Shown here: positions 1 through 64,000 of the stretch, piece after piece
Layout: each line of letters opens with the position of its first letter
Numbering within the stretch: position 1 is the first letter of the stretch
From: an uncultured Candidatus Poseidoniales archaeon
GTDB taxonomy: Archaea; Thermoplasmatota; Poseidoniia; Poseidoniales; Thalassarchaeaceae
NCBI GenBank assembly: GCA_902593945.1
Contig: CACJKA010000005.1
Span: 16,643-80,642, forward strand
Direction of reading: 5' to 3'
Length of the DNA stretch: 64,000 bases
The notes under the pieces: model-generated
Database searches by the model: none
Told to the model about the DNA's origin: nothing
The model's input: only the letters and a program-made list of their open reading frames with translations
Translations under genes and position numbers: made by a program

Positions 1-2119
1 GACCGATTAACATAGGCAATCCCATGAGGGTCATACCAATAGTATAAATTCCATCTTTGTTGCCGTCATTTTTGAAGAATAGAACTCCTGCAGCTAGGCA
101 GTATATTATCATCAAAATCTCATCAAGTCCAAACTGCCATTGTACTATTAGATACCCAATCGCTAGGGTTGTTAGCATCACAGTAGAATTTCCAATTCTC
201 TTCTTTTTCAATTCAGAAATTAAGTGTAGTGAAGTGATTATACCTAGAATAATCAATATAGTGACGGCAGTAAAACCTCCGAAATTAGCCATGAATGTTA
301 TAGTGATTAATGGCAACCATAATCCAATACTCCATAATTGTAGTAATCCCGAATCTCTAATTGATGCAGAAATTTCAGTCACTCCAAGAAATTTCGATGC
401 TAGATTTACATCATTTTCACCTAATCTATAATTTACAATAATCATCAATAAAGATGAAACCGAAAAATAACCTAAAAGTGGAATCGGCTCTAGATGAATA
501 ATTGAACCGGGATCAGCATTACCATTCGCTACAATCAAGGTTCTAATCGCTTCTTCCATAATTTCTTCTATCATTACCCATGCCCATGGTAGAATTACAG
601 TAACTCCTCCTAAAGAGGGAGAACTTCTTTTTATTGCAAGATACCCTGTCCCAATATGAACTAAAGAAAGCCCAACTAATAGTAATGACCCCCCATCCCC
701 TGCAACGCAATTAGAAAGACAGAATGTGTTTTCCGAGGTCTGATTTGCTGGAATCATTATCACTAGTAATATGAGTATTCCAATAGATCCTGTCCATAGC
801 ACTCTATCTGTGACTGAGTGTTGGTCTCTGATCATTAGAAATCCAGTTACAAATACTCCTATTACTGCAAATACCTCATAAGAATCAAATGTTAGTAAAT
901 TTTCTGTTTCATTGATTACTAAGAAGATAGTCATTAATATAGATGAAATTAATAATGGTATCGAAACTCTTCGAGCATCTATTCCTCGTACAACAAGATA
1001 AGATCCTCCGAAAGAGGAAGCCAAAATTGAAATCAATCCTAATGCATATCCAACATCCTGTCGATTAGCACCCACGGCCATCAAAGCTCCAATCATCCCC
1101 AAGGATACTGAAACGCCCCATAAACCCGGTTCACCTAATCCTAATGCTTTGAATGCCTTTGAAAACCAGTTCTCATCTTTAGCAAATATTGCCGCCATAC
1201 TAGCATTAATCCCAGAAATAACGATAATTAAAACAAATAATAGTAGTGGTTCATCAAGTGGCAGTATTCTCATTGACCCTATACTAAATCCTTCAGTAAG
1301 TGCATGCATTCCAATCCACAGATTAGTTGATGCTATACCCAAAGCTGCCAAATTACCTGATTTTCTATGCAAAGCTAAACCGTGTACCAATATAGTTGCA
1401 ATTAATATCATCACTGCAATTCCAATTTCTCCAAAACTGAATCCTGTTGCGGAACCTATTGCTAGCAAAATCAGTGTTGATTGTGCAGCTATTGCATCAT
1501 GATTATGTCGGTAAGAAAGATATACATTGAATCCTACAAAAACTAGCAATAGTCCACCAAGAATTTCTACAGATATAATATTCCATCTTTGTAATTCTAT
1601 CGCTAAGCCATACAATACTTTCATTGAAATTATCACCCAAGTTATTCCCAATAAATGAAGATTCTTTTTAGGTATCCAAATTTCTCCTAGAATAAATCCC
1701 ATTACTGCTAAAAATATCAAAAGAATCGTTGCAAATAATGGTTCTAAAGCAATTCCTGCAACGATACTAACTCCAGAAAATAATAGAATCATTGATGCCA
1801 TTAGTATCCAATTAACTTTCCTTTCTCCGTCCTGGGCTAAGTTGGTTGTCAAATCTACTTCGGGTCTATTAATTACAGTACCATCCTTCTGAATATATCC
1901 TGGTGAGTTTTCATCTTCCTGTGCGAATGGATCAAAGATATCACCTAAAGCCTCATCAATTTGTTTAGTATCTTTTTCTTTTTCTATTTCTGGCGTGTCA
2001 CTAGGAATTAATATATCTGCTAATTCAATAGAATCACTGATCTTAAATGCTCGTTTTCGAATAAGTTCATCATCCGAATCTTCGGTGCTCACAGTATCTC
2101 TGAAAGGTATTGATGACAT
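1..2119 (-). CDS. polytopic integral membrane protein of unknown function (partial; C-terminus lies beyond the left window edge)
   Basis: Absent from the ORF track because it runs off the edge. Manual reverse-strand translation from ATG (2119-2117) gives MSSIPFRDTVSTEDSDDELIRKRAF... An ~85-aa acidic segment is followed by many helix-length hydrophobic stretches (e.g. WILMASMILLFSGVSIVAGIAL, LGGLLLVFVGFNVYL). The frame at the start codon equals the open frame at position 2. The + strand ORFs here look like antisense artefacts. Confidence 0.6.
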   Translation of the reverse strand, partial: MSSIPFRDTVSTEDSDDELIRKRAFKISDSIELADILIPSDTPEIEKEKDTKQIDEALGDIFDPFAQEDENSPGYIQKDGTVINRPEVDLTTNLAQDGERKVNWILMASMILLFSGVSIVAGIALEPLFATILLIFLAVMGFILGEIWIPKKNLHLLGITWVIISMKVLYGLAIELQRWNIISVEILGGLLLVFVGFNVYLSYRHNHDAIAAQSTLILLAIGSATGFSFGEIGIAVMILIATILVHGLALHRKSGNLAALGIASTNLWIGMHALTEGFSIGSMRILPLDEPLLLFVLIIVISGINASMAAIFAKDENWFSKAFKALGLGEPGLWGVSVSLGMIGALMAVGANRQDVGYALGLISILASSFGGSYLVVRGIDARRVSIPLLISSILMTIFLVINETENLLTFDSYEVFAVIGVFVTGFLMIRDQHSVTDRVLWTGSIGILILLVIMIPANQTSENTFCLSNCVAGDGGSLLLVGLSLVHIGTGYLAIKRSSPSLGGVTVILPWAWVMIEEIMEEAIRTLIVANGNADPGSIIHLEPIPLLGYFSVSSLLMIIVNYRLGENDVNLASKFLGVTEISASIRDSGLLQLWSIGLWLPLITITFMANFGGFTAVTILIILGIITSLHLISELKKKRIGNSTVMLTTLAIGYLIVQWQFGLDEILMIIYCLAAGVLFFKNDGNKDGIYTIGMTLMGLPMLIG

Positions 2120-2197
2120 AATCTCATCCCCTTTTTTCATTAAGTCTAAGATATATATTCATTATATCTCTATGTAATGATTGAAAAGTGATTCATA

Positions 2198-3826
2198 TTG
2201 TCAGTGTCCATGGAGACGTCGTCGAAAGGCACTGGCCCATCAGAATTTGCAACCTCATTAGCGAGTCACGGACTAGACCCCAAAGGTGCAGTACACTGGA
2301 ATCTCGGTTGGGAAGAGCTTCATGAAATTGCAGTTAAGAGAGGCGAGGCAACTCTGACTTCTCATGGAGTTCTTCTGGCGACAACCGGAGAGAGAACTGG
2401 TCGTTCACCTAATGACAGATTTATTGTTGAAGAGTCAGGACTTGCAGATGATGTTTGGTGGGGTGAGGTGAATAAATCAACATCTCCAGAAGTGTTCGAT
2501 AATTTACTATCCAAGGTACAAAATCATCTGGATAATAGAGATGTATTATTTGTCAAAGATGCTCATTGTGGTGCTGATTCAAAGTACTCAATGCCAGTTC
2601 GATTAATTACCGAAAAAGCATGGCATGCATCCTTCTTTCACAACATGTTTGTCCGAAGTGAACCAAATAAATTGGTAAATCATAAGCCAGAATATACTAT
2701 CCTACATGCGCCAGAATTATTAGCAGAACCTAAAGAAGATGGTACAAATTCAGGTGTTTTTGTAATCTTGGCATTGGACAGAGGGCTTGTTATAATCGGA
2801 GGTACGCATTATGCAGGTGAAATTAAGAAAGCAATTTTTACAATTATGAATCATATTTTGCCCGCTAAAGGTTTACTTCCGATGCACTGTTCAGCTAATA
2901 CTGATTATAAAAATTCAGCATTATTCTTTGGGCTATCGGGCACTGGTAAGACAACACTTTCCGCAGATCCAGCACGAGCACTAATTGGAGATGACGAACA
3001 CGGTTGGTCTGATGATGGGGTATTCAATTTTGAAGGTGGTTGTTATGCTAAATTGATAGGGCTTTCAAAGGAAGACGAACCAGCAATTTTCGCTACTACT
3101 AGAATGCCGGGTTCAGTCTTAGAAAACGTGATACTAGATGCCAATGGAGTGCCTGATTTTGAAGACGCGACCCTCACTCAAAATACTCGAGGATCTTACC
3201 CAATTGAATCAATTGAAAATCGTACTCCTGATTCAATGGCGGGCCACCCTAAAGATGTAGTATTCCTAACTTGTGATGCATTCGGTGTTTTACCTCCGCT
3301 TTCTAGATTAACTCCTGAACAAGCGGCTTATCATTTCATATCTGGATACACTGCTAAAGTAGCAGGTACAGAAATAGGTATTACTGAGCCTCAGGCAACA
3401 TTCTCAACATGTTTTGGTGCTCCATTTATGCCAAGACACCCTAGTGTTTATGCCGATTTACTTTCAACTAAGATACGTGATCATAATGCTAATTGTTGGT
3501 TAATTAACACAGGATGGGTTGCAGGGGGTTATGGCGATTCGAGCCGCATTCGGATTAAATGGACGAGGGCACTACTTAATGCGGCTTTAGACGGCTCACT
3601 TGATGATGTTATATTTGTAGAAGATGAAAGATTTGGTTTCAATATCCCGACTTCTTGTGAAGGAGTGCCGGATGAGATTCTTCAACCTAGACAAACTTGG
3701 CCAGACAAGAAAAGATTTGATAATGTTGCAAATCTACTTGCTCAGATGTTTATCGAAAATTTCGAACAATATTCTGAGGGTTGTAGTGAAGCAGTGTTAT
3801 CTGCTTCTCCTAAAGTCTTAGATTAA
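2198..3826 (+). CDS. pckA: phosphoenolpyruvate carboxykinase (ATP)
   Basis: 542-aa ORF with ATP-PEPCK signatures GLSGTGKTTLS (P-loop), IGDDEHGW and FNFEGGCYAK. The track start is TTG 2198. In-frame ATG at 2210 is an equally plausible start. Confidence 0.93.
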   Translation: MSVSMETSSKGTGPSEFATSLASHGLDPKGAVHWNLGWEELHEIAVKRGEATLTSHGVLLATTGERTGRSPNDRFIVEESGLADDVWWGEVNKSTSPEVFDNLLSKVQNHLDNRDVLFVKDAHCGADSKYSMPVRLITEKAWHASFFHNMFVRSEPNKLVNHKPEYTILHAPELLAEPKEDGTNSGVFVILALDRGLVIIGGTHYAGEIKKAIFTIMNHILPAKGLLPMHCSANTDYKNSALFFGLSGTGKTTLSADPARALIGDDEHGWSDDGVFNFEGGCYAKLIGLSKEDEPAIFATTRMPGSVLENVILDANGVPDFEDATLTQNTRGSYPIESIENRTPDSMAGHPKDVVFLTCDAFGVLPPLSRLTPEQAAYHFISGYTAKVAGTEIGITEPQATFSTCFGAPFMPRHPSVYADLLSTKIRDHNANCWLINTGWVAGGYGDSSRIRIKWTRALLNAALDGSLDDVIFVEDERFGFNIPTSCEGVPDEILQPRQTWPDKKRFDNVANLLAQMFIENFEQYSEGCSEAVLSASPKVLD

Positions 3827-3834
3827 CGATAAGA

Positions 3835-6048
3835 TTACAATTTTTGTGTTGCATGTCTTTGAGCATCAACTGCACAAATAGCAGCCATATGAACAACTTC
3901 TCTTACGCTATCATCTCTTTGAAGAACGTGTGCGGGCTTAGCTAATCCTTCAAGAATAGGGCCGGTCATTTCCGCGCCAGCAACTCTTTGTAGCAACTTG
4001 TATGCAATATTTGCAGAAGCTAAATTGGGGCATATTAAGACATTTGCTGGACCTTCAAATTCCATGAATGGATAATTTTCTTGGATATCTTCAATTAGAG
4101 CAGTATCTGCTTGCATAGGCCCATCAATTACAATCCCTGGGTCTAATTCTCTAGCCATCTCTATTGCTTCTTCAATACGATCGGTTCTCATTTCACCGCT
4201 GGTACCAAAGTTTGAGAAAGATAGCATTGCAACTTTTGGTTTAACTCCAAATCTTCTTGCAACTTTCGCAGTCTGAACTGCAATCTCAGCTAGGGTCCTA
4301 GAGTCCGGATAGATATTTATTGTTGCATCTCCGATGAACATTAACTGGCCGTTCACAGTCATCATGTACATCCCTACTATACGGTGAGTATCTATTGCTG
4401 GACCAATTGTTTGTAAGCATGGTTTCACGATATCTGGATAATTATGTGAAATTCCTCCAAGATATCCATCAGCATCACCCATGTGGACCATCATTGGTCC
4501 GAAATATGTAGTAGTCTTCAACAATCTGATTGCATCTTCCATAGTGAGTCCCTTCCTCCCTCTTAGTTTATGAAATTCCTTTGCATAATCTCCTCTTCTT
4601 CTTGGGTCATATCTTACATCTATGCTTTCACATTCAAATTCAAGACCTAGTTCTTCTTTTACAGCATTGATTCTTTTTGTGTGTCCTAATAATATGGGTT
4701 CACAGATATTTTCAGAAATACACTGAGCCGCTGCTTTGATTATTGTCGGGTGTTCTCCTTCAGCAAATACAATCCTCTTTTTATCTCTCCGTGCTCTATT
4801 GATCACACCCCTCATAATCGATCGAGTGAGCCCCAATCTGGCCTCTAACTCTTCACGATATTTTTCGATATTAAATTGATTTTTAGTTAGTTTGGATACA
4901 CCCTCATCAACAGCAGCCTGCGCAACTGCACTTGCTTCCCAGATCAGTACTCTCGCATCAAATGGTTTTGGAATAATGTAATCCGGACCAAATTGTATTT
5001 GCTCCCCTTCATAAGCTGCAGCAACGTCATCAGGAACAGCCTCTTTTGCTAGATTTGCAATAGCATGAGTTGCTGCCATTTTCATATTTTCAGTAATCTC
5101 TGTCGCCCTAACATCAAGAGCCCCCCGGAAAATGTATGGGAAACCCAATACATTGTTAATTTGATTAGGATAATCTGATCTTCCCGTAGCCACGATTGCG
5201 TCGCTTCTAACATCCAAGACATCATCTGGTAATATTTCTGGATCAGGATTTGCCAAAGCAAAAATTAGAGGTCTGCTGGCCATTGATTCAACCATCTTTT
5301 TACTAACAATTCCGCCTTTAGAGAGCCCTAAGAATACATCGCTATCTTTCATAGCAATTTCTAAATTTCCATCGTCGATTTCTCTTGCAAATTCGTCTTT
5401 ATATTCATTCAATTCACCATTTTTTGAACGCTTAATTGTCAAGATTCCTTTAGAATCAACCATTAGTAAATTTTTCTTTTTTACTCCTAAGCGGATATAG
5501 TGCCGAGCACAGGAAATAGCTGATGCTCCAGCCCCGGAAACAACTACTTTAATTTCTGAAATTTCTTTTTCTACAACTTCCAAACCATTCAATAGAGCAG
5601 CTCCAGAGATAATTGCAGTGCCATGTTGATCATCGTGCATTACGGGAATGTCCAACTCTTTGATCAATCTCTTCTCAATTTCAAAACATTCTGGAGCCTT
5701 AATGTCCTCTAGATTTATTCCTCCAAAAGTCGGTGAGATAGCCTTTACAGCTTCAACAAATTCATCGACATTTGTACGATCTATTTCAATATCAAAAACA
5801 TCGATATCGGCAAATGCCTTGAACAACAATCCTTTCCCTTCCATTACTGGTTTTCCGGCCAGTGCGCCGATATCACCAAGTCCTAATACTGCAGTCCCGT
5901 TACTAATAACTGCTACAAGATTTCCTTTAGATGTATAATTGAATGCAGCATCCGGATTCTTCTCGATTTCTTTGCATGGATAGGCTACGCCCGGAGAGTA
6001 TGCTAAGGACAGGTCTCTTTGTGTGCCATGAGGCTTCGTGGGGATCAC
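3835..6048 (-). CDS. maeB: NADP-dependent malic enzyme, MaeB-type (malic enzyme domain fused to a phosphate acetyltransferase-like domain)
   Basis: [44 protein letters not shown] and the Rossmann motif [14 protein letters not shown], followed by a ~330-aa PTA-like C-terminal half. The track start is GTG 6048, but conserved N-terminal sequence continues upstream (see finding). Confidence 0.92.
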
Positions 6049-6310
6049 TGTTATTTTCCCAGCAGGCTTGGAAGAATGGTATTCCAGCGCATCTTTTCGA
6101 AGTTGTTTATCTGTCAGGATTACATCCCCTGTGTTCTATCCGGCATATCTCTTACCTATGATGCTATCCGATATTAATGATTTATATTATCAGCCTTGAA
6201 TACAGCCTTTTTCAATATTTAAACAGATAATATGTCACCTATGGTGCTTGAGCATAAATGGCACATTCGCCCAATTCTTTGATAATGTATAAAACTACGC
6301 GACTGGATTA

Positions 6311-9300
6311 ATGCGTATAGTGTATGATTCGGTTTCTGGCCCCCAGAAGCGAATGGCAATGATTTTAGTGGCTTTAATGCTACTACTTCCTTGGGCATCA
6401 TTTGAGTCCCCTAATCTAGAACAAGATTCTGAAACTATGAACACAATTCCTGGTGCTTGGGGGGCTGGTGGAAGTAATGATACTGGCTGGATTGAATTAT
6501 CAGCAGAGGGAGCTAATCCATCCAATGGAACCTTTGCATACGGAGACTTATTTCTTGATTTTGCACCCGGTGCATTAATCGATAATATGACTTTTGAAGT
6601 TAAAGTAAATGGTTCAGATGGTTTGTGGGCATATGAACCACAGATAACTTTACTAGATAGTCAGACTCAGATTTTAGATTGGACCGATTTAGGAGGATTC
6701 GGCATACAAGACTCATTCACTGAGAATCAACCAGATGTCAATTCCAATGGTATTCTAGACGCTCGTTTACAACCAAATTCTGTGAGCGACACCAGCTGGC
6801 AATTACCTACTGGAATTTCAATAACCGACTTAGTTATGGAAGCGTTGCGCCCAGCAGATCCAAAGGTTTCTTTTTCATCTTTAGATATTGAGATATTTGA
6901 TAGTGCAGTAAATCCAGTTGATGGTAGATTATACATTCTATTAGGCGATGATTTACTGCATTTAGATGATCAAACATCTACTATTATTGTTGATATTGAA
7001 TCAGATGTTTATGGAAGAAGTCTTGCAATAGATGAGTTCGGCAATCGTTTGTTGATAGGAACTGCTAACGGGACAATATTACAACGCAGTCTATCCGATT
7101 CTTCCATTATGGAAACATATGTTTCTTCTAATAATCAGACAGTAGATGCCTTGACGGTTGATGATTATGGTACAATTTGGGCTGTCTCCGGTTGTAGTGT
7201 TTACTACATTAGCGAAGGTAGCTTAGAATCTTACTACTATTGCCCTGGGGGCGCTATTAAGACGGCTACAGACATAGTCCCTTATGGGAATGATTTGTAC
7301 ATATCTACATATCAGGGCCTTCATTTACTAGGTTTTTCTACATCCAGTGGAGTTAATGGGACGTCGGTTACTGTAGATAGCAATGTATTATGGAATACAA
7401 ACAATTTCTTGAGTTCAGATAGGATAAATGATTTGCAATTATTCGGTTCTCAATTATTGATTGCAACAGATAATGCAGGCATAGATCGTCGTAATTTAGT
7501 TTCTAATTCTTGGATGGCAACATGGTCAACAAATAATTGGCTTTCCTCTAATCAAGTGGTTGGATTCGGTCTTACTGAAGGGTGGTTATACATACTAGCC
7601 GCAAATACTATTCACACATATGATACAAATGCATTATTCTTTTCATCCCAGAGGCAATTAACTGTCTTCGATTTGAAAGAAAACGGTAATGAAATAATTT
7701 CCTGGCCAGGCCTTGGTAAGCAAAGAAGTCCAGATTCAGGACTGGTTTTGGTAGGCGATGGTTCTGGTGTTCTGGGACGTTTAGTCGGGGAAATAAATGA
7801 TGGAATAGAAACTCTTGTTAGTAGCCCTTCAACAAACCAAATGAATCAGGTTATATTTGTTGATGACAATGAAGAAGGAGAAATCTGGGTCTCTGGAGGC
7901 ACTATAATCGATAGATTTGATGAAGCTACCCAAACATGGCTTACTCCAATTGATATATCTGACTATGTAAGTAACCCTTTCGAAATAACAGCATTTGTTC
8001 AGGATTCAGACGGATGGGTCTGGGTTGCAACAATTAATTCTGGAATCCTGAGATTAGATAATACTGATGCTTCATACATGGGGACAGTTCAGGGCATTGC
8101 TTCCAATGCAGTAAGCTCTCTTTCTCATGATTCTTATACTGAAATTTTAGTAGTTGGTCATTATGAAGATGGTTTATCATTTGTTAATACATCTTCAATG
8201 ACGCTTTCAGATGTTATTACTGAACAAGATGGGTTAGATTCTAATTTTATTAATGATGTTGTAACTAGATATGGGGTTGCATATATTGCTACCCCTGATT
8301 CAGGAGTAATGAGAATTAACTTACAAGATTTTACAATTTTATCATCTTGGCAATCCCTTGGTGCCGATAACTTAGAAGCAGCCCCATTGGCTGTTGATGA
8401 TGATATAATTTATTTTGGACTAACTGGATTTGGAATCTTATTAATCGATAGACATACTAGTGAGATTATTGACATCTGGGATGCAGATGGAAGCAGTGGT
8501 TTGCCGGATAATGATGTTCTCTCTCTCCATCTAGATTACTATGGTGGCCTAATAGTTGGCATGGAGGTCCCTAATTCAGGAGGGACATCTAATCAAGCAA
8601 TGGCTAGATGGGATGGTTCTGATTGGGAATATTTTGAAACAGATGTTCCAGGAGGTAATAATGATCCATGGAAAATTAATGACATCAAGAGTGATGCCGA
8701 CGGAGTAGTTGCGGCGACAAATCGTGGAGTTTGTACTTGGACTGGTTGGACACTCATTCAAAGCAATATCTATGAGTGGGATGAATGTATTTCTCCAATG
8801 AATACTTCAGCACGATTCAGCGAGACCTTTTCAATAGAATTGGTGCCCTTAAGTAGCTCACTTTCAGAAAATTGTTGCACTCGGATCTTAGCAGGACATA
8901 ATGAAGGAGCATCACTGATAAATCGAGATGTAGGATTAGACGTAGTAGAAAGATGGACTGCAGGAGATGACACGCAAAGAGCTAGAGTAGTCAAAGTCCA
9001 AGATATATTGTATATTGGTTTTGAGAATACAGGTATAGGGCGATATAATCTCACCAGTCAAGAGTGGCTTCAAACGTGGGATGGAGACCAAGGATTCATC
9101 GATGATGATGATGTAACTGTACTAATTCCTGGACATGTTGAAGATACAATATGGGCGGGTGGAGACTTCGGTTTGACTCTTATTAATGTAGTAAATGAAA
9201 CTGTACTTATTGATTGGGATCGTGGTTCTAATTCTGGTGGACCTACGCTTTCCAACTCTGCACCACAAGATATAGTGATAATTGATGAAATACTCCACTA

Positions 9301-12300
9301 TTCAACTCAGAGGTCAACAGCCTGGTGGCAATCAAATGATCAGATTTGGAGGATTAATTTAACTTCTAATTCTAGTGAGTCCACAATTGACGTAGGGCAA
9401 GAACTAGGTTGGAATGGTAAAATTCACAGCATAGGTCAAGTATCCGAAGAACTTTGGATTGGAATTAGGCCAACTCAATATTGGAATGAGGGAGACGGGA
9501 CTATTGCTCGTTGGAATGTTACCAATGAAACTTGGGAAGCTCCTCTGGACACTATTGGTAGTGTTGAGAGAGTAAATGCTCAATTTCTTGGGGAATGTTT
9601 CCCGATTAATGTTTCATCTTGTGAGTTATGGATTGCATATGGAGATAACATCCTCCGTCGTTTTTCCGCTCAAACAATGACATTACTTGATGAATGGACC
9701 GATATCCCTGGGCCAATTAGAGGCATAGTGGAATATCAAGATGATTATTTATTTGCCAGCATGGATGGTATTTTACGATGGGAACCCGATAATGAAACAT
9801 GGTTAGATCCTTGGGTTGTTAACGATGGATTACCATCCGATGCAAATGATGAAGTGTATACTATGATAGTCGTTGGAGATGACCTATGGGCAGGAAGTTA
9901 CAGTAGTGGAGGCTGGAACACTAATTCAGAAATAATCCGTAAAAATGGCACTTCAGGTAACTGGACAACATGGGACTTGGGTAGTGCAGGAATTCCTAGT
10001 GGTTATACTGCGGACATTGAAGTATGTGACAACATTGTTCATATAGCCGTTGGTGCAGTTAATTGGTGGGGAAATCAAGGAGGAATTGCCCGTTATGATT
10101 TATCCGATCATGATTCTGATGGTATTACCGATGAGTGGATCACTTCTTTACTAACCTCTAATGGATTAGAAGATAACGACGCCCGAGCTCTTGCTTGTGA
10201 CGAAGCGAATCGAATAATGTATGTTGGATTTGACGAAGAAGGAGTCGGAATTGCCAGATATAATTATAATACAGATCAATTCTTAACAACTTTAACAAAT
10301 TCTGTCGATGGTATCTCAGAAGATAGAATATTCCCTGGCGGTATGCTACACGATGGAAATGTATTGTTAACTGCTCATCAATTTGATACTACTGGCGGAA
10401 TATCTAGGATCATTACTTCAGGAACATCTACTGTTAATGGACAGATACTCAGTCCAGGGATGGATGGTTGCTCAATAGTTAGAGCCCCTTCATCTAGCAC
10501 CCCTATCTATGCTATAGGGCGCTCCGGGCAAACTTCAGGAATCAATAGGGTAGATAGGTTAGATTCAACAGGTTTGATAGAAAGCGGCTTTGATGAATTA
10601 ACCGGATTGACAAGTGGTAAGATACTGAATATTATTTCAAACGAAACAAATGTATGGGCAACATCGAGTCTAGGCTGGAATTCATATTATGCATCATCTG
10701 TTTTACAAGGAGAGCTTGTTAACGACACCGTTAGATGGCAATATGGTTATTCATTTGATGGCGACATAATCAATGATATTTCTTTAGACGGAGATAACTT
10801 GTGGGTGACTACAGCTGGTAATGGTTTGTATAAAATTGATTTAATACAGCGAACATTAACCCCTACATCATCTGCTCTTCATTCACAAATGGATGGAATG
10901 TTCATCGAAGAAGATGGAACTATGTATGTAGGATTAATGGGCGAATCTGGAACTTCTGCAGGATACCAAGCGTTCAATACTAATACTGAAAATTGGGGTC
11001 AAGGAAGTTTAATCGCAGGATTGCCGAGCAATATTGTTCGAGATTTCCTCGAGGTAGATAATCATGTACTAATTGCAACCAGTGGAGGTATTGGTATGTA
11101 CAATCTTACAAAAGATGGTTGGGATTCGCCAATTACTTCTTACAATGGACTCCCATCTCCAGTAATTGAACATTTGATGTTGCTAGATAGTCCAATCCAA
11201 GGCAATGGTACAATTCTAGCAGGCGGATTAGCAGGACTAACAGTTCTTGAAGCCGGAACTTATTCAATACAGAATACCATAGATTACTCTGATGGTTTAA
11301 TCGGTAATCGAGTCTCTGGAATGTTATTTGCAGATTCTGTAACTAGAGAAGTTACAGTGGGTAACTCTTCAATTATTCAACATCATAACGCATCTATATT
11401 CATTTCTCACAACGGACAAGGGGCAACACGACCTGGTGTAGCCGCTTGGGATATTGATACAGATTCCCAAAATGGAACATATCTCATAGATATGATACCA
11501 AGTAATAATGTTCTAAATCTAGCAGCAGATTCTTGGGGAGTCCATGTTGCTACAGATATTGCTCCAGTAGTACATTGGAATGGCACAATGGGGCAAATGG
11601 AAGCGGGTACAAATCCCTCTAATCTTCTATCTTGGCCACCTGTGAAGATGGTATCTAATGGCAATTATCTAGTTCTAATAGGATCTGGAGGAATTAATCT
11701 ATTAGATGTAGGAAATTCTCACTCAGTGGTTGCTTCAACTTCAGCATCAGGCTTCAACAATGCATTCATTGAATCAGATTCGTTGTTTGTAGCCGCTGAA
11801 GATGGCCTTCATGTTTGGAAAGGTAGTTTGATTGAACAGCCAAGAGAATATCAAAGAAGAGCAGAACCAATGTTTTCAGTTTTCGGAGGCAGGCAATGGG
11901 AGATAACTTCCACAACTCACCCAGGGATGTCTACGGCTCTTGTTAATTCTTCTGATCCTCTTTTTATTCCAAACGATTCCAATTCACTTCCTGGTGTTTT
12001 ACCTATGTACAATGGAGCTATGACTATCACAAGTCCAATTTCTTCATCTAATGTGTGGGCTCGCTCAGTATCATTGAATTATAGTGGTTCATGGGATTTG
12101 GCCGGAAGGAATCCTGCAATTGAGGCGGGATTCCAAAGTGCGATATCTAATGTTGGTCCCGGCTCTAATTCTGTACAACTGCATGTACAAATGCAATCTC
12201 CAATGAATGGAACAATTAGTGTTAGAATGACATATGATTGGGAAAGAATCGAAGTCCCCACTATTCTGACATCATTGAATAATCGTGCAAATGATGGCGG

Positions 12301-14890
12301 CGGTGTTCTTGAAACTACTTGGTTACCCTCTGAAGATGCAGCATGGTATGGCTACAGAGTTTATATCTGGGATTCAACAAATATACCTAACTGGGAGCCT
12401 AGTAAACAAGATTTAGATGATTTTGCAGGTTATATGCATGTTCCTTTCTGGTCCCAAACATCAGCGACTATTACTGAAGCTGATCATGATGGTGTCATGT
12501 CAACATTGATGGATGGGAACAAGTATCGTGCAGCAATTGTTACAGAATATGCAGATGGTTCAGTTGGGGAGCCAATGACATGGCCTTTTAATGCAACTCC
12601 AATTGATGAAGTTCCATCACCTCCTGAATGGCTAACTGCAAATCCAATTTCAGGAGGTACCGCCGGAACAATCTATGCAGAATGGTCAGCCTGTACTGAG
12701 ATGGACTCCGCTAAAACTAGGCTTTGGGCGGTTGAACAAGAGATTACAAATGCTCTAGCGTTGACAAATAACTATGACATTTCTTCAATTTCAGGAAATA
12801 ATACAGTTCTACAATTGAACCCCGGCTCTACATATTGGTTTGCTGCTGTTTGTGTAGATGAAAGTGGTCAGTCAGATCCACTAAATGCCACAATAGTTGG
12901 CCCAATCGTAACAGCGGGTGGCCTTGATGATGGCATTCCACCGATGCCGATTGAAGGAACTACTGCTATCGATGTCCCAGACGATGAAGGGGGACAAATA
13001 CAAGTTTCTTGGATTCCCAATGACGAAGACGATTGTACATTCTATACTATATTCGCCTTACCTGCTACTAGTTGGCAACCACCAAACAATGTAGATGGTT
13101 GGCCAGTATCATCATATGTCTCAAATTGTTCATCTAACTCTACAATCATTTCCTCGTTTGGAGATTCTCCATTCTTAGACGATACTACTTATTGGATAGG
13201 TGTGGTTGCTTCTGATGATTGGGGTAATCAAGATTTGAGCGATGTATTGGTTGTTGAAGTAACTCCTCAATCAAATAATGGTGGTGTAGGTATACCGCCA
13301 GCAAGAGTCGAGGGCTTAGTAGCATTCGATCATCCTGAAGATGATGGTACAGCTATTGATATAATTTGGAATAGGTCTTTAGCTACTGATTTCTCATTCT
13401 ATACAATTTGGGTTTCTGATTTCTATCAGGAAGATTTAACAGAATCTTGGAATGATTGTTCTGAATCTCCTCTGTCTTGTGGGCTTATAACATTGAATCA
13501 ACAGCAAATTGGAGGAGCATTCCAACTTCAGATGACAGTAGAGAAGGCACATTATGGAGACACTATTTCACAATCTTCTTCATCGTCAATAATACCCGAA
13601 GTTCCTCTATATGTAACTATCACAACTCATGACATCCATGGTAATGTATTCCTTTCTGATATGCAGAATTATATGGTCCTAGTTATTCCTTCAGATAATA
13701 GTGGAGATGTTTTCCCTCCTCCTAGAATCAACCCTCCGCAGTTAACTGACCGCCCATCAGATGATGGAGATGCTGTGTTTGTAACATTCCAAGAAAGTGA
13801 GGCTTCAGATATCTATGAATATTGGATATTTGCTGAAACAGTTCCTTTCAGTTCTTTAGTAAATCGCCAACCAGCAATGATTATTGATAGAGATGTAGAG
13901 ATGCCAGTTTTACTTCAACAATTTTCAGATGGCAGTCCATTAGCGCCTAATATTATGTTTTGGGTCAGCGTAATTCCCGTTGATTCATCTGGAAATTATT
14001 GGGATGAAGGAATCAAAACATCTTCAATTGCTTTAATCAATGAAAATATTCTTGATCCCGGCCTCCATATTCCAGAGATAGGAGGAATAATTGCTTATTG
14101 GGATAGTACAGGAACTAGGATTCAAATTGAATGGGATGATAAAAATGATCCAGCGATTGAATCATATTACATTTTCTTATCTTCTACGCCCTTTGAAGAT
14201 ACTCGTGATGCAGACACTTCTCAAAACGTAGTTAAACCATATTCAAGTTATACATGGCAAGCAACTCCATCTGAAATGGGTAATCAATACCCTCTCAACA
14301 ACGAGGCTTCCTATTGGATTGCTATAGTAGGATTTGATGGAGAAGTTCATCGTCTTGCTGTCGACCCTCTAGAAATACAACCTTGGTCAGAATCAGCTTT
14401 CGGCACAGATAGTGGTGGCTTGGATGACTCTGGAGTATCTTGGATAAATCAATTAATTGATGGCGATATGAATATGATAATAGCTTTAGTATCTGCAATA
14501 ATGATATTATTAGGTGGAGTAATGATTATGAAACCTAGAGGAAGATCTGCACCGCAACCTTGGGAGATGGGAACTCTAGAAGTAGAAATGGAGGAACAGA
14601 TGTATGACGAGGATTTCGGAATGGACGATGACTTCTCAGAAGATGATTTTATTCCTGATAAAGTAGAAAATGTACAATTTGATGAACAAATAAATATTGA
14701 TTCTTTATCACCTACAAAGCTTGATGATGAAGTTGTAGATGAACTACTTGTAGATGAAGAAGAGATTGATCTAGATGATTTAAGTGACTTAGCAGATGAC
14801 TTTGATCTTGATGATCTTGACGATATGGCAGAAGAATTATCTGAATTAGAAGATGATATTGATACATCTTTTATTGATGATATTTTGTGA
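6311..14890 (+). CDS. giant (2859 aa) surface protein: signal peptide, many propeller-type repeats, FN3-like modules, C-terminal TM anchor and acidic cytoplasmic tail
   Basis: Single uninterrupted 8.6-kb ORF. N-terminal hydrophobic segment MAMILVALMLLLPWASF (alternative ATG 6353). More than 15 repeats resemble the two-component-regulator propeller motif (e.g. GWVWVATINSGILRLD, LYIGFENTGIGRYNL, LWVTTAGNGLYKIDL). About six ~140-aa modules each start D.P.DDGG.I.V.W. A TM helix IIALVSAIMILLGGVMIM (~14467-14530) is followed by a D/E-rich tail. Confidence 0.9.
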   Translation: MRIVYDSVSGPQKRMAMILVALMLLLPWASFESPNLEQDSETMNTIPGAWGAGGSNDTGWIELSAEGANPSNGTFAYGDLFLDFAPGALIDNMTFEVKVNGSDGLWAYEPQITLLDSQTQILDWTDLGGFGIQDSFTENQPDVNSNGILDARLQPNSVSDTSWQLPTGISITDLVMEALRPADPKVSFSSLDIEIFDSAVNPVDGRLYILLGDDLLHLDDQTSTIIVDIESDVYGRSLAIDEFGNRLLIGTANGTILQRSLSDSSIMETYVSSNNQTVDALTVDDYGTIWAVSGCSVYYISEGSLESYYYCPGGAIKTATDIVPYGNDLYISTYQGLHLLGFSTSSGVNGTSVTVDSNVLWNTNNFLSSDRINDLQLFGSQLLIATDNAGIDRRNLVSNSWMATWSTNNWLSSNQVVGFGLTEGWLYILAANTIHTYDTNALFFSSQRQLTVFDLKENGNEIISWPGLGKQRSPDSGLVLVGDGSGVLGRLVGEINDGIETLVSSPSTNQMNQVIFVDDNEEGEIWVSGGTIIDRFDEATQTWLTPIDISDYVSNPFEITAFVQDSDGWVWVATINSGILRLDNTDASYMGTVQGIASNAVSSLSHDSYTEILVVGHYEDGLSFVNTSSMTLSDVITEQDGLDSNFINDVVTRYGVAYIATPDSGVMRINLQDFTILSSWQSLGADNLEAAPLAVDDDIIYFGLTGFGILLIDRHTSEIIDIWDADGSSGLPDNDVLSLHLDYYGGLIVGMEVPNSGGTSNQAMARWDGSDWEYFETDVPGGNNDPWKINDIKSDADGVVAATNRGVCTWTGWTLIQSNIYEWDECISPMNTSARFSETFSIELVPLSSSLSENCCTRILAGHNEGASLINRDVGLDVVERWTAGDDTQRARVVKVQDILYIGFENTGIGRYNLTSQEWLQTWDGDQGFIDDDDVTVLIPGHVEDTIWAGGDFGLTLINVVNETVLIDWDRGSNSGGPTLSNSAPQDIVIIDEILHYSTQRSTAWWQSNDQIWRINLTSNSSESTIDVGQELGWNGKIHSIGQVSEELWIGIRPTQYWNEGDGTIARWNVTNETWEAPLDTIGSVERVNAQFLGECFPINVSSCELWIAYGDNILRRFSAQTMTLLDEWTDIPGPIRGIVEYQDDYLFASMDGILRWEPDNETWLDPWVVNDGLPSDANDEVYTMIVVGDDLWAGSYSSGGWNTNSEIIRKNGTSGNWTTWDLGSAGIPSGYTADIEVCDNIVHIAVGAVNWWGNQGGIARYDLSDHDSDGITDEWITSLLTSNGLEDNDARALACDEANRIMYVGFDEEGVGIARYNYNTDQFLTTLTNSVDGISEDRIFPGGMLHDGNVLLTAHQFDTTGGISRIITSGTSTVNGQILSPGMDGCSIVRAPSSSTPIYAIGRSGQTSGINRVDRLDSTGLIESGFDELTGLTSGKILNIISNETNVWATSSLGWNSYYASSVLQGELVNDTVRWQYGYSFDGDIINDISLDGDNLWVTTAGNGLYKIDLIQRTLTPTSSALHSQMDGMFIEEDGTMYVGLMGESGTSAGYQAFNTNTENWGQGSLIAGLPSNIVRDFLEVDNHVLIATSGGIGMYNLTKDGWDSPITSYNGLPSPVIEHLMLLDSPIQGNGTILAGGLAGLTVLEAGTYSIQNTIDYSDGLIGNRVSGMLFADSVTREVTVGNSSIIQHHNASIFISHNGQGATRPGVAAWDIDTDSQNGTYLIDMIPSNNVLNLAADSWGVHVATDIAPVVHWNGTMGQMEAGTNPSNLLSWPPVKMVSNGNYLVLIGSGGINLLDVGNSHSVVASTSASGFNNAFIESDSLFVAAEDGLHVWKGSLIEQPREYQRRAEPMFSVFGGRQWEITSTTHPGMSTALVNSSDPLFIPNDSNSLPGVLPMYNGAMTITSPISSSNVWARSVSLNYSGSWDLAGRNPAIEAGFQSAISNVGPGSNSVQLHVQMQSPMNGTISVRMTYDWERIEVPTILTSLNNRANDGGGVLETTWLPSEDAAWYGYRVYIWDSTNIPNWEPSKQDLDDFAGYMHVPFWSQTSATITEADHDGVMSTLMDGNKYRAAIVTEYADGSVGEPMTWPFNATPIDEVPSPPEWLTANPISGGTAGTIYAEWSACTEMDSAKTRLWAVEQEITNALALTNNYDISSISGNNTVLQLNPGSTYWFAAVCVDESGQSDPLNATIVGPIVTAGGLDDGIPPMPIEGTTAIDVPDDEGGQIQVSWIPNDEDDCTFYTIFALPATSWQPPNNVDGWPVSSYVSNCSSNSTIISSFGDSPFLDDTTYWIGVVASDDWGNQDLSDVLVVEVTPQSNNGGVGIPPARVEGLVAFDHPEDDGTAIDIIWNRSLATDFSFYTIWVSDFYQEDLTESWNDCSESPLSCGLITLNQQQIGGAFQLQMTVEKAHYGDTISQSSSSSIIPEVPLYVTITTHDIHGNVFLSDMQNYMVLVIPSDNSGDVFPPPRINPPQLTDRPSDDGDAVFVTFQESEASDIYEYWIFAETVPFSSLVNRQPAMIIDRDVEMPVLLQQFSDGSPLAPNIMFWVSVIPVDSSGNYWDEGIKTSSIALINENILDPGLHIPEIGGIIAYWDSTGTRIQIEWDDKNDPAIESYYIFLSSTPFEDTRDADTSQNVVKPYSSYTWQATPSEMGNQYPLNNEASYWIAIVGFDGEVHRLAVDPLEIQPWSESAFGTDSGGLDDSGVSWINQLIDGDMNMIIALVSAIMILLGGVMIMKPRGRSAPQPWEMGTLEVEMEEQMYDEDFGMDDDFSEDDFIPDKVENVQFDEQINIDSLSPTKLDDEVVDELLVDEEEIDLDDLSDLADDFDLDDLDDMAEELSELEDDIDTSFIDDIL

Positions 14891-14934
14891 AATCTCTTAG
14901 AAGAATTTGAAGAGTTGTAAGTTTACGGCGGTGC

Positions 14935-15717
14935 ATGGCCGAAAACTCCAATCCTTGTTTTGAGGTGTGGTCTACTGTTGCTTGGGACGGTAAAGAAAGT
15001 CTACTATCTGCAAATTTGCATTTTGATAGAATGGAGAGACATGCCCACAGACTTAATTTTTCTTTACCAGAAAATTTTAGAAAAAATATTTTCAGAGAGT
15101 TAGTAAATCTAAATTTCTCTGAGAAGTCCATAGTCCAAGAAAATCAACCACCCTTTTTGGTCAAAATAAGTATAACTAATGAAGGAATACTTTCTTTATC
15201 ACCCCGTTTAAATCAAACCTGGCCGAGTGTTCTGAAAGCCATTACAGTTTCTGCTCCAAGCTGGGAAGGAGAGATTAGAGGTACGAAACATGGAGATTGG
15301 GGGCCATATTTTGATGCTAGAACATTGGCTTTGGAAAATAATGCCGATATATCTCTACTGATTGAACATGATTCCTTAATTGATGGCGATAGGTGCATGC
15401 CCATTCTTCTTGATATAGACGGTACTGCATACTACCCAAGAGTAGAAGATGGGGCCTTAGATTCAATAACTTTAGAACAGATTCACAATTGTTTAGAAAA
15501 TTCTGGCATTCCGATTAGACCAGCGATTATAACAATGAATTTAATTTTGAGGGCCAAGGAAATGATTGTAATTGGTAGTGGAATGGGTATTCAATCGTTG
15601 GGGGAAATAGATGGTAGGAAAATTGGTAAACCTCATGGCCGGTTATACGAATCTGCAATGTCTTGCTGGTTATCAAGACTTTCTGATGGATGGGAATCAA
15701 TTGATGAGATGAGTTGA
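14935..15717 (+). CDS. pabC: class IV aminotransferase-fold protein, probable aminodeoxychorismate lyase
   Basis: 260-aa ORF ending 4 nt before the PabB-PabA fusion. The C-terminal half fits the class IV fold pattern (DGDRCMPILLDIDGTAYYPRVEDGALDSITLEQI...IPIRPAIITMNLILRAKEMIVIGSGMGIQSLGEIDG). The functional call rests mainly on gene context. Confidence 0.6.
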   Translation: MAENSNPCFEVWSTVAWDGKESLLSANLHFDRMERHAHRLNFSLPENFRKNIFRELVNLNFSEKSIVQENQPPFLVKISITNEGILSLSPRLNQTWPSVLKAITVSAPSWEGEIRGTKHGDWGPYFDARTLALENNADISLLIEHDSLIDGDRCMPILLDIDGTAYYPRVEDGALDSITLEQIHNCLENSGIPIRPAIITMNLILRAKEMIVIGSGMGIQSLGEIDGRKIGKPHGRLYESAMSCWLSRLSDGWESIDEMS

Positions 15718-15721
15718 TATT

Positions 15722-18031
15722 ATGATACCTGATTTTCGTACCTTTCCAAATCACATTGAGAACCCTATTATTTCATTATTGGAATATTACAGAGATTTAC
15801 AACTCCCTGAACAAGACGAACTAATTTTAAATTCAGGCGGCCCTGTTACCGATTTATCTGAGTACTCTTTTCTTCCTTGTTTACAAAGTGTACGTATGTT
15901 ATTCTTCGAACCTCTTAGCGAAATCGAATTAGATAGTTCATCTGCACTTCAAGGAAATATAAATTTAGGAAATAATAATGAATTGATAGTCTTAGTTCAG
16001 AAGTACAGTTTATCTTCTTGGGAAACAGTGAATGAATATCAGGTTGAAACACTTGAGGAGGCAATAAAAATTGCAGAAGATCTGGAACTGCCATATGAGA
16101 ATGTTGACAATTTTCCAATAATTCCGGGAGGATTTACTGGTATTTTAGGGTATGACTTGAACAAATGGTCCGTCGGAATCAATTTGGCTAATAATCCACA
16201 AGATGGGACTCTATTAGGAGTACTATGGAGATCTGATGCATGGTGGATTCATAATAGGAAAACAGACGAATTAAGTATAATTTCTACACCTAATCATCCT
16301 TGGTTGGAAGAAGTAAATACTAATGGCCTGTCTATCATTAAGAATAATAGTTCTCCTAAATTAGAAAAATTTTCAGTACCAGAGTCTGAAAGTGATGCCT
16401 CGCACGCAAGAAAAGTTGAGAAGATTAAAGAAAGTATTCGGCAAGGTCATTTTTATCAATTGAATTATGGAAGGAAATGGACAGGTCCTATGCGAATTCA
16501 TCCATGGAACGCATTTCAAAGAATGATGGAGATTAATCCCTCACCCTTCGCCTCATGGTTATATGTCCATGATCATGGATGGAGCATCGCTTCAGCAAGT
16601 CCTGAACGTCTCCTAAGGACTAACAAAGGCATTGTTTCTACTCGACCAATCAAAGGAACTTATCCTAGAGGTAAATCTCTCAAAGAAGATAAGGATTTGC
16701 AAGTTGAAATGGTTTCATCAGAAAAAGAAATAGCCGAACATCTAATGTTAGTTGATTTGAAAAAACATGATTTATCGAAGATTTGTGAGCCAGGTAGCGT
16801 ACATTGGTCCGATTTCCGTATTGAGGCATTACCAACTGTTCAACATTTAGTTAGTGGTGTTTCTGGCAAACTAATCTCTAATATTGGATTTGGTAAGATA
16901 ATATCTGCTTTATTTCCGGGAGGTTCGATAACTGGTTGTCCGAAAATAGCATCTATTGCTGCAATAAATGAAATCGAACAATCGCCAAGAGGTGCCTGGA
17001 CAGGTTCAATCGGGCATTTCCATTCAAGTTCTGGAATTTCTGAATTTAATATCTTAATCCGTACATTAGAAGCCCATTCTGGACCAAATCATTGGTATGG
17101 ACGAGTTCAAGCTGGAGGAGGAATTGTGATTGGCTCTAATTCTTCTTCTGAAGTTGAGGAAGCACGATGGAAAGCTACAGCAATTACCGATTCTACTTGG
17201 GGATTTAGAACTGGTTTCTCTGCAGAAGAACTTCCCCAAAGAGGAGTAGAGATATTGCCTATTCCTGAGGTTAATGGACCCATCAGTAAACTAAAACCAG
17301 TTTCACCACAATTAAGTCCAAGAGTTGGTGAGATAATTAGGGGAGATTCTGATATATCATTTCCCGCAGACGTCCTATTGATAGATAATCTAGATTCTTT
17401 TACAGAAAACATTGCTAATTCAATAGTGAAGATGGGTTTCTCAGTTAGAATAGTGGATGGGCGTCCAAAAGATCATTCTGATATATCTAATAGAATCAAA
17501 TACTGGTTAGAAAATTTCACTCCTAAAAGTATCATTATTGGCCCAGGCCCTTCCCGACCTGAACAATCTAAGATAACCATGGAAATAGCCAAATTAGCAG
17601 TTGAAGGTAAAATGGTAGCAGATGGACAATATATTCCAGTACTTGGTCTGTGTTTGGGCCATCAAGCATTGGGATTGGCGGTTGGATGGGATCTGGTAGA
17701 ATCTCCAATGGGGGCAGTCCACGGTGTCCCCTCAATAATTAACCATGATAATCTTGGATTATACTCTAAGTATGAATCTCCATTGATTTTAATGAGATAC
17801 AATAGTCTCATATTAATCCCTAAAAATAAATTGATGATTTGTGATGCGTGGGATCAAAGTGAAAGTTTAGTCATGGGAATCAGACATCCGATATATCCAA
17901 TCTTTGGGATTCAATTTCATCCGGAGTCTGTTGGTAGCCCTCAAGGATATGAATTAATTTCTTCTTTTCTTAAACAAGAACCAGTATTAATAGACTCAAT
18001 TTTAGATAATAGTCAGGTTAGAAGACCGTAG
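15722..18031 (+). CDS. pabB: fused aminodeoxychorismate (or anthranilate) synthase: component I (chorismate-binding) N-terminal, glutamine amidotransferase C-terminal
   Basis: Chorismate-binding motifs SPERLL, RPIKGT, EHLMLVDL and PGGSITGCPK. After a linker comes a class-I GATase with LLIDNLDSFTENI, GLCLGHQAL (catalytic Cys) and GIQFHPES. The adjacent class IV lyase-like gene favours Pab over Trp. Confidence 0.85.
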   Translation: MIPDFRTFPNHIENPIISLLEYYRDLQLPEQDELILNSGGPVTDLSEYSFLPCLQSVRMLFFEPLSEIELDSSSALQGNINLGNNNELIVLVQKYSLSSWETVNEYQVETLEEAIKIAEDLELPYENVDNFPIIPGGFTGILGYDLNKWSVGINLANNPQDGTLLGVLWRSDAWWIHNRKTDELSIISTPNHPWLEEVNTNGLSIIKNNSSPKLEKFSVPESESDASHARKVEKIKESIRQGHFYQLNYGRKWTGPMRIHPWNAFQRMMEINPSPFASWLYVHDHGWSIASASPERLLRTNKGIVSTRPIKGTYPRGKSLKEDKDLQVEMVSSEKEIAEHLMLVDLKKHDLSKICEPGSVHWSDFRIEALPTVQHLVSGVSGKLISNIGFGKIISALFPGGSITGCPKIASIAAINEIEQSPRGAWTGSIGHFHSSSGISEFNILIRTLEAHSGPNHWYGRVQAGGGIVIGSNSSSEVEEARWKATAITDSTWGFRTGFSAEELPQRGVEILPIPEVNGPISKLKPVSPQLSPRVGEIIRGDSDISFPADVLLIDNLDSFTENIANSIVKMGFSVRIVDGRPKDHSDISNRIKYWLENFTPKSIIIGPGPSRPEQSKITMEIAKLAVEGKMVADGQYIPVLGLCLGHQALGLAVGWDLVESPMGAVHGVPSIINHDNLGLYSKYESPLILMRYNSLILIPKNKLMICDAWDQSESLVMGIRHPIYPIFGIQFHPESVGSPQGYELISSFLKQEPVLIDSILDNSQVRRP

Positions 18032-18070
18032 CCTTGAATTAGCATTCCATTGTGCGTAAGTTGAAGCAAC

Positions 18071-18433
18071 ATGCCATATTGCAGGTTATGTAAACAAAAT
18101 TATCCTGAGAATCAATTTGTGAGTGGTAATGGACCCCGTTATCTTGTATGTGCTAGATGTGCAATAGAGCACGATCTTGCAGATGAAGACGAAGTCCCTC
18201 AATTATATTCAGATGACCTAGTTAAGGCTAGATTTGCCCTGTTTAGCAGAAGACACAGGTTATGGCTGGCTCTTCTTACTGGATGGACTTTATACTTCAC
18301 ATTAGGCAATGATATCGAACTTTGGTCAGGTTTATTCTTTATTGCTTTGGTAATCGGAACTATCTCTACTCCAGTCTTGTATTTCTTAGGTTCAGCTCGT
18401 TTTAACGCCGAATTATCAAAATTGTCTCCTTGA
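18071..18433 (+). CDS. small membrane protein with N-terminal CxxC...CxxC zinc-ribbon-like motif and two TM helices
   Basis: MPYCRLCKQ...LVCARCAIEH (4 Cys), followed by two hydrophobic helices (LWLALLTGWTLYFTL, LFFIALVIGTISTPVLYFLG). No family recognised. Confidence 0.55.
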   Translation: MPYCRLCKQNYPENQFVSGNGPRYLVCARCAIEHDLADEDEVPQLYSDDLVKARFALFSRRHRLWLALLTGWTLYFTLGNDIELWSGLFFIALVIGTISTPVLYFLGSARFNAELSKLSP

Positions 18434-18743
18434 TACCAATTCGGGAATCCTTGAAATAGTGTATACCTACCTCTGAACTTAGAGGGAACAGAGGGTTCCC
18501 TATGAATGCCCGCGAGATTGGATGAAAAATTAGGAGGAGTTGAATAAATTAAAATAATTTGTTAAGTAGATAAAAAAAGGCGCAGTATAGCGTTTTTATT
18601 ATGCTTCATAGTTAACATTCAACTCTTTTTCTAATAATACCGAACTCTCCCGGATAATAGTTTAGCGTGACAGAAGCGTGAGCATTGTTCGGAAAGAGAG
18701 AACAGCGGGTACTCTATAACTAAATTTTAAGGAAGTAAAAAAA

Positions 18744-20294
18744 ATGAAGAAAACGAAGAATATGAGTATGTTGATTGCACTACTCCTATTGCTAATGGTT
18801 GGTTCAGTCGGTGTTCAAGCTGACGGTTCCGATCCACTCGACCCATCTGATGGTGGTGCCGATTGGGATGGAGATGGACTAACCAATGCTGAGGAGCAGG
18901 CTGCAGGAACAGACATGAATAATGCAGATACTGACAACGATGGATTACCAGATGGGTGGGAAGTAGCTTACGGGCTAAATCCTAATTCAGCTAGTGATGC
19001 GAACGCAGATCCGGATGGCGACGGCCTATCCAACTCTCAGGAGTATGCCGCGGGTACAAACCCGAATAGTGCAGATACCGACGGAGATGGTGTAGCTGAC
19101 GGCTCCGATCCGTTCCCAAATGATCCTAATGATGGTTCATCATCTGACTCTGATGGCGACGGAATACCTGATGCGTATGACCCTGACTTCCCTGGAAATG
19201 ACCAGGGTGATGGCGACGGCGGAACAGATGGCGGCGGTGAAGGAGAAGATGGTGAAGGCGAAGGTCAAGGTCAAGGACAAGGTCAAGGACAAGGTCAAGG
19301 TCAAGGACAAGGACAAGGTCAAGGACAAGGTCAAGGACAAGGTCAAGGCCAAGGACAAGGTCAAGGACAAGGTCAAGGACAAGATGGTCAACAAGGCCAA
19401 GGCCAAGATCAAGGATCGCAATCAGGACAAGATGGTCAACAAGGCCAAGACAGTCAAGATGGATCGCAAGGTCAGCAGCAAGATAATGGACAAGGCCAGC
19501 AATCTGGTGGAGAACAATCTGGACAACAAGGTGACCAAACTGGCGATAGTCAGAATGGAAACAACCAGAATGGTCAAAATCAACAGCAACAAGGTCAGAC
19601 CCAAGACTCCAATCAAGGACAACAGGGACAACAATCCGATCAGCAGCAAAACCAACAGCTCGAGAACCAAGACCAGAACGGTGAAAACGACAACGATGGA
19701 GATGGCATCCCTGATGACCTAGACTTCGATGACGACAACGATGGTATTCCTGATAATCAGGATGCTAACCCAGAGGATCACGATAACGATGGTATCGACG
19801 ATGCAGATGATGATGACGATGACGGTGACGGAATAGACGACCAAGAGGAAGTCAATGATGGAAACCCAAATACAGACATCTATGATCATGACAACGACGG
19901 TGTCAGAGATAACGTAGACTTTGATATTGACAATGATGGCATTGATAATTGGAACGATATTGGACCGAACGGTGAGGATTACTCACGCGATCATGACAAT
20001 GACGGTTTGAATGACGGTGTTGACACTGACGATGATAACGATGATATCCTTGACGTTGACGAAAACGATGGCGTTGTAGGCGTTTGGAGATACGATCATG
20101 ACAACGATGGAATCCAAGATTATTGGGATCTAGACGATGATAATGATGGTCTTTCCGACTGGTTTGAGCAGAATGATGGCTGGAGTAATACCGGCCAATT
20201 CGATCACGACAATGATGGCGTGCCCGATCATCTGGATGACGACGACGATGGAGACGGAATCTTAGATTCCGACGAAAACGGCGGAGTCCTCTGA
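18744..20294 (+). CDS. secreted, highly acidic calcium-binding protein with thrombospondin type-3-like repeats flanking a GQ-repeat/Q-rich low-complexity core
   Basis: Signal peptide MKKTKNMSMLIALLLLLMVGSVGVQA. Numerous DxDxDGxxDxxD units (DTDNDGLPDGWE, DPDGDGLSNSQE, DHDNDGVPDHLDDDDDGDGILD). Central (GQ)20 followed by a Q/G/D/N/S-rich stretch. Confidence 0.85.
   Translation: MKKTKNMSMLIALLLLLMVGSVGVQADGSDPLDPSDGGADWDGDGLTNAEEQAAGTDMNNADTDNDGLPDGWEVAYGLNPNSASDANADPDGDGLSNSQEYAAGTNPNSADTDGDGVADGSDPFPNDPNDGSSSDSDGDGIPDAYDPDFPGNDQGDGDGGTDGGGEGEDGEGEGQGQGQGQGQGQGQGQGQGQGQGQGQGQGQGQGQGQGQGQDGQQGQGQDQGSQSGQDGQQGQDSQDGSQGQQQDNGQGQQSGGEQSGQQGDQTGDSQNGNNQNGQNQQQQGQTQDSNQGQQGQQSDQQQNQQLENQDQNGENDNDGDGIPDDLDFDDDNDGIPDNQDANPEDHDNDGIDDADDDDDDGDGIDDQEEVNDGNPNTDIYDHDNDGVRDNVDFDIDNDGIDNWNDIGPNGEDYSRDHDNDGLNDGVDTDDDNDDILDVDENDGVVGVWRYDHDNDGIQDYWDLDDDNDGLSDWFEQNDGWSNTGQFDHDNDGVPDHLDDDDDGDGILDSDENGGVL
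19263..19382 (+). repeat. coding hexanucleotide microsatellite (GGN CAA) x20 encoding (Gly-Gln)20
   Basis: Read directly from the sequence: ggtcaaggtcaaggacaaggtcaaggacaa... from 19263 to 19382. Only GGT/GGA/GGC alternation interrupts perfect periodicity. Confidence 0.95.
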
Positions 20295-20352
20295 TTGGAA
20301 AATTGGATGACTAGATTGTTTTGCTAGCCTGCAACATCCTAGATGTCACGCA

Positions 20353-20395
20353 GCGACAGACTCCCCTAGGGCGACTAAGTCCTAGGGAGAGTCGC
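20353..20395. terminator. strong imperfect hairpin between convergent genes (candidate bidirectional terminator)
   Basis: GCGAC-AGA-CTCCCCTAGG / loop GCGACTAAGT / CCTAGGGAGA-GTCGC. The CCCTAGG/CCTAGGG core pairs perfectly and the GCGAC/GTCGC outer stem pairs too. It lies between the stop at 20294 (+) and the stop at 20403 (-). Confidence 0.5.
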
Positions 20396-20402
20396 AACCC
20401 TT

Positions 20403-21407
20403 TCAAAAATCAAATAATGTTGGTTGACTTTCGGACTTTAGTCTATTGGAATTAGCAAGTCTAGTGATTGCCCTTGAAATTCTCTTATCGCTAAAACCTC
20501 TAGATTTGGCGAACTGCGTAAGTTTTTCTTCATTTGATTTAGATGATTCTGGCAATCTTTGTGGGTGTACTGGATGATTTCTAAATAATTCTCTAATTTC
20601 TTCTAGATTCTCTGGTAAATCGAATCCTTTTTCGATTGAAACATTTTCCATTGTCCCATGCTTTTTAATTAACTTAAGGCCAGTTTTCGGCCCAATTCCT
20701 CTAATCCCTTCATGAAAATCAGTTCCTATCATTATTCCAAGGTCGACTAATTGTTCATAATTTATCCCATGCATTTCCAGCATTTCTTGTAATACTATTT
20801 TTTCAGCCTGTAATACTCTTCCGAATTTTCTTGTTCCATGAGATGTCAAATTTCTAATCATAACAGGCGCTCCATAAAGCAGCGTATCCCAATCTTGACT
20901 GGCTACAGCAAAAACTTCCTTATTTCTACATCTTACAGCAGCAGCGCCTTCTGCTTCCATCGGTGCTTCTAACCAGGTAACACCCAGACAATCAAACAAT
21001 TCTTTTGTTTCTGCAACCATTTCTCTAGTATATTCTGCGGTTTGCGGACCTAACTTCTTAGCTGCTGCTAGGTCCCCGGATTCAATTGCAGCTTCCCACT
21101 TAGAAACCGCATTTATTTTCCTTTCTTTCCTAGTACCCAATGTTTCCATCTTTAATTGATGAGGCTTACCATCAAAAACAAACACAGGATCTATCCCTTC
21201 TTCAATCATTATTGTTGCCCTATCTAAGAATCCCATTAAATGTGCTACTGGCTTTCCATTATACGATAATGGTTTCCCATCTTGGCCTGTTAGACTAGTA
21301 ATGAACTGGTAGGCATTAAGAAAAACATCTACAGCGACTTTTTCACCCTTTAGTTCATTTAAATCGATAGGCTGAGAAGGTGCTAGGTCTCTTAAATTAC
21401 AGCCCAT
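20403..21407 (-). CDS. fen: flap endonuclease 1 (FEN-1)
   Basis: MGCNLRDLAPSQPIDLNELKGEKVAVDVFLNAYQFI... is the canonical FEN-1/XPG N-terminus, and the H3TH region GIRGIGPKTGLKLIK is present. I start at ATG 21407-21405. The track ORF extends 96 codons further to 21695, where it overlaps the divergent gene and has no FEN-1 similarity. Confidence 0.9.
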   Translation of the reverse strand: MGCNLRDLAPSQPIDLNELKGEKVAVDVFLNAYQFITSLTGQDGKPLSYNGKPVAHLMGFLDRATIMIEEGIDPVFVFDGKPHQLKMETLGTRKERKINAVSKWEAAIESGDLAAAKKLGPQTAEYTREMVAETKELFDCLGVTWLEAPMEAEGAAAVRCRNKEVFAVASQDWDTLLYGAPVMIRNLTSHGTRKFGRVLQAEKIVLQEMLEMHGINYEQLVDLGIMIGTDFHEGIRGIGPKTGLKLIKKHGTMENVSIEKGFDLPENLEEIRELFRNHPVHPQRLPESSKSNEEKLTQFAKSRGFSDKRISRAITRLANSNRLKSESQPTLFDF

Positions 21408-21495
21408 GGTTGTTCCGCTCCTCTGTTGATATGCTATGGCGGGCGTCGAGGCATTTAGGGTTGAAGTCCTACACGGGTGAAACATAGGTGTTGTT

Positions 21496-22632
21496 ATGTC
21501 ACAGAGTCTCCTTCTTGGAAGCGGCTGGCATCCACCTTTATTTCGTTCAGAAATTAATGCATTATTTGGGGATATGAAAGTATTACATCCGAGAATAGTT
21601 TTGCTTGAAGAATCAATAGATGAGATTTTCTTTTCTAGAATTTCTAGATCTGCTTTAGTTGATGACTTACTGCATTTCGGTGGACATTCCTTCAATTCAG
21701 ACTTTGAATCAATAGTTGATGAGATTTCTAATTGGTGTAAAGATAATCTACCTTCTGGAAGTTTTGCAGTAAGGAGTAAGAAACTAGGATCTGGTGTAGA
21801 AAATATATCTCGAAGAGACTTGGAAAAAGAAGTTGGTGCGAAACTATTTTCCGAAATAAATCCTGTAAATCTTCATAATCCTGACTTTGAAATTGTGATT
21901 ATCGTTGCCGGAGAAGTTGAAGGAGAAGTTCACAGGGATTCCCTTGAATTTGATTCTTGCATAGTTTGGGGGATTAGAGAGAATAATTGGGAAAAATCAG
22001 ATTATCTTGGCCGTCAACCAATGGAAAGGCCATTCTTTAAGCCAATTTCTCTCGAACCAAGATTAGCTAAATTATTAATTTCACTCGCTCATAAGAAAGG
22101 AAAAACTCCACAAAATTTTATTGATCCATTCTGTGGAACAGGAGGTATAGCAATAGAAGCTTTACTACAAGGAATGGACATATTTGTCAGCGATTTAGAT
22201 CCCACTATGGTTTATGGAGTTAAGAAGAATTTATCTTGGGCTAATGATGATGATGAGAATATAATAGAAGTTGAGAAATGCAGTGTAAAGAATATTGCTG
22301 ATTTATGGGGGGCAAAAGAGAATAGCATATTTGTCTTTGATCCACCCTATGGGAGAAATGCTTGGAAATCAGATGATGGCTTGGAATTATTTCTTTCTGC
22401 ACTTGAACAGGCGCTAAAGATAGACCCTGATTCAGTAATATCCACTATGTTGCCTGCTGGCGCCGAGTCACTTGAAAATAATCCCAATACTGATTACATT
22501 GTCATGGGTCGTCGTTGGAGCGAAATTGAAGAGGAAATCAACCAAAGAGGTTGGAGAGTAAATTTACGTTCTCCAGTAAAAGTCCACAAAAGTTTAGCAA
22601 GAATGGTCGTTGTTTGTCATCCGTTGCATTGA
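21496..22632 (+). CDS. trm11: THUMP-domain tRNA (guanine-N2)-methyltransferase (Trm11/TrmG10-like)
   Basis: N-terminal THUMP-like region, SAM motif I DPFCGTGGIAIEA and motif IV DPPYG. GGTG lies 5 nt upstream of the ATG. Confidence 0.8.
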   Translation: MSQSLLLGSGWHPPLFRSEINALFGDMKVLHPRIVLLEESIDEIFFSRISRSALVDDLLHFGGHSFNSDFESIVDEISNWCKDNLPSGSFAVRSKKLGSGVENISRRDLEKEVGAKLFSEINPVNLHNPDFEIVIIVAGEVEGEVHRDSLEFDSCIVWGIRENNWEKSDYLGRQPMERPFFKPISLEPRLAKLLISLAHKKGKTPQNFIDPFCGTGGIAIEALLQGMDIFVSDLDPTMVYGVKKNLSWANDDDENIIEVEKCSVKNIADLWGAKENSIFVFDPPYGRNAWKSDDGLELFLSALEQALKIDPDSVISTMLPAGAESLENNPNTDYIVMGRRWSEIEEEINQRGWRVNLRSPVKVHKSLARMVVVCHPLH

Positions 22633-22662
22633 AATCAGATTACCCTTGCACATACAATTACT

Positions 22663-22737
22663 GGGCTGTTAGTTTAGTGGATAAAATGGGGCGCTTCGGA
22701 CGCCTTGCCCCGGGTTCGAATCCTGGACGGCCCACCA
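22663..22737 (+). tRNA. tRNA-Arg (anticodon TCG), CCA encoded
   Basis: Manual fold: acceptor GGGCTGT/ACGGCCC (one G-U pair), D arm GTTT-AGTGGATA-AAAT, anticodon arm GGGCG-CTTCGGA-CGCCT, T arm CCGGG-TTCGAAT-CCTGG, discriminator A, then CCA. 75 nt. Confidence 0.9.
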
Positions 22738-22748
22738 TTAACTCAATT

Positions 22749-22979
22749 CTATTGCAAATCTTTGTCAATATTTTTTCTTTTCTTAATTTGTTTGAATAAC
22801 ACTCTTGAAAATACCATTGAGAATAATAGGAACAGCCACCAGGGAATTATCGTATTTTTATCAATAAAATAAGTTACTATTAGTATTCCGAAACCATAAA
22901 ATGCTCTGAATATTGAATATGCAATGAATGATTTAACAAGCTTATTATCAAGAAAACTCTGGATTTTTGAATCACTCAT
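22749..22979 (-). CDS. small two-TM membrane protein, translationally coupled to ribD
   Basis: MSDSKIQSFLDNK... with two hydrophobic helices and a basic tail. Its ATG (22979-22977) shares one base with the ribD stop TAA (TAATG). The track start at 22994 is 5 codons further upstream. Confidence 0.5.
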   Translation of the reverse strand: MSDSKIQSFLDNKLVKSFIAYSIFRAFYGFGILIVTYFIDKNTIIPWWLFLLFSMVFSRVLFKQIKKRKNIDKDLQ

Positions 22980-24061
22980 TAGTTTCTCTCCCATTTAGTA
23001 ATAATATCATTACCTAATGTTATTTCTTCTTTCAAAACTAATCCTGCTTCTTCAAGATAACTTTTGTAGAAATAATCTTCATTTTGTGCATCTAATTCTA
23101 TATTCGAAATACAAAGATGAGCCGAATCTACTAGTTTTTGTTCCAAGAAACGCTTCCAAGTTTCTAACCCTCCTTCAACTAACAAAGTTTGGACCTCTAA
23201 ATCACCTAAACAATCTAGTATCTTTTCCACATCTATTTCCCCATTTTCTGAAGGTAAAACAATTCTATTTACATGGTCTCTATCATTGCTAGAGTCATAT
23301 TTCTTTGCATTAATTAGATATGTTTCAGCATCTGGAACTGCCATCAAGTGACAATCCATAGGAATCCGATTATTTGGATCAATTACCACTCTTTTTGGAG
23401 TTATGTCGGTGGTAGATTTTTCTTCACCCCTCACAGTTAATCTAGGATTATCTCTGATTACGGTGTTTACTCCTACAATTATTGCCATTGAATCTCTTCT
23501 TATTTCATGGACTAAACCTAATGATTCCTTTGATGAGAATCTAACGGCGGGTTTCCCCGGGTCACCATCTATTCTTCCATTATTGTCTGTAGCTGCCTTT
23601 AGTAGAACCTGTGGTCTTCTATGTTCGCACCAATGCATGAATCCTGACATCTGGTCATGGCATTCTTTCTCAAGTACACCAATCTCAATTTCAATACCTT
23701 CTTTTGACAGGGCTTCAACGCCTCCTCCTCTGACGGTAGGATTTGGATCTGCTACACCAATGATGACTTTTTTTACGCCTGCCCACATTAAAGCCTCGCT
23801 ACAAGGAGGAGTTCTACCAAAGTGATTACAAGGTTCTAGTGTGACATATGCAACAGAACCCTGAGTTTCGACACCTCTTGATTCAGCATCTGCAATTGCC
23901 ATTTGTTCTGCATGGAGTCCCCCAAGATGATCGTGCCAACCTTCAGCGATTATTTTTCCATCTCTAACTAATACGCATCCAACTAGCGGATTTGGACGAA
24001 CTGAAAAGCGTCCCTTTTCAGCTAATTCAATAGCTCGGCGCATGAAATCTTCGTCTTGCAT
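22979..24061 (-). CDS. ribD: bifunctional riboflavin biosynthesis protein RibD (pyrimidine deaminase / uracil reductase)
   Basis: CMP/dCMP-type deaminase zinc motifs GGLHAEQMAI and TLEPCNHFGRTPPCS, followed by a RibD C-terminal reductase-like half. Confidence 0.9.
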   Translation of the reverse strand: MQDEDFMRRAIELAEKGRFSVRPNPLVGCVLVRDGKIIAEGWHDHLGGLHAEQMAIADAESRGVETQGSVAYVTLEPCNHFGRTPPCSEALMWAGVKKVIIGVADPNPTVRGGGVEALSKEGIEIEIGVLEKECHDQMSGFMHWCEHRRPQVLLKAATDNNGRIDGDPGKPAVRFSSKESLGLVHEIRRDSMAIIVGVNTVIRDNPRLTVRGEEKSTTDITPKRVVIDPNNRIPMDCHLMAVPDAETYLINAKKYDSSNDRDHVNRIVLPSENGEIDVEKILDCLGDLEVQTLLVEGGLETWKRFLEQKLVDSAHLCISNIELDAQNEDYFYKSYLEEAGLVLKEEITLGNDIITKWERN

Positions 24062-24149
24062 ACGACTCCCTTACGACGTTCGAAGTATTCTTCATACAAG
24101 ATTCCTCGCTTTGCGAGCATTCAAGTCTCAAATCCCCGCTCGGATAATC

Positions 24150-25196
24150 ATGACACGTATTGCATGCATCCTTAATCCGAAAGCCCGAGACGGTTTATCG
24201 TTGAAACAATGGGACTTATTCCTTCCTGCTTTAGAAGAAGCAGGCTTTGATATTTCATTGCATAAAACAGAATATTCGGGACATGCTACGGAGATTTCCC
24301 ATAGTCTCGTTAATGAAGGCTATGAACTAGTAGTGGCGGTTGGAGGTGATGGAACAGTCCATGAGGTTGCCTCTGGTTTGAGAGGTTCAGAGACTCCTCT
24401 CGGCATTCTTCCAATTGGTAGTGGTAATGATTATGCAAGGGCGCATGGCATTCCTATTCCAAGGGGAAAAAAATTTCCTAGAATGAAAGAAGCAATAAAT
24501 ATTCTAAGTAATGGAATTGATCGAAGAGTTGGTGCAGTTAGAGTCGAAGGAAAACCTGCTATTGGCCACCATTCCATACCTGATCCACAACATCACTCAG
24601 TAGATGGTATACCAGAGAAAGAAGGAAACATGGTTCGTTGGAGTTTCTTAGAAGTCGATAGTGGAGTAACATCGGTAGTTAATAGGATGAAAAATGAAGG
24701 TAAATTCAAGTGGATTAGAGGGCAACTCAAGTATACTTTTCTAGGAATCAGCGCGGTTTTAGGGTGGAAAAAACAGAGTGGATGGATAAAAATCGAAGAT
24801 AATCCTGGTGAAGTAATTGAATTTTCAGGACTTTTCTGTCTTTCTCAATGTCAAACATTTGGAGGAGGATACAAAGTCACTCCGGGGGCATCTCCAATAC
24901 AATCTAAACCCTCTTTATTGCTAGCCTTTGGTCTTTCAAAAGTTCAAATGCTTTTGGTAATGGGTCCTTTACAAAAAGGGACCCATTTAGGAAAATGGGG
25001 TAAGATAAGTATGCAATCTGCAACCTCTCTTGAGGTTAAAGCTGTAGATTCTGAAAATCAACCAACAGATGAGAGTCATAATCCAACTATGTATGTAAAT
25101 GTTGATGGCGAGGCAGTTTTAACTACGCCAGTATCGATGAATTATCATGACAATCAAATTACTGTCCGCGGCGCTGCATCAATTCCTAATGAGTGA
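24150..25196 (+). CDS. diacylglycerol kinase catalytic-domain family lipid kinase (YegS/LCB5-like)
   Basis: MTRIACILNPKARDG..., GGDGTVHEV and GSGNDYAR motifs. I start at ATG 24150. The track's 36-codon extension overlaps the ribD 5' end. Confidence 0.8.
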   Translation: MTRIACILNPKARDGLSLKQWDLFLPALEEAGFDISLHKTEYSGHATEISHSLVNEGYELVVAVGGDGTVHEVASGLRGSETPLGILPIGSGNDYARAHGIPIPRGKKFPRMKEAINILSNGIDRRVGAVRVEGKPAIGHHSIPDPQHHSVDGIPEKEGNMVRWSFLEVDSGVTSVVNRMKNEGKFKWIRGQLKYTFLGISAVLGWKKQSGWIKIEDNPGEVIEFSGLFCLSQCQTFGGGYKVTPGASPIQSKPSLLLAFGLSKVQMLLVMGPLQKGTHLGKWGKISMQSATSLEVKAVDSENQPTDESHNPTMYVNVDGEAVLTTPVSMNYHDNQITVRGAASIPNE

Positions 25197-25199
25197 TAG

Positions 25200-25285
25200 T
25201 GGCGCCGAGAGAGGGATTTGAACCCCCGCGTCCAATGGACAGTGGATTTCAAATCCACCGCAATACCGGGCTATGCGATCTCGGC
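25200..25285 (-). tRNA. tRNA-Ser (anticodon TGA), CCA encoded
   Basis: Reverse complement folds as acceptor GCCGAGA/TCTCGGC, anticodon arm GTGGA-TTTGAAA-TCCAC, a long class II variable arm, T arm GGGGG-TTCAAAT-CCCTC, discriminator G, then CCA. 86 nt. Confidence 0.9.
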
Positions 25286-25328
25286 CGCGCTCTATCGAAT
25301 CACTCATTAGAAATGAACTTTACAATCA

Positions 25329-25691
25329 TCAACTGTAAAATCCAGGTCTACACCATTCTGGCAATCCAGTGGTTGCTTCTGGGTGTGTTAATCCGATGAA
25401 TAGTATCATTACAATTATGAAAAATGCTGGAAATAGTGCTGTCAGAGTAAGGATCTTTGAATCTTCATCTCCCCATAAATGCATAAAAATTGCTGCAATC
25501 ATTATAAATTTTGGAAGCCCTATTCCTACTAATATTAACAATGTTAATTCTTTTTCTGTATAACTCAGTCCAGTTGTTTCAGGTGATAAATCTAGACCAA
25601 CAGCTGCTACTTCAATTAGAGTCAGAATCATCAATCCAAAAAAGTTCATCCAGTACAAATCTTTTCCCATTATTGTTTTGTGTTCTCCCAT
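25329..25691 (-). CDS. small hydrophobic protein, probable cytochrome oxidase subunit IV-like component
   Basis: Last gene of the cox operon, with three hydrophobic helices. I prefer ATG 25691, which has GAGGTG 6 nt upstream. The track's GTG 25700 lies inside that SD. Function is assigned from context only. Confidence 0.55.
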   Translation of the reverse strand: MGEHKTIMGKDLYWMNFFGLMILTLIEVAAVGLDLSPETTGLSYTEKELTLLILVGIGLPKFIMIAAIFMHLWGDEDSKILTLTALFPAFFIIVMILFIGLTHPEATTGLPEWCRPGFYS

Positions 25692-25697
25692 TTTTTT

Positions 25698-25703
25698 CAC
25701 CTC
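25698..25703 (-). promoter_or_regulatory. Shine-Dalgarno-like GAGGTG, 6 nt upstream of the subunit IV-like ATG
   Basis: The + strand cacctc at 25698-25703 reads GAGGTG on the coding strand. It overlaps the coxC stop codon. Confidence 0.5.
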
Positions 25704-26769
25704 AATATAGATAGAAGAATGGGAATACTATCACCCAAACTAAGTCAACAAAGTGCCAGTAAAGACCGAAGTATTCGATAGATACCGCATTCTTTGGAGT
25801 GTAACCGCCTTTCCAAGCTTTGAGAGTCATATAGGTCAATCCCACAATTCCTCCAAAGACGTGAACACCGTGTGTTCCTGTCGTGACATAGAAAGTGGAT
25901 GCCCCGACAGTAATGTCCGCAAGCATTGTGGCACCGGTTTCTTCATCAACCCAATTATGGTGATGATAATGATCGGCATTAATCGTGTATCCTTCCGCTA
26001 CAAGCGATTTAATATCATGTTCATGAATGCCTAGGAAACTAATTTCTGGTACATAGAACCCAATAAACCATTCAATCATCTTAAGGGTCAAGAAAATTAC
26101 AGCTAAGAGCCATGTACTTGCTAAATATCTAGTTACAAGTTTCCTTCTCCTGCCTTCATCAATTTCTCCTACTGGCTTACTAGCATATCTTAGAGCTTGT
26201 ACTATTGTGAAGGAAGATACAATTAGAGCAAAGGTGTTTATCGCTCCAGGGGCGATATGCCACCATGAAGATGCGATTAAGTGACTTGCTGGTTCAAAGC
26301 AAATTAAAGCCTCTCCAGTTTCAAGAGTATATCCTTGCTCTACCCAATCTCCTCTCTCAAATACTGTTTGACAGTTTTCAATACCTGTCCTGTATCTGAT
26401 GTAAGTACTAAAAAGCGATGTGAAAACCATCATTTCCGACATTAAGAATACCCACATTCCTACTTTACGAATTTGAATATTTTTGAATGGCGTTCCAGTC
26501 GCCATAGGCTCATAAGTTCCATCAAAAGACATATCTTGTCTCCACCATATAATTAGCCCAAATAGAACTACTATTAAGCCAAACATTACTATTGGAATAT
26601 AACTTGCATCGAATACATCATTATTGAAAGCACTAGCAAGCATGAAGAGGAAAATTCCAAATCCAACACTCATGATTAATGGTGCCCATGAATTGTGTGG
26701 TGCACCATGATCCCAGTGATGTGGACCCCATGCGCTTGGATGGTGATGATCATCGTGCTGTCCGCTCAA
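25702..26769 (-). CDS. coxC: cytochrome c oxidase subunit III (enlarged, His-rich N-terminus)
   Basis: The C-terminal hallmark YWHFVDLVWVIVFPFFYLY and a multi-TM body. TTG start overlaps the coxA stop (TTGA). 355 aa, longer than typical subunit III. Confidence 0.88.
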   Translation of the reverse strand: MSGQHDDHHHPSAWGPHHWDHGAPHNSWAPLIMSVGFGIFLFMLASAFNNDVFDASYIPIVMFGLIVVLFGLIIWWRQDMSFDGTYEPMATGTPFKNIQIRKVGMWVFLMSEMMVFTSLFSTYIRYRTGIENCQTVFERGDWVEQGYTLETGEALICFEPASHLIASSWWHIAPGAINTFALIVSSFTIVQALRYASKPVGEIDEGRRRKLVTRYLASTWLLAVIFLTLKMIEWFIGFYVPEISFLGIHEHDIKSLVAEGYTINADHYHHHNWVDEETGATMLADITVGASTFYVTTGTHGVHVFGGIVGLTYMTLKAWKGGYTPKNAVSIEYFGLYWHFVDLVWVIVFPFFYLY

Positions 26770-29141
26770 TTTGATCCCTCCTCTTTATCTGCAACCATGA
26801 GTCTACTGAACCATTCTGCAAGTTTACCTGGCTCATTTGCTATGTGTTCATTAGCATCTGTTAGAACAGGCAAGTCATGCCATTCTCCGTCTTCAAATCT
26901 ACCAAAAGAAGGAGTGGGTGGTGGCGATTCTGTCATCCATTCAAACGACCATCCACCCCATGGATCTGCAGGAGCATCTTTCCCTCTAACTACTGATATA
27001 ATTACATTAATAATTAACAAGAAGTTACTGAAGAAGAACAATATGGCAGAGACTGTAATGAACATATTCCAGCCAGCTGCTTCAGGAGGAAGTGCACCTA
27101 TGACTGCTTCAGTAATTACTTCGCCATCAACTCCTCTTACTTCATCAACTGATATAAAGTAGGTGTGATGTCTACGTGCCATACCCCAAACACCTAGTCT
27201 GTGCATAGGCCAGAATACCCCATTATAAGTTATGAACGCAGTTAGGAAATGTAAAACCCCAAGTCTTTCATCTAGCATCTTACCAGTCATTTTCGGGAAC
27301 CAATAATATACTCCACAGAACAGTCCAAAGACAGTTCCTCCGACCAAAACGTAGTGGAAGTGAGCGACTACGAAGTATGATTCATGGAAATGTAAATCCA
27401 TAGCCATACTCGGGAAGAACATACCTGAAATTCCTCCTAGTGTGAAGGTAACTAAGAATCCCAACGCCCAAAGCGTATGTGTTCGGTATACTAAGGAACC
27501 ACCATTCATTGTCATCAGCCAGTTGAATATCTTGATTCCGGTCGGAACAGCAACAAGCATCGTAGTTAACATTGTTACAAATCTAAGTGTTGGATCCATT
27601 CCAGAAGTAAACATGTGGTGTCCATAAACAATAAACGATACAACTCCGATACCTGCCATTGCATAGACCATTGAACGATATCCAAACACTGAGCGTCTAG
27701 CACTGGTTGCAATCACTTCTGATATAATTCCAAAAGCAGGAACAATCACAACGTAAACCTCAGGGTGGCCGAAATACCAGAATAAGTGGCTCCAAAGTAA
27801 AGGATCGCCTCCTGATGCGGCATCATAAAAGGCAGTCCCAATTACTCTATCTAAGTAAACTTGTATCAATCCTACTCCGAAAGCCGGAATTGATAAGAAC
27901 AGCATAAGATTTGCAATTAGAATAGACCAAGTAAACAAAGGCATATGCATCCAACCCATTCCCTCTGCTCGCATTACTGCTATGGTAGTTAGGAAGTTGA
28001 TACCAGTTAGTGTTGAAGATGCAACCAGTAATATCTGACCAGCAACCCACATAGTAGTTCCAGAATGAGCAGTTTCGCTAACGATATATGGTGCATAACC
28101 TGTCCAACCTGTGTCAGCCCCTGTACCAGTAAATACTCCGGTAAAAATCAGCATTGCTCCAACAGGTTGTAACCAGAAACTCATTGCATTTAGTCTTGGG
28201 AAAGCAAGATCAGGAGCACCAATTTGTAGCGGCACCATCCAATTGGCAGCCCCGTTAATTAGAGGCATTGCTGCTAAAAATATCATTGTGGTTCCATGTA
28301 GTGTGAAGAATTGGTTGTACTGATCTTGAGTTAAGAAATCATTTCCTGGCTCCATTAGTTGTATTCTAATTAGTATAGCCATAATTCCTCCTATTCCAAG
28401 GAAAAAGAAACCTGCTAAGAAATACAGAGTCCCAACTCTCTTATGGTCTGTTGTAGTTAACCAACCTGCAACCCAAGGTGCAAAGTTTTCCCAATCAAAT
28501 GAGTCTGGATTATTTTGATAGAATATGAATGTAAGAACCATTAATAATAGCACAAAACTAACTATAATCAATGTCGTTAATACAGTATATGGGTTTGCTT
28601 GTTCTAGTATAACAGTAGGTGAAGCGACTTGGATACTTAGTCGGTTCCATTCATCTCCACTTGTACCGCCTTCTGGACTTCCTGCATTACCATTTACAGA
28701 ATTAGCATGGAGAATAAATTCTACATTTCTATCATTTGATGGAGCAATCCAGTCAACAGTCCACATTGTTTGATCATTACCTGCATCTGTATGAGATACT
28801 TCATTTGGATTCCATGATTGAACTGATGCATCGCTTGGAGTTATCTCTCCATCACTTACCCAAAGATTGAATCCTCCTTGGTTGATATTAGATGGATCAG
28901 CAGGTCCTCCTGTGAAACCAATTGTTAGAGTATAAACTTCTGAATAGTTGTATATTTCAGGTAATCCATCTAATATTGGTACCACCGAATCACTGACAAC
29001 AGCGCCATGGCAATTACATCCAGAGTCTTTTACTCCAGCAACTCCGGTCGGTAAGGAAGTAGCTGAAGGAACTGCCACCATTCCCAATAGAAGAACGACA
29101 AAGATTACCAGAGTTCTAGATGCTATTTTTTCCTTATTCAT
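26766..29141 (-). CDS. coxA: cytochrome c oxidase subunit I with ~220-aa N-terminal extracytoplasmic extension
   Basis: The haem-copper oxidase core starts near WLTTTDHKRVGTLYF. Further core motifs are TLHGTTMIFLAAMP, LFWYFGHPEVYVVIVPAFG (CuB His plus cross-linked Tyr), HHMFTSG and HFHYVL. It is preceded by a TM, a ~155-aa domain and a second TM. Confidence 0.93.
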   Translation of the reverse strand: MNKEKIASRTLVIFVVLLLGMVAVPSATSLPTGVAGVKDSGCNCHGAVVSDSVVPILDGLPEIYNYSEVYTLTIGFTGGPADPSNINQGGFNLWVSDGEITPSDASVQSWNPNEVSHTDAGNDQTMWTVDWIAPSNDRNVEFILHANSVNGNAGSPEGGTSGDEWNRLSIQVASPTVILEQANPYTVLTTLIIVSFVLLLMVLTFIFYQNNPDSFDWENFAPWVAGWLTTTDHKRVGTLYFLAGFFFLGIGGIMAILIRIQLMEPGNDFLTQDQYNQFFTLHGTTMIFLAAMPLINGAANWMVPLQIGAPDLAFPRLNAMSFWLQPVGAMLIFTGVFTGTGADTGWTGYAPYIVSETAHSGTTMWVAGQILLVASSTLTGINFLTTIAVMRAEGMGWMHMPLFTWSILIANLMLFLSIPAFGVGLIQVYLDRVIGTAFYDAASGGDPLLWSHLFWYFGHPEVYVVIVPAFGIISEVIATSARRSVFGYRSMVYAMAGIGVVSFIVYGHHMFTSGMDPTLRFVTMLTTMLVAVPTGIKIFNWLMTMNGGSLVYRTHTLWALGFLVTFTLGGISGMFFPSMAMDLHFHESYFVVAHFHYVLVGGTVFGLFCGVYYWFPKMTGKMLDERLGVLHFLTAFITYNGVFWPMHRLGVWGMARRHHTYFISVDEVRGVDGEVITEAVIGALPPEAAGWNMFITVSAILFFFSNFLLIINVIISVVRGKDAPADPWGGWSFEWMTESPPPTPSFGRFEDGEWHDLPVLTDANEHIANEPGKLAEWFSRLMVADKEEGSN

Positions 29142-29148
29142 TTTCTTT

Positions 29149-29154
29149 CCTCCT
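29149..29154 (-). promoter_or_regulatory. Shine-Dalgarno AGGAGG, 7 nt upstream of coxA ATG
   Basis: The + strand cctcct at 29149-29154 lies in the 19-nt coxB-coxA spacer. Confidence 0.55.
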
Positions 29155-29160
29155 TTCTAA

Positions 29161-29916
29161 TTAACTATGTACCGAAACAACTGCAGCCATTAAAGAGTGT
29201 GCATCTCCGCAATATTCAGTGCATAGAATTAGTGAATCACCAACTTCTGTCATTGGCAACCACATGGTAGTTTTTTGATTTTGAAGAACATCTTCTTTGG
29301 TACTTAGTTGTAAGAACCATGGTGCATGAGTAACATCTTCAGATTCCATTACTAGTAAGTATGTTTCACCCGCTTTAAGGCTAATTACAGGTTGCATTCC
29401 ATAACCCTCAACCATTTGACTGGAGACCTCGCATAAGTCCGCACTTAGATTGTAATTTCTCTGACTAAACTCACTATTTACAGAAGGGTTACATTCGAAT
29501 GACCAAAACCACTGTTGGCCAGTCAATTCAATTACATGGTAACATTCAGAATTTACAAATCCAGTATCTTCGTAGAATATATTGTTTGAAGACTGCCCCT
29601 CTAGACATTCATCTCCTCTTGCTTCGCTACCGGGTGCAGCCCAAACATGATCTAATGGCGCCCACGAAATGTAAGTCAAGTAAATAATTAGTAGAAATGG
29701 CAAAACCGTCCAAGCCACTTCTAGTTTCAAATTATCATTATGTTTTGGAAACACACCGACAGTTAAATCATCCACATTATCCGCTTTTTCACCATCATTA
29801 GACCTATATGCAAATGAATGATGATATAGCCAACCGAAAGTAATAACTCCAACTAGTAAAGACCAAAGAATATACTCGTCCCAAAGAACGTCAAACAGAG
29901 GAGATGTCACAGCCAT
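29161..29916 (-). CDS. coxB: cytochrome c oxidase subunit II (CuA)
   Basis: Two N-terminal TM helices and CuA ligand motifs DVTHAPWF and CTEYCGDAHSLM. No fused cytochrome c domain. Confidence 0.9.
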   Translation of the reverse strand: MAVTSPLFDVLWDEYILWSLLVGVITFGWLYHHSFAYRSNDGEKADNVDDLTVGVFPKHNDNLKLEVAWTVLPFLLIIYLTYISWAPLDHVWAAPGSEARGDECLEGQSSNNIFYEDTGFVNSECYHVIELTGQQWFWSFECNPSVNSEFSQRNYNLSADLCEVSSQMVEGYGMQPVISLKAGETYLLVMESEDVTHAPWFLQLSTKEDVLQNQKTTMWLPMTEVGDSLILCTEYCGDAHSLMAAVVSVHS

Positions 29917-30106
29917 GGGTATCTCGTTTCAACGGGAATGAAACCCACTCATAAGTGTCGCGGATAACACACCTTACTAACCTGCTAGAAACAATCTTAA
30001 GAATAACTTCTAAACTAACTTTAACTAGGAATTAATGAAATGCAGCATTGCCTCGTTAAAAACCCTAAATTTACTCTTTCTCCTTTCGTGTTTTCAAGGT
30101 GTTAAT

Positions 30107-30577
30107 ATGGTTCGCAAAAAAAAACTTAGTATTAGGGAAGAAAGATTTTTTCTCGCCGCTAAAGCAATTAAAGAATCAATCAATCGTAATTTACCAATAG
30201 ATCAAGGAGGATTTAATTGCCCTATTCTTGTTGAAGGAATTAATGATGTTAAGTGCCTTAGATTATTAGGATTTTTAGGTATTATTGAAACAGTAAATAA
30301 GGGATGGGATAGATCAAGGATGGTTGCATATTTACATGAAACATATGGTTCGAAATTATCTATGGATGGTTTCCCTAGAATTATTTTATTGATGGACTGG
30401 GACAGGACAGGAGATATTCTTCAAAAATCATTTACAAATCGTTTAAATTCCATGGACATAAAAATAGATCATAGTTTACGAGATGTTCTATCAAAGCAAT
30501 TCAAATCGGAATGTAAAACAGTAGAAGCACTCAGTAGTTTTTCTGACCCATTATTAGATATGATTTCTCAGATTTAG
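30107..30577 (+). CDS. small Toprim-domain protein (archaeal UPF0292-like)
   Basis: PILVEGINDVKCL (Toprim Glu) and LLMDWDRTGD (DxD). I start at ATG 30107 (MVRKKK). The 24-codon hydrophobic extension in the track looks spurious. Confidence 0.65.
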   Translation: MVRKKKLSIREERFFLAAKAIKESINRNLPIDQGGFNCPILVEGINDVKCLRLLGFLGIIETVNKGWDRSRMVAYLHETYGSKLSMDGFPRIILLMDWDRTGDILQKSFTNRLNSMDIKIDHSLRDVLSKQFKSECKTVEALSSFSDPLLDMISQI

Positions 30578-30581
30578 CAAT

Positions 30582-31028
30582 TTACTCCGGTAGTGATGCA
30601 GTACTCTCTTTTACTGTGTTTAATACTAGATGAGTAATTGATCTTTCTACTCCATCAATAGATAGGACATTTTTAGATAAATCATCAAGATCTTTTCTGT
30701 TTTTAGCTCTAGCAATAACCATCGAGTCAAAATCTCCTGTTACGTCATACACTCCGTGAACTCTAGAATCTTTGGCAATTCTTTCTTGAATCTCAATCAA
30801 TCTACCTTTCTGTATCCTTAGCCCAATTACTACATTTAATTCCCAACCTATCTTGTCAGGATCAAGAATAACAGAATAACCTCTAATAATGCCATTTTTT
30901 TCCATTCTTTTTACTCTATTTGATACGGTTCCAAGAGACACATCTACAAGTTCAGAAATTTTTCTCAATGAAGTTCTAGCATCATCTTCTAAAACCTTAA
31001 TTATTTTTTTATCAATATCATCCAACAA
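30582..31028 (-). CDS. Lrp/AsnC family transcriptional regulator
   Basis: LDDIDKKIIKVLEDDARTSLRKISELVDVSLGTVSNRVKRMEKNGII (HTH) followed by an RAM/ACT-like C-terminal domain. TTG start. Confidence 0.9.
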   Translation of the reverse strand: MLDDIDKKIIKVLEDDARTSLRKISELVDVSLGTVSNRVKRMEKNGIIRGYSVILDPDKIGWELNVVIGLRIQKGRLIEIQERIAKDSRVHGVYDVTGDFDSMVIARAKNRKDLDDLSKNVLSIDGVERSITHLVLNTVKESTASLPE

Positions 31029-31110
31029 GTAATCACTTCATGTTGTCTATTGGGGGCAGACTATTGAACATATGCCAGATAATAATGTATTTTCTTATTC
31101 AATTGTATAA

Positions 31111-32766
31111 CTATTCTTCTTCAGTTTTAATTATAATTGGAAGTTTTCTTTTCGCTCTTAGTATTCTCCTTTCTTGTTCAGAAATCATTAGAGATACTCT
31201 TCCTCCAATCCATACAGGCAGACAAATATCTCCATTTTCTTCCACTAGAATGTGCCCTCCTCTTATCTTATTCAATTCAAGACTTATTTCATAAGCTGGA
31301 GGCTCTAATCCAGTCAATAATTTTTCTATAACTTCGCTACTCACAACCGATTTTCCATGTTTGATATTTTGTATCATTCTTGGTGCCGCTTTACCTGCAA
31401 TTCTTTCTAATTTTCTACCTTGTAATTTCGCACTAATGAGTCCTAAGTGTATCACTCTTAGTGGTCTCCATCTTTTTCCCGGAATAAATGTCCGACCACT
31501 TCTTTTACTTCTATCTGATTCCCAAATTTCTTTTGCTTTAGAGGTAGACCAGAGTATACTTTTTCCTCTTATCCAAAGATTTTTCTCTTCCCAACCAAGA
31601 GCATCCAATATCATTTCTTCAATTTCAGAATTTATCGGCTGAGGAAAATTAACCTCATCAGGTTTGACTTTTTCAGCTTCAATAAATCTATCATAATCTA
31701 CATTATTTTCAACATAATCTTTGGATTTATTCAAAACAGCAACAAAAAATCCTCCTGCTTCCACATCATCATTCCAAATTCTTAAACATTTTCTCAATTC
31801 TTTTTTGATACTATTTTTAGTTGGTGCCAACATTGAATCAACACACTCTAAACTTTTTGAAATTCTCCCAGAATCGTCTATTTGGGGCCAATCTGTCATT
31901 CCACTTCTTCCTGGTAAATTGACTAATATATCGGATACAGAAGTCAACGATACTCCATTATCCAATCTTAAAATCTCAGAAATTACTGCTTCATTCTCTA
32001 CCGGATCTAGGGAGCATGTCGAATATACAATTCTTCCACCTGGTTTAGTTAGATTAATTGCTTTAACTAATAATTCCAATTGTAATTTATGCAATGATCT
32101 TCCACCTGATGGTAACCATTTTTTCCAAACATCAGGATTTTTTCTAGTAGTTGCTGAACCTGTGCAGGGGACATCCACAAGTATCTTGTCAAATCCAGTT
32201 TTCGGAACTTTTGGAATAAATCTACCATCATGATGTGTAATCATTGGAGTAATTGAACCGTGCCTCTTAGTATTAGCAACAAGAGTATTAATTCTACTAT
32301 TGGCGATTTCATTTGCCATTACAATCCCTTTTCCTCCTAAATGTTCTGCAATTTGAGTAGTTTTTGACCCTGGACTCGCACACATATCCAGTACTAATTC
32401 ACCAGGCTTTGCATCTAAAGCAATAGCTGGAATCATTGAAACAGCCTCCTGCCTAGTTAATCTTCCAGTTTCATGAAGTGCGGATAAAATAGTTTTCACT
32501 TCTCCTTCCGCTTTGCCTCTTGGGAAAGGCAGAGTCCATGCACTTCCAACACCTGTAAACCATTCAATCTTAGTCGCCCCTATTTCTTGAAGCCAATTTT
32601 CTACCCACTCAATATCTTCTCTAAGGGGATTCACCCTTACAGTTTCATTTAGCCTATCAATAGAGTGTTCAAGCCATTTTTCTGGATCCTCTCTCCAATT
32701 ACTAACTGCCTTCAATAGAACACTATCCGCCGCAATGGTTTCCCATGAGGGCTCGTCTAAGTCCAT
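31111..32766 (-). CDS. NOL1/NOP2/Sun-family RNA cytosine-C5 methyltransferase with C-terminal extension
   Basis: DMCASPGSKTTQIA (SAM motif I), ILVDVPCTGSATTRKNPD (motif IV Cys) and IVYSTCSLDPVENE (motif VI Cys). Confidence 0.88.
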   Translation of the reverse strand: MDLDEPSWETIAADSVLLKAVSNWREDPEKWLEHSIDRLNETVRVNPLREDIEWVENWLQEIGATKIEWFTGVGSAWTLPFPRGKAEGEVKTILSALHETGRLTRQEAVSMIPAIALDAKPGELVLDMCASPGSKTTQIAEHLGGKGIVMANEIANSRINTLVANTKRHGSITPMITHHDGRFIPKVPKTGFDKILVDVPCTGSATTRKNPDVWKKWLPSGGRSLHKLQLELLVKAINLTKPGGRIVYSTCSLDPVENEAVISEILRLDNGVSLTSVSDILVNLPGRSGMTDWPQIDDSGRISKSLECVDSMLAPTKNSIKKELRKCLRIWNDDVEAGGFFVAVLNKSKDYVENNVDYDRFIEAEKVKPDEVNFPQPINSEIEEMILDALGWEEKNLWIRGKSILWSTSKAKEIWESDRSKRSGRTFIPGKRWRPLRVIHLGLISAKLQGRKLERIAGKAAPRMIQNIKHGKSVVSSEVIEKLLTGLEPPAYEISLELNKIRGGHILVEENGDICLPVWIGGRVSLMISEQERRILRAKRKLPIIIKTEEE

Positions 32767-32937
32767 ACTCCGACGGTTAACTAATCACCAATGAATCAAA
32801 CGGATTAGAGTTGTTGATAATTTCTATCTCCGTCAACTTATTTTTATCTGAAAAACCGCCGGTGAAGCTTTTCTTCACCAATAATAGTTATACCTTCAAA
32901 CAAACCCTCACAGGTTGCGGTAGTTTCCGCATTTGGG

Positions 32938-33300
32938 ATGCACATGACTAGACTAAGACGACGTATAGCAAAAGAAACAGGAGAGCCGGTCAGAACTGAC
33001 AAGGGAGGGGCATCAAGAAAATTAGAAGAATTATTACAAAGAGCTAGGATGAATGGTGCCAAACAAGGGCCTCTAGTTCCTGTTGAAGCCCTCATTAATG
33101 TTGAAAGAGATGAATGGATTTGGCAAGTAGTTGACAAAAGAGTTCTTGATGCACTAAGTCATAGATTGATTTTTCAATCAGATAATGGCTCACGCCGTGA
33201 GATATTAATGACTATGGGATTAGAAACTGCAATGGATGCAGCCTCATGTATTGTTGAACTAGATGGCGGTTGTGTTTTAATTGAGACTTTAGACCCTTGA
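32938..33300 (+). CDS. hypothetical protein (120 aa, basic N-terminus)
   Basis: Its composition is more protein-like than the overlapping antisense ORF 32844..33137, which is Cys/Ser-rich. No family recognised. Confidence 0.45.
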   Translation: MHMTRLRRRIAKETGEPVRTDKGGASRKLEELLQRARMNGAKQGPLVPVEALINVERDEWIWQVVDKRVLDALSHRLIFQSDNGSRREILMTMGLETAMDAASCIVELDGGCVLIETLDP

Positions 33301-33386
33301 AAAGACATTTTTCGAAACATTTTTCCTAATTTTGTAGAATCCAATGATTCGCGGCGTTGAAATACTAAATGTAGGTCCGATTGACA

Positions 33387-33578
33387 ATGGCAAAGGAGAA
33401 GAAGGGTAGTGGAATCCAGCAGGCAGCTGGTTTAATTCGTTACTTCGATGAAGAATCTGAGGACGCAATTCAGATATCTAGAGGCATGATTTACTTTGCT
33501 TGTATCTCCTTCTCAGTAACAATTTATCTTGCAAACCATGGTGTTATACATTGGTTAGCTGATACTTTCGGATTTTAA
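33387..33578 (+). CDS. secG: preprotein translocase subunit Sec61beta (archaeal SecG)
   Basis: MAKEKKGSGIQQAAGLIRYFDEE... followed by a single C-terminal TM. The AGL.RYF motif is typical of Sec61beta. I prefer ATG 33387 over the track's TTG 33381. Confidence 0.8.
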   Translation: MAKEKKGSGIQQAAGLIRYFDEESEDAIQISRGMIYFACISFSVTIYLANHGVIHWLADTFGF

Positions 33579-34448
33579 CTATTCAGATTCAGTTAGATCT
33601 ACGAAATCAATTTCATTATTGAGTAAATCATTTGCATTTATGATTTCAGTATTTTCTTGTTGATTTTTTAGCGACTTGGAAACTATATAATCCAATTCTG
33701 ACGACCTCACCTCGGAATCGGGTTTTGCTTCAATTAGCGCAGTAATAGCTCTCCCGAGGGCTCTCTCTACTGCTGGGGCATTTCGATCTAAAAGAGCGGC
33801 TCTAGCATCTTCTAATGCGTTTTTTGCATTCTCCAGCATCATTTTTATTTCTGGATCTGTACCTATCAATAATCTAATCTCATTTTCAACGACATTAATT
33901 TCTTCTTCCATCTCATTTCGGGCATATTTGGACAACTCTCTCCAACATTCACCATGTTCTGCCAAAGATGCATTAGTCATTTTTTCAAACTTCTTAACTC
34001 TACTTGCCTCCCATGGATTTCTTCCTAATGACGCCATTATGTCATGGACACATCTCGCTCTGAGAGATAGTGGACCGATTAGTTCTATTTCATTATAGAA
34101 GCATTTTGCCCAAAGTCCGAAACCCCAATATGACGCACTTTTGATATTAATTTTTAATTCTCCGGCAGATGAACTGAGAACCCATTGTTGCTCGTCATAC
34201 TCCGGTTTTCTAGAGAATTTTGGAGGGTCATGAGGGCCTAATGATCGTAGTGAAACATTTGCAATATCACCAAGAAAAACATTACTTGTTTTACCCTGCC
34301 AACCAATATTTCTGAGATAATTCTCTTCATCAATCCTCATCTCTGGATCTCCAGACATAACTTGAGCGAATAATAAACTACGATTTGGGTCACAACCAAG
34401 AGGTTTTTTTTGACTATCTCCTTCTTCCACGAGTACCCGTAGTGTCAT
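33579..34448 (-). CDS. hypothetical protein (289 aa; helical, acidic C-terminal third)
   Basis: Clean 289-aa ORF with no recognisable motifs. Its stop abuts the secG stop. Confidence 0.6.
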   Translation of the reverse strand: MTLRVLVEEGDSQKKPLGCDPNRSLLFAQVMSGDPEMRIDEENYLRNIGWQGKTSNVFLGDIANVSLRSLGPHDPPKFSRKPEYDEQQWVLSSSAGELKINIKSASYWGFGLWAKCFYNEIELIGPLSLRARCVHDIMASLGRNPWEASRVKKFEKMTNASLAEHGECWRELSKYARNEMEEEINVVENEIRLLIGTDPEIKMMLENAKNALEDARAALLDRNAPAVERALGRAITALIEAKPDSEVRSSELDYIVSKSLKNQQENTEIINANDLLNNEIDFVDLTESE

Positions 34449-34522
34449 TCAAACATCAACCTACTGATTTATCGAGATGTTATGATAACAACTGCTAAGT
34501 TCCGTCAGCCAAAATTAGACTC

Positions 34523-34717
34523 ATGCCAAGGAGGAAGTATGGTCGTCTAGTGAAAACTGTAGAACGACCACCAAATGACAATTGTTCTCGTTGTCGTTCT
34601 GGGAAATATTGTCCAATTCCTGGCCATAAAGGTAACAATGCCATAGCAAATAGAGAATGGCAAGGTCCAGAAAATGTTGACAAAAGAGAAAATAAAAAGA
34701 ATCCTGCTAAAAAATAA
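34523..34717 (+). CDS. small basic protein with C-x2-C-x5-C-x4-H cluster (putative zinc-binding)
   Basis: MPRRKYGRLVKTVERPPNDNCSRCRSGKYCPIPGHKG... with a K-rich tail. Preferred over the antisense ORF 34495..34683. Short, so uncertain. Confidence 0.35.
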   Translation: MPRRKYGRLVKTVERPPNDNCSRCRSGKYCPIPGHKGNNAIANREWQGPENVDKRENKKNPAKK

Positions 34718-35866
34718 TTATTTTATTGAAGGTAAATTTTCAGCAATATCTTCAGTAATTTGTTCACTATCTGATTCTAGATCAGCGATACTAGGCGATG
34801 ATTGTGCTCTGTGATAAATTTCTCTTAATGTTTGATCACCAATTTCTAGATATACTCTCGTTGTTGAAATATTTGCATGTCCAAGAAGTCTTTGTATTGT
34901 TACTAAATCAGCTCCTCTTTCTAGAAGCCCTGTTGCAAAAGAATGTCTCAGAACATGTGGGCTTAATCTTGTTCTAGGTATGTCAGAAGCGTCTGCAATA
35001 CGATCCAACAATTTTTGAACCGAACGCGGATTTAATCTTCGACTTCGACTAGAGAAAAATAACGACCTCATATCTTCTTCTCTAATGCAATTCTTCAGTC
35101 TGGCATTTCTTATTGGTCTCCAAGCATCTAATGCATCTAATGTTGCATTAGTGAAAAGAACGGTCCTATCTTTCTCCCCTTTGCCTCCAATAACCAATGC
35201 CGACAAATCTTCTAAATCTACATCATCTAAATCTAAATTACAGATTTCTGAACATCTTAGTCCAGTATCAAGCATCATTGTAATTATTGGAAAAGCAATA
35301 GGGTCTTCCGATCTAATTGCTGCTAGTCTGACTTTTTGTAAGTCATTTTTCCCTAATGTCCTAGGCAGTGATCTAGATCTGGCAGGCCTTTGAATCCATT
35401 CAGGAATAGCATATCCCATCCATTTCAATAAATGTGTAATTGCTGCAATTCTTGCATTAATTGTTGCAGGTCTCAAATCTCCTATTGTGTTTAACCACGA
35501 ATCAACTCTACCATTGTTGGGATTACTTCTGTTAAATAATTCTGAAACTTGAATCTCTTTTATTTCATCCCAAGATAATATTTCTTCATTTGGTAGTGTT
35601 GTTGTTGTGAATGTCTTCGCTGCAACAACATAGGATCTTATTGTATGTTCACTCTTTTTCTCGGTTTTTAATTGCTGAGTCCAGCATTCATACCAAGGTA
35701 AGAATGCTAGCCTCTGAAGTCTTTGAGGTAGTTTCTTGGTATGAATTAATAATTCTGCACCTTTCAAATTTGACTCATGATTTGAGTCATCAATAACCTC
35801 TGAGATTATTTTTTCTTCATTCTGTTTAGTCAATTCCCTCGCCTCATCGTCGCGAACGACGCGCAT
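34718..35866 (-). CDS. tyrosine recombinase (XerA/XerC/phage-integrase family) with extended N-terminus
   Basis: Catalytic signature TGLRCSE (Arg), HVLRHSFATGLLERGADLVTIQRLLGHANISTTRVYLEI (H-x-x-R, His, Tyr). 382 aa, about 80-90 aa longer than typical XerA. Confidence 0.9.
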   Translation of the reverse strand: MRVVRDDEARELTKQNEEKIISEVIDDSNHESNLKGAELLIHTKKLPQRLQRLAFLPWYECWTQQLKTEKKSEHTIRSYVVAAKTFTTTTLPNEEILSWDEIKEIQVSELFNRSNPNNGRVDSWLNTIGDLRPATINARIAAITHLLKWMGYAIPEWIQRPARSRSLPRTLGKNDLQKVRLAAIRSEDPIAFPIITMMLDTGLRCSEICNLDLDDVDLEDLSALVIGGKGEKDRTVLFTNATLDALDAWRPIRNARLKNCIREEDMRSLFFSSRSRRLNPRSVQKLLDRIADASDIPRTRLSPHVLRHSFATGLLERGADLVTIQRLLGHANISTTRVYLEIGDQTLREIYHRAQSSPSIADLESDSEQITEDIAENLPSIK

Positions 35867-35971
35867 CCCATGTCCCTAAGGACAAAGCCAAGAGTCTCTG
35901 ATTGAACTTGAATGCTTCTCTTATTTTTATTCTCAGATTCCATTTTCTATTGATTATAGCAAGATGCCAAA

Positions 35972-36919
35972 TCATGAATCTGCTTGATATTTCTCATTCA
36001 CATTATTAGATTGATAATCCTGATTTATTGAACCTTCATTCTTTTGCATAAGATAATTCAATCTACTCGAAACCGCACCTGCAACATTAACCTCTGAGGC
36101 CTTTTCGATACCTTCTAATCCAGGGCTAGAATTAACTTCTAAAACAAGTGCTCCTCTATCTGATTCTAATAAATCAACACCTGCAATCTCCAGACCCAAT
36201 ATTCTAGCTGCTTTTATTGCGATTTTTTCAAAATCAGGATCTATGTCTACCTTTTCTACACTTCCTCCAAGGTGGAAATTTGATCGGAATTCATCCCCAT
36301 TCGCTCTTCTTCTCATACACGCGACAACCTTTCCGCCTACTACTAATGCTCGAATGTCTTTTCCATGTGACTCTTCTATGTATTCTTGTACCAAAGGTCT
36401 CATTTCTCTTTCTAACATTTGGTAAACTAATTGACGAGCATGTTGTTCTGTTTTTGCTAGAAAGACCCCTGCCCCATGGGTCCCTTCAGTCGATTTTACT
36501 ACACAAGGAGTCCCACCAACTCTACTAATTGCTCTATTCGTGTCTTCCCAAGATACTACTTGTGCAGTAATAGGGACTGGTATGTTTCCTGAAGACATCA
36601 TTTGACAGGCTATCAGTTTGTCCCTACTCCTAGTTATTCCGTCACTAGAGTTCATTACAATTACACCCATCCTTTCAAACTGTCTAACTATAGGCACACC
36701 TCTTCTTGTTATTGAATATCCAATTCTTGGAATAACCGCCTCGCATTCTACTGGCCATCCTCTATAGAATATTTTTCCTCCCTGTTCATCGACAATCATG
36801 GTTAGAGCTAGAGGGTCCAAGATTCTTACATCCCAACCAGCATTTTCTGCTTCCTCAGAAAGACGTTTTGTAGAGTATAATTTTGGCCCACGAGAGAGTA
36901 TAACTAATCGAGGCCTCAT
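35972..36919 (-). CDS. rimK: RimK-family ATP-grasp alpha-L-glutamate ligase
   Basis: MRPRLVILSRGPKLYSTKRL..., VVKSTEGTHGAGVFLA, GDEFRSNFHLGGS and GVDLLESDRGALVLEVNSSPGLEGIE. I prefer ATG 36919, which aligns with the usual RimK N-terminus. The track's TTG 36991 adds 24 codons. Confidence 0.85.
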   Translation of the reverse strand: MRPRLVILSRGPKLYSTKRLSEEAENAGWDVRILDPLALTMIVDEQGGKIFYRGWPVECEAVIPRIGYSITRRGVPIVRQFERMGVIVMNSSDGITRSRDKLIACQMMSSGNIPVPITAQVVSWEDTNRAISRVGGTPCVVKSTEGTHGAGVFLAKTEQHARQLVYQMLEREMRPLVQEYIEESHGKDIRALVVGGKVVACMRRRANGDEFRSNFHLGGSVEKVDIDPDFEKIAIKAARILGLEIAGVDLLESDRGALVLEVNSSPGLEGIEKASEVNVAGAVSSRLNYLMQKNEGSINQDYQSNNVNEKYQADS

Positions 36920-37052
36920 AATTCGCCGCGAACGCCCGCCCTTCTTGACTTCTTTGGCTGCGGAAATGGTATTTTCGTACTCTAGTGGCAATTCTACAAC
37001 ACAGAAGAAGGAAGGTATTGAAAGACTTGGCTCAACGACAAGTCCTGTTATT

Positions 37053-39329
37053 ATGGCCGACGAGGAGTCTTACACATTCGACTCATTATCAAAAATGATG
37101 GTTTTTGACTTGAGAGAAATATGTAAAAAAGAGGATTTATCATCCTCAGGAAACAAAGCAGAATTAATTGTAAGGATTCTTGGACATTTTTCATCAGATA
37201 ATGGAAATGATGACTTACTTCTCGAAGAAGAATCAGCCGAGAGTCAGAACTCATCAGTTAAGATTGAAGGAAAAAATGAAGAAATTCGTACTTCTAAAGA
37301 TATAGATGATGCCATAGATAGACTAATTTCTCGTGTTGAATCTAAGGATAATTTGGTTCTTGATGATAATTCTGAAGAAAAGGAAGTAATAGAAGAACCA
37401 GAAATAGCTGAAGAAATAATGGAGGCAGAGATTTTCGAGGCAGAAATTATCGAAGAACCAATAACTCCCGAAAAAGAAGAACCTTCCTTAATTTTGGACG
37501 AAGACGACCCTTGGTCATTAGAAAATGAAGAAGTAAAGGATATTTTTGAACCTACTACTGAAGACAAGGAAGATCAACCCTCAATGACAATTGTTCTGCC
37601 TTCAATAGATATTTTTAAGAAATATTGGCAACAAATTTCTGCAGTTTTTATGGTAGTTATACTAGTAGGTGCAGGAGTAGTTTACTTTCTTTCAGCGGAT
37701 TCCTCGTTCCAAGCTAGACCGTTAAATTATGGAGATTCTATGACATTTACTTTGAGCGATGGAGAGATTATTTTAGATGGTGATGACATGGTTGCATTAT
37801 TGAGAGACAATTTACCAGACACGGCAATTACAGACGCCTGCGATAAGCTTACAGTAGGGCTGACTGGGACAGGTTCAATCTCAATCGTTGAAGGAGATTT
37901 GTCTCAAATCGATCATCCGATTGATAGACAGTCATCTGATGAATTATTGGGAGTAATCAATGCCAAAGATGCCTATGGTCGTTCGCATTTGACAGTACAA
38001 CAAGAGATAACGCATGATCTCGAAGTCGATTTAGAAGGCAAAACATGGAAAGACACTAATGTATGTGGAAATTTAGGTTGGTCATTATCTGGTAATGATT
38101 TATTGATGACGACTAATATTTACGATGAATTAACAGAAACAAGTCTATTACGTTCGGAATCAATTATTTCGTTTACTGATGTCGAAGGCTCAACAACAAA
38201 TGCGAATGTTGTAACATTTGGTGCAGATGGTTTTGGTAATTTAGATGGAATAGCACCAATCTTAACATTCCCGTTAGCCCCCGTTGAGTTACACGATTTC
38301 TTTGGAGATATTAAATTGAAATCAGGTATGACTTCTGATTCAATATCTGATTGGAACAAGGATTGGGAATGGAGTGTTGGTTCTGAACAAAACACTGCAG
38401 AACATGGCTTGGTTTATCCAGTAAAAATTTCTCACTCCGAAGTTGAAAGATGTCTTGGGAGAATGAATATCGATATTCTTGTTAAGAATGGTGTTCCTTG
38501 GGCGGTTGAGCAAGAAGTTGATATCTTAATAGATAAAGATCAGAGTACTTCTGATTGTAGTTTTATAGAAAGTGCAGCTACTGATGCAGTTCTCCCAGAG
38601 GGGACTCTAACTGTAAGGATGAAGATGAGCAGAATAAGTTCAGATTCAGGTTCAGAATCGATTTCCTGGGGGTCAACATATGCTGGTAGGCCCGGACCTG
38701 GAGAAGACAAACTCAGTACTAATGCAAAGAAAGATTGGTCGACGGCAATGTGGGACGAATCTGAAATCAGGTCATTTACATTGGAAGATGCAATTAGTTG
38801 TTTACGTGCCAATCATTCTAACCGAGATGTAACTGTAGCAATTGATAGTGATGGATACATTTGGCAGTCTGCTTATTCGCTAGGTGAAATGGAAGAATGG
38901 AATCTATCATGGGTTCGTTCAGACGAAACATCTGGATGGGCAATAGTTAGCCAATCAAATAATGCTTGTTCATTTGAGGACGAAGGTCGTGATGATGGAG
39001 AAGTAATTTGGAATCAAGATGCAATTCCTTCAACTCATACATTGAAGAATCTAGAAGTTCGCGTTCTTGATTCTAATCGGTATCAAGACTTATCCGTGTC
39101 TTTGGGTGATAATCAGTGGTCAGAAGGTAGTAGTTTTGGATACAGATTGTCAGTATCCGAAGATAGTGATTTTCTTTCATTTTTACCTGGTGATCTTACA
39201 GAAGGACAAGTAACAGTTGCTGGAAGTAGGGAATGGACAGAATCTAATCGTAAACATAACATAAATTTTGCAATGGATGCTCAAACCGGAAGGATGCTTG
39301 CTTGGGCCGAGATTATTGGCCAACCTTAA
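37053..39329 (+). CDS. single-pass membrane protein: N-terminal SAP/HeH-like motif, acidic linker, TM helix, ~550-aa extracytoplasmic domain
   Basis: I start at ATG 37053 (MADEESYTFDSLSKMMVFDLREICKKEDLSSSGNKAELIVRILGHF = SAP-like pattern). The track's extension to 36798 overlaps rimK. E/D-rich linker, then TM helix ISAVFMVVILVGAGVVYFL, then a large domain with no recognised motifs. Confidence 0.75.
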   Translation: MADEESYTFDSLSKMMVFDLREICKKEDLSSSGNKAELIVRILGHFSSDNGNDDLLLEEESAESQNSSVKIEGKNEEIRTSKDIDDAIDRLISRVESKDNLVLDDNSEEKEVIEEPEIAEEIMEAEIFEAEIIEEPITPEKEEPSLILDEDDPWSLENEEVKDIFEPTTEDKEDQPSMTIVLPSIDIFKKYWQQISAVFMVVILVGAGVVYFLSADSSFQARPLNYGDSMTFTLSDGEIILDGDDMVALLRDNLPDTAITDACDKLTVGLTGTGSISIVEGDLSQIDHPIDRQSSDELLGVINAKDAYGRSHLTVQQEITHDLEVDLEGKTWKDTNVCGNLGWSLSGNDLLMTTNIYDELTETSLLRSESIISFTDVEGSTTNANVVTFGADGFGNLDGIAPILTFPLAPVELHDFFGDIKLKSGMTSDSISDWNKDWEWSVGSEQNTAEHGLVYPVKISHSEVERCLGRMNIDILVKNGVPWAVEQEVDILIDKDQSTSDCSFIESAATDAVLPEGTLTVRMKMSRISSDSGSESISWGSTYAGRPGPGEDKLSTNAKKDWSTAMWDESEIRSFTLEDAISCLRANHSNRDVTVAIDSDGYIWQSAYSLGEMEEWNLSWVRSDETSGWAIVSQSNNACSFEDEGRDDGEVIWNQDAIPSTHTLKNLEVRVLDSNRYQDLSVSLGDNQWSEGSSFGYRLSVSEDSDFLSFLPGDLTEGQVTVAGSREWTESNRKHNINFAMDAQTGRMLAWAEIIGQP

Positions 39330-39386
39330 ATCGTCTAAATATAGCAATCTGATAATTATTACAGGCGGCACATTCAACTTCCTTCT

Positions 39387-39403
39387 AAGCGCCGAAGGCG
39401 CTT
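39387..39403 (+). other. perfect 7-bp hairpin AAGCGCC-GAA-GGCGCTT ending 3 nt before the parA ATG
   Basis: Read directly from the sequence. It lies in the 76-nt spacer between the SAP-protein stop (39329) and the parA start (39406). Confidence 0.6.
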
Positions 39404-39405
39404 GT

Positions 39406-40350
39406 ATGTCTGCTGATGATGACAGTAATCTTCCTGAGGTTGAGAAGATTCCATTGGTAATTGATGCCGAATTTACTGAGGAAGAAGAAATTCAAGGTAC
39501 AACAAGTAGTTTGAATGAAATCTCTTCTCAAAAAACAAGTAGACCACTGGATTTACCCTTTCCAACTCCAACTCCTGATGGTCGTGCAAGAGTAATCACT
39601 GTCATTAACCAGAAAGGAGGAGTTGGGAAAACAACCACTGTGATTAATATTGCATCTCAATTGGCATTGAGAGGTCACCGTATTCTAGTCGTGGATGCGG
39701 ATTCTCAAGGTAACTGTGCAACAGGATTAGGAGTAGACAAAAGTAAGGTTCAGCACACAACTAGAGACCTTATTCTTTCACCAGAGACTGCTATATCTGC
39801 TCGACATGCGACCGCTGTTGACGGACTACACATGATTGTTGGAGATCGAAGTTTGGTAGGATTAGAGCAGGAAATGTTGAGGCAGTTGGGTAGGGAAAGA
39901 CGATTATCAGAAGCTTTAGAGCCATTACTTCCACATTATGATATTGTCATAATCGATACCCCTCCTTCACTGGGTTTGGTAACAATAAATGCGCTTGTTG
40001 CAAGCAATGGAGTATTAATTCCTGTTCAAACCGAATATTTCGCTCTTGAGGGTCTTGCAATGTTGGCAGGAACAATCAGAGAGGTCAGAAGTCTGCTCAA
40101 TCCAATCTTAGGTGTTGATGGAGTTTTACTGACCATGCATGCTAGTACTCTTCTAAATCAACAGGTGGCATCAGAAATTTTCGAACACCTTCCTGAGTTT
40201 GTAATTCGTCCAGCTATAAGGCGTAATATCAAACTAGCAGAAGCCCCAAGTCATGGTGTGCCAATACATTTGCACGATCCAAGTAGCAACGGCGGTAAAG
40301 ACTACCAAGACGTTTCTAGTGTATTGGCAAAAAGATGGGGATTAGAATAA
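39406..40350 (+). CDS. parA: ParA/Soj-family chromosome-partitioning-type ATPase with acidic N-terminal extension
   Basis: Deviant Walker A VINQKGGVGKTTT, then VVDADSQGN, IVIIDTPPSLG and IPVQTEYFALEGLAML. I start at ATG 39406. The track's extension to 39268 overlaps the upstream gene end. Confidence 0.9.
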   Translation: MSADDDSNLPEVEKIPLVIDAEFTEEEEIQGTTSSLNEISSQKTSRPLDLPFPTPTPDGRARVITVINQKGGVGKTTTVINIASQLALRGHRILVVDADSQGNCATGLGVDKSKVQHTTRDLILSPETAISARHATAVDGLHMIVGDRSLVGLEQEMLRQLGRERRLSEALEPLLPHYDIVIIDTPPSLGLVTINALVASNGVLIPVQTEYFALEGLAMLAGTIREVRSLLNPILGVDGVLLTMHASTLLNQQVASEIFEHLPEFVIRPAIRRNIKLAEAPSHGVPIHLHDPSSNGGKDYQDVSSVLAKRWGLE

Positions 40351-41312
40351 TGTCATCTAAAGGCCTTGGAAGAGGCTTAGAATCGGTAGCAGAATTGGCC
40401 AAAGAAGGACCTGATCTTTCATCATATGTATCTGTACCAAAATTACCAGTAGATTCTCCAAGAGTGGCTGTTCTTTGGATGATATTTGGCAGTATTTCAT
40501 TTGGGACTATGAATGCATTAGTGAAATGGACATCTGTAAATGCAGACGTATGGATGATAATTTTCGTACGTTCACTGGTAATTGCTATAGCAGTAGCTGT
40601 TTTTGCTAGTTTTCAAGGCATAAGCCTCAAAGTGAAAGATCGAAGAAAGATGTTTCTACGTTGCCTCACAGGATTAATTGCAATGTTGCTTTATTTCACA
40701 GCATTGTCATTAATTCCAATTGGTCAGGCGGTTACATTACAGTATACTGCTCCATTATTTGTAGCACTACTTTCTGGCCGGTTAATTAGCGAGAAAGTTT
40801 CTTCTTCAGTTCTAATTCTCCTATTGACAGCTTTTGTAGGGATAGTTCTGATAGTCTCTCCAGACTTGGAAAGTATTGATTCCAATGCACTACTTGCTCT
40901 TGGGTCGGGATTATTTGCAGGATTAGCTTATATCTTTGTTCGTGATTTAAGAAAAACAGAATCACCATCTTCAGTAGTATTTTGGTTCGCTGCTTTTTCA
41001 GTCCTAGGGTCAATGGTTCAAGCAGTCCCTGATTTATCCAATTTATCATTCGAAATGGTTGCAGCTTTAATCGGCATTGGAATTGGTGCAGGGGGAGGTC
41101 AAGTAGGAATTACTATGGCTTACCATAAGGCAAATGCTGCTTGGGTCAGTGCTTTTTCCTATCTTACAGTAATAATAGCAACAATTTATGGCGTTATTTT
41201 GTTTGATGAGATATTAACTTTGAAGATTATTATTGGTGGTTTAATGATTATAGGTTCGGGAATAGCATTGGTATTTTTTACTCCCTCAAGTTCAGATAAT
41301 GAGAGTTCTTAA
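40350..41312 (+). CDS. EamA/DMT-family 10-TM permease carrying a ParB-like N-terminal peptide
   Basis: About 10 hydrophobic helices in two halves with EamA-like sequence (LQYTAPLFVALLSGRLISEKV...). The N-terminus is MSSKGLGRGLESVAELAKEG. ATG 40350 overlaps the parA stop (TAATG). An alternative ATG at 40335 adds 5 codons. Confidence 0.8.
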   Translation: MSSKGLGRGLESVAELAKEGPDLSSYVSVPKLPVDSPRVAVLWMIFGSISFGTMNALVKWTSVNADVWMIIFVRSLVIAIAVAVFASFQGISLKVKDRRKMFLRCLTGLIAMLLYFTALSLIPIGQAVTLQYTAPLFVALLSGRLISEKVSSSVLILLLTAFVGIVLIVSPDLESIDSNALLALGSGLFAGLAYIFVRDLRKTESPSSVVFWFAAFSVLGSMVQAVPDLSNLSFEMVAALIGIGIGAGGGQVGITMAYHKANAAWVSAFSYLTVIIATIYGVILFDEILTLKIIIGGLMIIGSGIALVFFTPSSSDNESS

Positions 41313-41983
41313 TCGAACCATTCAGAAATCTCGTCAAGATTCTTCCTTGTAAGATTAGGTACTTTGGCATTTTCTGCAGGATATCCGACAGGCATTAGTA
41401 ACATTGCATGTTCATGTTCCGGTCTATCTAGGATATCTCTTAGGAATTTCATAGGTGATGGAGTGTGTGTCAAAGTAGTCAGTCCCATATTTTGTATAGC
41501 TGCAATGAATAAACCTATAGCAATTCCACATGATTCTTGAGAATAATAGGTCGGAGCGCTTTCTCCATTCATGCGTTCCCTTTTAGATTGCCTAAATACA
41601 ACTACAACCCAAGGAGCATCAGTAATATGTTCCTTGACATGATCTGTCCCCAGGGGGCGCAATAATTCAGCCCATGCTTCTGGCATTCTTTCAGAGTATG
41701 TTTTTTCTTCTTCCTCTTCTGCTGCTTTGCGAATCTTAATTTTCAGTTCTTCATTTGATATTGCGACGAAAGTCCAAGGTTGCAGATGTGCTCCAGATGG
41801 TGCTGTACCTGCTGTTTTAATTGCTATTTCTATTAATTCACGGGGAACTTCCTTTCTTGAAAAATGCCTTGTAGTACGTCTTTTATTCATCATTTCAAAG
41901 AATCTCGAAGCATTTACAGACATATCTTCTACAGGAATCTCAGAGAACTCTAAATCAATGAAATCAGATTCTTCATCATTCAT
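41309..41983 (-). CDS. nitroreductase-family flavoprotein (iodotyrosine-deiodinase/BluB-like subgroup)
   Basis: RRTTRHFSRKEVPRELIEIAIKTAGTAPSGAHLQPWTFVAISN is typical of the nitroreductase fold. Confidence 0.8.
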   Translation of the reverse strand: MNDEESDFIDLEFSEIPVEDMSVNASRFFEMMNKRRTTRHFSRKEVPRELIEIAIKTAGTAPSGAHLQPWTFVAISNEELKIKIRKAAEEEEEKTYSERMPEAWAELLRPLGTDHVKEHITDAPWVVVVFRQSKRERMNGESAPTYYSQESCGIAIGLFIAAIQNMGLTTLTHTPSPMKFLRDILDRPEHEHAMLLMPVGYPAENAKVPNLTRKNLDEISEWFD

Positions 41984-42539
41984 ATTTTCCCTCAGATCGT
42001 TGTACTATAAGTCCTGCAATAATCATCGCAGATAGAGTTAGAGAGAAAATAAATCCTGGCAAACTATCATCTTTATCTTCAGTCATACAAGAGGTATCAT
42101 TCCCTCCCCATTCTTCTCCATCATACCAACAGTCAGACCATATTTTCCAACCAAATCCTGATTCAGGAATCCTTACAACTGTTTCATTATTATCTACTTG
42201 GTCAATTCTCCAATTCAAGTAGGTTGCATCTTGGTCTACAATTACTGAAGCTGTCCATGTTTCATTATCCGAAGTATTCATTTGAATTGTTTTCGGAGGA
42301 TAGCAAACACCCGAATTAATGCAAACCTGAGTAATCCAGTTAATGTGGCTAAGATTCGTAGTTCCATTCTTGAGAGTTAGTGAAATAGTAAACTCTTGTT
42401 CTGCATAAACAATTTTATTGTATTCCATCGATTGAAAATCAGTTTCATTCAGACTTGTTTCCTCATTAATTCCGCCATCTGAAGCAACGACATTGGATGA
42501 TAAAATAGTCACCATCACCAATGCCAGCAGTTTATGCAT
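41976..42539 (-). CDS. secreted protein with signal peptide and PGF-CTERM-like C-terminal anchor
   Basis: N-terminus MHKLLALVMVTILSSNVVAS. C-terminus ...DDSLPGFIFSLTLSAMIIAGLIVQRSEGKYE (PGF, hydrophobic helix, then charged end). Overlaps the downstream nitroreductase start by 8 nt. Confidence 0.7.
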   Translation of the reverse strand: MHKLLALVMVTILSSNVVASDGGINEETSLNETDFQSMEYNKIVYAEQEFTISLTLKNGTTNLSHINWITQVCINSGVCYPPKTIQMNTSDNETWTASVIVDQDATYLNWRIDQVDNNETVVRIPESGFGWKIWSDCWYDGEEWGGNDTSCMTEDKDDSLPGFIFSLTLSAMIIAGLIVQRSEGKYE

Positions 42540-42578
42540 AACTGTTCGTAGAGATTCTTACAAATGAATCCTATTGAT

Positions 42579-43112
42579 TCATGTTTCTAGTTCCCAAAGT
42601 TCATCGCCAACCCAATGGATTGTCTTAATCGCCTTTCCTTTGGTCATTTCCATCATTTCTTCACCACTTACTAGAGCCATTCCTATTGCGAGAGGTTTGC
42701 CGTGTTGTTGATCTCTAATCCACATTAAATCGCCAGGTTGTATATTCGGATCCGCTAGATGAATTCCTGCTCCCATACAATCTGCTCCATTCATCAAAAA
42801 AGGAATCGCTCCGTGATCTACTGCTGCCCAACTTTTTTCTATATTCCAAGCCAAAACCCCTCTGATTGTTGGATACCATGATTTTCCGGAATCTGTCTGG
42901 ATCTGAAATGCTAGAGGAATTTTATCTACTAAAATCAAGTCTCTTTCTTGAAAATGCCCTTTTTCTAAAAATAGGTTTGGAAAATTTAGATCTATACCAA
43001 TTACGTCAGAAAGTTCTTTCATTTCTTTACGAATTTGCTTCCACCTTACAGGTGTCCTGCGTCGAATCCTCTTCTCACTCACAATTACTTGTGAAAGCAT
43101 AATGTCTATCAA
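42579..43112 (-). CDS. PUA-domain RNA-binding protein (MCT-1/Tma20-like, COG2016-type)
   Basis: C-terminal PUA-like segment (HGAIPFLMNGADCMGAGIHLADPNIQPGDLMWIRDQQHGKPLAIGMALVSGEEM). Lies beside translation genes. Confidence 0.65.
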   Translation of the reverse strand: MIDIMLSQVIVSEKRIRRRTPVRWKQIRKEMKELSDVIGIDLNFPNLFLEKGHFQERDLILVDKIPLAFQIQTDSGKSWYPTIRGVLAWNIEKSWAAVDHGAIPFLMNGADCMGAGIHLADPNIQPGDLMWIRDQQHGKPLAIGMALVSGEEMMEMTKGKAIKTIHWVGDELWELET

Positions 43113-43200
43113 TATACTTTATTTTAGTCACACAAATTATGTTTTTCAGCATTTATTCCGGTAGAATTTGACAGTTTTCTCTTTACTGGTTAATCCAATC

Positions 43201-43211
43201 TATTGAAATAA
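43201..43211 (+). promoter_or_regulatory. TATA-box-like A/T element ~28 nt upstream of the rps8e ATG (candidate leaderless promoter)
   Basis: TATTGAAATAA is followed by a GC-rich spacer with no SD motif before ATG 43234. The spacing fits an archaeal TATA centred about -26 from a start site at or near the ATG. Confidence 0.3.
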
Positions 43212-43233
43212 GGGCGGCAAGTCGGCGGCTTGC

Positions 43234-43626
43234 ATGGCAAAGTGGCATGGTATATCTCGACGCAAGGCAACAGGCGGACGCTTGAAGCGACCAAACCGTT
43301 ATCGAGGTAAGCGTAGAACAGAGATTTCCAGTGAAGCTCAGTATGCTTTCGTAGGTGACGTTGATGCATCTAAGAAGTATAGAAAGAATGCAGGTTCTCA
43401 AACAGTTAGAGTTACTTCAGCTCACACAGTAAATGTCCATTCCAAAGATGGTAAGACTACTCGTTCAACAATCTCAAATGTTCTAGAAAATAGTGCAAAT
43501 CTTAACTTTGTTAGACGTAACATAGTTACGAAGGGAGCAATCATTCAAACTGAACTTGGTAAAGTCAAAGTAACTAGCAGGCCAGGTATGGACGGAGTAG
43601 TTTCTGGCGTTCTTATAGAAGAATGA
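43234..43626 (+). CDS. rps8e: 30S ribosomal protein S8e
   Basis: MAKWHGISRRKATGGRLKRPNRYRGKRR... is the canonical S8e N-terminus. Confidence 0.92.
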   Translation: MAKWHGISRRKATGGRLKRPNRYRGKRRTEISSEAQYAFVGDVDASKKYRKNAGSQTVRVTSAHTVNVHSKDGKTTRSTISNVLENSANLNFVRRNIVTKGAIIQTELGKVKVTSRPGMDGVVSGVLIEE

Positions 43627-43675
43627 TTCAGTCGAAGCCCTCAAGTTTGCTCAATAACGCGGAGAGAGCGGTAGC

Positions 43676-44116
43676 ATGACAGCGGACAAGTCGAAGATGA
43701 CTCTTTGGACTAGATATTTTGATTCTAAATTATCTCGTTCTGAAGGCCGTCGCGTTTCTAAAGAAGCTTCAATCCCAAGCCCTAGTCTTGACTCAATTGT
43801 TTGGGCTGCAAGAGAAGTAGGACTATCGAAGATGAAGCGTGATGTCGAAGCAAGTCACCCTTCTCGTCCACATTCGAAAGAAGGTAGACTCATTCTCTCA
43901 ACTAAAGAAGCAATTTCAGTAACTCAGGCAGATTCTAAAGAAGGTGTTATGAAAAGCATTGGACTTCGTTTACGTCATCAGTATATCGAAGCAAAAAATG
44001 ATGAAAATCCAAAGCAGAAACAACAAAAGAAAGGCGACAAACAGGTTCGTTCACAAAGAAAATCATTCAAGGGAAAGAATAGCAGCCAAAGGAAAAAGCG
44101 TTTTGGTCGCAAATAA
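43676..44116 (+). CDS. srp19: signal recognition particle protein SRP19 with K/Q-rich C-terminal extension
   Basis: LWTRYFDSKLSRSEGRRVSKE matches the SRP19 core. A ~40-aa basic tail follows (NPKQKQQKKGDKQVRSQRKSFKGKNSSQRKKRFGRK). Confidence 0.85.
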   Translation: MTADKSKMTLWTRYFDSKLSRSEGRRVSKEASIPSPSLDSIVWAAREVGLSKMKRDVEASHPSRPHSKEGRLILSTKEAISVTQADSKEGVMKSIGLRLRHQYIEAKNDENPKQKQQKKGDKQVRSQRKSFKGKNSSQRKKRFGRK

Positions 44117-45142
44117 TTATATCTCAGGTGTCCACCCGAATTTATCTTCAACTCTTCCATTCATTATATCCGTAAGTGCTGTGTATAATTCTTGAGTAAT
44201 TTCTCCAATTTCTCCATCACTGTAATTAGCAATTTCTCCACCATGTTCTATCGAACCAATTGGAGAGATGACTGCAGCGGTCCCTGCACAAAATGCTTCA
44301 TCTGCAGTCATGGCAAAGTTAACATCGACTTTTGTTTCTTGAACTTCATACCCGAGAGACCTTGCTAATTCAATAGTTGACATTCTGGTAATACCTGGTA
44401 AAATGGTACCAGTAAGCTCGGGTGTGTAGATTATTTTGTCTTTAACACAAAAGAAATTAGCAGCCCCAACTTCCTCAATATATCTGTGATTTACTGCATC
44501 AAGATAGATAATTTCAGCATATCCGTTCGATTTTGCTTTTTTCGATGGCATCATTCCGGGCGCATAATTCCCTATTGCTTTCACGCCACCTGATCCGCCC
44601 GGAGCTGCTCGATGATATTCATCTGAAACTTTCAAAGAAATTGGATTCATACCACCTTTGAAATATGGGCCTACAGGAACTGCATAAATCAAGAATGTGT
44701 ATTCAGGAGCTGGAGCTACACCCAAAATTGCTCCACTACCAAAAATCAGAGGTCGAATGTATAACTCTCCTCTTCCTGTTGGAGGTAACCAACGAATATT
44801 TTCTTCCACTACCTTTCTTACAGCATCTAAGAACATATTTTCCGATACAGGAGGCATCCCTAATCTTCTACAACCATCAGCTGATCTTCTTGCATTAAAT
44901 TCGGGACGAAATAGTAATACTCGCCCATCTTCTGCTCTTCTTGCTTTCATTCCTTCAAACAAACCTTGTCCATAATTGATAACACCTGCAGCAGGTGAGA
45001 TTCTCAAATTTTGGTAATCTTGCATGATTCCCTCTTCCCATTCGCCACCTTGCTCACATTTGGAAATAAACATCCTATCAGTTTCTGTAAAACTGAAAGT
45101 CAAACTATCCCAATCTATGCTTGGTTTGGACTCATCTAACAT
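44117..45142 (-). CDS. ilvE: branched-chain amino acid aminotransferase (class IV)
   Basis: GVINYGQGLFEGMKARRAEDGRVLLFRPEFNARR..., ELYIRPLIFGSG and GGVKAIGNYA (PLP Lys region). Confidence 0.9.
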   Translation of the reverse strand: MLDESKPSIDWDSLTFSFTETDRMFISKCEQGGEWEEGIMQDYQNLRISPAAGVINYGQGLFEGMKARRAEDGRVLLFRPEFNARRSADGCRRLGMPPVSENMFLDAVRKVVEENIRWLPPTGRGELYIRPLIFGSGAILGVAPAPEYTFLIYAVPVGPYFKGGMNPISLKVSDEYHRAAPGGSGGVKAIGNYAPGMMPSKKAKSNGYAEIIYLDAVNHRYIEEVGAANFFCVKDKIIYTPELTGTILPGITRMSTIELARSLGYEVQETKVDVNFAMTADEAFCAGTAAVISPIGSIEHGGEIANYSDGEIGEITQELYTALTDIMNGRVEDKFGWTPEI

Positions 45143-45256
45143 ACTAACGGCCTCAGTTAAATGTCTAGGGAGAGGGGACGGCTTTCAACGGTTTTGTTCA
45201 ATCGAACACAAAATAGCATTAGGAGAACTTCACAAGTGTGAGTATGATACGCCTCA

Positions 45257-47917
45257 ATGATAGGTAGGGTGTTTACATTGGAATGGAAAGAAGAAGCCTG
45301 TATTATCTCGGGAGATAATCGTGCTTTGCCTGGAAATGTTGGCAAAACTGCAATTGAATTATGGTGTAGATCAAAATCAGGCCATTCAGTACTATTATTG
45401 GTCCATGGCCTTAATCCATATATTGAAATCTCAGATCCTAAAACCAACTCAAATTCTACCTCTCCTAGTTTATCTTTGGAATCTATTTCAGAAGATTGGA
45501 GAGTTGTCGGCACCCCTCTTCTTCTTGGGAATAAGTTGTATGAAGGAGAGGAAAGACCTCATTGGAGAGTTTTTGTGAAAGATACAACAATTGTTAGAAA
45601 ATTGAGAAGTGAATTATCTACACGGGGATGGGATGTAACAAGCTCAGACATTTTACTAGTTCATAGATTGCTAATGGATTGTGATTTGGGTCCTCATATA
45701 TCATTCTCTGGTGAAGTTCTTTGGGCAAATGAACGTGCACCAAAAGAAATTACTAGGCTCGAAGATGCAGATTCAGCCTCTGAGAGAATTAAGCAACTCG
45801 GAGGAGCAGGATTATACCCGGTTGACCTAATAATGTCTTGTGATGTCTCAGATTTGAGACGTATAGAGCCATTTCCAACACCTTTTGTAACATTTTCTTA
45901 TGATCTAGAAACAAGTGTAAAGCACAATACAATCCTTTGCGCGGCTGCAGTAATTGATAGAAGTGGCCAGAGAACAATTCATGAATTTAAAGGTTCAGAA
46001 AAAGAAATAATGGAAGGTCTTACAAGATTAGTAAGGGAAGAAGATCCGGATTTTATTACTGGATATAATATTGATAATTTTGATCTTCCCAGAACACAGG
46101 AAAGGTCTGAAGAAAACAGTAATTCATTTTCTGAACAATCATCTATGTTTGGTTGGGGGAGAGTACCTCTGACAAACAAAGAAATAGGCGTTAAAAAAAC
46201 AGGTCGTATATTCCCTCAAAGACAACAAAATAGGGTTTGGAGAATTTCAGGTAGAATTCCTCTTGATGCTTGGTGGCAAGCAAGACAGACTTTGAGCCCA
46301 CAGAGAGAATCGCTCAGATATGTTTCTAACTTATTGTGGCCAGAACAAGATGATAAACAGAAATTAGATGTTGATGCAAGTCAGATGGATATGGAATGGA
46401 AAAATCGCCCAGAAGAAGTGATGGAGTATTGCGTGAGAGACACAATCTTGCCCTTAGATATCCTTGAGAGATTGAAATCGATTCCAAGAAAAGAAGCCCT
46501 TGCATCAGTATCTTCTACTACTGTAGAAACCGCATCAGCAGGCACAACTAGTCAATGGATAGATTCTCTTGTTGTAAGATTAGCAGATAGAAATGGAGTT
46601 GCAATTCCTACAACAAATCGCACTACAGGTAGAAGAGAACAGATTGCGGGAGGCTATGTCCATGAGGTAGAGCCCGGAGTAAAGAATTGGGTAGCTGTTC
46701 TTGATTTCAAATCAATGTATCCCTCTATAATGATATCAAATAATATCTGTTCAACGACATTAATCAGAGACTCAAGTATTGAATCGTCACATTTTGTTTC
46801 TCCAATTACTAACACAAGATATTTGTCTAAAGATAAGAGGATAGGACTTGTTCCATTATTATTACAAGATTTAATGAATAGTCGTGATAAATATAAAAAG
46901 GCATATTCGCAAGCTCTTGAAGATGGTGATGAAGACGAGGCATTCCTCAATGATCAATTACAATATGCTGTAAAAATCCTTATGAATTCTTTCTATGGTG
47001 TTTTTGCGTCCAGTTTTTATCGATTCACACACGAAAAATTAGGTGCTAGTATAACAGAATGGGCTAGATACAATATTACTGAAATTATTACGAACCTAGA
47101 GAGCGATGGTTATGATGTAGTATATTCTGATACGGATTCAATATTTGTTTGTACTATGAGTGAAGATAATACCCCCGCCAAGAAACCAGATTCAGGTAGT
47201 GAACTATTAGCTTGGGAATCTGCTAAAGAAGAAACTATCAAACTCGGTGAGCAATTAGCAAGTCAATTTACCAAAGAAGGTGCAGAGTTAGAATTTGAAA
47301 CAGCACTTTCTGCATTTTTCTCACATGGGGCTAAGAAAAGATATGTTGGCAGAGTAATTTGGCCACGTGAAGAGTTATTGATACGAGGTTATGAAGTCAG
47401 ACGTACAGATTCTTTCAGTATACTTAGTAAAACAATGACTGAAATGTTCGAATTAATCCTTGAAGGCGACGAAGAAGGCGCAATTAATCTCGCTAAATCA
47501 GTGATTACCGAAGTCCAACAAGGGAAAATACCTGCATCAGATCTAATTGTCAGTCGTTCATGTAAGGGCAGTTGGGATAAAAAATATGGAAAATGGGTGT
47601 TTGACAAAATTTATGCAAATCCAGATAGTTTACCATATGTAAGAGCGGCAAAAGAGAGAATAAGTAGAGGTTTACAATTCACTCCAGGTATGAAGGTGGG
47701 CTATATTATCACTGATTCTAAGACAAGTCCGATGGAAGTTAAGGCTTGGTTAGTTGATGAAATAGGAGGTGATCCCCCAAAACCCGATCCTCAATATTAT
47801 GTCAACAGACTGGCAAAATCACTCGGAAGAATCACCTCTGCATTGAATTTTGATGAATCTAAACTGAAAGATTATGCTAAGAATCCTTCAACACAGAAGT
47901 CATTATTTGACTTTTAG
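45257..47917 (+). CDS. polB: DNA polymerase, family B
   Basis: Exo I FSYDLET, Exo II YNIDNFDLP, Exo III YCVRDT. Pol motif A DFKSMYPSIM, motif B KILMNSFYGV, motif C VYSDTDSIF. The motifs are contiguous, so I see no intein. Confidence 0.95.
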   Translation: MIGRVFTLEWKEEACIISGDNRALPGNVGKTAIELWCRSKSGHSVLLLVHGLNPYIEISDPKTNSNSTSPSLSLESISEDWRVVGTPLLLGNKLYEGEERPHWRVFVKDTTIVRKLRSELSTRGWDVTSSDILLVHRLLMDCDLGPHISFSGEVLWANERAPKEITRLEDADSASERIKQLGGAGLYPVDLIMSCDVSDLRRIEPFPTPFVTFSYDLETSVKHNTILCAAAVIDRSGQRTIHEFKGSEKEIMEGLTRLVREEDPDFITGYNIDNFDLPRTQERSEENSNSFSEQSSMFGWGRVPLTNKEIGVKKTGRIFPQRQQNRVWRISGRIPLDAWWQARQTLSPQRESLRYVSNLLWPEQDDKQKLDVDASQMDMEWKNRPEEVMEYCVRDTILPLDILERLKSIPRKEALASVSSTTVETASAGTTSQWIDSLVVRLADRNGVAIPTTNRTTGRREQIAGGYVHEVEPGVKNWVAVLDFKSMYPSIMISNNICSTTLIRDSSIESSHFVSPITNTRYLSKDKRIGLVPLLLQDLMNSRDKYKKAYSQALEDGDEDEAFLNDQLQYAVKILMNSFYGVFASSFYRFTHEKLGASITEWARYNITEIITNLESDGYDVVYSDTDSIFVCTMSEDNTPAKKPDSGSELLAWESAKEETIKLGEQLASQFTKEGAELEFETALSAFFSHGAKKRYVGRVIWPREELLIRGYEVRRTDSFSILSKTMTEMFELILEGDEEGAINLAKSVITEVQQGKIPASDLIVSRSCKGSWDKKYGKWVFDKIYANPDSLPYVRAAKERISRGLQFTPGMKVGYIITDSKTSPMEVKAWLVDEIGGDPPKPDPQYYVNRLAKSLGRITSALNFDESKLKDYAKNPSTQKSLFDF

Positions 47918-47969
47918 TCACTATTACACGAAGCCGTAGGATTGATGAGATATCGATACTACGGGTACT

Positions 47970-49178
47970 ATGATGGCACGCCTCCGAGGACTTGCATTTT
48001 TGTTGGTTTTATTGATGATTAGTACTACTTTAGCTGGTTGTTTAGACCAGTTTAGTGGTAATAATGCTCCAACTTCAACCTTTACAATGAGTCCAAATTC
48101 TAATGTAAGATCTGGCGATGAAATAACATTCAATGCTGCGGGTTCATCTGATCCTGATGGAGATTTACTAACTTTTACATGGAATTTTGGTGATGGCAAT
48201 ACTGGTTCAGGGCTAACAACCACTCATTCTTATGTCCAAGATGGCGAATATAGCGTAAGACTGACTGTTAGTGACGGTTCTTTAGAAACTACAACAAAAA
48301 AGACATTGAATGTCATCGATCCTTCTGCTAGAGAGCCGCAGGCTAAGATTAGTGATGACAAGGCTGATGATTGTGAAGGTGAATCAGCTCCTGCTGGAAG
48401 CTTCGTTCTAGTATGGGTTTGTGAAGATGATAAGGAAATCAATGATAGAGAAGTTGAGTTTACAACGAAAATCAATTTAGATGCTTCAGATTCATGGGCT
48501 GGTTGTGATCCTGATGATTCTGATTGCTATGCCGAGGAATATATTGTTGAATGGAATTGGGATTTAGACACTAGTTACGACTCAGACAATGATGGGGATA
48601 CCGAGAACGATATTGATGCAACTGGAGAAACAATCGAATGGGAAACACTTCCATCTACAGGAGATGCAATCACAGCGGGAGCTTGGGAAATTAGTTTGAC
48701 AGTGGTAGACAATAATGGATTAACCTCAACTGATGATACCAAGGTGTATGTTAGTTATCGAGGTGTTTGGTCAGATTTTGAGATAGACCGTCGTTTAGGT
48801 AACGACCCAATTGTTATGTCTTGGGAATATCCTCTAACATATGATTCAGAAACAACTGATAAGATTCGTTATCTGCGGTTAAAACTGATTTATCCTCAGG
48901 AGGATGATGGTGCAGGTGGAATTACTGTAGATTCTGAAAATATACTAGACATATATGTTTACAATTCTACTGATGATGAGGTAGCTAACACCTCAGCAAT
49001 TGGTCCCGATAACAGAGATGCTGGCGACTGTGATTCCGATGATCATTGTGTTTGGATGGTAATTAGTGGTTCTACGGTAAGAGGCAAATTGCCTGGTCAA
49101 TGGACTGCAGACATCCAAAATGAGAAAACTCACAACACAGAGATAAAACATTTCATTATTGAACTTGAATATCGATGA
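47970..49178 (+). CDS. secreted (lipobox-like LAGC) protein with PKD domain
   Basis: Signal peptide [27 protein letters not shown] signature [50 protein letters not shown]. Confidence 0.85.
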
Positions 49179-49272
49179 ACTGCGGCGCTGTTTATACCAT
49201 ATTCATAACAGAACAATATATTCATTCTGATGAATGGCTTCAAATATGCCTCTACGGTCCGCGGGCTACTTA

Positions 49273-49278
49273 GAGGTG
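49273..49278 (+). promoter_or_regulatory. Shine-Dalgarno-like GAGGTG, 6 nt upstream of the tuf ATG
   Basis: tta-GAGGTG-tatcat-ATG, read directly from the sequence. Confidence 0.55.
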
Positions 49279-49284
49279 TATCAT

Positions 49285-50571
49285 ATGGGTTCACAATGGG
49301 AAGATAAAAGCAAACCGCACTTGAATATTGTATTCGTTGGTCACGTTGACCACGGAAAATCGACAACAGTTGGAAGACTACTATTAGATAGTGGTCATAT
49401 CGAACAACACGTTATCGATAAGAATGAGAAACTTGCATCTGAGCAAGGTAAGGCTGGTTTCGGTCTTGCTTATGTTATGGATGGATTGAAGGAAGAGCGT
49501 GAGCGTGGAATTACTATCGACGTAGCTCACAAAGAGTTCTACACTCCAAATTATTACTTCACTGTAATTGACGCACCTGGTCACCGTGATTTCGTAAAGA
49601 ACATGATCACCGGAACAAGTCAAGCAGATGCAGCAGTTCTTTGTGTTGCAGCTAACGACGGTGTAAACGCACAAACTAAGGAACACGCTTTCTTAGCACG
49701 TGTTCTAGGTGTTAAACAACTAATCGTTAACATCAACAAGATGGACATTAGTGGTGTTGACTACTCAGAAGATAAGTACAACTCAGTTAAGACTGAAGTT
49801 TCCAATCTATTGAAGATGGCTGGATTCAATCCAGCTGACGTTCCAATGATTGCAGGTTCATCTTTCTATGGAGAGAACATCTACAACAAGAGTGAGAACA
49901 TGGGATGGTACAAGGGACCTACTCTGTTCGAAGCAATTGACAAGATTCAGATGCCTCCAAAACCAACAGACCGTCCATTAAGACTTCCTATTCAGGATGT
50001 TTACAAAATCAGTGGTATCGGAACTGTTCCAGTAGGAAAGATCGAAACTGGTGTTTTGAACTCAGGTAAGACTGTAGTTTTCAATCCAAGTCAGAAATCA
50101 GCTGAAGTCAAGTCAATTGAGATGCACCACACTGTTCACGCAAAGGCAGAGCCTGGTGACAACGTTGGATTCAACGTTCGTGGTCTAGCTGCAACAGATA
50201 TCCGCCGTGGAGACGTTGCTGGATACCCAGAAAGCGCACCTAACTTCGTACGTCACGACGAGACATTCGTTGGACAGATTCAGTTAATGGATATTCCAAA
50301 GGCTATCGGCGCAGGATACACACCAGTATTCCACTGCCACACCAGCCAAGTAGCAGTTCGATTCGTTGAACTTCTTGAGAACTCGAAGACAAAGGAAGCA
50401 AACCCTCCGTTCCTAAAGACTGGAGATGCAGCTCTAATCCGTTTCGGACCTACCAAGCCAATGGCAATCGAGCAGATGGATGCATTCCCTGAACTTGCAA
50501 GATTCGCTATCCGTGACATGGGTAAGACCGTGGCTGCTGGCGTTTGTATGAAGATTGAGAAGAAAGCTTAG
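49285..50571 (+). CDS. tuf: translation elongation factor aEF-1alpha
   Basis: [26 protein letters not shown] and NKMD. I start at ATG 49285 behind the SD. The track's 17-codon extension is not EF-like. Strong bias toward C-ending codons and CGT. Confidence 0.95.
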
Positions 50572-50612
50572 ATTAGATTTGTAGAATTAAGATAGATTGG
50601 TGAGTGAATTAA

Positions 50613-50942
50613 ATGCCAGTCGTCACTACAATCAAGTTAACTGGTGATAATCACAAAGATGTAGATCTGGTATGTGCTACAATTAAGGCAATCTCCGATA
50701 AATCTGGAGTTAAACTTCGTGGACCTATACCTCTACCTACTAAGAAATTGGTAGTTCCTTGCAGAAAATCTCCTGATGGAGAAGGTGCAGAGACTTGGGA
50801 TCACTGGGAAATGCGTTTCCACAAGCGTCTTCTTGAACTTGTAACTAACAGTTCAAAGGACGAGAAGGCATTGAAAGCAATTATGATGATTGAATATCCT
50901 GATTCAGTCACTATTGAACTTTCACTTCGAAATCTTGGATGA
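50613..50942 (+). CDS. rps10: 30S ribosomal protein S10 (uS10)
   Basis: KLRGPIPLPTKKLVVPCRKSPDGEGAETWDHWEMRFHKRLLEL. The tuf-rps10 order is the conserved archaeal arrangement. GGTGA lies 9 nt upstream. Confidence 0.92.
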   Translation: MPVVTTIKLTGDNHKDVDLVCATIKAISDKSGVKLRGPIPLPTKKLVVPCRKSPDGEGAETWDHWEMRFHKRLLELVTNSSKDEKALKAIMMIEYPDSVTIELSLRNLG

Positions 50943-50955
50943 TTTATTTACCAAG

Positions 50956-51240
50956 TTATGCTATTTCGATAATAATGACTTTCTGTTCATGGCCCCAGAT
51001 CATTTCCCCTGGTTTCTTAAATTGGAAATATTTGGTTGTAAAAGAATCTCCATATTTAGGATGTTCTTTTTCAAATAGAATTACTATTTTATCAGATCCT
51101 AAACGCTCAGCAATAAAGCATTGAGCATTATATCCATCTATCGTTATATTCAATTTATCCAAGGCTCCACTCTTAATTTTATTGATGTGGGCAATCGGTA
51201 TCATTTCTTCAGTTAGCAGTTTTTGTGTAATTTTGGTCAT
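50956..51240 (-). CDS. hypothetical protein (94 aa)
   Basis: The best-looking of three overlapping small ORFs, co-directional with pepC upstream. No family recognised. Confidence 0.4.
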   Translation of the reverse strand: MTKITQKLLTEEMIPIAHINKIKSGALDKLNITIDGYNAQCFIAERLGSDKIVILFEKEHPKYGDSFTTKYFQFKKPGEMIWGHEQKVIIIEIA

Positions 51241-51338
51241 ATTATTCCTCCAAACTTGTCAGGACATGGGTCAAATATAAACCACATCAGAAATAATCTT
51301 AAGGTAGTAAAAATGCAATTACACAAAAACGCACTATT

Positions 51339-52685
51339 TCATAATGCTGCTTCATCTTTTGCCAAACTGCCCATTGGATCCCATGCAGGCAATACTACAG
51401 GAGTTGTGCTAAGTCCTTTCTTCATCTTCTCAGTGAGGTAATCTGTAGGTGCTGCAATCTCGAACATATGTTCATCATACCATGAATCATTCATTGTATA
51501 GAACCCTTCTTCCCCACTCTTTTTGGCACCCCATGAGTTCTCAACTCTCCATCTTCTTGGTGCTCCATCAACCACATCAACTCCAGTGAATAACATTGCA
51601 TGTGTCATCATTGTTTGGCTATATCTTAGACGATTTGCCTTATCCATACCAAATTCTGCTCCATATAATTCTGCAAAGTCAAATAATTTAGCATCCCAAA
51701 GTCCTCTTTCTCTATGCATTTGCTTACCTACGTCACACCCCATCCATACTGGTAATCCATCTTCCAATAGCTTCTGAGTAACATTTTTCATTTCCTGACT
51801 TGGTACATTCAAGTAAACAACAGGAGGTCCTCCTGCAACATTCTGTAGATAATCTACAGTATATGTTTGGTAGTATTCGTTCCTCGGATCATTAACAATA
51901 CAAACATAATCTTCCCAGTCCATCTCTACATACTCTTTTGCAAAGTCTTGAGGAGTCATAGGCCCTTTTCTATGGAATTCTCCGTCTTTGTCTTCCCATT
52001 GCCAATCAAATTCTTCTGGAGGAGTTCCTAAATGGATACATAGAATCTTCCAGATATCTTCCACTCTCTTATCCTTGTGTGCTCTAGCATCTTCTACAGT
52101 TCCTCCGTTATCTAATATCTCTCTTAGCTCACTTGCTCCACTTCTTAGAATATCTTTCAGTATAGCATTCATCCATCTGGTGCTAGATGAAGAAATACTC
52201 TCTGGATAAGCAGTCTTTGGCACTAATCCATGTTTTCTAATCAAATTCATAGCCATATTCCATTGCCCACCATCTCCAATCGGGTCACCTAGTAAGAATC
52301 CAATTGTTCTATCATCTAATGGCCTATCCGCTGTATCAATGATTGCTTCAAAGAAATGATTACTTCTTTCGAATTTATCCCAGAAGTGAATATGCGATTG
52401 ACTAAATTCAAAGTTTTTTACATTAAGTTTCTTCATTGTCCCTGGTCTAAAAAGATTCAATGTTGCGAACAACCAGCATCTTCCACTACTCTTTTGATTC
52501 GTTACTTTCCAATCATCTAATTTTATTGAAAATGAAGAATCAATAGCCTGCACCAAGTCTCTGTTTAATGCGACATCTATCAGATTTCCATTAGTTACTG
52601 CATTCTGTGCAACCTTTGCTGCTGGATCATTAGCAAAGTTTTTTCTGAATTGTTTTAGTTGTTTATTTGTAACTGATTCTCCCAT
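51339..52685 (-). CDS. pepC: aminopeptidase C / bleomycin hydrolase (peptidase family C1B)
   Basis: Active-site Cys context QKSSGRCWLFATLN. Length (448 aa) and C-terminal region (RWRVENSWG...) are typical of PepC. Confidence 0.88.
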   Translation of the reverse strand: MGESVTNKQLKQFRKNFANDPAAKVAQNAVTNGNLIDVALNRDLVQAIDSSFSIKLDDWKVTNQKSSGRCWLFATLNLFRPGTMKKLNVKNFEFSQSHIHFWDKFERSNHFFEAIIDTADRPLDDRTIGFLLGDPIGDGGQWNMAMNLIRKHGLVPKTAYPESISSSSTRWMNAILKDILRSGASELREILDNGGTVEDARAHKDKRVEDIWKILCIHLGTPPEEFDWQWEDKDGEFHRKGPMTPQDFAKEYVEMDWEDYVCIVNDPRNEYYQTYTVDYLQNVAGGPPVVYLNVPSQEMKNVTQKLLEDGLPVWMGCDVGKQMHRERGLWDAKLFDFAELYGAEFGMDKANRLRYSQTMMTHAMLFTGVDVVDGAPRRWRVENSWGAKKSGEEGFYTMNDSWYDEHMFEIAAPTDYLTEKMKKGLSTTPVVLPAWDPMGSLAKDEAAL

Positions 52686-52740
52686 TGGCTCACCTTCTGT
52701 AGGCCTTATCGGATAATGACGACTCTAAGTCATTACTTCT

Positions 52741-53712
52741 CTATATCTCAGCAGACTCAGCAAACCCTGCTGCAATTAATGTATCTGCCATGAGTGAGGA
52801 AAAGTTTGCCACCTCGCCCGCAGTCAATTGAATTTCTGTCCCATCTTCATCAATTATTGGATCTACAAGATCTTGTAGAATCCTAATTCTCTTCATGTTG
52901 GACAAATCTCCAATTGGATTGATTTCTTCTATAGAAGTAGCTGAGATTGCCCCAGTAGCTCTTTCTGGAAATTCGTCCATCTGTCTTATTCTATCTTCTT
53001 CGTCTAATTCAGGTTCGTTCCATATCTCTTGAGTTGAAGTGGGTGGAGATACAGTTTGACTTGATTCTGATGCATCTTCTTCTGAATCATTAAATTCTGT
53101 TAAGACTGCATTACCTCCAAGATTAGGCTTTTTGATTGCTTCAGGTTTTCCTCCGTGAAGCATACTATCCCACGACACATCATTCTTGTATTTCTCAACC
53201 AATCTTTCAACTCCTGTGTAGTAGATTCTTTCGGAAGGGTCGTGTCTTTGCCAATTTAATGGTGGTACTTGATTTTCATTCTGCTTTCCATTCGGCATTT
53301 TTACAAGATTACTCAAGATAGCATGTTGAGCAAATGCATTCATTCTCAACCTAGTCAGGTCAGATACAGATGTTCTGGCAACACCTAGTCTACGTGTTTG
53401 AAGCTGAGTCTTAGCATTCATCCCTTCGTTTCTTATTGTCTCAGCCAACTCATTTTCTAAATTAGTTAATAGTTGACGTATTGACGACCAAAAATTTGGT
53501 ATTGTGATTTCTTTGGGCACATTAGGGCTAGACTTTTGTTGCCTAGTTAATTCAAAAAGGGCCTTTTCGACAACAATTAGTTGCTGCTTCGTCAATCTTG
53601 ATGAAGTGCTTTCGTCAATCATATGAGCAACCTGACTTACGGCAGACAGAGGAAGGCCATGAATGATTCCTTTGTTTATCTTCTTTCTAGTCTCTTCATC
53701 CGTTGAACTCAA
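52741..53712 (-). CDS. hypothetical protein (323 aa; helical N-terminal half, acidic C-terminal third)
   Basis: Clean ORF with no recognised motif. Confidence 0.55.
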   Translation of the reverse strand: MSSTDEETRKKINKGIIHGLPLSAVSQVAHMIDESTSSRLTKQQLIVVEKALFELTRQQKSSPNVPKEITIPNFWSSIRQLLTNLENELAETIRNEGMNAKTQLQTRRLGVARTSVSDLTRLRMNAFAQHAILSNLVKMPNGKQNENQVPPLNWQRHDPSERIYYTGVERLVEKYKNDVSWDSMLHGGKPEAIKKPNLGGNAVLTEFNDSEEDASESSQTVSPPTSTQEIWNEPELDEEDRIRQMDEFPERATGAISATSIEEINPIGDLSNMKRIRILQDLVDPIIDEDGTEIQLTAGEVANFSSLMADTLIAAGFAESAEI

Positions 53713-53736
53713 TAAGAAAAAACCTCTCCGAGGCTC

Positions 53737-53821
53737 GCAGGTGTACCCGAGTGGTCAAAGGGGTCGGGCTCAAGTTCCGATGCGTAGAGCTTCGCAGGTT
53801 CGAATCCTGCCTCCTGCACCA
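53737..53821 (+). tRNA. tRNA-Leu (anticodon CAA), CCA encoded
   Basis: Manual fold: acceptor GCAGGTG/CTCCTGC (U6:U67 mismatch), D arm CCC-GAGTGGTCAAA-GGG, anticodon arm TCGGG-CTCAAGT-TCCGA, long variable arm, T arm GCAGG-TTCGAAT-CCTGC, discriminator A, then CCA. 85 nt. Confidence 0.85.
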
Positions 53822-53824
53822 TCT

Positions 53825-54547
53825 TCAACTTCTAGACATAATGAATTGTTCTAAGAATTCGATTGTACCTAGTGTTCCTTTTGCTTCTGTCAAGTAATCA
53901 GCTGCTTCTGCCACTCCTTTGAATTCATTATTAACCGCAACTGCAAACCCACACAATTCGAACATTGGAATATCATTGGAAGCATCTCCGACAGCAATGA
54001 CTTTCTTTGGATCAATTCCTCTCTGTTCAAATGCGACCCTAAGGCCACTAGATTTGTTCAATCCTTCTTCTGTAATATGTACCGCAAATCCTGTTGGAAC
54101 AACTTGTAAATCTGGCCATCTAGATGTTTTCAATGCTTTTCTCATTCTTTCATAATTTTCAGTGTCAAGTAAACACCACTCTGTTTCTCTCCAGCGATTT
54201 GTTTCTATTCCTTTAGGATCTAATCCTTCTATCTGTGTTGCTAACCACTCCGCAGCATCTCTGGCTCTTTTCCCATCAGCTAGACATCTAATTGGAAAAC
54301 CTGCCTTAGTGTCCCAAACCATTCCTCCATTTTCTCCCACGACAAAGCCACTGACAGCCAACACTTGTTGAATTGGAGTTACATTTGGTAAAGTTCTACC
54401 TGATGCTAAAGAAACCGTAATACCCATTTCTTCTATCTTCCTAATTAGAGGAATTAATTCAGGCTGAAAACCATCTAAATCAAGAAGAGTTCCATCAATA
54501 TCGAAGACAATCATTTCCCAATCATCGCCCTCCGGTAACTTACTCAT
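53825..54547 (-). CDS. HAD-superfamily (Cof/IIB-type) phosphatase, phosphoglycolate-phosphatase-like
   Basis: Motif I MIVFDIDGTLLD, motif III/IV AVGDASNDIPMF. Size is typical of archaeal PGP/Cof proteins. Confidence 0.8.
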   Translation of the reverse strand: MSKLPEGDDWEMIVFDIDGTLLDLDGFQPELIPLIRKIEEMGITVSLASGRTLPNVTPIQQVLAVSGFVVGENGGMVWDTKAGFPIRCLADGKRARDAAEWLATQIEGLDPKGIETNRWRETEWCLLDTENYERMRKALKTSRWPDLQVVPTGFAVHITEEGLNKSSGLRVAFEQRGIDPKKVIAVGDASNDIPMFELCGFAVAVNNEFKGVAEAADYLTEAKGTLGTIEFLEQFIMSRS

Positions 54548-54633
54548 ATACTTGCGAAAAGGTCCTATCTCATCATCTCATCGTTCATACTTTACCCAGT
54601 CATATTCAAGGATGATACACTAGTCCCAATGCC

Positions 54634-57315
54634 ATGGAAGATGAGGATTTCCTAATTCTCGACGATGATGACGAGTCTGAATCATCTATTCCTGCAAATA
54701 AATCTGCTTCTGAAAAAATAATTAATTTGGATTCTAAAGAAATTATTTCAGGCATCTCAAAAACAGTTGGAGATAAAATTATTCAGTTTAAAGAATCTAA
54801 TGAATTAAAGAAGATTTTAGATGATGGTAAAGAGAATTTGATTTCATTTTCTAGAAGTGCCGATAATTTATTTGATACAGACTTAGTCATCGATGGAAGT
54901 TATGAAATTGAATGGGACATTGATGGTATGGACTGTGCAGATTGTGCAATGAAAGCAACCAGGGCAGTAAACCGACTTCCAGGAATTCACAAAGTCAATG
55001 TATCAGTTACTGAAGGAAATGTACGATTCAATCTAGATATGGTCAAAGGCAGAGTTTCTCGTGTTAATTCAGTACTGGAAAGTTTAGGGCATAACCCAAA
55101 AATAGCTTGGCAAGCAGTCTCAGGGCTTACTCCCGGTCGTGCCGCAAGTAATCTTGGGATAGATAGGAACACACTTAGGCATGCATTACTTGAGGTTCCT
55201 GGAATAATTAATATTAGATTTGAAGAAGGTAAAATAGAACTTCAGATGATAGAATTTAATTCTTTAAAATTGCAAGAAATCTCTGATGAGAGAATATCAC
55301 AATTACTCGGTGAAAATTTGAAGTTAGAGAAATCCATCAGTTCAAAACTCAGGCCTGATCAAGTACAACTTCTTTCAGCTGTTTTTACAATTCCATTATT
55401 ATTTGGAGTGATAGCAATAGAAGAATTACCTACAATTCCCAATAATACTGCATTATTATTGGCAGTTATTGGAATTTCATTTGCAGGATTACCAATGCTA
55501 AGAAAAGCCGCTTCTAGTATTAGGAATAGGGTTCTTGGTTTCCAAGTTTTAACATCTTTAGCGGTAATTGGCGCTATGATAATGCAAGAATATGTGGAAG
55601 CTCTCCTAGTTACTGGATTAGTAGCGTTTGCATCTCATCTTGAAGAAATTGCTTTGGTTAGAGCTAGAAATGCTATGCAGGGGGGACTAGATAGACTTCC
55701 TAGGCTAGCCCGACTTTCTTCTGATAGCGAGAAAATCTCAAATGAACAAGATTGGGTACCGATTCAAGCATTGAGTGTTGGAGACCTAGTCGAAATAAGA
55801 TCAGGAGAAGTAGCTCCTGTTGATGGAATTATTATTGATGGAACTGGAGAAATTGATCGTGCACCATTAACTGGCGAACCGATTCCTATTGGTGTATCTA
55901 AAGGAGATAGTGTTGAAGCTGGATTAGTATTGGTCAGAGGCCCGATTATTGTAAAATGTGAAGCGATTGGGGACTCGACTAGATTGGCTAGTTTAATTGA
56001 TTTAGTACGTAATTTCCGTGAGATGCCCACCAAAACCCAAACTACAATTGAACGTTTTACTACAGTCTGGGTACCATTAGTATTGATTGGCTCTCTTGTT
56101 TATGGTTTGGTTGCCAAAGATTTTGTCACAACTCTAGTATTGTGGGTTGTTTCTTGTCCCTGTGCTTTACTTCTAGCCGCACCAGTCCCTCATGCAACAG
56201 CACTTTCAGCAGCTTCAGCATCAGGTTTAGTGGCAAGAGGGGGAGATGTTCTTGAATCAGCAGCTTCTATTGAACTTGCATTATTAGATAAAACTGGGAC
56301 ATTAACTACAGGTCGTCCAAAAATCGGGGAGTTTGTATGTAATAATGGTCAGAATAGAGACAATATTCTTGCGATTGTTTCAGCACTAGAAAAACGTTCT
56401 AATCACCCTTACGCACGAGCAATAATTTCCTTAGCAGAAGTATCAGAAATAAAACCAAAGAGAGTTACTGGTATCACAGATGGAGATGCAGGAGTTTCAG
56501 GTAAATTAAGTGGTAAAGAATTAATCTTTGGAAGAGTTGATTGGTTGATATCTCAGAACGTTGAGATTTCAGATGAAGTACAACAAGTTTTAGATTCGGC
56601 TCAGAAGAAAGGCCATGGGGTTAGTGTCCTATCTCTAGAGGGTAAGTCAGTGGCTGCTTTCACCTTCATTCATGATGATGCTAGAGACGGCGTTTTAGAA
56701 ATGGTCCAGTCATTACAGAAAGAAGGAATAATTGTAGAGATTCTTAGTGGAGATGAACAATCCTCAGTAGAGTCTTTTGCCAAAAAAATTGGGATAGATC
56801 CAAATATCTGTAGAGGTAATGTTGACCCAGAAGGCAAAGCTCAATGGGTCATGGATAGAAGTAAGGCACGTAAAACTCTCATGGCTGGCGATGGATTCAA
56901 CGATGCCGGTGCATTGGCAGCAGCAAATATTGGAGTAGCAGTGGGTAGTGGTGATCAAGTAAATCTAGAAGCAGCAGATGTATTAATTCCAGGTGATGAT
57001 CCTAGAGCTATAATTAGTTTAATTCAACTTGCTAAGAGGACGAAGATGATTGTAAATATTAATATTATAATCTCAGTAGTTGTTACTCTAATCCTAGTCG
57101 CTACTACATTGGCCGGTTACAACACAAGTATTGCAGCGGGAATTGCAATCCATGAAGCAAGTGCTTTCTTGGTAATTATTAATGGAATGTTCGTTTCTAG
57201 TAACAGCGGTAATAATCGCAGAATAACAGTATTAGTCAATCTTATCAGAGATTTGGTTAATGACCTTAAGGAAGCATTTATCGCACTTTACAAGACCAAT
57301 AATACGACCGCTTGA
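54634..57315 (+). CDS. heavy-metal-translocating P1B-type ATPase
   Basis: HMA domain GMDCADCAMKATRAV, TM6 motif SCPCALLLA, phosphorylation site DKTGTLT, SNHPYA and GDGFNDAGAL. Metal specificity was not assigned. Confidence 0.92.
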   Translation: MEDEDFLILDDDDESESSIPANKSASEKIINLDSKEIISGISKTVGDKIIQFKESNELKKILDDGKENLISFSRSADNLFDTDLVIDGSYEIEWDIDGMDCADCAMKATRAVNRLPGIHKVNVSVTEGNVRFNLDMVKGRVSRVNSVLESLGHNPKIAWQAVSGLTPGRAASNLGIDRNTLRHALLEVPGIINIRFEEGKIELQMIEFNSLKLQEISDERISQLLGENLKLEKSISSKLRPDQVQLLSAVFTIPLLFGVIAIEELPTIPNNTALLLAVIGISFAGLPMLRKAASSIRNRVLGFQVLTSLAVIGAMIMQEYVEALLVTGLVAFASHLEEIALVRARNAMQGGLDRLPRLARLSSDSEKISNEQDWVPIQALSVGDLVEIRSGEVAPVDGIIIDGTGEIDRAPLTGEPIPIGVSKGDSVEAGLVLVRGPIIVKCEAIGDSTRLASLIDLVRNFREMPTKTQTTIERFTTVWVPLVLIGSLVYGLVAKDFVTTLVLWVVSCPCALLLAAPVPHATALSAASASGLVARGGDVLESAASIELALLDKTGTLTTGRPKIGEFVCNNGQNRDNILAIVSALEKRSNHPYARAIISLAEVSEIKPKRVTGITDGDAGVSGKLSGKELIFGRVDWLISQNVEISDEVQQVLDSAQKKGHGVSVLSLEGKSVAAFTFIHDDARDGVLEMVQSLQKEGIIVEILSGDEQSSVESFAKKIGIDPNICRGNVDPEGKAQWVMDRSKARKTLMAGDGFNDAGALAAANIGVAVGSGDQVNLEAADVLIPGDDPRAIISLIQLAKRTKMIVNINIIISVVVTLILVATTLAGYNTSIAAGIAIHEASAFLVIINGMFVSSNSGNNRRITVLVNLIRDLVNDLKEAFIALYKTNNTTA

Positions 57316-57340
57316 TAACCAATAAGGGGTAGCGAGGGAT

Positions 57341-57733
57341 ATGTCCGATTCAGTAGAGGTCGAGTCGAAACACGCAGCCCCTTTGGCAGAATGTGCACAT
57401 TGCAACCATATGTTACCACCAGGTTTAGGTGAAATCCAGTGTGAAATATGTGGGGCAATTTGTCGTGTTTCACATCAACCTACTGTCGATGCCTTGATCG
57501 AAGAAACAGTTCCTTGCCCTCATTGCAATATGATTGTGGTTGCTGGTACTGAAGAAAGGCCTGTAGCCCTAACATGTAGTGGTTGTTCTGGTGTTTTTAC
57601 TTTGACTGCAAAGGTTGTGAAGGTGGAAATAGAGTGCCCAGCTTGTGAAAGAAAACTACGTATTCGCCCACGTCCAGGAACTCGTCAGCTAGATTGTCCT
57701 GCGTGTGATTCCGCATTTAATGTGACATTTTGA
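57341..57733 (+). CDS. triple zinc-ribbon protein (three tandem CxxC...CxxC units)
   Basis: CAHC...CEIC, CPHC...CSGC and CPAC...CPAC at a ~40-aa period. No other domain. Confidence 0.65.
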   Translation: MSDSVEVESKHAAPLAECAHCNHMLPPGLGEIQCEICGAICRVSHQPTVDALIEETVPCPHCNMIVVAGTEERPVALTCSGCSGVFTLTAKVVKVEIECPACERKLRIRPRPGTRQLDCPACDSAFNVTF

Positions 57734-57852
57734 AGTAACAAAATTCTATTCTGTGTATTCTTCAAACCCTAACAAAACAGGGATTATGGTGAGATTTACA
57801 ACCATCGCTATCATATAGTCAAGAAATACCGTAAAGATGGGGATGGGTACCC

Positions 57853-58953
57853 ATGAGTGAAAGCAAGTCGCCAAAAGGGAATGATACCGAAGGTATCGAT
57901 GAACTTTCTAGCCTTCGCGCTCAGCATGTTCTCTCTGCATCTTCTACTATGGATTCAGTAGCCAGAGCTCGTGACAGATTAGATGAAGAATCAAAATTAA
58001 GATCTGGTATCCGCAGAGAAAGAAGAATGCGTATTGCAGAGATGACAGAGCGAGTATCAGGAATGCACGGTGCAATAAGAAAAGCCAATGAAATTTTATT
58101 TGAAGAACAGCTTCAAAATATTGAAGCTGATTTAAGGGCAGGTCTTGAAGAAGAAATGGAGAGACTTGAAACCGAAGCTCTGGAAAGAGAAGAAAGAATT
58201 CTTCGTGAAGAAATGCTTCACCGTTTACGCCGTGAAGAAAATCGCCTTAGAGAACAACTTGACTTGGAAAGAGATAGGCGTATAGAGGCACATACGTCGA
58301 AATTACGAAACCGATTAAAGTCTGAAATGGAAGTAGAACTTACTCGTAGACAGGCATTTTTGAGTGAAAGATTAGAGTTAGAAGCGAATCAAGATGTTGA
58401 GCGAATGGAAAGAAGAGTTGAGATGGATCTTCGTGAAGTTATGGAATCACAAGTCCATCGAAAGGTAGAGGCTTACCGTTTAGATCAAGAAATTCAAATG
58501 AGAGAAAGGCTTGCTGAAGCAAGAAAGGCTAGAGAATCAGAATTAGATAAGCAACTGAAAGTTGAGCGCAAATCGTTAGAGAAGGAGATGTTAACAGATG
58601 TCGACGTTAGAATCAAGTCTCTTGAAGAAGAAGCAGAACAAAATGCTTTATCAGACCTTGATAGAAGATTCAGAGCCGAAAGAAAAACAATGGAAGCAGC
58701 GTTATCACTACGTCGCCAAGAATTAGCATTAGAAAGCGAAGTTGAAATGGAGCAGAGAGTTGCTAATTTCGCTAAAGAGAGAGAAACGGAATTACTCAAT
58801 ACTCTTGAAGAACAATTTTCTAAGAGGACTGACATTTCAAAGAAAGAAGTTAGTGAGATAATGAAATCTCTAGAATCTCAACTGAAGGTTAAATGGGAAA
58901 AAATAATCTTAGACGCTAAACAAACAACTCTCGAAAGAGTTAGTGAAGATTAG
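57853..58953 (+). CDS. highly charged (E/R/K/L-rich) long alpha-helical / coiled-coil protein
   Basis: 366 aa dominated by segments such as EEEMERLETEALEREERILREEMLHRLRREENRLREQLDLERDRR. Its stop TAG overlaps the stop of convergent parA2. Confidence 0.7.
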   Translation: MSESKSPKGNDTEGIDELSSLRAQHVLSASSTMDSVARARDRLDEESKLRSGIRRERRMRIAEMTERVSGMHGAIRKANEILFEEQLQNIEADLRAGLEEEMERLETEALEREERILREEMLHRLRREENRLREQLDLERDRRIEAHTSKLRNRLKSEMEVELTRRQAFLSERLELEANQDVERMERRVEMDLREVMESQVHRKVEAYRLDQEIQMRERLAEARKARESELDKQLKVERKSLEKEMLTDVDVRIKSLEEEAEQNALSDLDRRFRAERKTMEAALSLRRQELALESEVEMEQRVANFAKERETELLNTLEEQFSKRTDISKKEVSEIMKSLESQLKVKWEKIILDAKQTTLERVSED

Positions 58954-59858
58954 TTTCCTTGAATTCTTTGAATTCTTAAGTCTGCTTCTTTTGCAAAATC
59001 CCATAGATTCTGACTAGCTGGATTTGATTTATTTGGCTTTTTGGCGATTACAATTGGTGCTCCTTCTAATGGTGATTCCGCTATAGATATGGATCTAGCA
59101 ATCTGAGTTGTGAATACTCGTTCGCCGAAATGCTTCCTTGCTTGTTCGGTAACTGTTTCACATAATTTACTTCGAGTTTGTACCATGGTGAGTACAATTC
59201 CTAACAATCTTAAGTCTGGATTAACTGCTTTTTGAACCTCTTTTATCATATTAATCAATTGTCCCATTCCTTCCAGAGCATAGAACTCTGCTTGTATAGG
59301 AATTAGTACCCACTGGGCCGCAGTTAACGCATTTGTAGTTAATAATCCGAGAGAGGCTGGCGTATCAATTATGATCACATCGAAGTGTTCCTCGGCTTGA
59401 ACTAGAACTGACTTCAATCTAGCCTCCCTACCAAATCTTGTAGCCAAGTCTATTTCAACTCCTGAAAGATCTAGGTCAGCAGGTAGGATCCATAAATTGT
59501 TGATTGCAATTTCTTTTGGCGGCCCTCTCTTTTTCTCTGGATTATGTTTTCTCCAAGATTTCTTCATTGATTGAGTTAGATTACCTGGACCGAGAAGACA
59601 TTGGTTTAGACTAACTTGTGTTCCATCAATACCTCCTTTGAATAACTCATTCATTGTTGGTCCAAGTGTTCTCTTGTCTATTCCAAATGTTGTAGCAACG
59701 TTTCCTTTAGGATCTAAATCAATGAGTAAAACACGTCTTGCTTTGATTCCCATTTCTACATTACCAGTGGCAAGAGAGGATGCTAAATTTACTGCAGTAG
59801 TAGTCTTCGAACAACCACCTTTGTGATTGACAACTGCGATTACTACTGGCTTCGCCAT
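58950..59858 (-). CDS. parA: ParA/Soj-family ATPase paralogue with basic insertion
   Basis: MAKPVVIAVVNHKGGCSKTTT (KGGxxKT deviant Walker A), LIDLDPKGN, VIIIDTPASLG and IPIQAEFYALEGMGQL. A ~25-aa basic insert is present (SMKKSWRKHNPEKKRGPPKE). I prefer ATG 59858, preceded by GGAG. The track's TTG 59897 adds 13 codons. Confidence 0.85.
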   Translation of the reverse strand: MAKPVVIAVVNHKGGCSKTTTAVNLASSLATGNVEMGIKARRVLLIDLDPKGNVATTFGIDKRTLGPTMNELFKGGIDGTQVSLNQCLLGPGNLTQSMKKSWRKHNPEKKRGPPKEIAINNLWILPADLDLSGVEIDLATRFGREARLKSVLVQAEEHFDVIIIDTPASLGLLTTNALTAAQWVLIPIQAEFYALEGMGQLINMIKEVQKAVNPDLRLLGIVLTMVQTRSKLCETVTEQARKHFGERVFTTQIARSISIAESPLEGAPIVIAKKPNKSNPASQNLWDFAKEADLRIQRIQGN

Positions 59859-59914
59859 GTTCTCCACTAATGCTCTGGGAAGACTGAAGGTGTTCAATCC
59901 TGTTGGCTAAATTC

Positions 59915-60898
59915 TCACTGAATTACCGGTACTGGTACTTCTGAAAGGATCTTTCGCATTAGGTGTTGACCTGTTACTCCACGAATCTTTGACTCTGGTT
60001 TCAATACGATTCTGTGGCTTACAACTTGAAGTGCAACATTCTTGATATCATCAGGAATTACGTAATCTCTACCATCGATTGCTGCGCTTGCACGGCTGGT
60101 CTTGAATAGTGACTGACTTGCACGAGGTGAAGCTCCAGTAATTACTCTGTGATCTTCACGTGTACGGTGTACAAGTTCAACAATGTATGACATGATTGCA
60201 GGGTCTACGTGGACTGTTTCCAGTGCTTTTTGCATTGCTACAACTTTCTTTGGTGAAGTAATCTGCTCAACATCGTGAGCATCCTTTCCTCTTAGTTTCC
60301 TTCTTTGTAGAATTGCCTTTTCTTCTTGCCTGTTAGGGTAACCCATTGACATCTTCATCAAGAAACGGTCCATCTGTGCTTCAGGTAGAGGATATGTTCC
60401 TTCTTGCTCGATTGGGTTCTGTGTAGCCATTGTAATGAAAGGAGCAGGTAACTTGTGAGTAATACCTTCAATTGTTACTTGCTTTTCTTCCATCGCTTCC
60501 AGCAAAGCAGCTTGTGTCTTTGGTGGAGCACGGTTAATCTCGTCAGCTAGTAGAACGTTTGTGAATAGTGGACCAGGACGTAACTTGAACTCTCCAGCTT
60601 GCTGATCGTACATGTATGTCCCCATGATATCTGCAGGTAGAAGATCAGGAGTAAATTGAACACGCTTAAACTTACAACCAAGTGCTGTAGCGAATGTATT
60701 TGCCATCAAAGTTTTAGCTAATCCAGGGAAATCCTCAATCAACATATTTCCATTTGAAAGTATACCTACAGAGATTCTTCTGAGGTTTTCTTGCTTCCCA
60801 ATAATTACCTTGGATACTTCATTCATCAATGCATTTGAAATCTGCGAAACCGTTTGAATTAACTCACGGGACTTCGGGTCACTGGCTGCCATAGTCAT
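59915..60898 (-). CDS. moxR: MoxR-family AAA+ ATPase
   Basis: Walker A-like FPGLAKTLMA, Walker B/sensor LLADEINRAPPKTQAALLEAMEE and TQNPIEQEGTYPLPEAQMDRF. Confidence 0.9.
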   Translation of the reverse strand: MTMAASDPKSRELIQTVSQISNALMNEVSKVIIGKQENLRRISVGILSNGNMLIEDFPGLAKTLMANTFATALGCKFKRVQFTPDLLPADIMGTYMYDQQAGEFKLRPGPLFTNVLLADEINRAPPKTQAALLEAMEEKQVTIEGITHKLPAPFITMATQNPIEQEGTYPLPEAQMDRFLMKMSMGYPNRQEEKAILQRRKLRGKDAHDVEQITSPKKVVAMQKALETVHVDPAIMSYIVELVHRTREDHRVITGASPRASQSLFKTSRASAAIDGRDYVIPDDIKNVALQVVSHRIVLKPESKIRGVTGQHLMRKILSEVPVPVIQ

Positions 60899-60982
60899 CT
60901 TTCAACACCTTCTAACATCCCCCTGCCCCGTTTTTTAATACTAAAGGGTTGGGTGTCTATGAACTAGTTCTGCATCGTATTC

Positions 60983-62761
60983 TTAACGTCCCCAGAAGTG
61001 GTCGTCTTTACGATGAATCTCAATTAATTCCTCTAAAACTTCCTCTTCAGCAGCGGAGAGGTCCATCTTTCTGAGCTTCTTTGCATGTGAAGCAGGGATG
61101 TCGACCAACATGATATCATTCTCATCAAGTTGCCTTCCAACAGTAACTCCATCAATTGCCACCGCTACTTCAGATCCTTGCAATGCTTCTTTCATTGAAT
61201 CTTGACCTGAACGGATTGATTTTATTCTTCCAATTCTGGTTCCTTCCTTTAGCAAATGTTGTCCAACATGAATTCTTCCAGCGAGTACTCTGACTCCGAT
61301 CACAGCTGGCTTACTAGCTCGGAATGTATGGTCAGGGAGGAATCTAATTCTTCCAGGATAGACTACAACCTCTCTTGATTCTTCTTCAAGCTCCTTTGTT
61401 CTCTTCTCTACCCATTCTTCCCTTTCTTCTAGGATACGATAAATGATATCAGAGCCAATGTATTTGACACCATTTTCAGAGTTGTCTATCTCAGTTTGTG
61501 CATCAGCTAATATGTCTGTAGCGAATGCCATAATGATTCTATGAAGCGGATCTTTTGCATTCTCAGCAGATCTAACATCTCTACGATTTACTTTCCCAAT
61601 TGTTGCATGACGAATTGGTAAATCAAGTTCTTTCAATTCTTTTGCTAGAGCTTCTAAACCACCAACAGTATCAGCTTTGATGGTAACTCCTTCTTCATCT
61701 AACTCGATAGAAAGATTAGCCTCATTATTTGCTGCATTAAGAGCCTCTAGACGCTCTTCATCAGTATTTACGACTCTGAGTGTAGTACCAGCAAGAACAC
61801 CGTCTATATCGGGTGCTGAGACTTTCAAACCAGATGCTGCATGAGCAACATCTGAATCATCCCACCTGTCACCGGCGTCTCTCATTTCTGACATCCCTCT
61901 TGGAGAAAACATTCCACGTACTCGAGTAGATATTCCTCCCTCTTGAGTTACTAGAACTATCTCGTCTCCTTTACGAATTGAACCTCGATATAGAATAACA
62001 TCCAGAGTTTTTCCTAGCCCTCTTTCTTCTTTCATTTCTAGAACAGTTCCTTCTCCAGCACCTTCAACATCTTTCAGTTTGTCACTAAGGTATCTTTCTG
62101 CCATTCCGATTACAACTGCCAATAGGTCTTGGATTCCTTCACCTTCTTTTGCAGAGATTGGAACTAATGCAATCTCTTTAGTGAAATCTTTGACTTTATC
62201 ATACCGTTCAATATTGAATCCATGTTCTGCAAAAGAGCCAACTAAGTCCCAATATCTCTGGTCAAAATAACCGATGGTATCCTTTGTTTGATTTCTAATT
62301 GCGAGAGCCATAGGTCTGTCTCTAACTGATTGCCAACCGTGAATCCTGTCAACTTTATTTGCTGCGATAACGAATGGAGTTTTTGAGTTTTTCAAGATAC
62401 GAATTGATTCAATTGTTTGTGGCATACATCCATCATGAATATCTACCATTAAGATTGCAACGTCTGCTAAAGAACCACCTCTAGTTCGTAATGTAGAGAA
62501 TGAATGGTGACCTGGAGTATCAATGAACAGAAGTCCTGGAGAATCGAATGACTTTCCACCCATCAGAGGAGAACATAATTCATTCAACAAATCAGCTGGA
62601 ACTTCTGTTGCTCCAATGTGTTGAGTAATTCCACCCGCTTCTCTATCCATTACAGAAGCCTGTCTGCCAGAACCAAGAGAACGAATGTGGTCTAGTAGGC
62701 TAGTTTTACCGTGATCTACATGCCCTAATACGGAAACAATTGGCTGTCTACGGTTTTCCAT
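60983..62761 (-). CDS. infB: translation initiation factor aIF5B (aIF-2/InfB homologue)
   Basis: PIVSVLGHVDHGKTSLLD, DTPGH and NKVD. I prefer ATG 62761, which has GAGGTG 6 nt upstream. The track's TTG 62788 adds 9 codons. Confidence 0.93.
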   Translation of the reverse strand: MENRRQPIVSVLGHVDHGKTSLLDHIRSLGSGRQASVMDREAGGITQHIGATEVPADLLNELCSPLMGGKSFDSPGLLFIDTPGHHSFSTLRTRGGSLADVAILMVDIHDGCMPQTIESIRILKNSKTPFVIAANKVDRIHGWQSVRDRPMALAIRNQTKDTIGYFDQRYWDLVGSFAEHGFNIERYDKVKDFTKEIALVPISAKEGEGIQDLLAVVIGMAERYLSDKLKDVEGAGEGTVLEMKEERGLGKTLDVILYRGSIRKGDEIVLVTQEGGISTRVRGMFSPRGMSEMRDAGDRWDDSDVAHAASGLKVSAPDIDGVLAGTTLRVVNTDEERLEALNAANNEANLSIELDEEGVTIKADTVGGLEALAKELKELDLPIRHATIGKVNRRDVRSAENAKDPLHRIIMAFATDILADAQTEIDNSENGVKYIGSDIIYRILEEREEWVEKRTKELEEESREVVVYPGRIRFLPDHTFRASKPAVIGVRVLAGRIHVGQHLLKEGTRIGRIKSIRSGQDSMKEALQGSEVAVAIDGVTVGRQLDENDIMLVDIPASHAKKLRKMDLSAAEEEVLEELIEIHRKDDHFWGR

Positions 62762-62767
62762 CGTGAC

Positions 62768-62773
62768 CACCTC
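62768..62773 (-). promoter_or_regulatory. Shine-Dalgarno-like GAGGTG, 6 nt upstream of the infB ATG
   Basis: The + strand cacctc at 62768-62773 reads GAGGTG on the coding strand. Confidence 0.5.
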
Positions 62774-62802
62774 ATGTTCCTTCCTCAATTAATTGAATTG
62801 TT

Positions 62803-63258
62803 TTATTCGTATATTTGTGACTCTGCGTCAAGTACCCAGTCACATAGTCCATCTGGAAACCATAGTCCAAGCTCGAATGCTGCAGTATCTTCCCCATCAC
62901 TGCCGTGAATTATATTGTGACCGATATCCATAGCCCAATCTCCACGGATTGTCCCAGGTGCTGCTTCTCTACCGTTAGTCGGTCCAATGATATTACGTGC
63001 AACAGAAATAGCATCTACTCCAGTCCAAGCCATAGCAACAACAGGTCCAGAAGTAATGAATTCAATAAGTCCAGAGTAAAACGGGCGTTCTGAGTGTACT
63101 GCATAGTGAGCTTCTGCTAATTCCATTGAAGGAGTTAGTTGACGAAGACCGACCATACGTAGTCCTTTGCGCTCGAATCTGTTGATTATTTCACCAACAA
63201 GTCCTCTTTGGACACCATCAGGTTTGATCATAATATAGGTTGTTTGCATGTCTGCCAT
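62803..63258 (-). CDS. ndk: nucleoside diphosphate kinase
   Basis: [27 protein letters not shown] and the active-site His context NIIHGSD. Confidence 0.95.
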
Positions 63259-63385
63259 GATTCCGCCGACCCACCATCCCTATTTCAATCAAGAGGTGAT
63301 AATAAGAATAGGAAAGAATGATTGATATTGAAGATTTAATAGTTCGATTCTTTCTCATAGTATTACAGGAGACGATATAATCGAG

Positions 63386-64000
63386 TTGAGAGCTGATTTA
63401 AGGCCAAGAAAATGGCAGTTTAAAGCACTCGCGACTTGGTCAATAAATATGCATGGAATTGCTAAGGTAGTTACTGGAGGTGGGAAGACAACTTTTGCAA
63501 TGCTATGCATTGAACAATATTTCTCTAAGTACCCAAATGGTCGTTGTATCATCCTAGTCCCTTCAGTTGCACTGTTAGATCAGTGGTTAGTTGAGATAAT
63601 ATCAGAAACAGATATTTCAGAAAAAAATATTTCTATTTATGGCGGGGGTTCTAAACCGGATGAGCCACGAAAAATCAATATAATTACACTAAATACTGGG
63701 AGAAATATTGTAAAATCAATTATTAATGAAGGAGATTTATTAGTTGTTGACGAATGCCATAGAGCAGCTTCTTTAGAAAATTCTAAAGCACTTTCTTCTA
63801 AAAAAATCTTCACTTTAGGACTATCAGCAACTCCCGAACGACAATACGATGATGGATTTGAAAAAATATTGCACCCGATTCTGGGGCCAATAATCATTGA
63901 TTATGATTATGATCAGGCACATTCAGATGGAGTGATATGTGATTTTAATCTATATAATGTTAGAATAGTTATGAGTGAAGATGAAATGATAAAATATGAG
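63386..64000 (+). CDS. superfamily-2 DEAD/DEAH-box (ResIII-like) helicase, partial (continues beyond right window edge)
   Basis: Absent from the track because it is open at the edge. Manual translation: ...LRPRKWQFKALATWSINMHGIAKVVTGGGKTTFAM (motif I), LLVVDECHRA (motif II, DECH), LGLSATPER (motif III). The frame opens after TGA 63329-63331. The only canonical start before the Q-motif region is TTG 63386, so the start is uncertain. Confidence 0.7.
   Translation, partial: MRADLRPRKWQFKALATWSINMHGIAKVVTGGGKTTFAMLCIEQYFSKYPNGRCIILVPSVALLDQWLVEIISETDISEKNISIYGGGSKPDEPRKINIITLNTGRNIVKSIINEGDLLVVDECHRAASLENSKALSSKKIFTLGLSATPERQYDDGFEKILHPILGPIIIDYDYDQAHSDGVICDFNLYNVRIVMSEDEMIKYE

Follow-up and report, generated by a model that had tools for sequence, protein, structure and literature searches.

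In bacterial ParA-ParB systems, a Soj-type parA gene is followed directly, across a short gap or overlap, by a gene whose product has a disordered tail with the motif (K/R)GLG(R/K)GL..(L/I/V) among its first ~15 residues. The H. pylori ParB begins MAKNKVLGRG, with L7 and R9 as motif residues (PMC11229316), and the critical residues of the M. xanthus (Mx) ParB are L11, R13, L15, and L18 (PMC12462528). A conserved tyrosine of bacterial ParAs (Mx Y81) receives the motif arginine, and Y81L abolishes ParB-stimulated ATPase activity; bacterial ParA is activated only weakly by a peptide acting singly and requires two placed side by side. Partners of ParA/MinD ATPases other than ParB include McdB, PomX, MinE, TlpT/ParP, archaeal SegB, and Haloferax HpaB. 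These are soluble or cargo-bound and carry non-ParB peptides of their own, and none of them is a polytopic membrane transporter in the literature covered. In archaea, ParAs of bacterial type have acquired new partners on repeated occasions. The ParB paralogue Noc ties DNA to the membrane; it keeps the DNA-binding body of ParB, and its N-terminal amphipathic helix binds lipid.

We analyzed a 64-kb stretch of Thalassarchaeaceae DNA (the window) in which the gene directly after a Soj-type parA, at a short overlap, encodes a putative motif of the bacterial ParB kind near the tip of a disordered tail (within ~15 residues of the N-terminus), and in which the ParA combines a deviant Walker A with the basic residue for DNA binding and the greater part of the hydrophobic pocket. 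Unlike ParB, however, the product (EamA) carries its motif on a DMT transporter with ten transmembrane (TM) helices, without ParB/Srx CTPase, HTH, or dimerization domain or parS; moreover, the host is archaeal and the conserved tyrosine of bacterial ParAs is replaced by arginine. Whereas the non-ParB partners use peptides of their own, EamA bears a canonical ParB peptide. As with Noc, we propose a ParB-derived link of nucleoid and membrane, but in EamA the ParB body is gone and an integral membrane protein serves to anchor the putative ParA-binding peptide. As in SegAB of Sulfolobales, the gene immediately after that of an archaeal ParA-family ATPase encodes a partner other than ParB. Here, however, that partner is a permease and not a small DNA-binding SegB, and bacterial Soj proteins match the ParA far better (E=1e-56 to 1e-43) than SegA does (7DUT, only E=5.8e-13). 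Literature searches returned nothing relevant joining Poseidoniales/Marine Group II with ParA or partitioning, or EamA with ParA/ParB.

The parA-eamA locus and its neighborhood

Table 1 Features of the locus, with coordinates in the window
Feature	Position	Strand	Evidence
Xer-type tyrosine recombinase	34718..35866	-	Pfam Phage_integrase E=8.6e-35 and SAM-like N-domain
RimK-type ATP-grasp ligase, between xer and the SAP gene	35972..36991	-	Pfam of orthologues, synteny
SAP-domain single-pass membrane protein	37053..39329	+	Pfam SAP E=1.4e-8, TM and K/R analysis
parA, Soj-type chromosomal ParA ATPase, 315 aa	39403..40350	+	Pfam, NCBIfam, structure matches
eamA, 320-aa DMT/EamA transporter bearing the N-terminal peptide	40350..41312	+	ORF list, Pfam, AF2, Foldseek, homologues
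Cytoplasmic N-terminal tail (predicted), residues 1-38, before TM1	40350..40463	+	pLDDT, positive-inside loops
ParB-type ParA-binding motif (putative), K4-G-L-G-R-G-L-E-S-V13	40359..40388	+	Conservation, ParB alignment
Second conserved tail motif, (E/D)-G-P-(D/N)-L-S-S-(F/Y)	40404..40427	+	G20, P21, L23, S24, S25 invariant or nearly so

By its sequence features, the ATPase is a chromosomal Soj-type ParA. It matches Pfam AAA_31 (E=2.8e-53) and also CbiA, has a 60-aa acidic N-terminal extension, and contains the deviant Walker A NQKGGVGKTT (KGGVGKT at 39613-39633); the signature lysine K71 and the motif 2 aspartate D100 are invariant in 85/85 loci. The closest solved structure is M. xanthus ParA (8RAY, E=1.5e-56), with T. 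thermophilus Soj and H. pylori Soj also near (1WCV/2BEK, E about 1e-51; 6IUB, E=8e-45), and the protein is 41-47% identical to bacterial chromosomal ParAs. The DNA-binding basic residue Mx R238 corresponds to K277, and to Arg in the three c4 loci examined. Four of the six residues of the ParB-binding pocket are kept (Mx L150, L152, L155, and L192 are L190, L192, I195, and L232), the deviations being Q156 for Mx V116 and E227 for Mx L187. At the site receiving the motif arginine, Mx E82 and E117 are matched by D122 and E157, but Y81 and D110 are R121 and S150.

The parA stop codon TAA (40348-40350) overlaps the eamA ATG (40350-40352) in the sequence TAATG; an alternative in-frame ATG lies upstream at 40335 and would prepend MGIRI to EamA. 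The ORF opens with MSSKGLGRGLESV, followed by the 10-helix EamA/DMT transporter, and the 320-aa translation begins MSSKGLGRGLESVAELAKEGPDLSSYVSVPKLPVDSPRV. From residue 40 onward, Pfam finds EamA only (PF00892, E=3.7e-25, two stretches), with no ParBc (PF02195) or HTH domain in the 320-aa protein; Pfam and NCBIfam together, at E<=0.1, return EamA-type families only and no ParB/Srx domain. AlphaFold2 predicts 10 TM helices. These fill residues 39-309 and thus leave no space for an HTH parS-binding domain or a C-terminal dimerization domain. In Foldseek, the model matches the DMT fold of SLC35B1, CST, and YddG (TM-scores of 0.57-0.72, normalized to the query), so that the two EamA repeats, ten TM helices, and fold of a DMT transporter are all present. 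Residues 1-27 are a low-confidence tail (AlphaFold2, pLDDT<50) and the K+R distribution in the loops places the N-terminal tail in the cytoplasm; on these predictions, the tail is probably cytoplasmic and disordered. Among 894 EamA homologues, the best matches are from Poseidoniales/Thalassarchaeaceae. Those examined outside the Thalassarchaeaceae clade have neither tail nor motif, and the nearest of them (P0125, L093) has no parA upstream. The initial annotation had described an ORF beginning inside the stop codon of a Soj/ParA gene, a ten-helix EamA protein in place of ParB/Srx or HTH domains, and a SAP-motif membrane protein before parA, all of which we could confirm.

The SAP protein has its SAP domain (about 37086-37190) in the cytoplasm and, beyond a TM helix at about 37635-37691, a 545-aa C-terminal domain outside. 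Its gene is always directly 5' of parA where the contig extends that far. The xer gene, 57-90% identical and syntenic in related loci, belongs to a divergent neighboring operon, RimK-Xer-unknown, in which it is conserved. The order Xer-RimK-SAP/TM-ParA-EamA is kept in every related Thalassarchaeaceae (MGIIb) locus with sufficient contig; this recurrence, whose SAP-parA-eamA part had been posed as a check on the initial annotation, argues that the fusion is not an artefact. An integrated mobile element, suggested by the nearby integrase gene, was considered and rejected because the integrase and 20 kb of housekeeping neighbors (PolB, EF-1alpha, S10, SRP19) keep their synteny in every lineage examined there and the GC content is flat (0.32-0.41).

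In agreement with the earlier statement that the 64 kb contain no canonical parB, Pfam and ParB HMM searches of the window and related loci found none. No parB lies between or near the Xer-RimK-SAP-ParA-EamA genes in 1.3 Mb of related DNA, Pfam identifies no ParB among the unannotated ORFs of the window, and an HMM built from seven ParB sequences found nothing better than E=0.74 among all six-frame ORFs of the window and of 93 related loci. A conserved unknown protein (33579-34448, minus strand) was considered as a hidden ParB and rejected, as its HMM matches are only weak (E 0.7-9). The match runs through the helix ERALGRAITALIEA, a mimic of LGRGLxALI whose glycine and third hydrophobic position vary in other lineages (LSRASSAIV, LARATQALV); the likeness appears to be a coincidence.

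ParB likeness, conservation, and loss of the peptide

The EamA N-terminal peptide (as a synthetic-peptide sequence, MSSKGLGRGLESVAELAKEG) aligns with the N-termini of seven ParBs encoded after the closest bacterial Soj/ParA genes (starts compared: ...KGLGRGLDAVFSAFEGP, ...SALGRGLDALI, MAKGLGKGINALF, ...GGLGRGLAALI, and ...SRGLGRNLSVLL). The ParB pattern L-G-(R/K)-G-L-x-x-(L/I) in a disordered tail is found at the EamA N-terminus (alignment, pLDDT<50). M. xanthus ParB L11, R13, L15, and L18 align with EamA L6, R8, L10, and position 13, which is hydrophobic (V/I/M/L), and H. pylori ParB L7 and R9 correspond to the L and R of the EamA motif; EamA peptides show no conservation where the ParB motif has its fifth hydrophobic residue (Mx I19). 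In 58/58 peptide-bearing loci, eamA starts at -7 to +3 nt relative to the parA stop, and the parA-parB gaps of the bacterial pairs next to the closest ParAs are -29 to +20 nt. The register match bears out the initial description of the ORF as opening with a ParB-type peptide, and judged by sequence the peptide is a real ParB-type ParA-interaction motif. Moreover, the six frames of the 64-kb window contain a single instance of the 6-residue pattern G[LIVM]G[KR][GNS][LIVMF], which across ~1.2 Mb of related loci is almost confined to the EamA N-terminus. The presence of the motif there is not due to chance.

The fusion recurs beyond this genome, as had been asked of it: 58 of the 85 lineages compared carry the peptide, on transporters that diverge down to 52% identity. 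Over these 58 loci, L6, G7, and L10 are conserved in all and R8 in 57, while each invariant or near-invariant motif position uses 4-6 synonymous codons, and all six Leu, four Gly, and five Arg codons occur at conserved positions. The start codon is at a fixed -4 position in 57/58 loci. Conservation of the residues despite synonymous codon change, together with the fixed start, indicates that the peptide is translated and under strong purifying selection at the protein level. We do not attribute the conservation to constraint at the nucleotide level, whether from overlap with parA or from coupled translation, since the two genes share no more than 7 nt and the full set of synonymous codons occurs.

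The peptide is absent from 27 of the 85 loci, in at least four clades; it was probably ancestral and then lost at least four times. The peptide-less clades retain an equally conserved ParA and tight parA-eamA coupling, and the peptide is therefore dispensable for the core role of ParA. Among 141 ParA core positions that are invariant across the 58 peptide-bearing species, just 14 vary in peptide-less clades. Three of the six pocket positions are among those 14 (Fisher p=0.013; a post hoc test on few clades), and in the wider site defined by NMR, 5/12 positions change versus 9/129 (Fisher p=0.0025; likewise post hoc, with few clades). Those positions matching the mapped ParB pocket that do change are invariant wherever the peptide is present. 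Position 192 (Mx L152) went from L to I in three independent loss clades and is the only such ParA position.

Origin, proposed action, and alternative explanations

The best reading of these sequences is that a parB remnant was fused to a permease and may have been kept as a ParA-interaction motif on a membrane protein. We consider it fairly probable that EamA begins, over ~14 residues, with a functional ParA-interaction motif like that of chromosomal ParBs. Against it speak the peptide-less clades, which keep ParA and the parA-eamA coupling, the departures of ParA at Mx Y81, V116, L187, and D110, the unconserved Mx I19 position, and the need of bacterial ParA for paired peptides. A Thalassarchaeaceae ancestor would have had a bacterial-type parA-parB pair, and deletion of the parB body would have left the first ~15-20 parB codons fused, in frame, with a DMT transporter gene lying downstream. 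From the bacterial system we infer that ATP-bound ParA dimers would sit on the nucleoid, with two peptide-binding pockets at the dimer interface facing away from DNA. The disordered cytoplasmic tail of the permease would put L6, L10, and V13 into a pocket while R8 touches the adjacent surface, giving a short-lived nucleoid-ParA-membrane link, ATP hydrolysis and ParA release, or both. With the tail engaging ParA from the membrane, the permease would replace ParB as ParA partner, and the site of ParA control would shift from the parS centromere to the cell membrane. Binding, ATPase stimulation, and a cellular role of the peptide are suggested by analogy.

The initial annotation had set an activator peptide embedded in the membrane against a parB remnant fused to a downstream permease by deletion; the two are compatible and not alternatives. 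The remnant is indeed the likely origin, while a local deletion or artefact is contradicted by the 58 lineages that share the fusion. Although the architecture would fit an in-frame parB-eamA deletion, it is hardly credible that the peptide is a nonfunctional leftover of a recent local event or a product of assembly or gene calling: the lineages are independent and reach down to 52% transporter identity, the motif residues have survived synonymous codon change, and the full-length parB between parA and eamA that would have betrayed such an event occurs in no locus, so that this explanation is already refuted. The fusion is likely an ancient, selected state of the whole archaeal family. A tail serving a purpose other than ParA, such as transporter regulation or another partner, with the ParB likeness reflecting ancestry only or convergence, would account for the second, equally conserved tail motif (EGPDLSSF), which has no ParB counterpart, and for the deviations of ParA at Mx Y81, V116, and L187. 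A phmmer search of the 39-aa tail alone against PDB sequences also gave nothing relevant, returning designed helical proteins only, for which the query is too short to be informative. We nevertheless regard this explanation as improbable, given a motif that is in exact register with ParB, N-terminal, and directly after parA, and ParA pocket residues that vary only where the peptide has been lost.

If the peptide does bind ParA, its cargo might be the transporter and not the chromosome, with nucleoid ParA spacing, partitioning, or gating the permease as McdA spaces carboxysomes via McdB, and with no role in DNA segregation. Partners of ParA/MinD are often part of the cargo and have a charged, disordered N-terminus, the permease is very strongly conserved, as expected of a working transporter, and the peptide can be lost without loss of ParA. 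However, the SAP DNA-binding membrane protein and the Xer recombinase in the cluster point to chromosome biology, parA-eamA coupling remains without the peptide, and there is no known precedent for a ParA positioning a single polytopic transporter; we consider this explanation unlikely. Only tentatively do we extend the preferred reading, a fused parB remnant acting on ParA, to the cluster as a whole. The SAP-TM protein, ParA, and the peptide-bearing permease may together form a membrane-based machinery for chromosome anchoring and segregation, independent of ParB and parS and encoded beside a gene for Xer dimer resolution. SAP would tie DNA to the membrane, ParA would coat the nucleoid, and the peptide would make and break nucleoid-membrane links, spreading sister nucleoids along the growing envelope.

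The lineages that have naturally lost the peptide, several times over and with ParA pockets changed to match, are a ready evolutionary control. If confirmed, transfer of the peptide to EamA would be one of few documented instances in which a short linear motif has survived its parent protein on an unrelated one; should the wider SAP-ParA-EamA reading be true, nucleoid and cell envelope would be coupled in a new way. Little is understood of how archaea segregate their chromosomes, and Marine Group II archaea are an abundant, as yet uncultured part of the ocean plankton; our analysis suggests that in the Thalassarchaeaceae among them ParA is under control from the membrane.

A ParB-type peptide at the N-terminus of an EamA permease

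The initial annotation correctly described a TAATG overlap: the final A of the parA stop codon is the first base of the eamA ATG. Pfam and NCBIfam scans of the 320-aa product matched EamA/DMT families solely, from residue 40 onward, and ParBc and HTH domains were absent. An AlphaFold2 model built on an 18-sequence alignment predicted ten TM helices, with low confidence for residues 1-27 (pLDDT<50) of the tail (residues 1-38, before TM1), and Foldseek found this model to resemble DMT transporters such as SLC35B1, CST, and YddG, in agreement with the proposed permease of about ten helices carrying no ParB or HTH domain. Because the basic residues of the permease are concentrated in the tail and in loops TM2-3, TM4-5, and TM6-7, the tail is predicted to be cytoplasmic. 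A second near-invariant tail motif, (E/D)GP(D/N)LSS(F/Y), follows about six residues past the ParB-type motif; one peptide-less clade keeps its remnant SSYI.

Features of the window discussed in this part
Feature	Position	Strand	Remarks
Predicted surface protein	6311-14890	+	2859 aa; unconnected to peptide-permease
GQ-repeat protein	18744-20294	+	516 aa; long GQ repeats, Asp-rich calcium-binding-like repeats; unconnected to peptide-permease
Small conserved protein	32938-33300	+	120 aa; strongly basic N-terminus MHMTRLRRRIAKE...; no Pfam match
Conserved protein downstream of xer	33579-34448	-	No Pfam match; very conserved helix NAPAVERALGRAITALIEA
SAP/TM protein	37053-39329	+	Cytoplasmic N-terminal SAP (HeH-type), acidic linker, one TM, 545-aa external domain
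parA	39403-40350	+	Stop TAA at 40348-40350
ParA N-terminal extension	39403-39580	+	60 aa, acidic; conserved motifs LPEV..APLIIDVEFxE and P(L/M)(D/E)LP...TP.GRARV
eamA	40350-41312	+	320-aa product, start MSSKGLGRGLESVAELAKEGPDLSSYVSVPKLPVDSPRV
ParB-type motif (K4 to V13)	40359-40388
Second tail motif	40404-40427	+
Glu/Arg-rich protein	57853-58953		366 aa; coiled coil-like by eye
Second ParA/Soj-like ATPase	58950-59858	-	AAA_31, E=2.5e-45
Putative MoxR-type AAA ATPase gene	59915-60898		By eye

The nearest kin of the window ParA are bacterial chromosomal ParA/Soj proteins. Its structure matches were M. xanthus ParA (8RAY, E=1.5e-56) and Soj of T. thermophilus and H. pylori, and it is 41-47% identical to many bacterial Soj proteins, whereas archaeal SegA was a far weaker match (5.8e-13). 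The ParBs used for comparison, products of parB genes after seven closely matching bacterial parA genes, have the N-termini MATRNGKGLGRGLDAVFSAFEGPNK; MAALKRSALGRGLDALI; MAKGLGKGINALF; MAGQKKGGLGRGLAALIPTGP; MTIKSRGLGRNLSVLLG; ..KPRGLGRGLSALM; and MANNAKGLGKGLAALLG. In H. pylori ParB (N-terminus MAKNKVLGRG), L7 and R9 touch ParA in the crystal structure (PMC11229316), and the critical residues of M. xanthus ParB are L11, R13, L15, L18, and I19 (PMC12462528). In the archaeal tail, the first four of the latter have their counterparts in L6, R8, L10, and V/I/M/L13, and I19 alone is lost; some variants of the tail (MSKRVLGRNLDSL) come close to the forms seen in H. pylori and Legionella. These alignments, together with those to the seven ParBs, sustain the reading of the tail as a copy of the ParB N-terminal motif. 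Of the ParB hallmarks the protein has this motif but neither ParBc nor HTH; the system would operate as a ParA/partner pair, yet the protein is not a ParB.

The motifs of the acidic ParA extension are missing from the matched bacterial Soj structures, and the extension may provide an additional interaction surface. Among PLSDB matches, H6, H7, H11, H13, H15-H18, H21, H24, and H25 are megabase "plasmid" records (1.8-11.9 Mb, one of them a 2.17-Mb N. gonorrhoeae record) that look like mislabelled chromosomes; the smaller records L094, L096, and L098 carry origin-proximal rsmG-(noc)-soj-spo0J genes.

Conservation and loss of the peptide

The permease has 894 homologues, the best being from Candidatus Poseidoniales/Thalassarchaeaceae (MGIIb), and the motif is kept in full-length homologues at 67-98% identity. 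Scanning one genome per GTDB species gave 80 loci, and the fusion recurs, as had been asked of related genomes, in the 58 non-redundant peptide-bearing loci from which motif statistics were drawn. The motif residues L, G, R, and L are conserved in 58, 58, 57, and 58 of the 58, with six, four, five, and six codons in use, respectively. The start codon (ATG in 51, TTG in 4, GTG in 2) is fixed in 57/58, four codons ahead of the first motif Gly/Val position. Varying synonymous codons and a fixed start position mark the peptide as translated and under selection at the protein level. Its brief overlap with parA, with a gap of -7 to +3 nt, does not account for the conservation. The window carries the 6-residue motif pattern once in its six frames, and 1.2 Mb of related DNA has it almost exclusively at this position; the peptide is neither chance nor artefact. 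Among 1.84 billion representative proteins, EamA relatives beyond this clade lack the tail and begin at TM1.

The peptide is missing from 27/85 loci, in four clades: L072 alone, 14 species, 9 species nested inside peptide-bearing lineages, and a large group whose 294-297-aa permeases start with MNDNDSPR. On a midpoint-rooted NJ tree of ParA plus the core of EamA, the peptide is present in L008, the most divergent lineage (EamA identity 52%), and the peptide-less clades are scattered, so it is probably ancestral and was lost at least four times via N-terminal truncation. Every loss lineage retains a normally conserved ParA and a tight parA-eamA junction; the peptide is therefore inessential to ParA core function. 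In L066 (PBUX01000034.1), the motif Arg is Met (VKRGLGMGLRE) and the GTG start is shifted; this peptide may have been caught midway through loss.

ParA positions equivalent to the ParB-binding pocket

Transferring M. xanthus residues through the 8RAY alignment, pocket residues V116, L150, L152, L155, L187, and L192 correspond to Q156, L190, L192, I195, E227, and L232 of the window ParA, and the Arg-receiving Y81, E82, D110, and E117 to R121, D122, S150, and E157. Both sites match in part, and Y81 to R121 is a genuine departure from bacterial ParAs. Across all 58 peptide-bearing species, 141 ParA core positions are invariant; 14 of these alter in peptide-less clades, concentrating at the ParB site. 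Position 192 changes from L to I in three independent peptide-less clades, the only such position in ParA; 195 changes from I to V in two and 232 from L to F in one, and the altered positions 153 and 158 correspond to the NMR-shifted G113 and L118. The pocket holds 3/6 altered positions against 11/135 elsewhere (p=0.013), and the wider NMR-defined site 5/12 against 9/129 (p=0.0025), in post hoc Fisher tests that draw on few independent events. The direction of these changes is what a functional peptide-pocket contact would predict.

Neighbourhood, origin, and proposed role

Xer recombinase, RimK, SAP/TM protein, ParA, and EamA follow in this order in every long-enough related contig, which extends to relatives the SAP-parA-eamA order first noticed here, and the surrounding 20 kb is likewise syntenic. 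The conserved SAP/TM protein, its SAP domain facing the cytoplasm, invariably adjoins parA upstream and is reminiscent of eukaryotic inner-nuclear-membrane HeH/LEM chromatin tethers; its membrane-anchored SAP DNA-binding domain, like the Xer recombinase that the divergent operon encodes, hints at chromosome biology. The complete archaeal locus also stands on L060 (NZKZ01000064.1), a contig titled Acidiferrobacter sp. (a bacterium) and probably mis-binned. The small 120-aa protein, syntenic in the examined lineages, has the size and charge of small centromere-binding or ParA-partner proteins.

The reported lack of a canonical parB holds for the window and for the related loci searched: Pfam detected no ParBc in ten unannotated ORFs of the window, precomputed Pfam annotations of several related loci show none for any gene up to 10 kb away, and with an HMM built on the seven bacterial ParBs the best E was 0.74 across every six-frame ORF of 1.32 Mb, made up of the window plus 93 related loci. 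The xer-adjacent protein's helix resembles the ParB motif LGRGLxALI, probably by coincidence, since other lineages read LSRASSAIV or LARATQALV. The second ParA, ~30% identical to a Thalassarchaeaceae orthologue (L092) of the first, lies directly downstream of the putative MoxR-type gene, converges on the Glu/Arg-rich protein, and has no obvious partner.

As to origin, an in-frame deletion of the parB body may have fused its first codons onto the downstream permease gene; this would account for the architecture and for a junction like that of parA-parB. The initial annotation's alternative of a deletion remnant is likely as regards the origin of the fusion, but not as a local artefact, given its recurrence in 58 loci; a full-length parB that relatives might have held between parA and eamA was not found, the genes directly adjoining with none between them in any related locus. 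Long-term selection and pocket co-variation indicate that the peptide probably still engages ParA. The main rival reading makes the transporter itself the target that ParA would position or regulate.

In archaea, ParA-type ATPases are known to have acquired new partners, SegB and HpaB among them, and charged N-terminal peptides are a general feature of ParA/MinD partners; our literature searches yielded neither a polytopic transporter bearing the canonical ParB peptide nor any ParA system described in Poseidoniales. According to the bacterial model, the ParA dimer receives the peptides on the side facing away from its DNA-binding surface (PMC12462528), so a DNA-bound dimer would be reachable by membrane tails. 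For the cellular role of the peptide-ParA pair, we infer that permease tails reaching ~25 residues from the membrane would contact the DNA-bound ParA dimer, which may link nucleoid and membrane transiently, trigger ATP hydrolysis from the membrane, or both.
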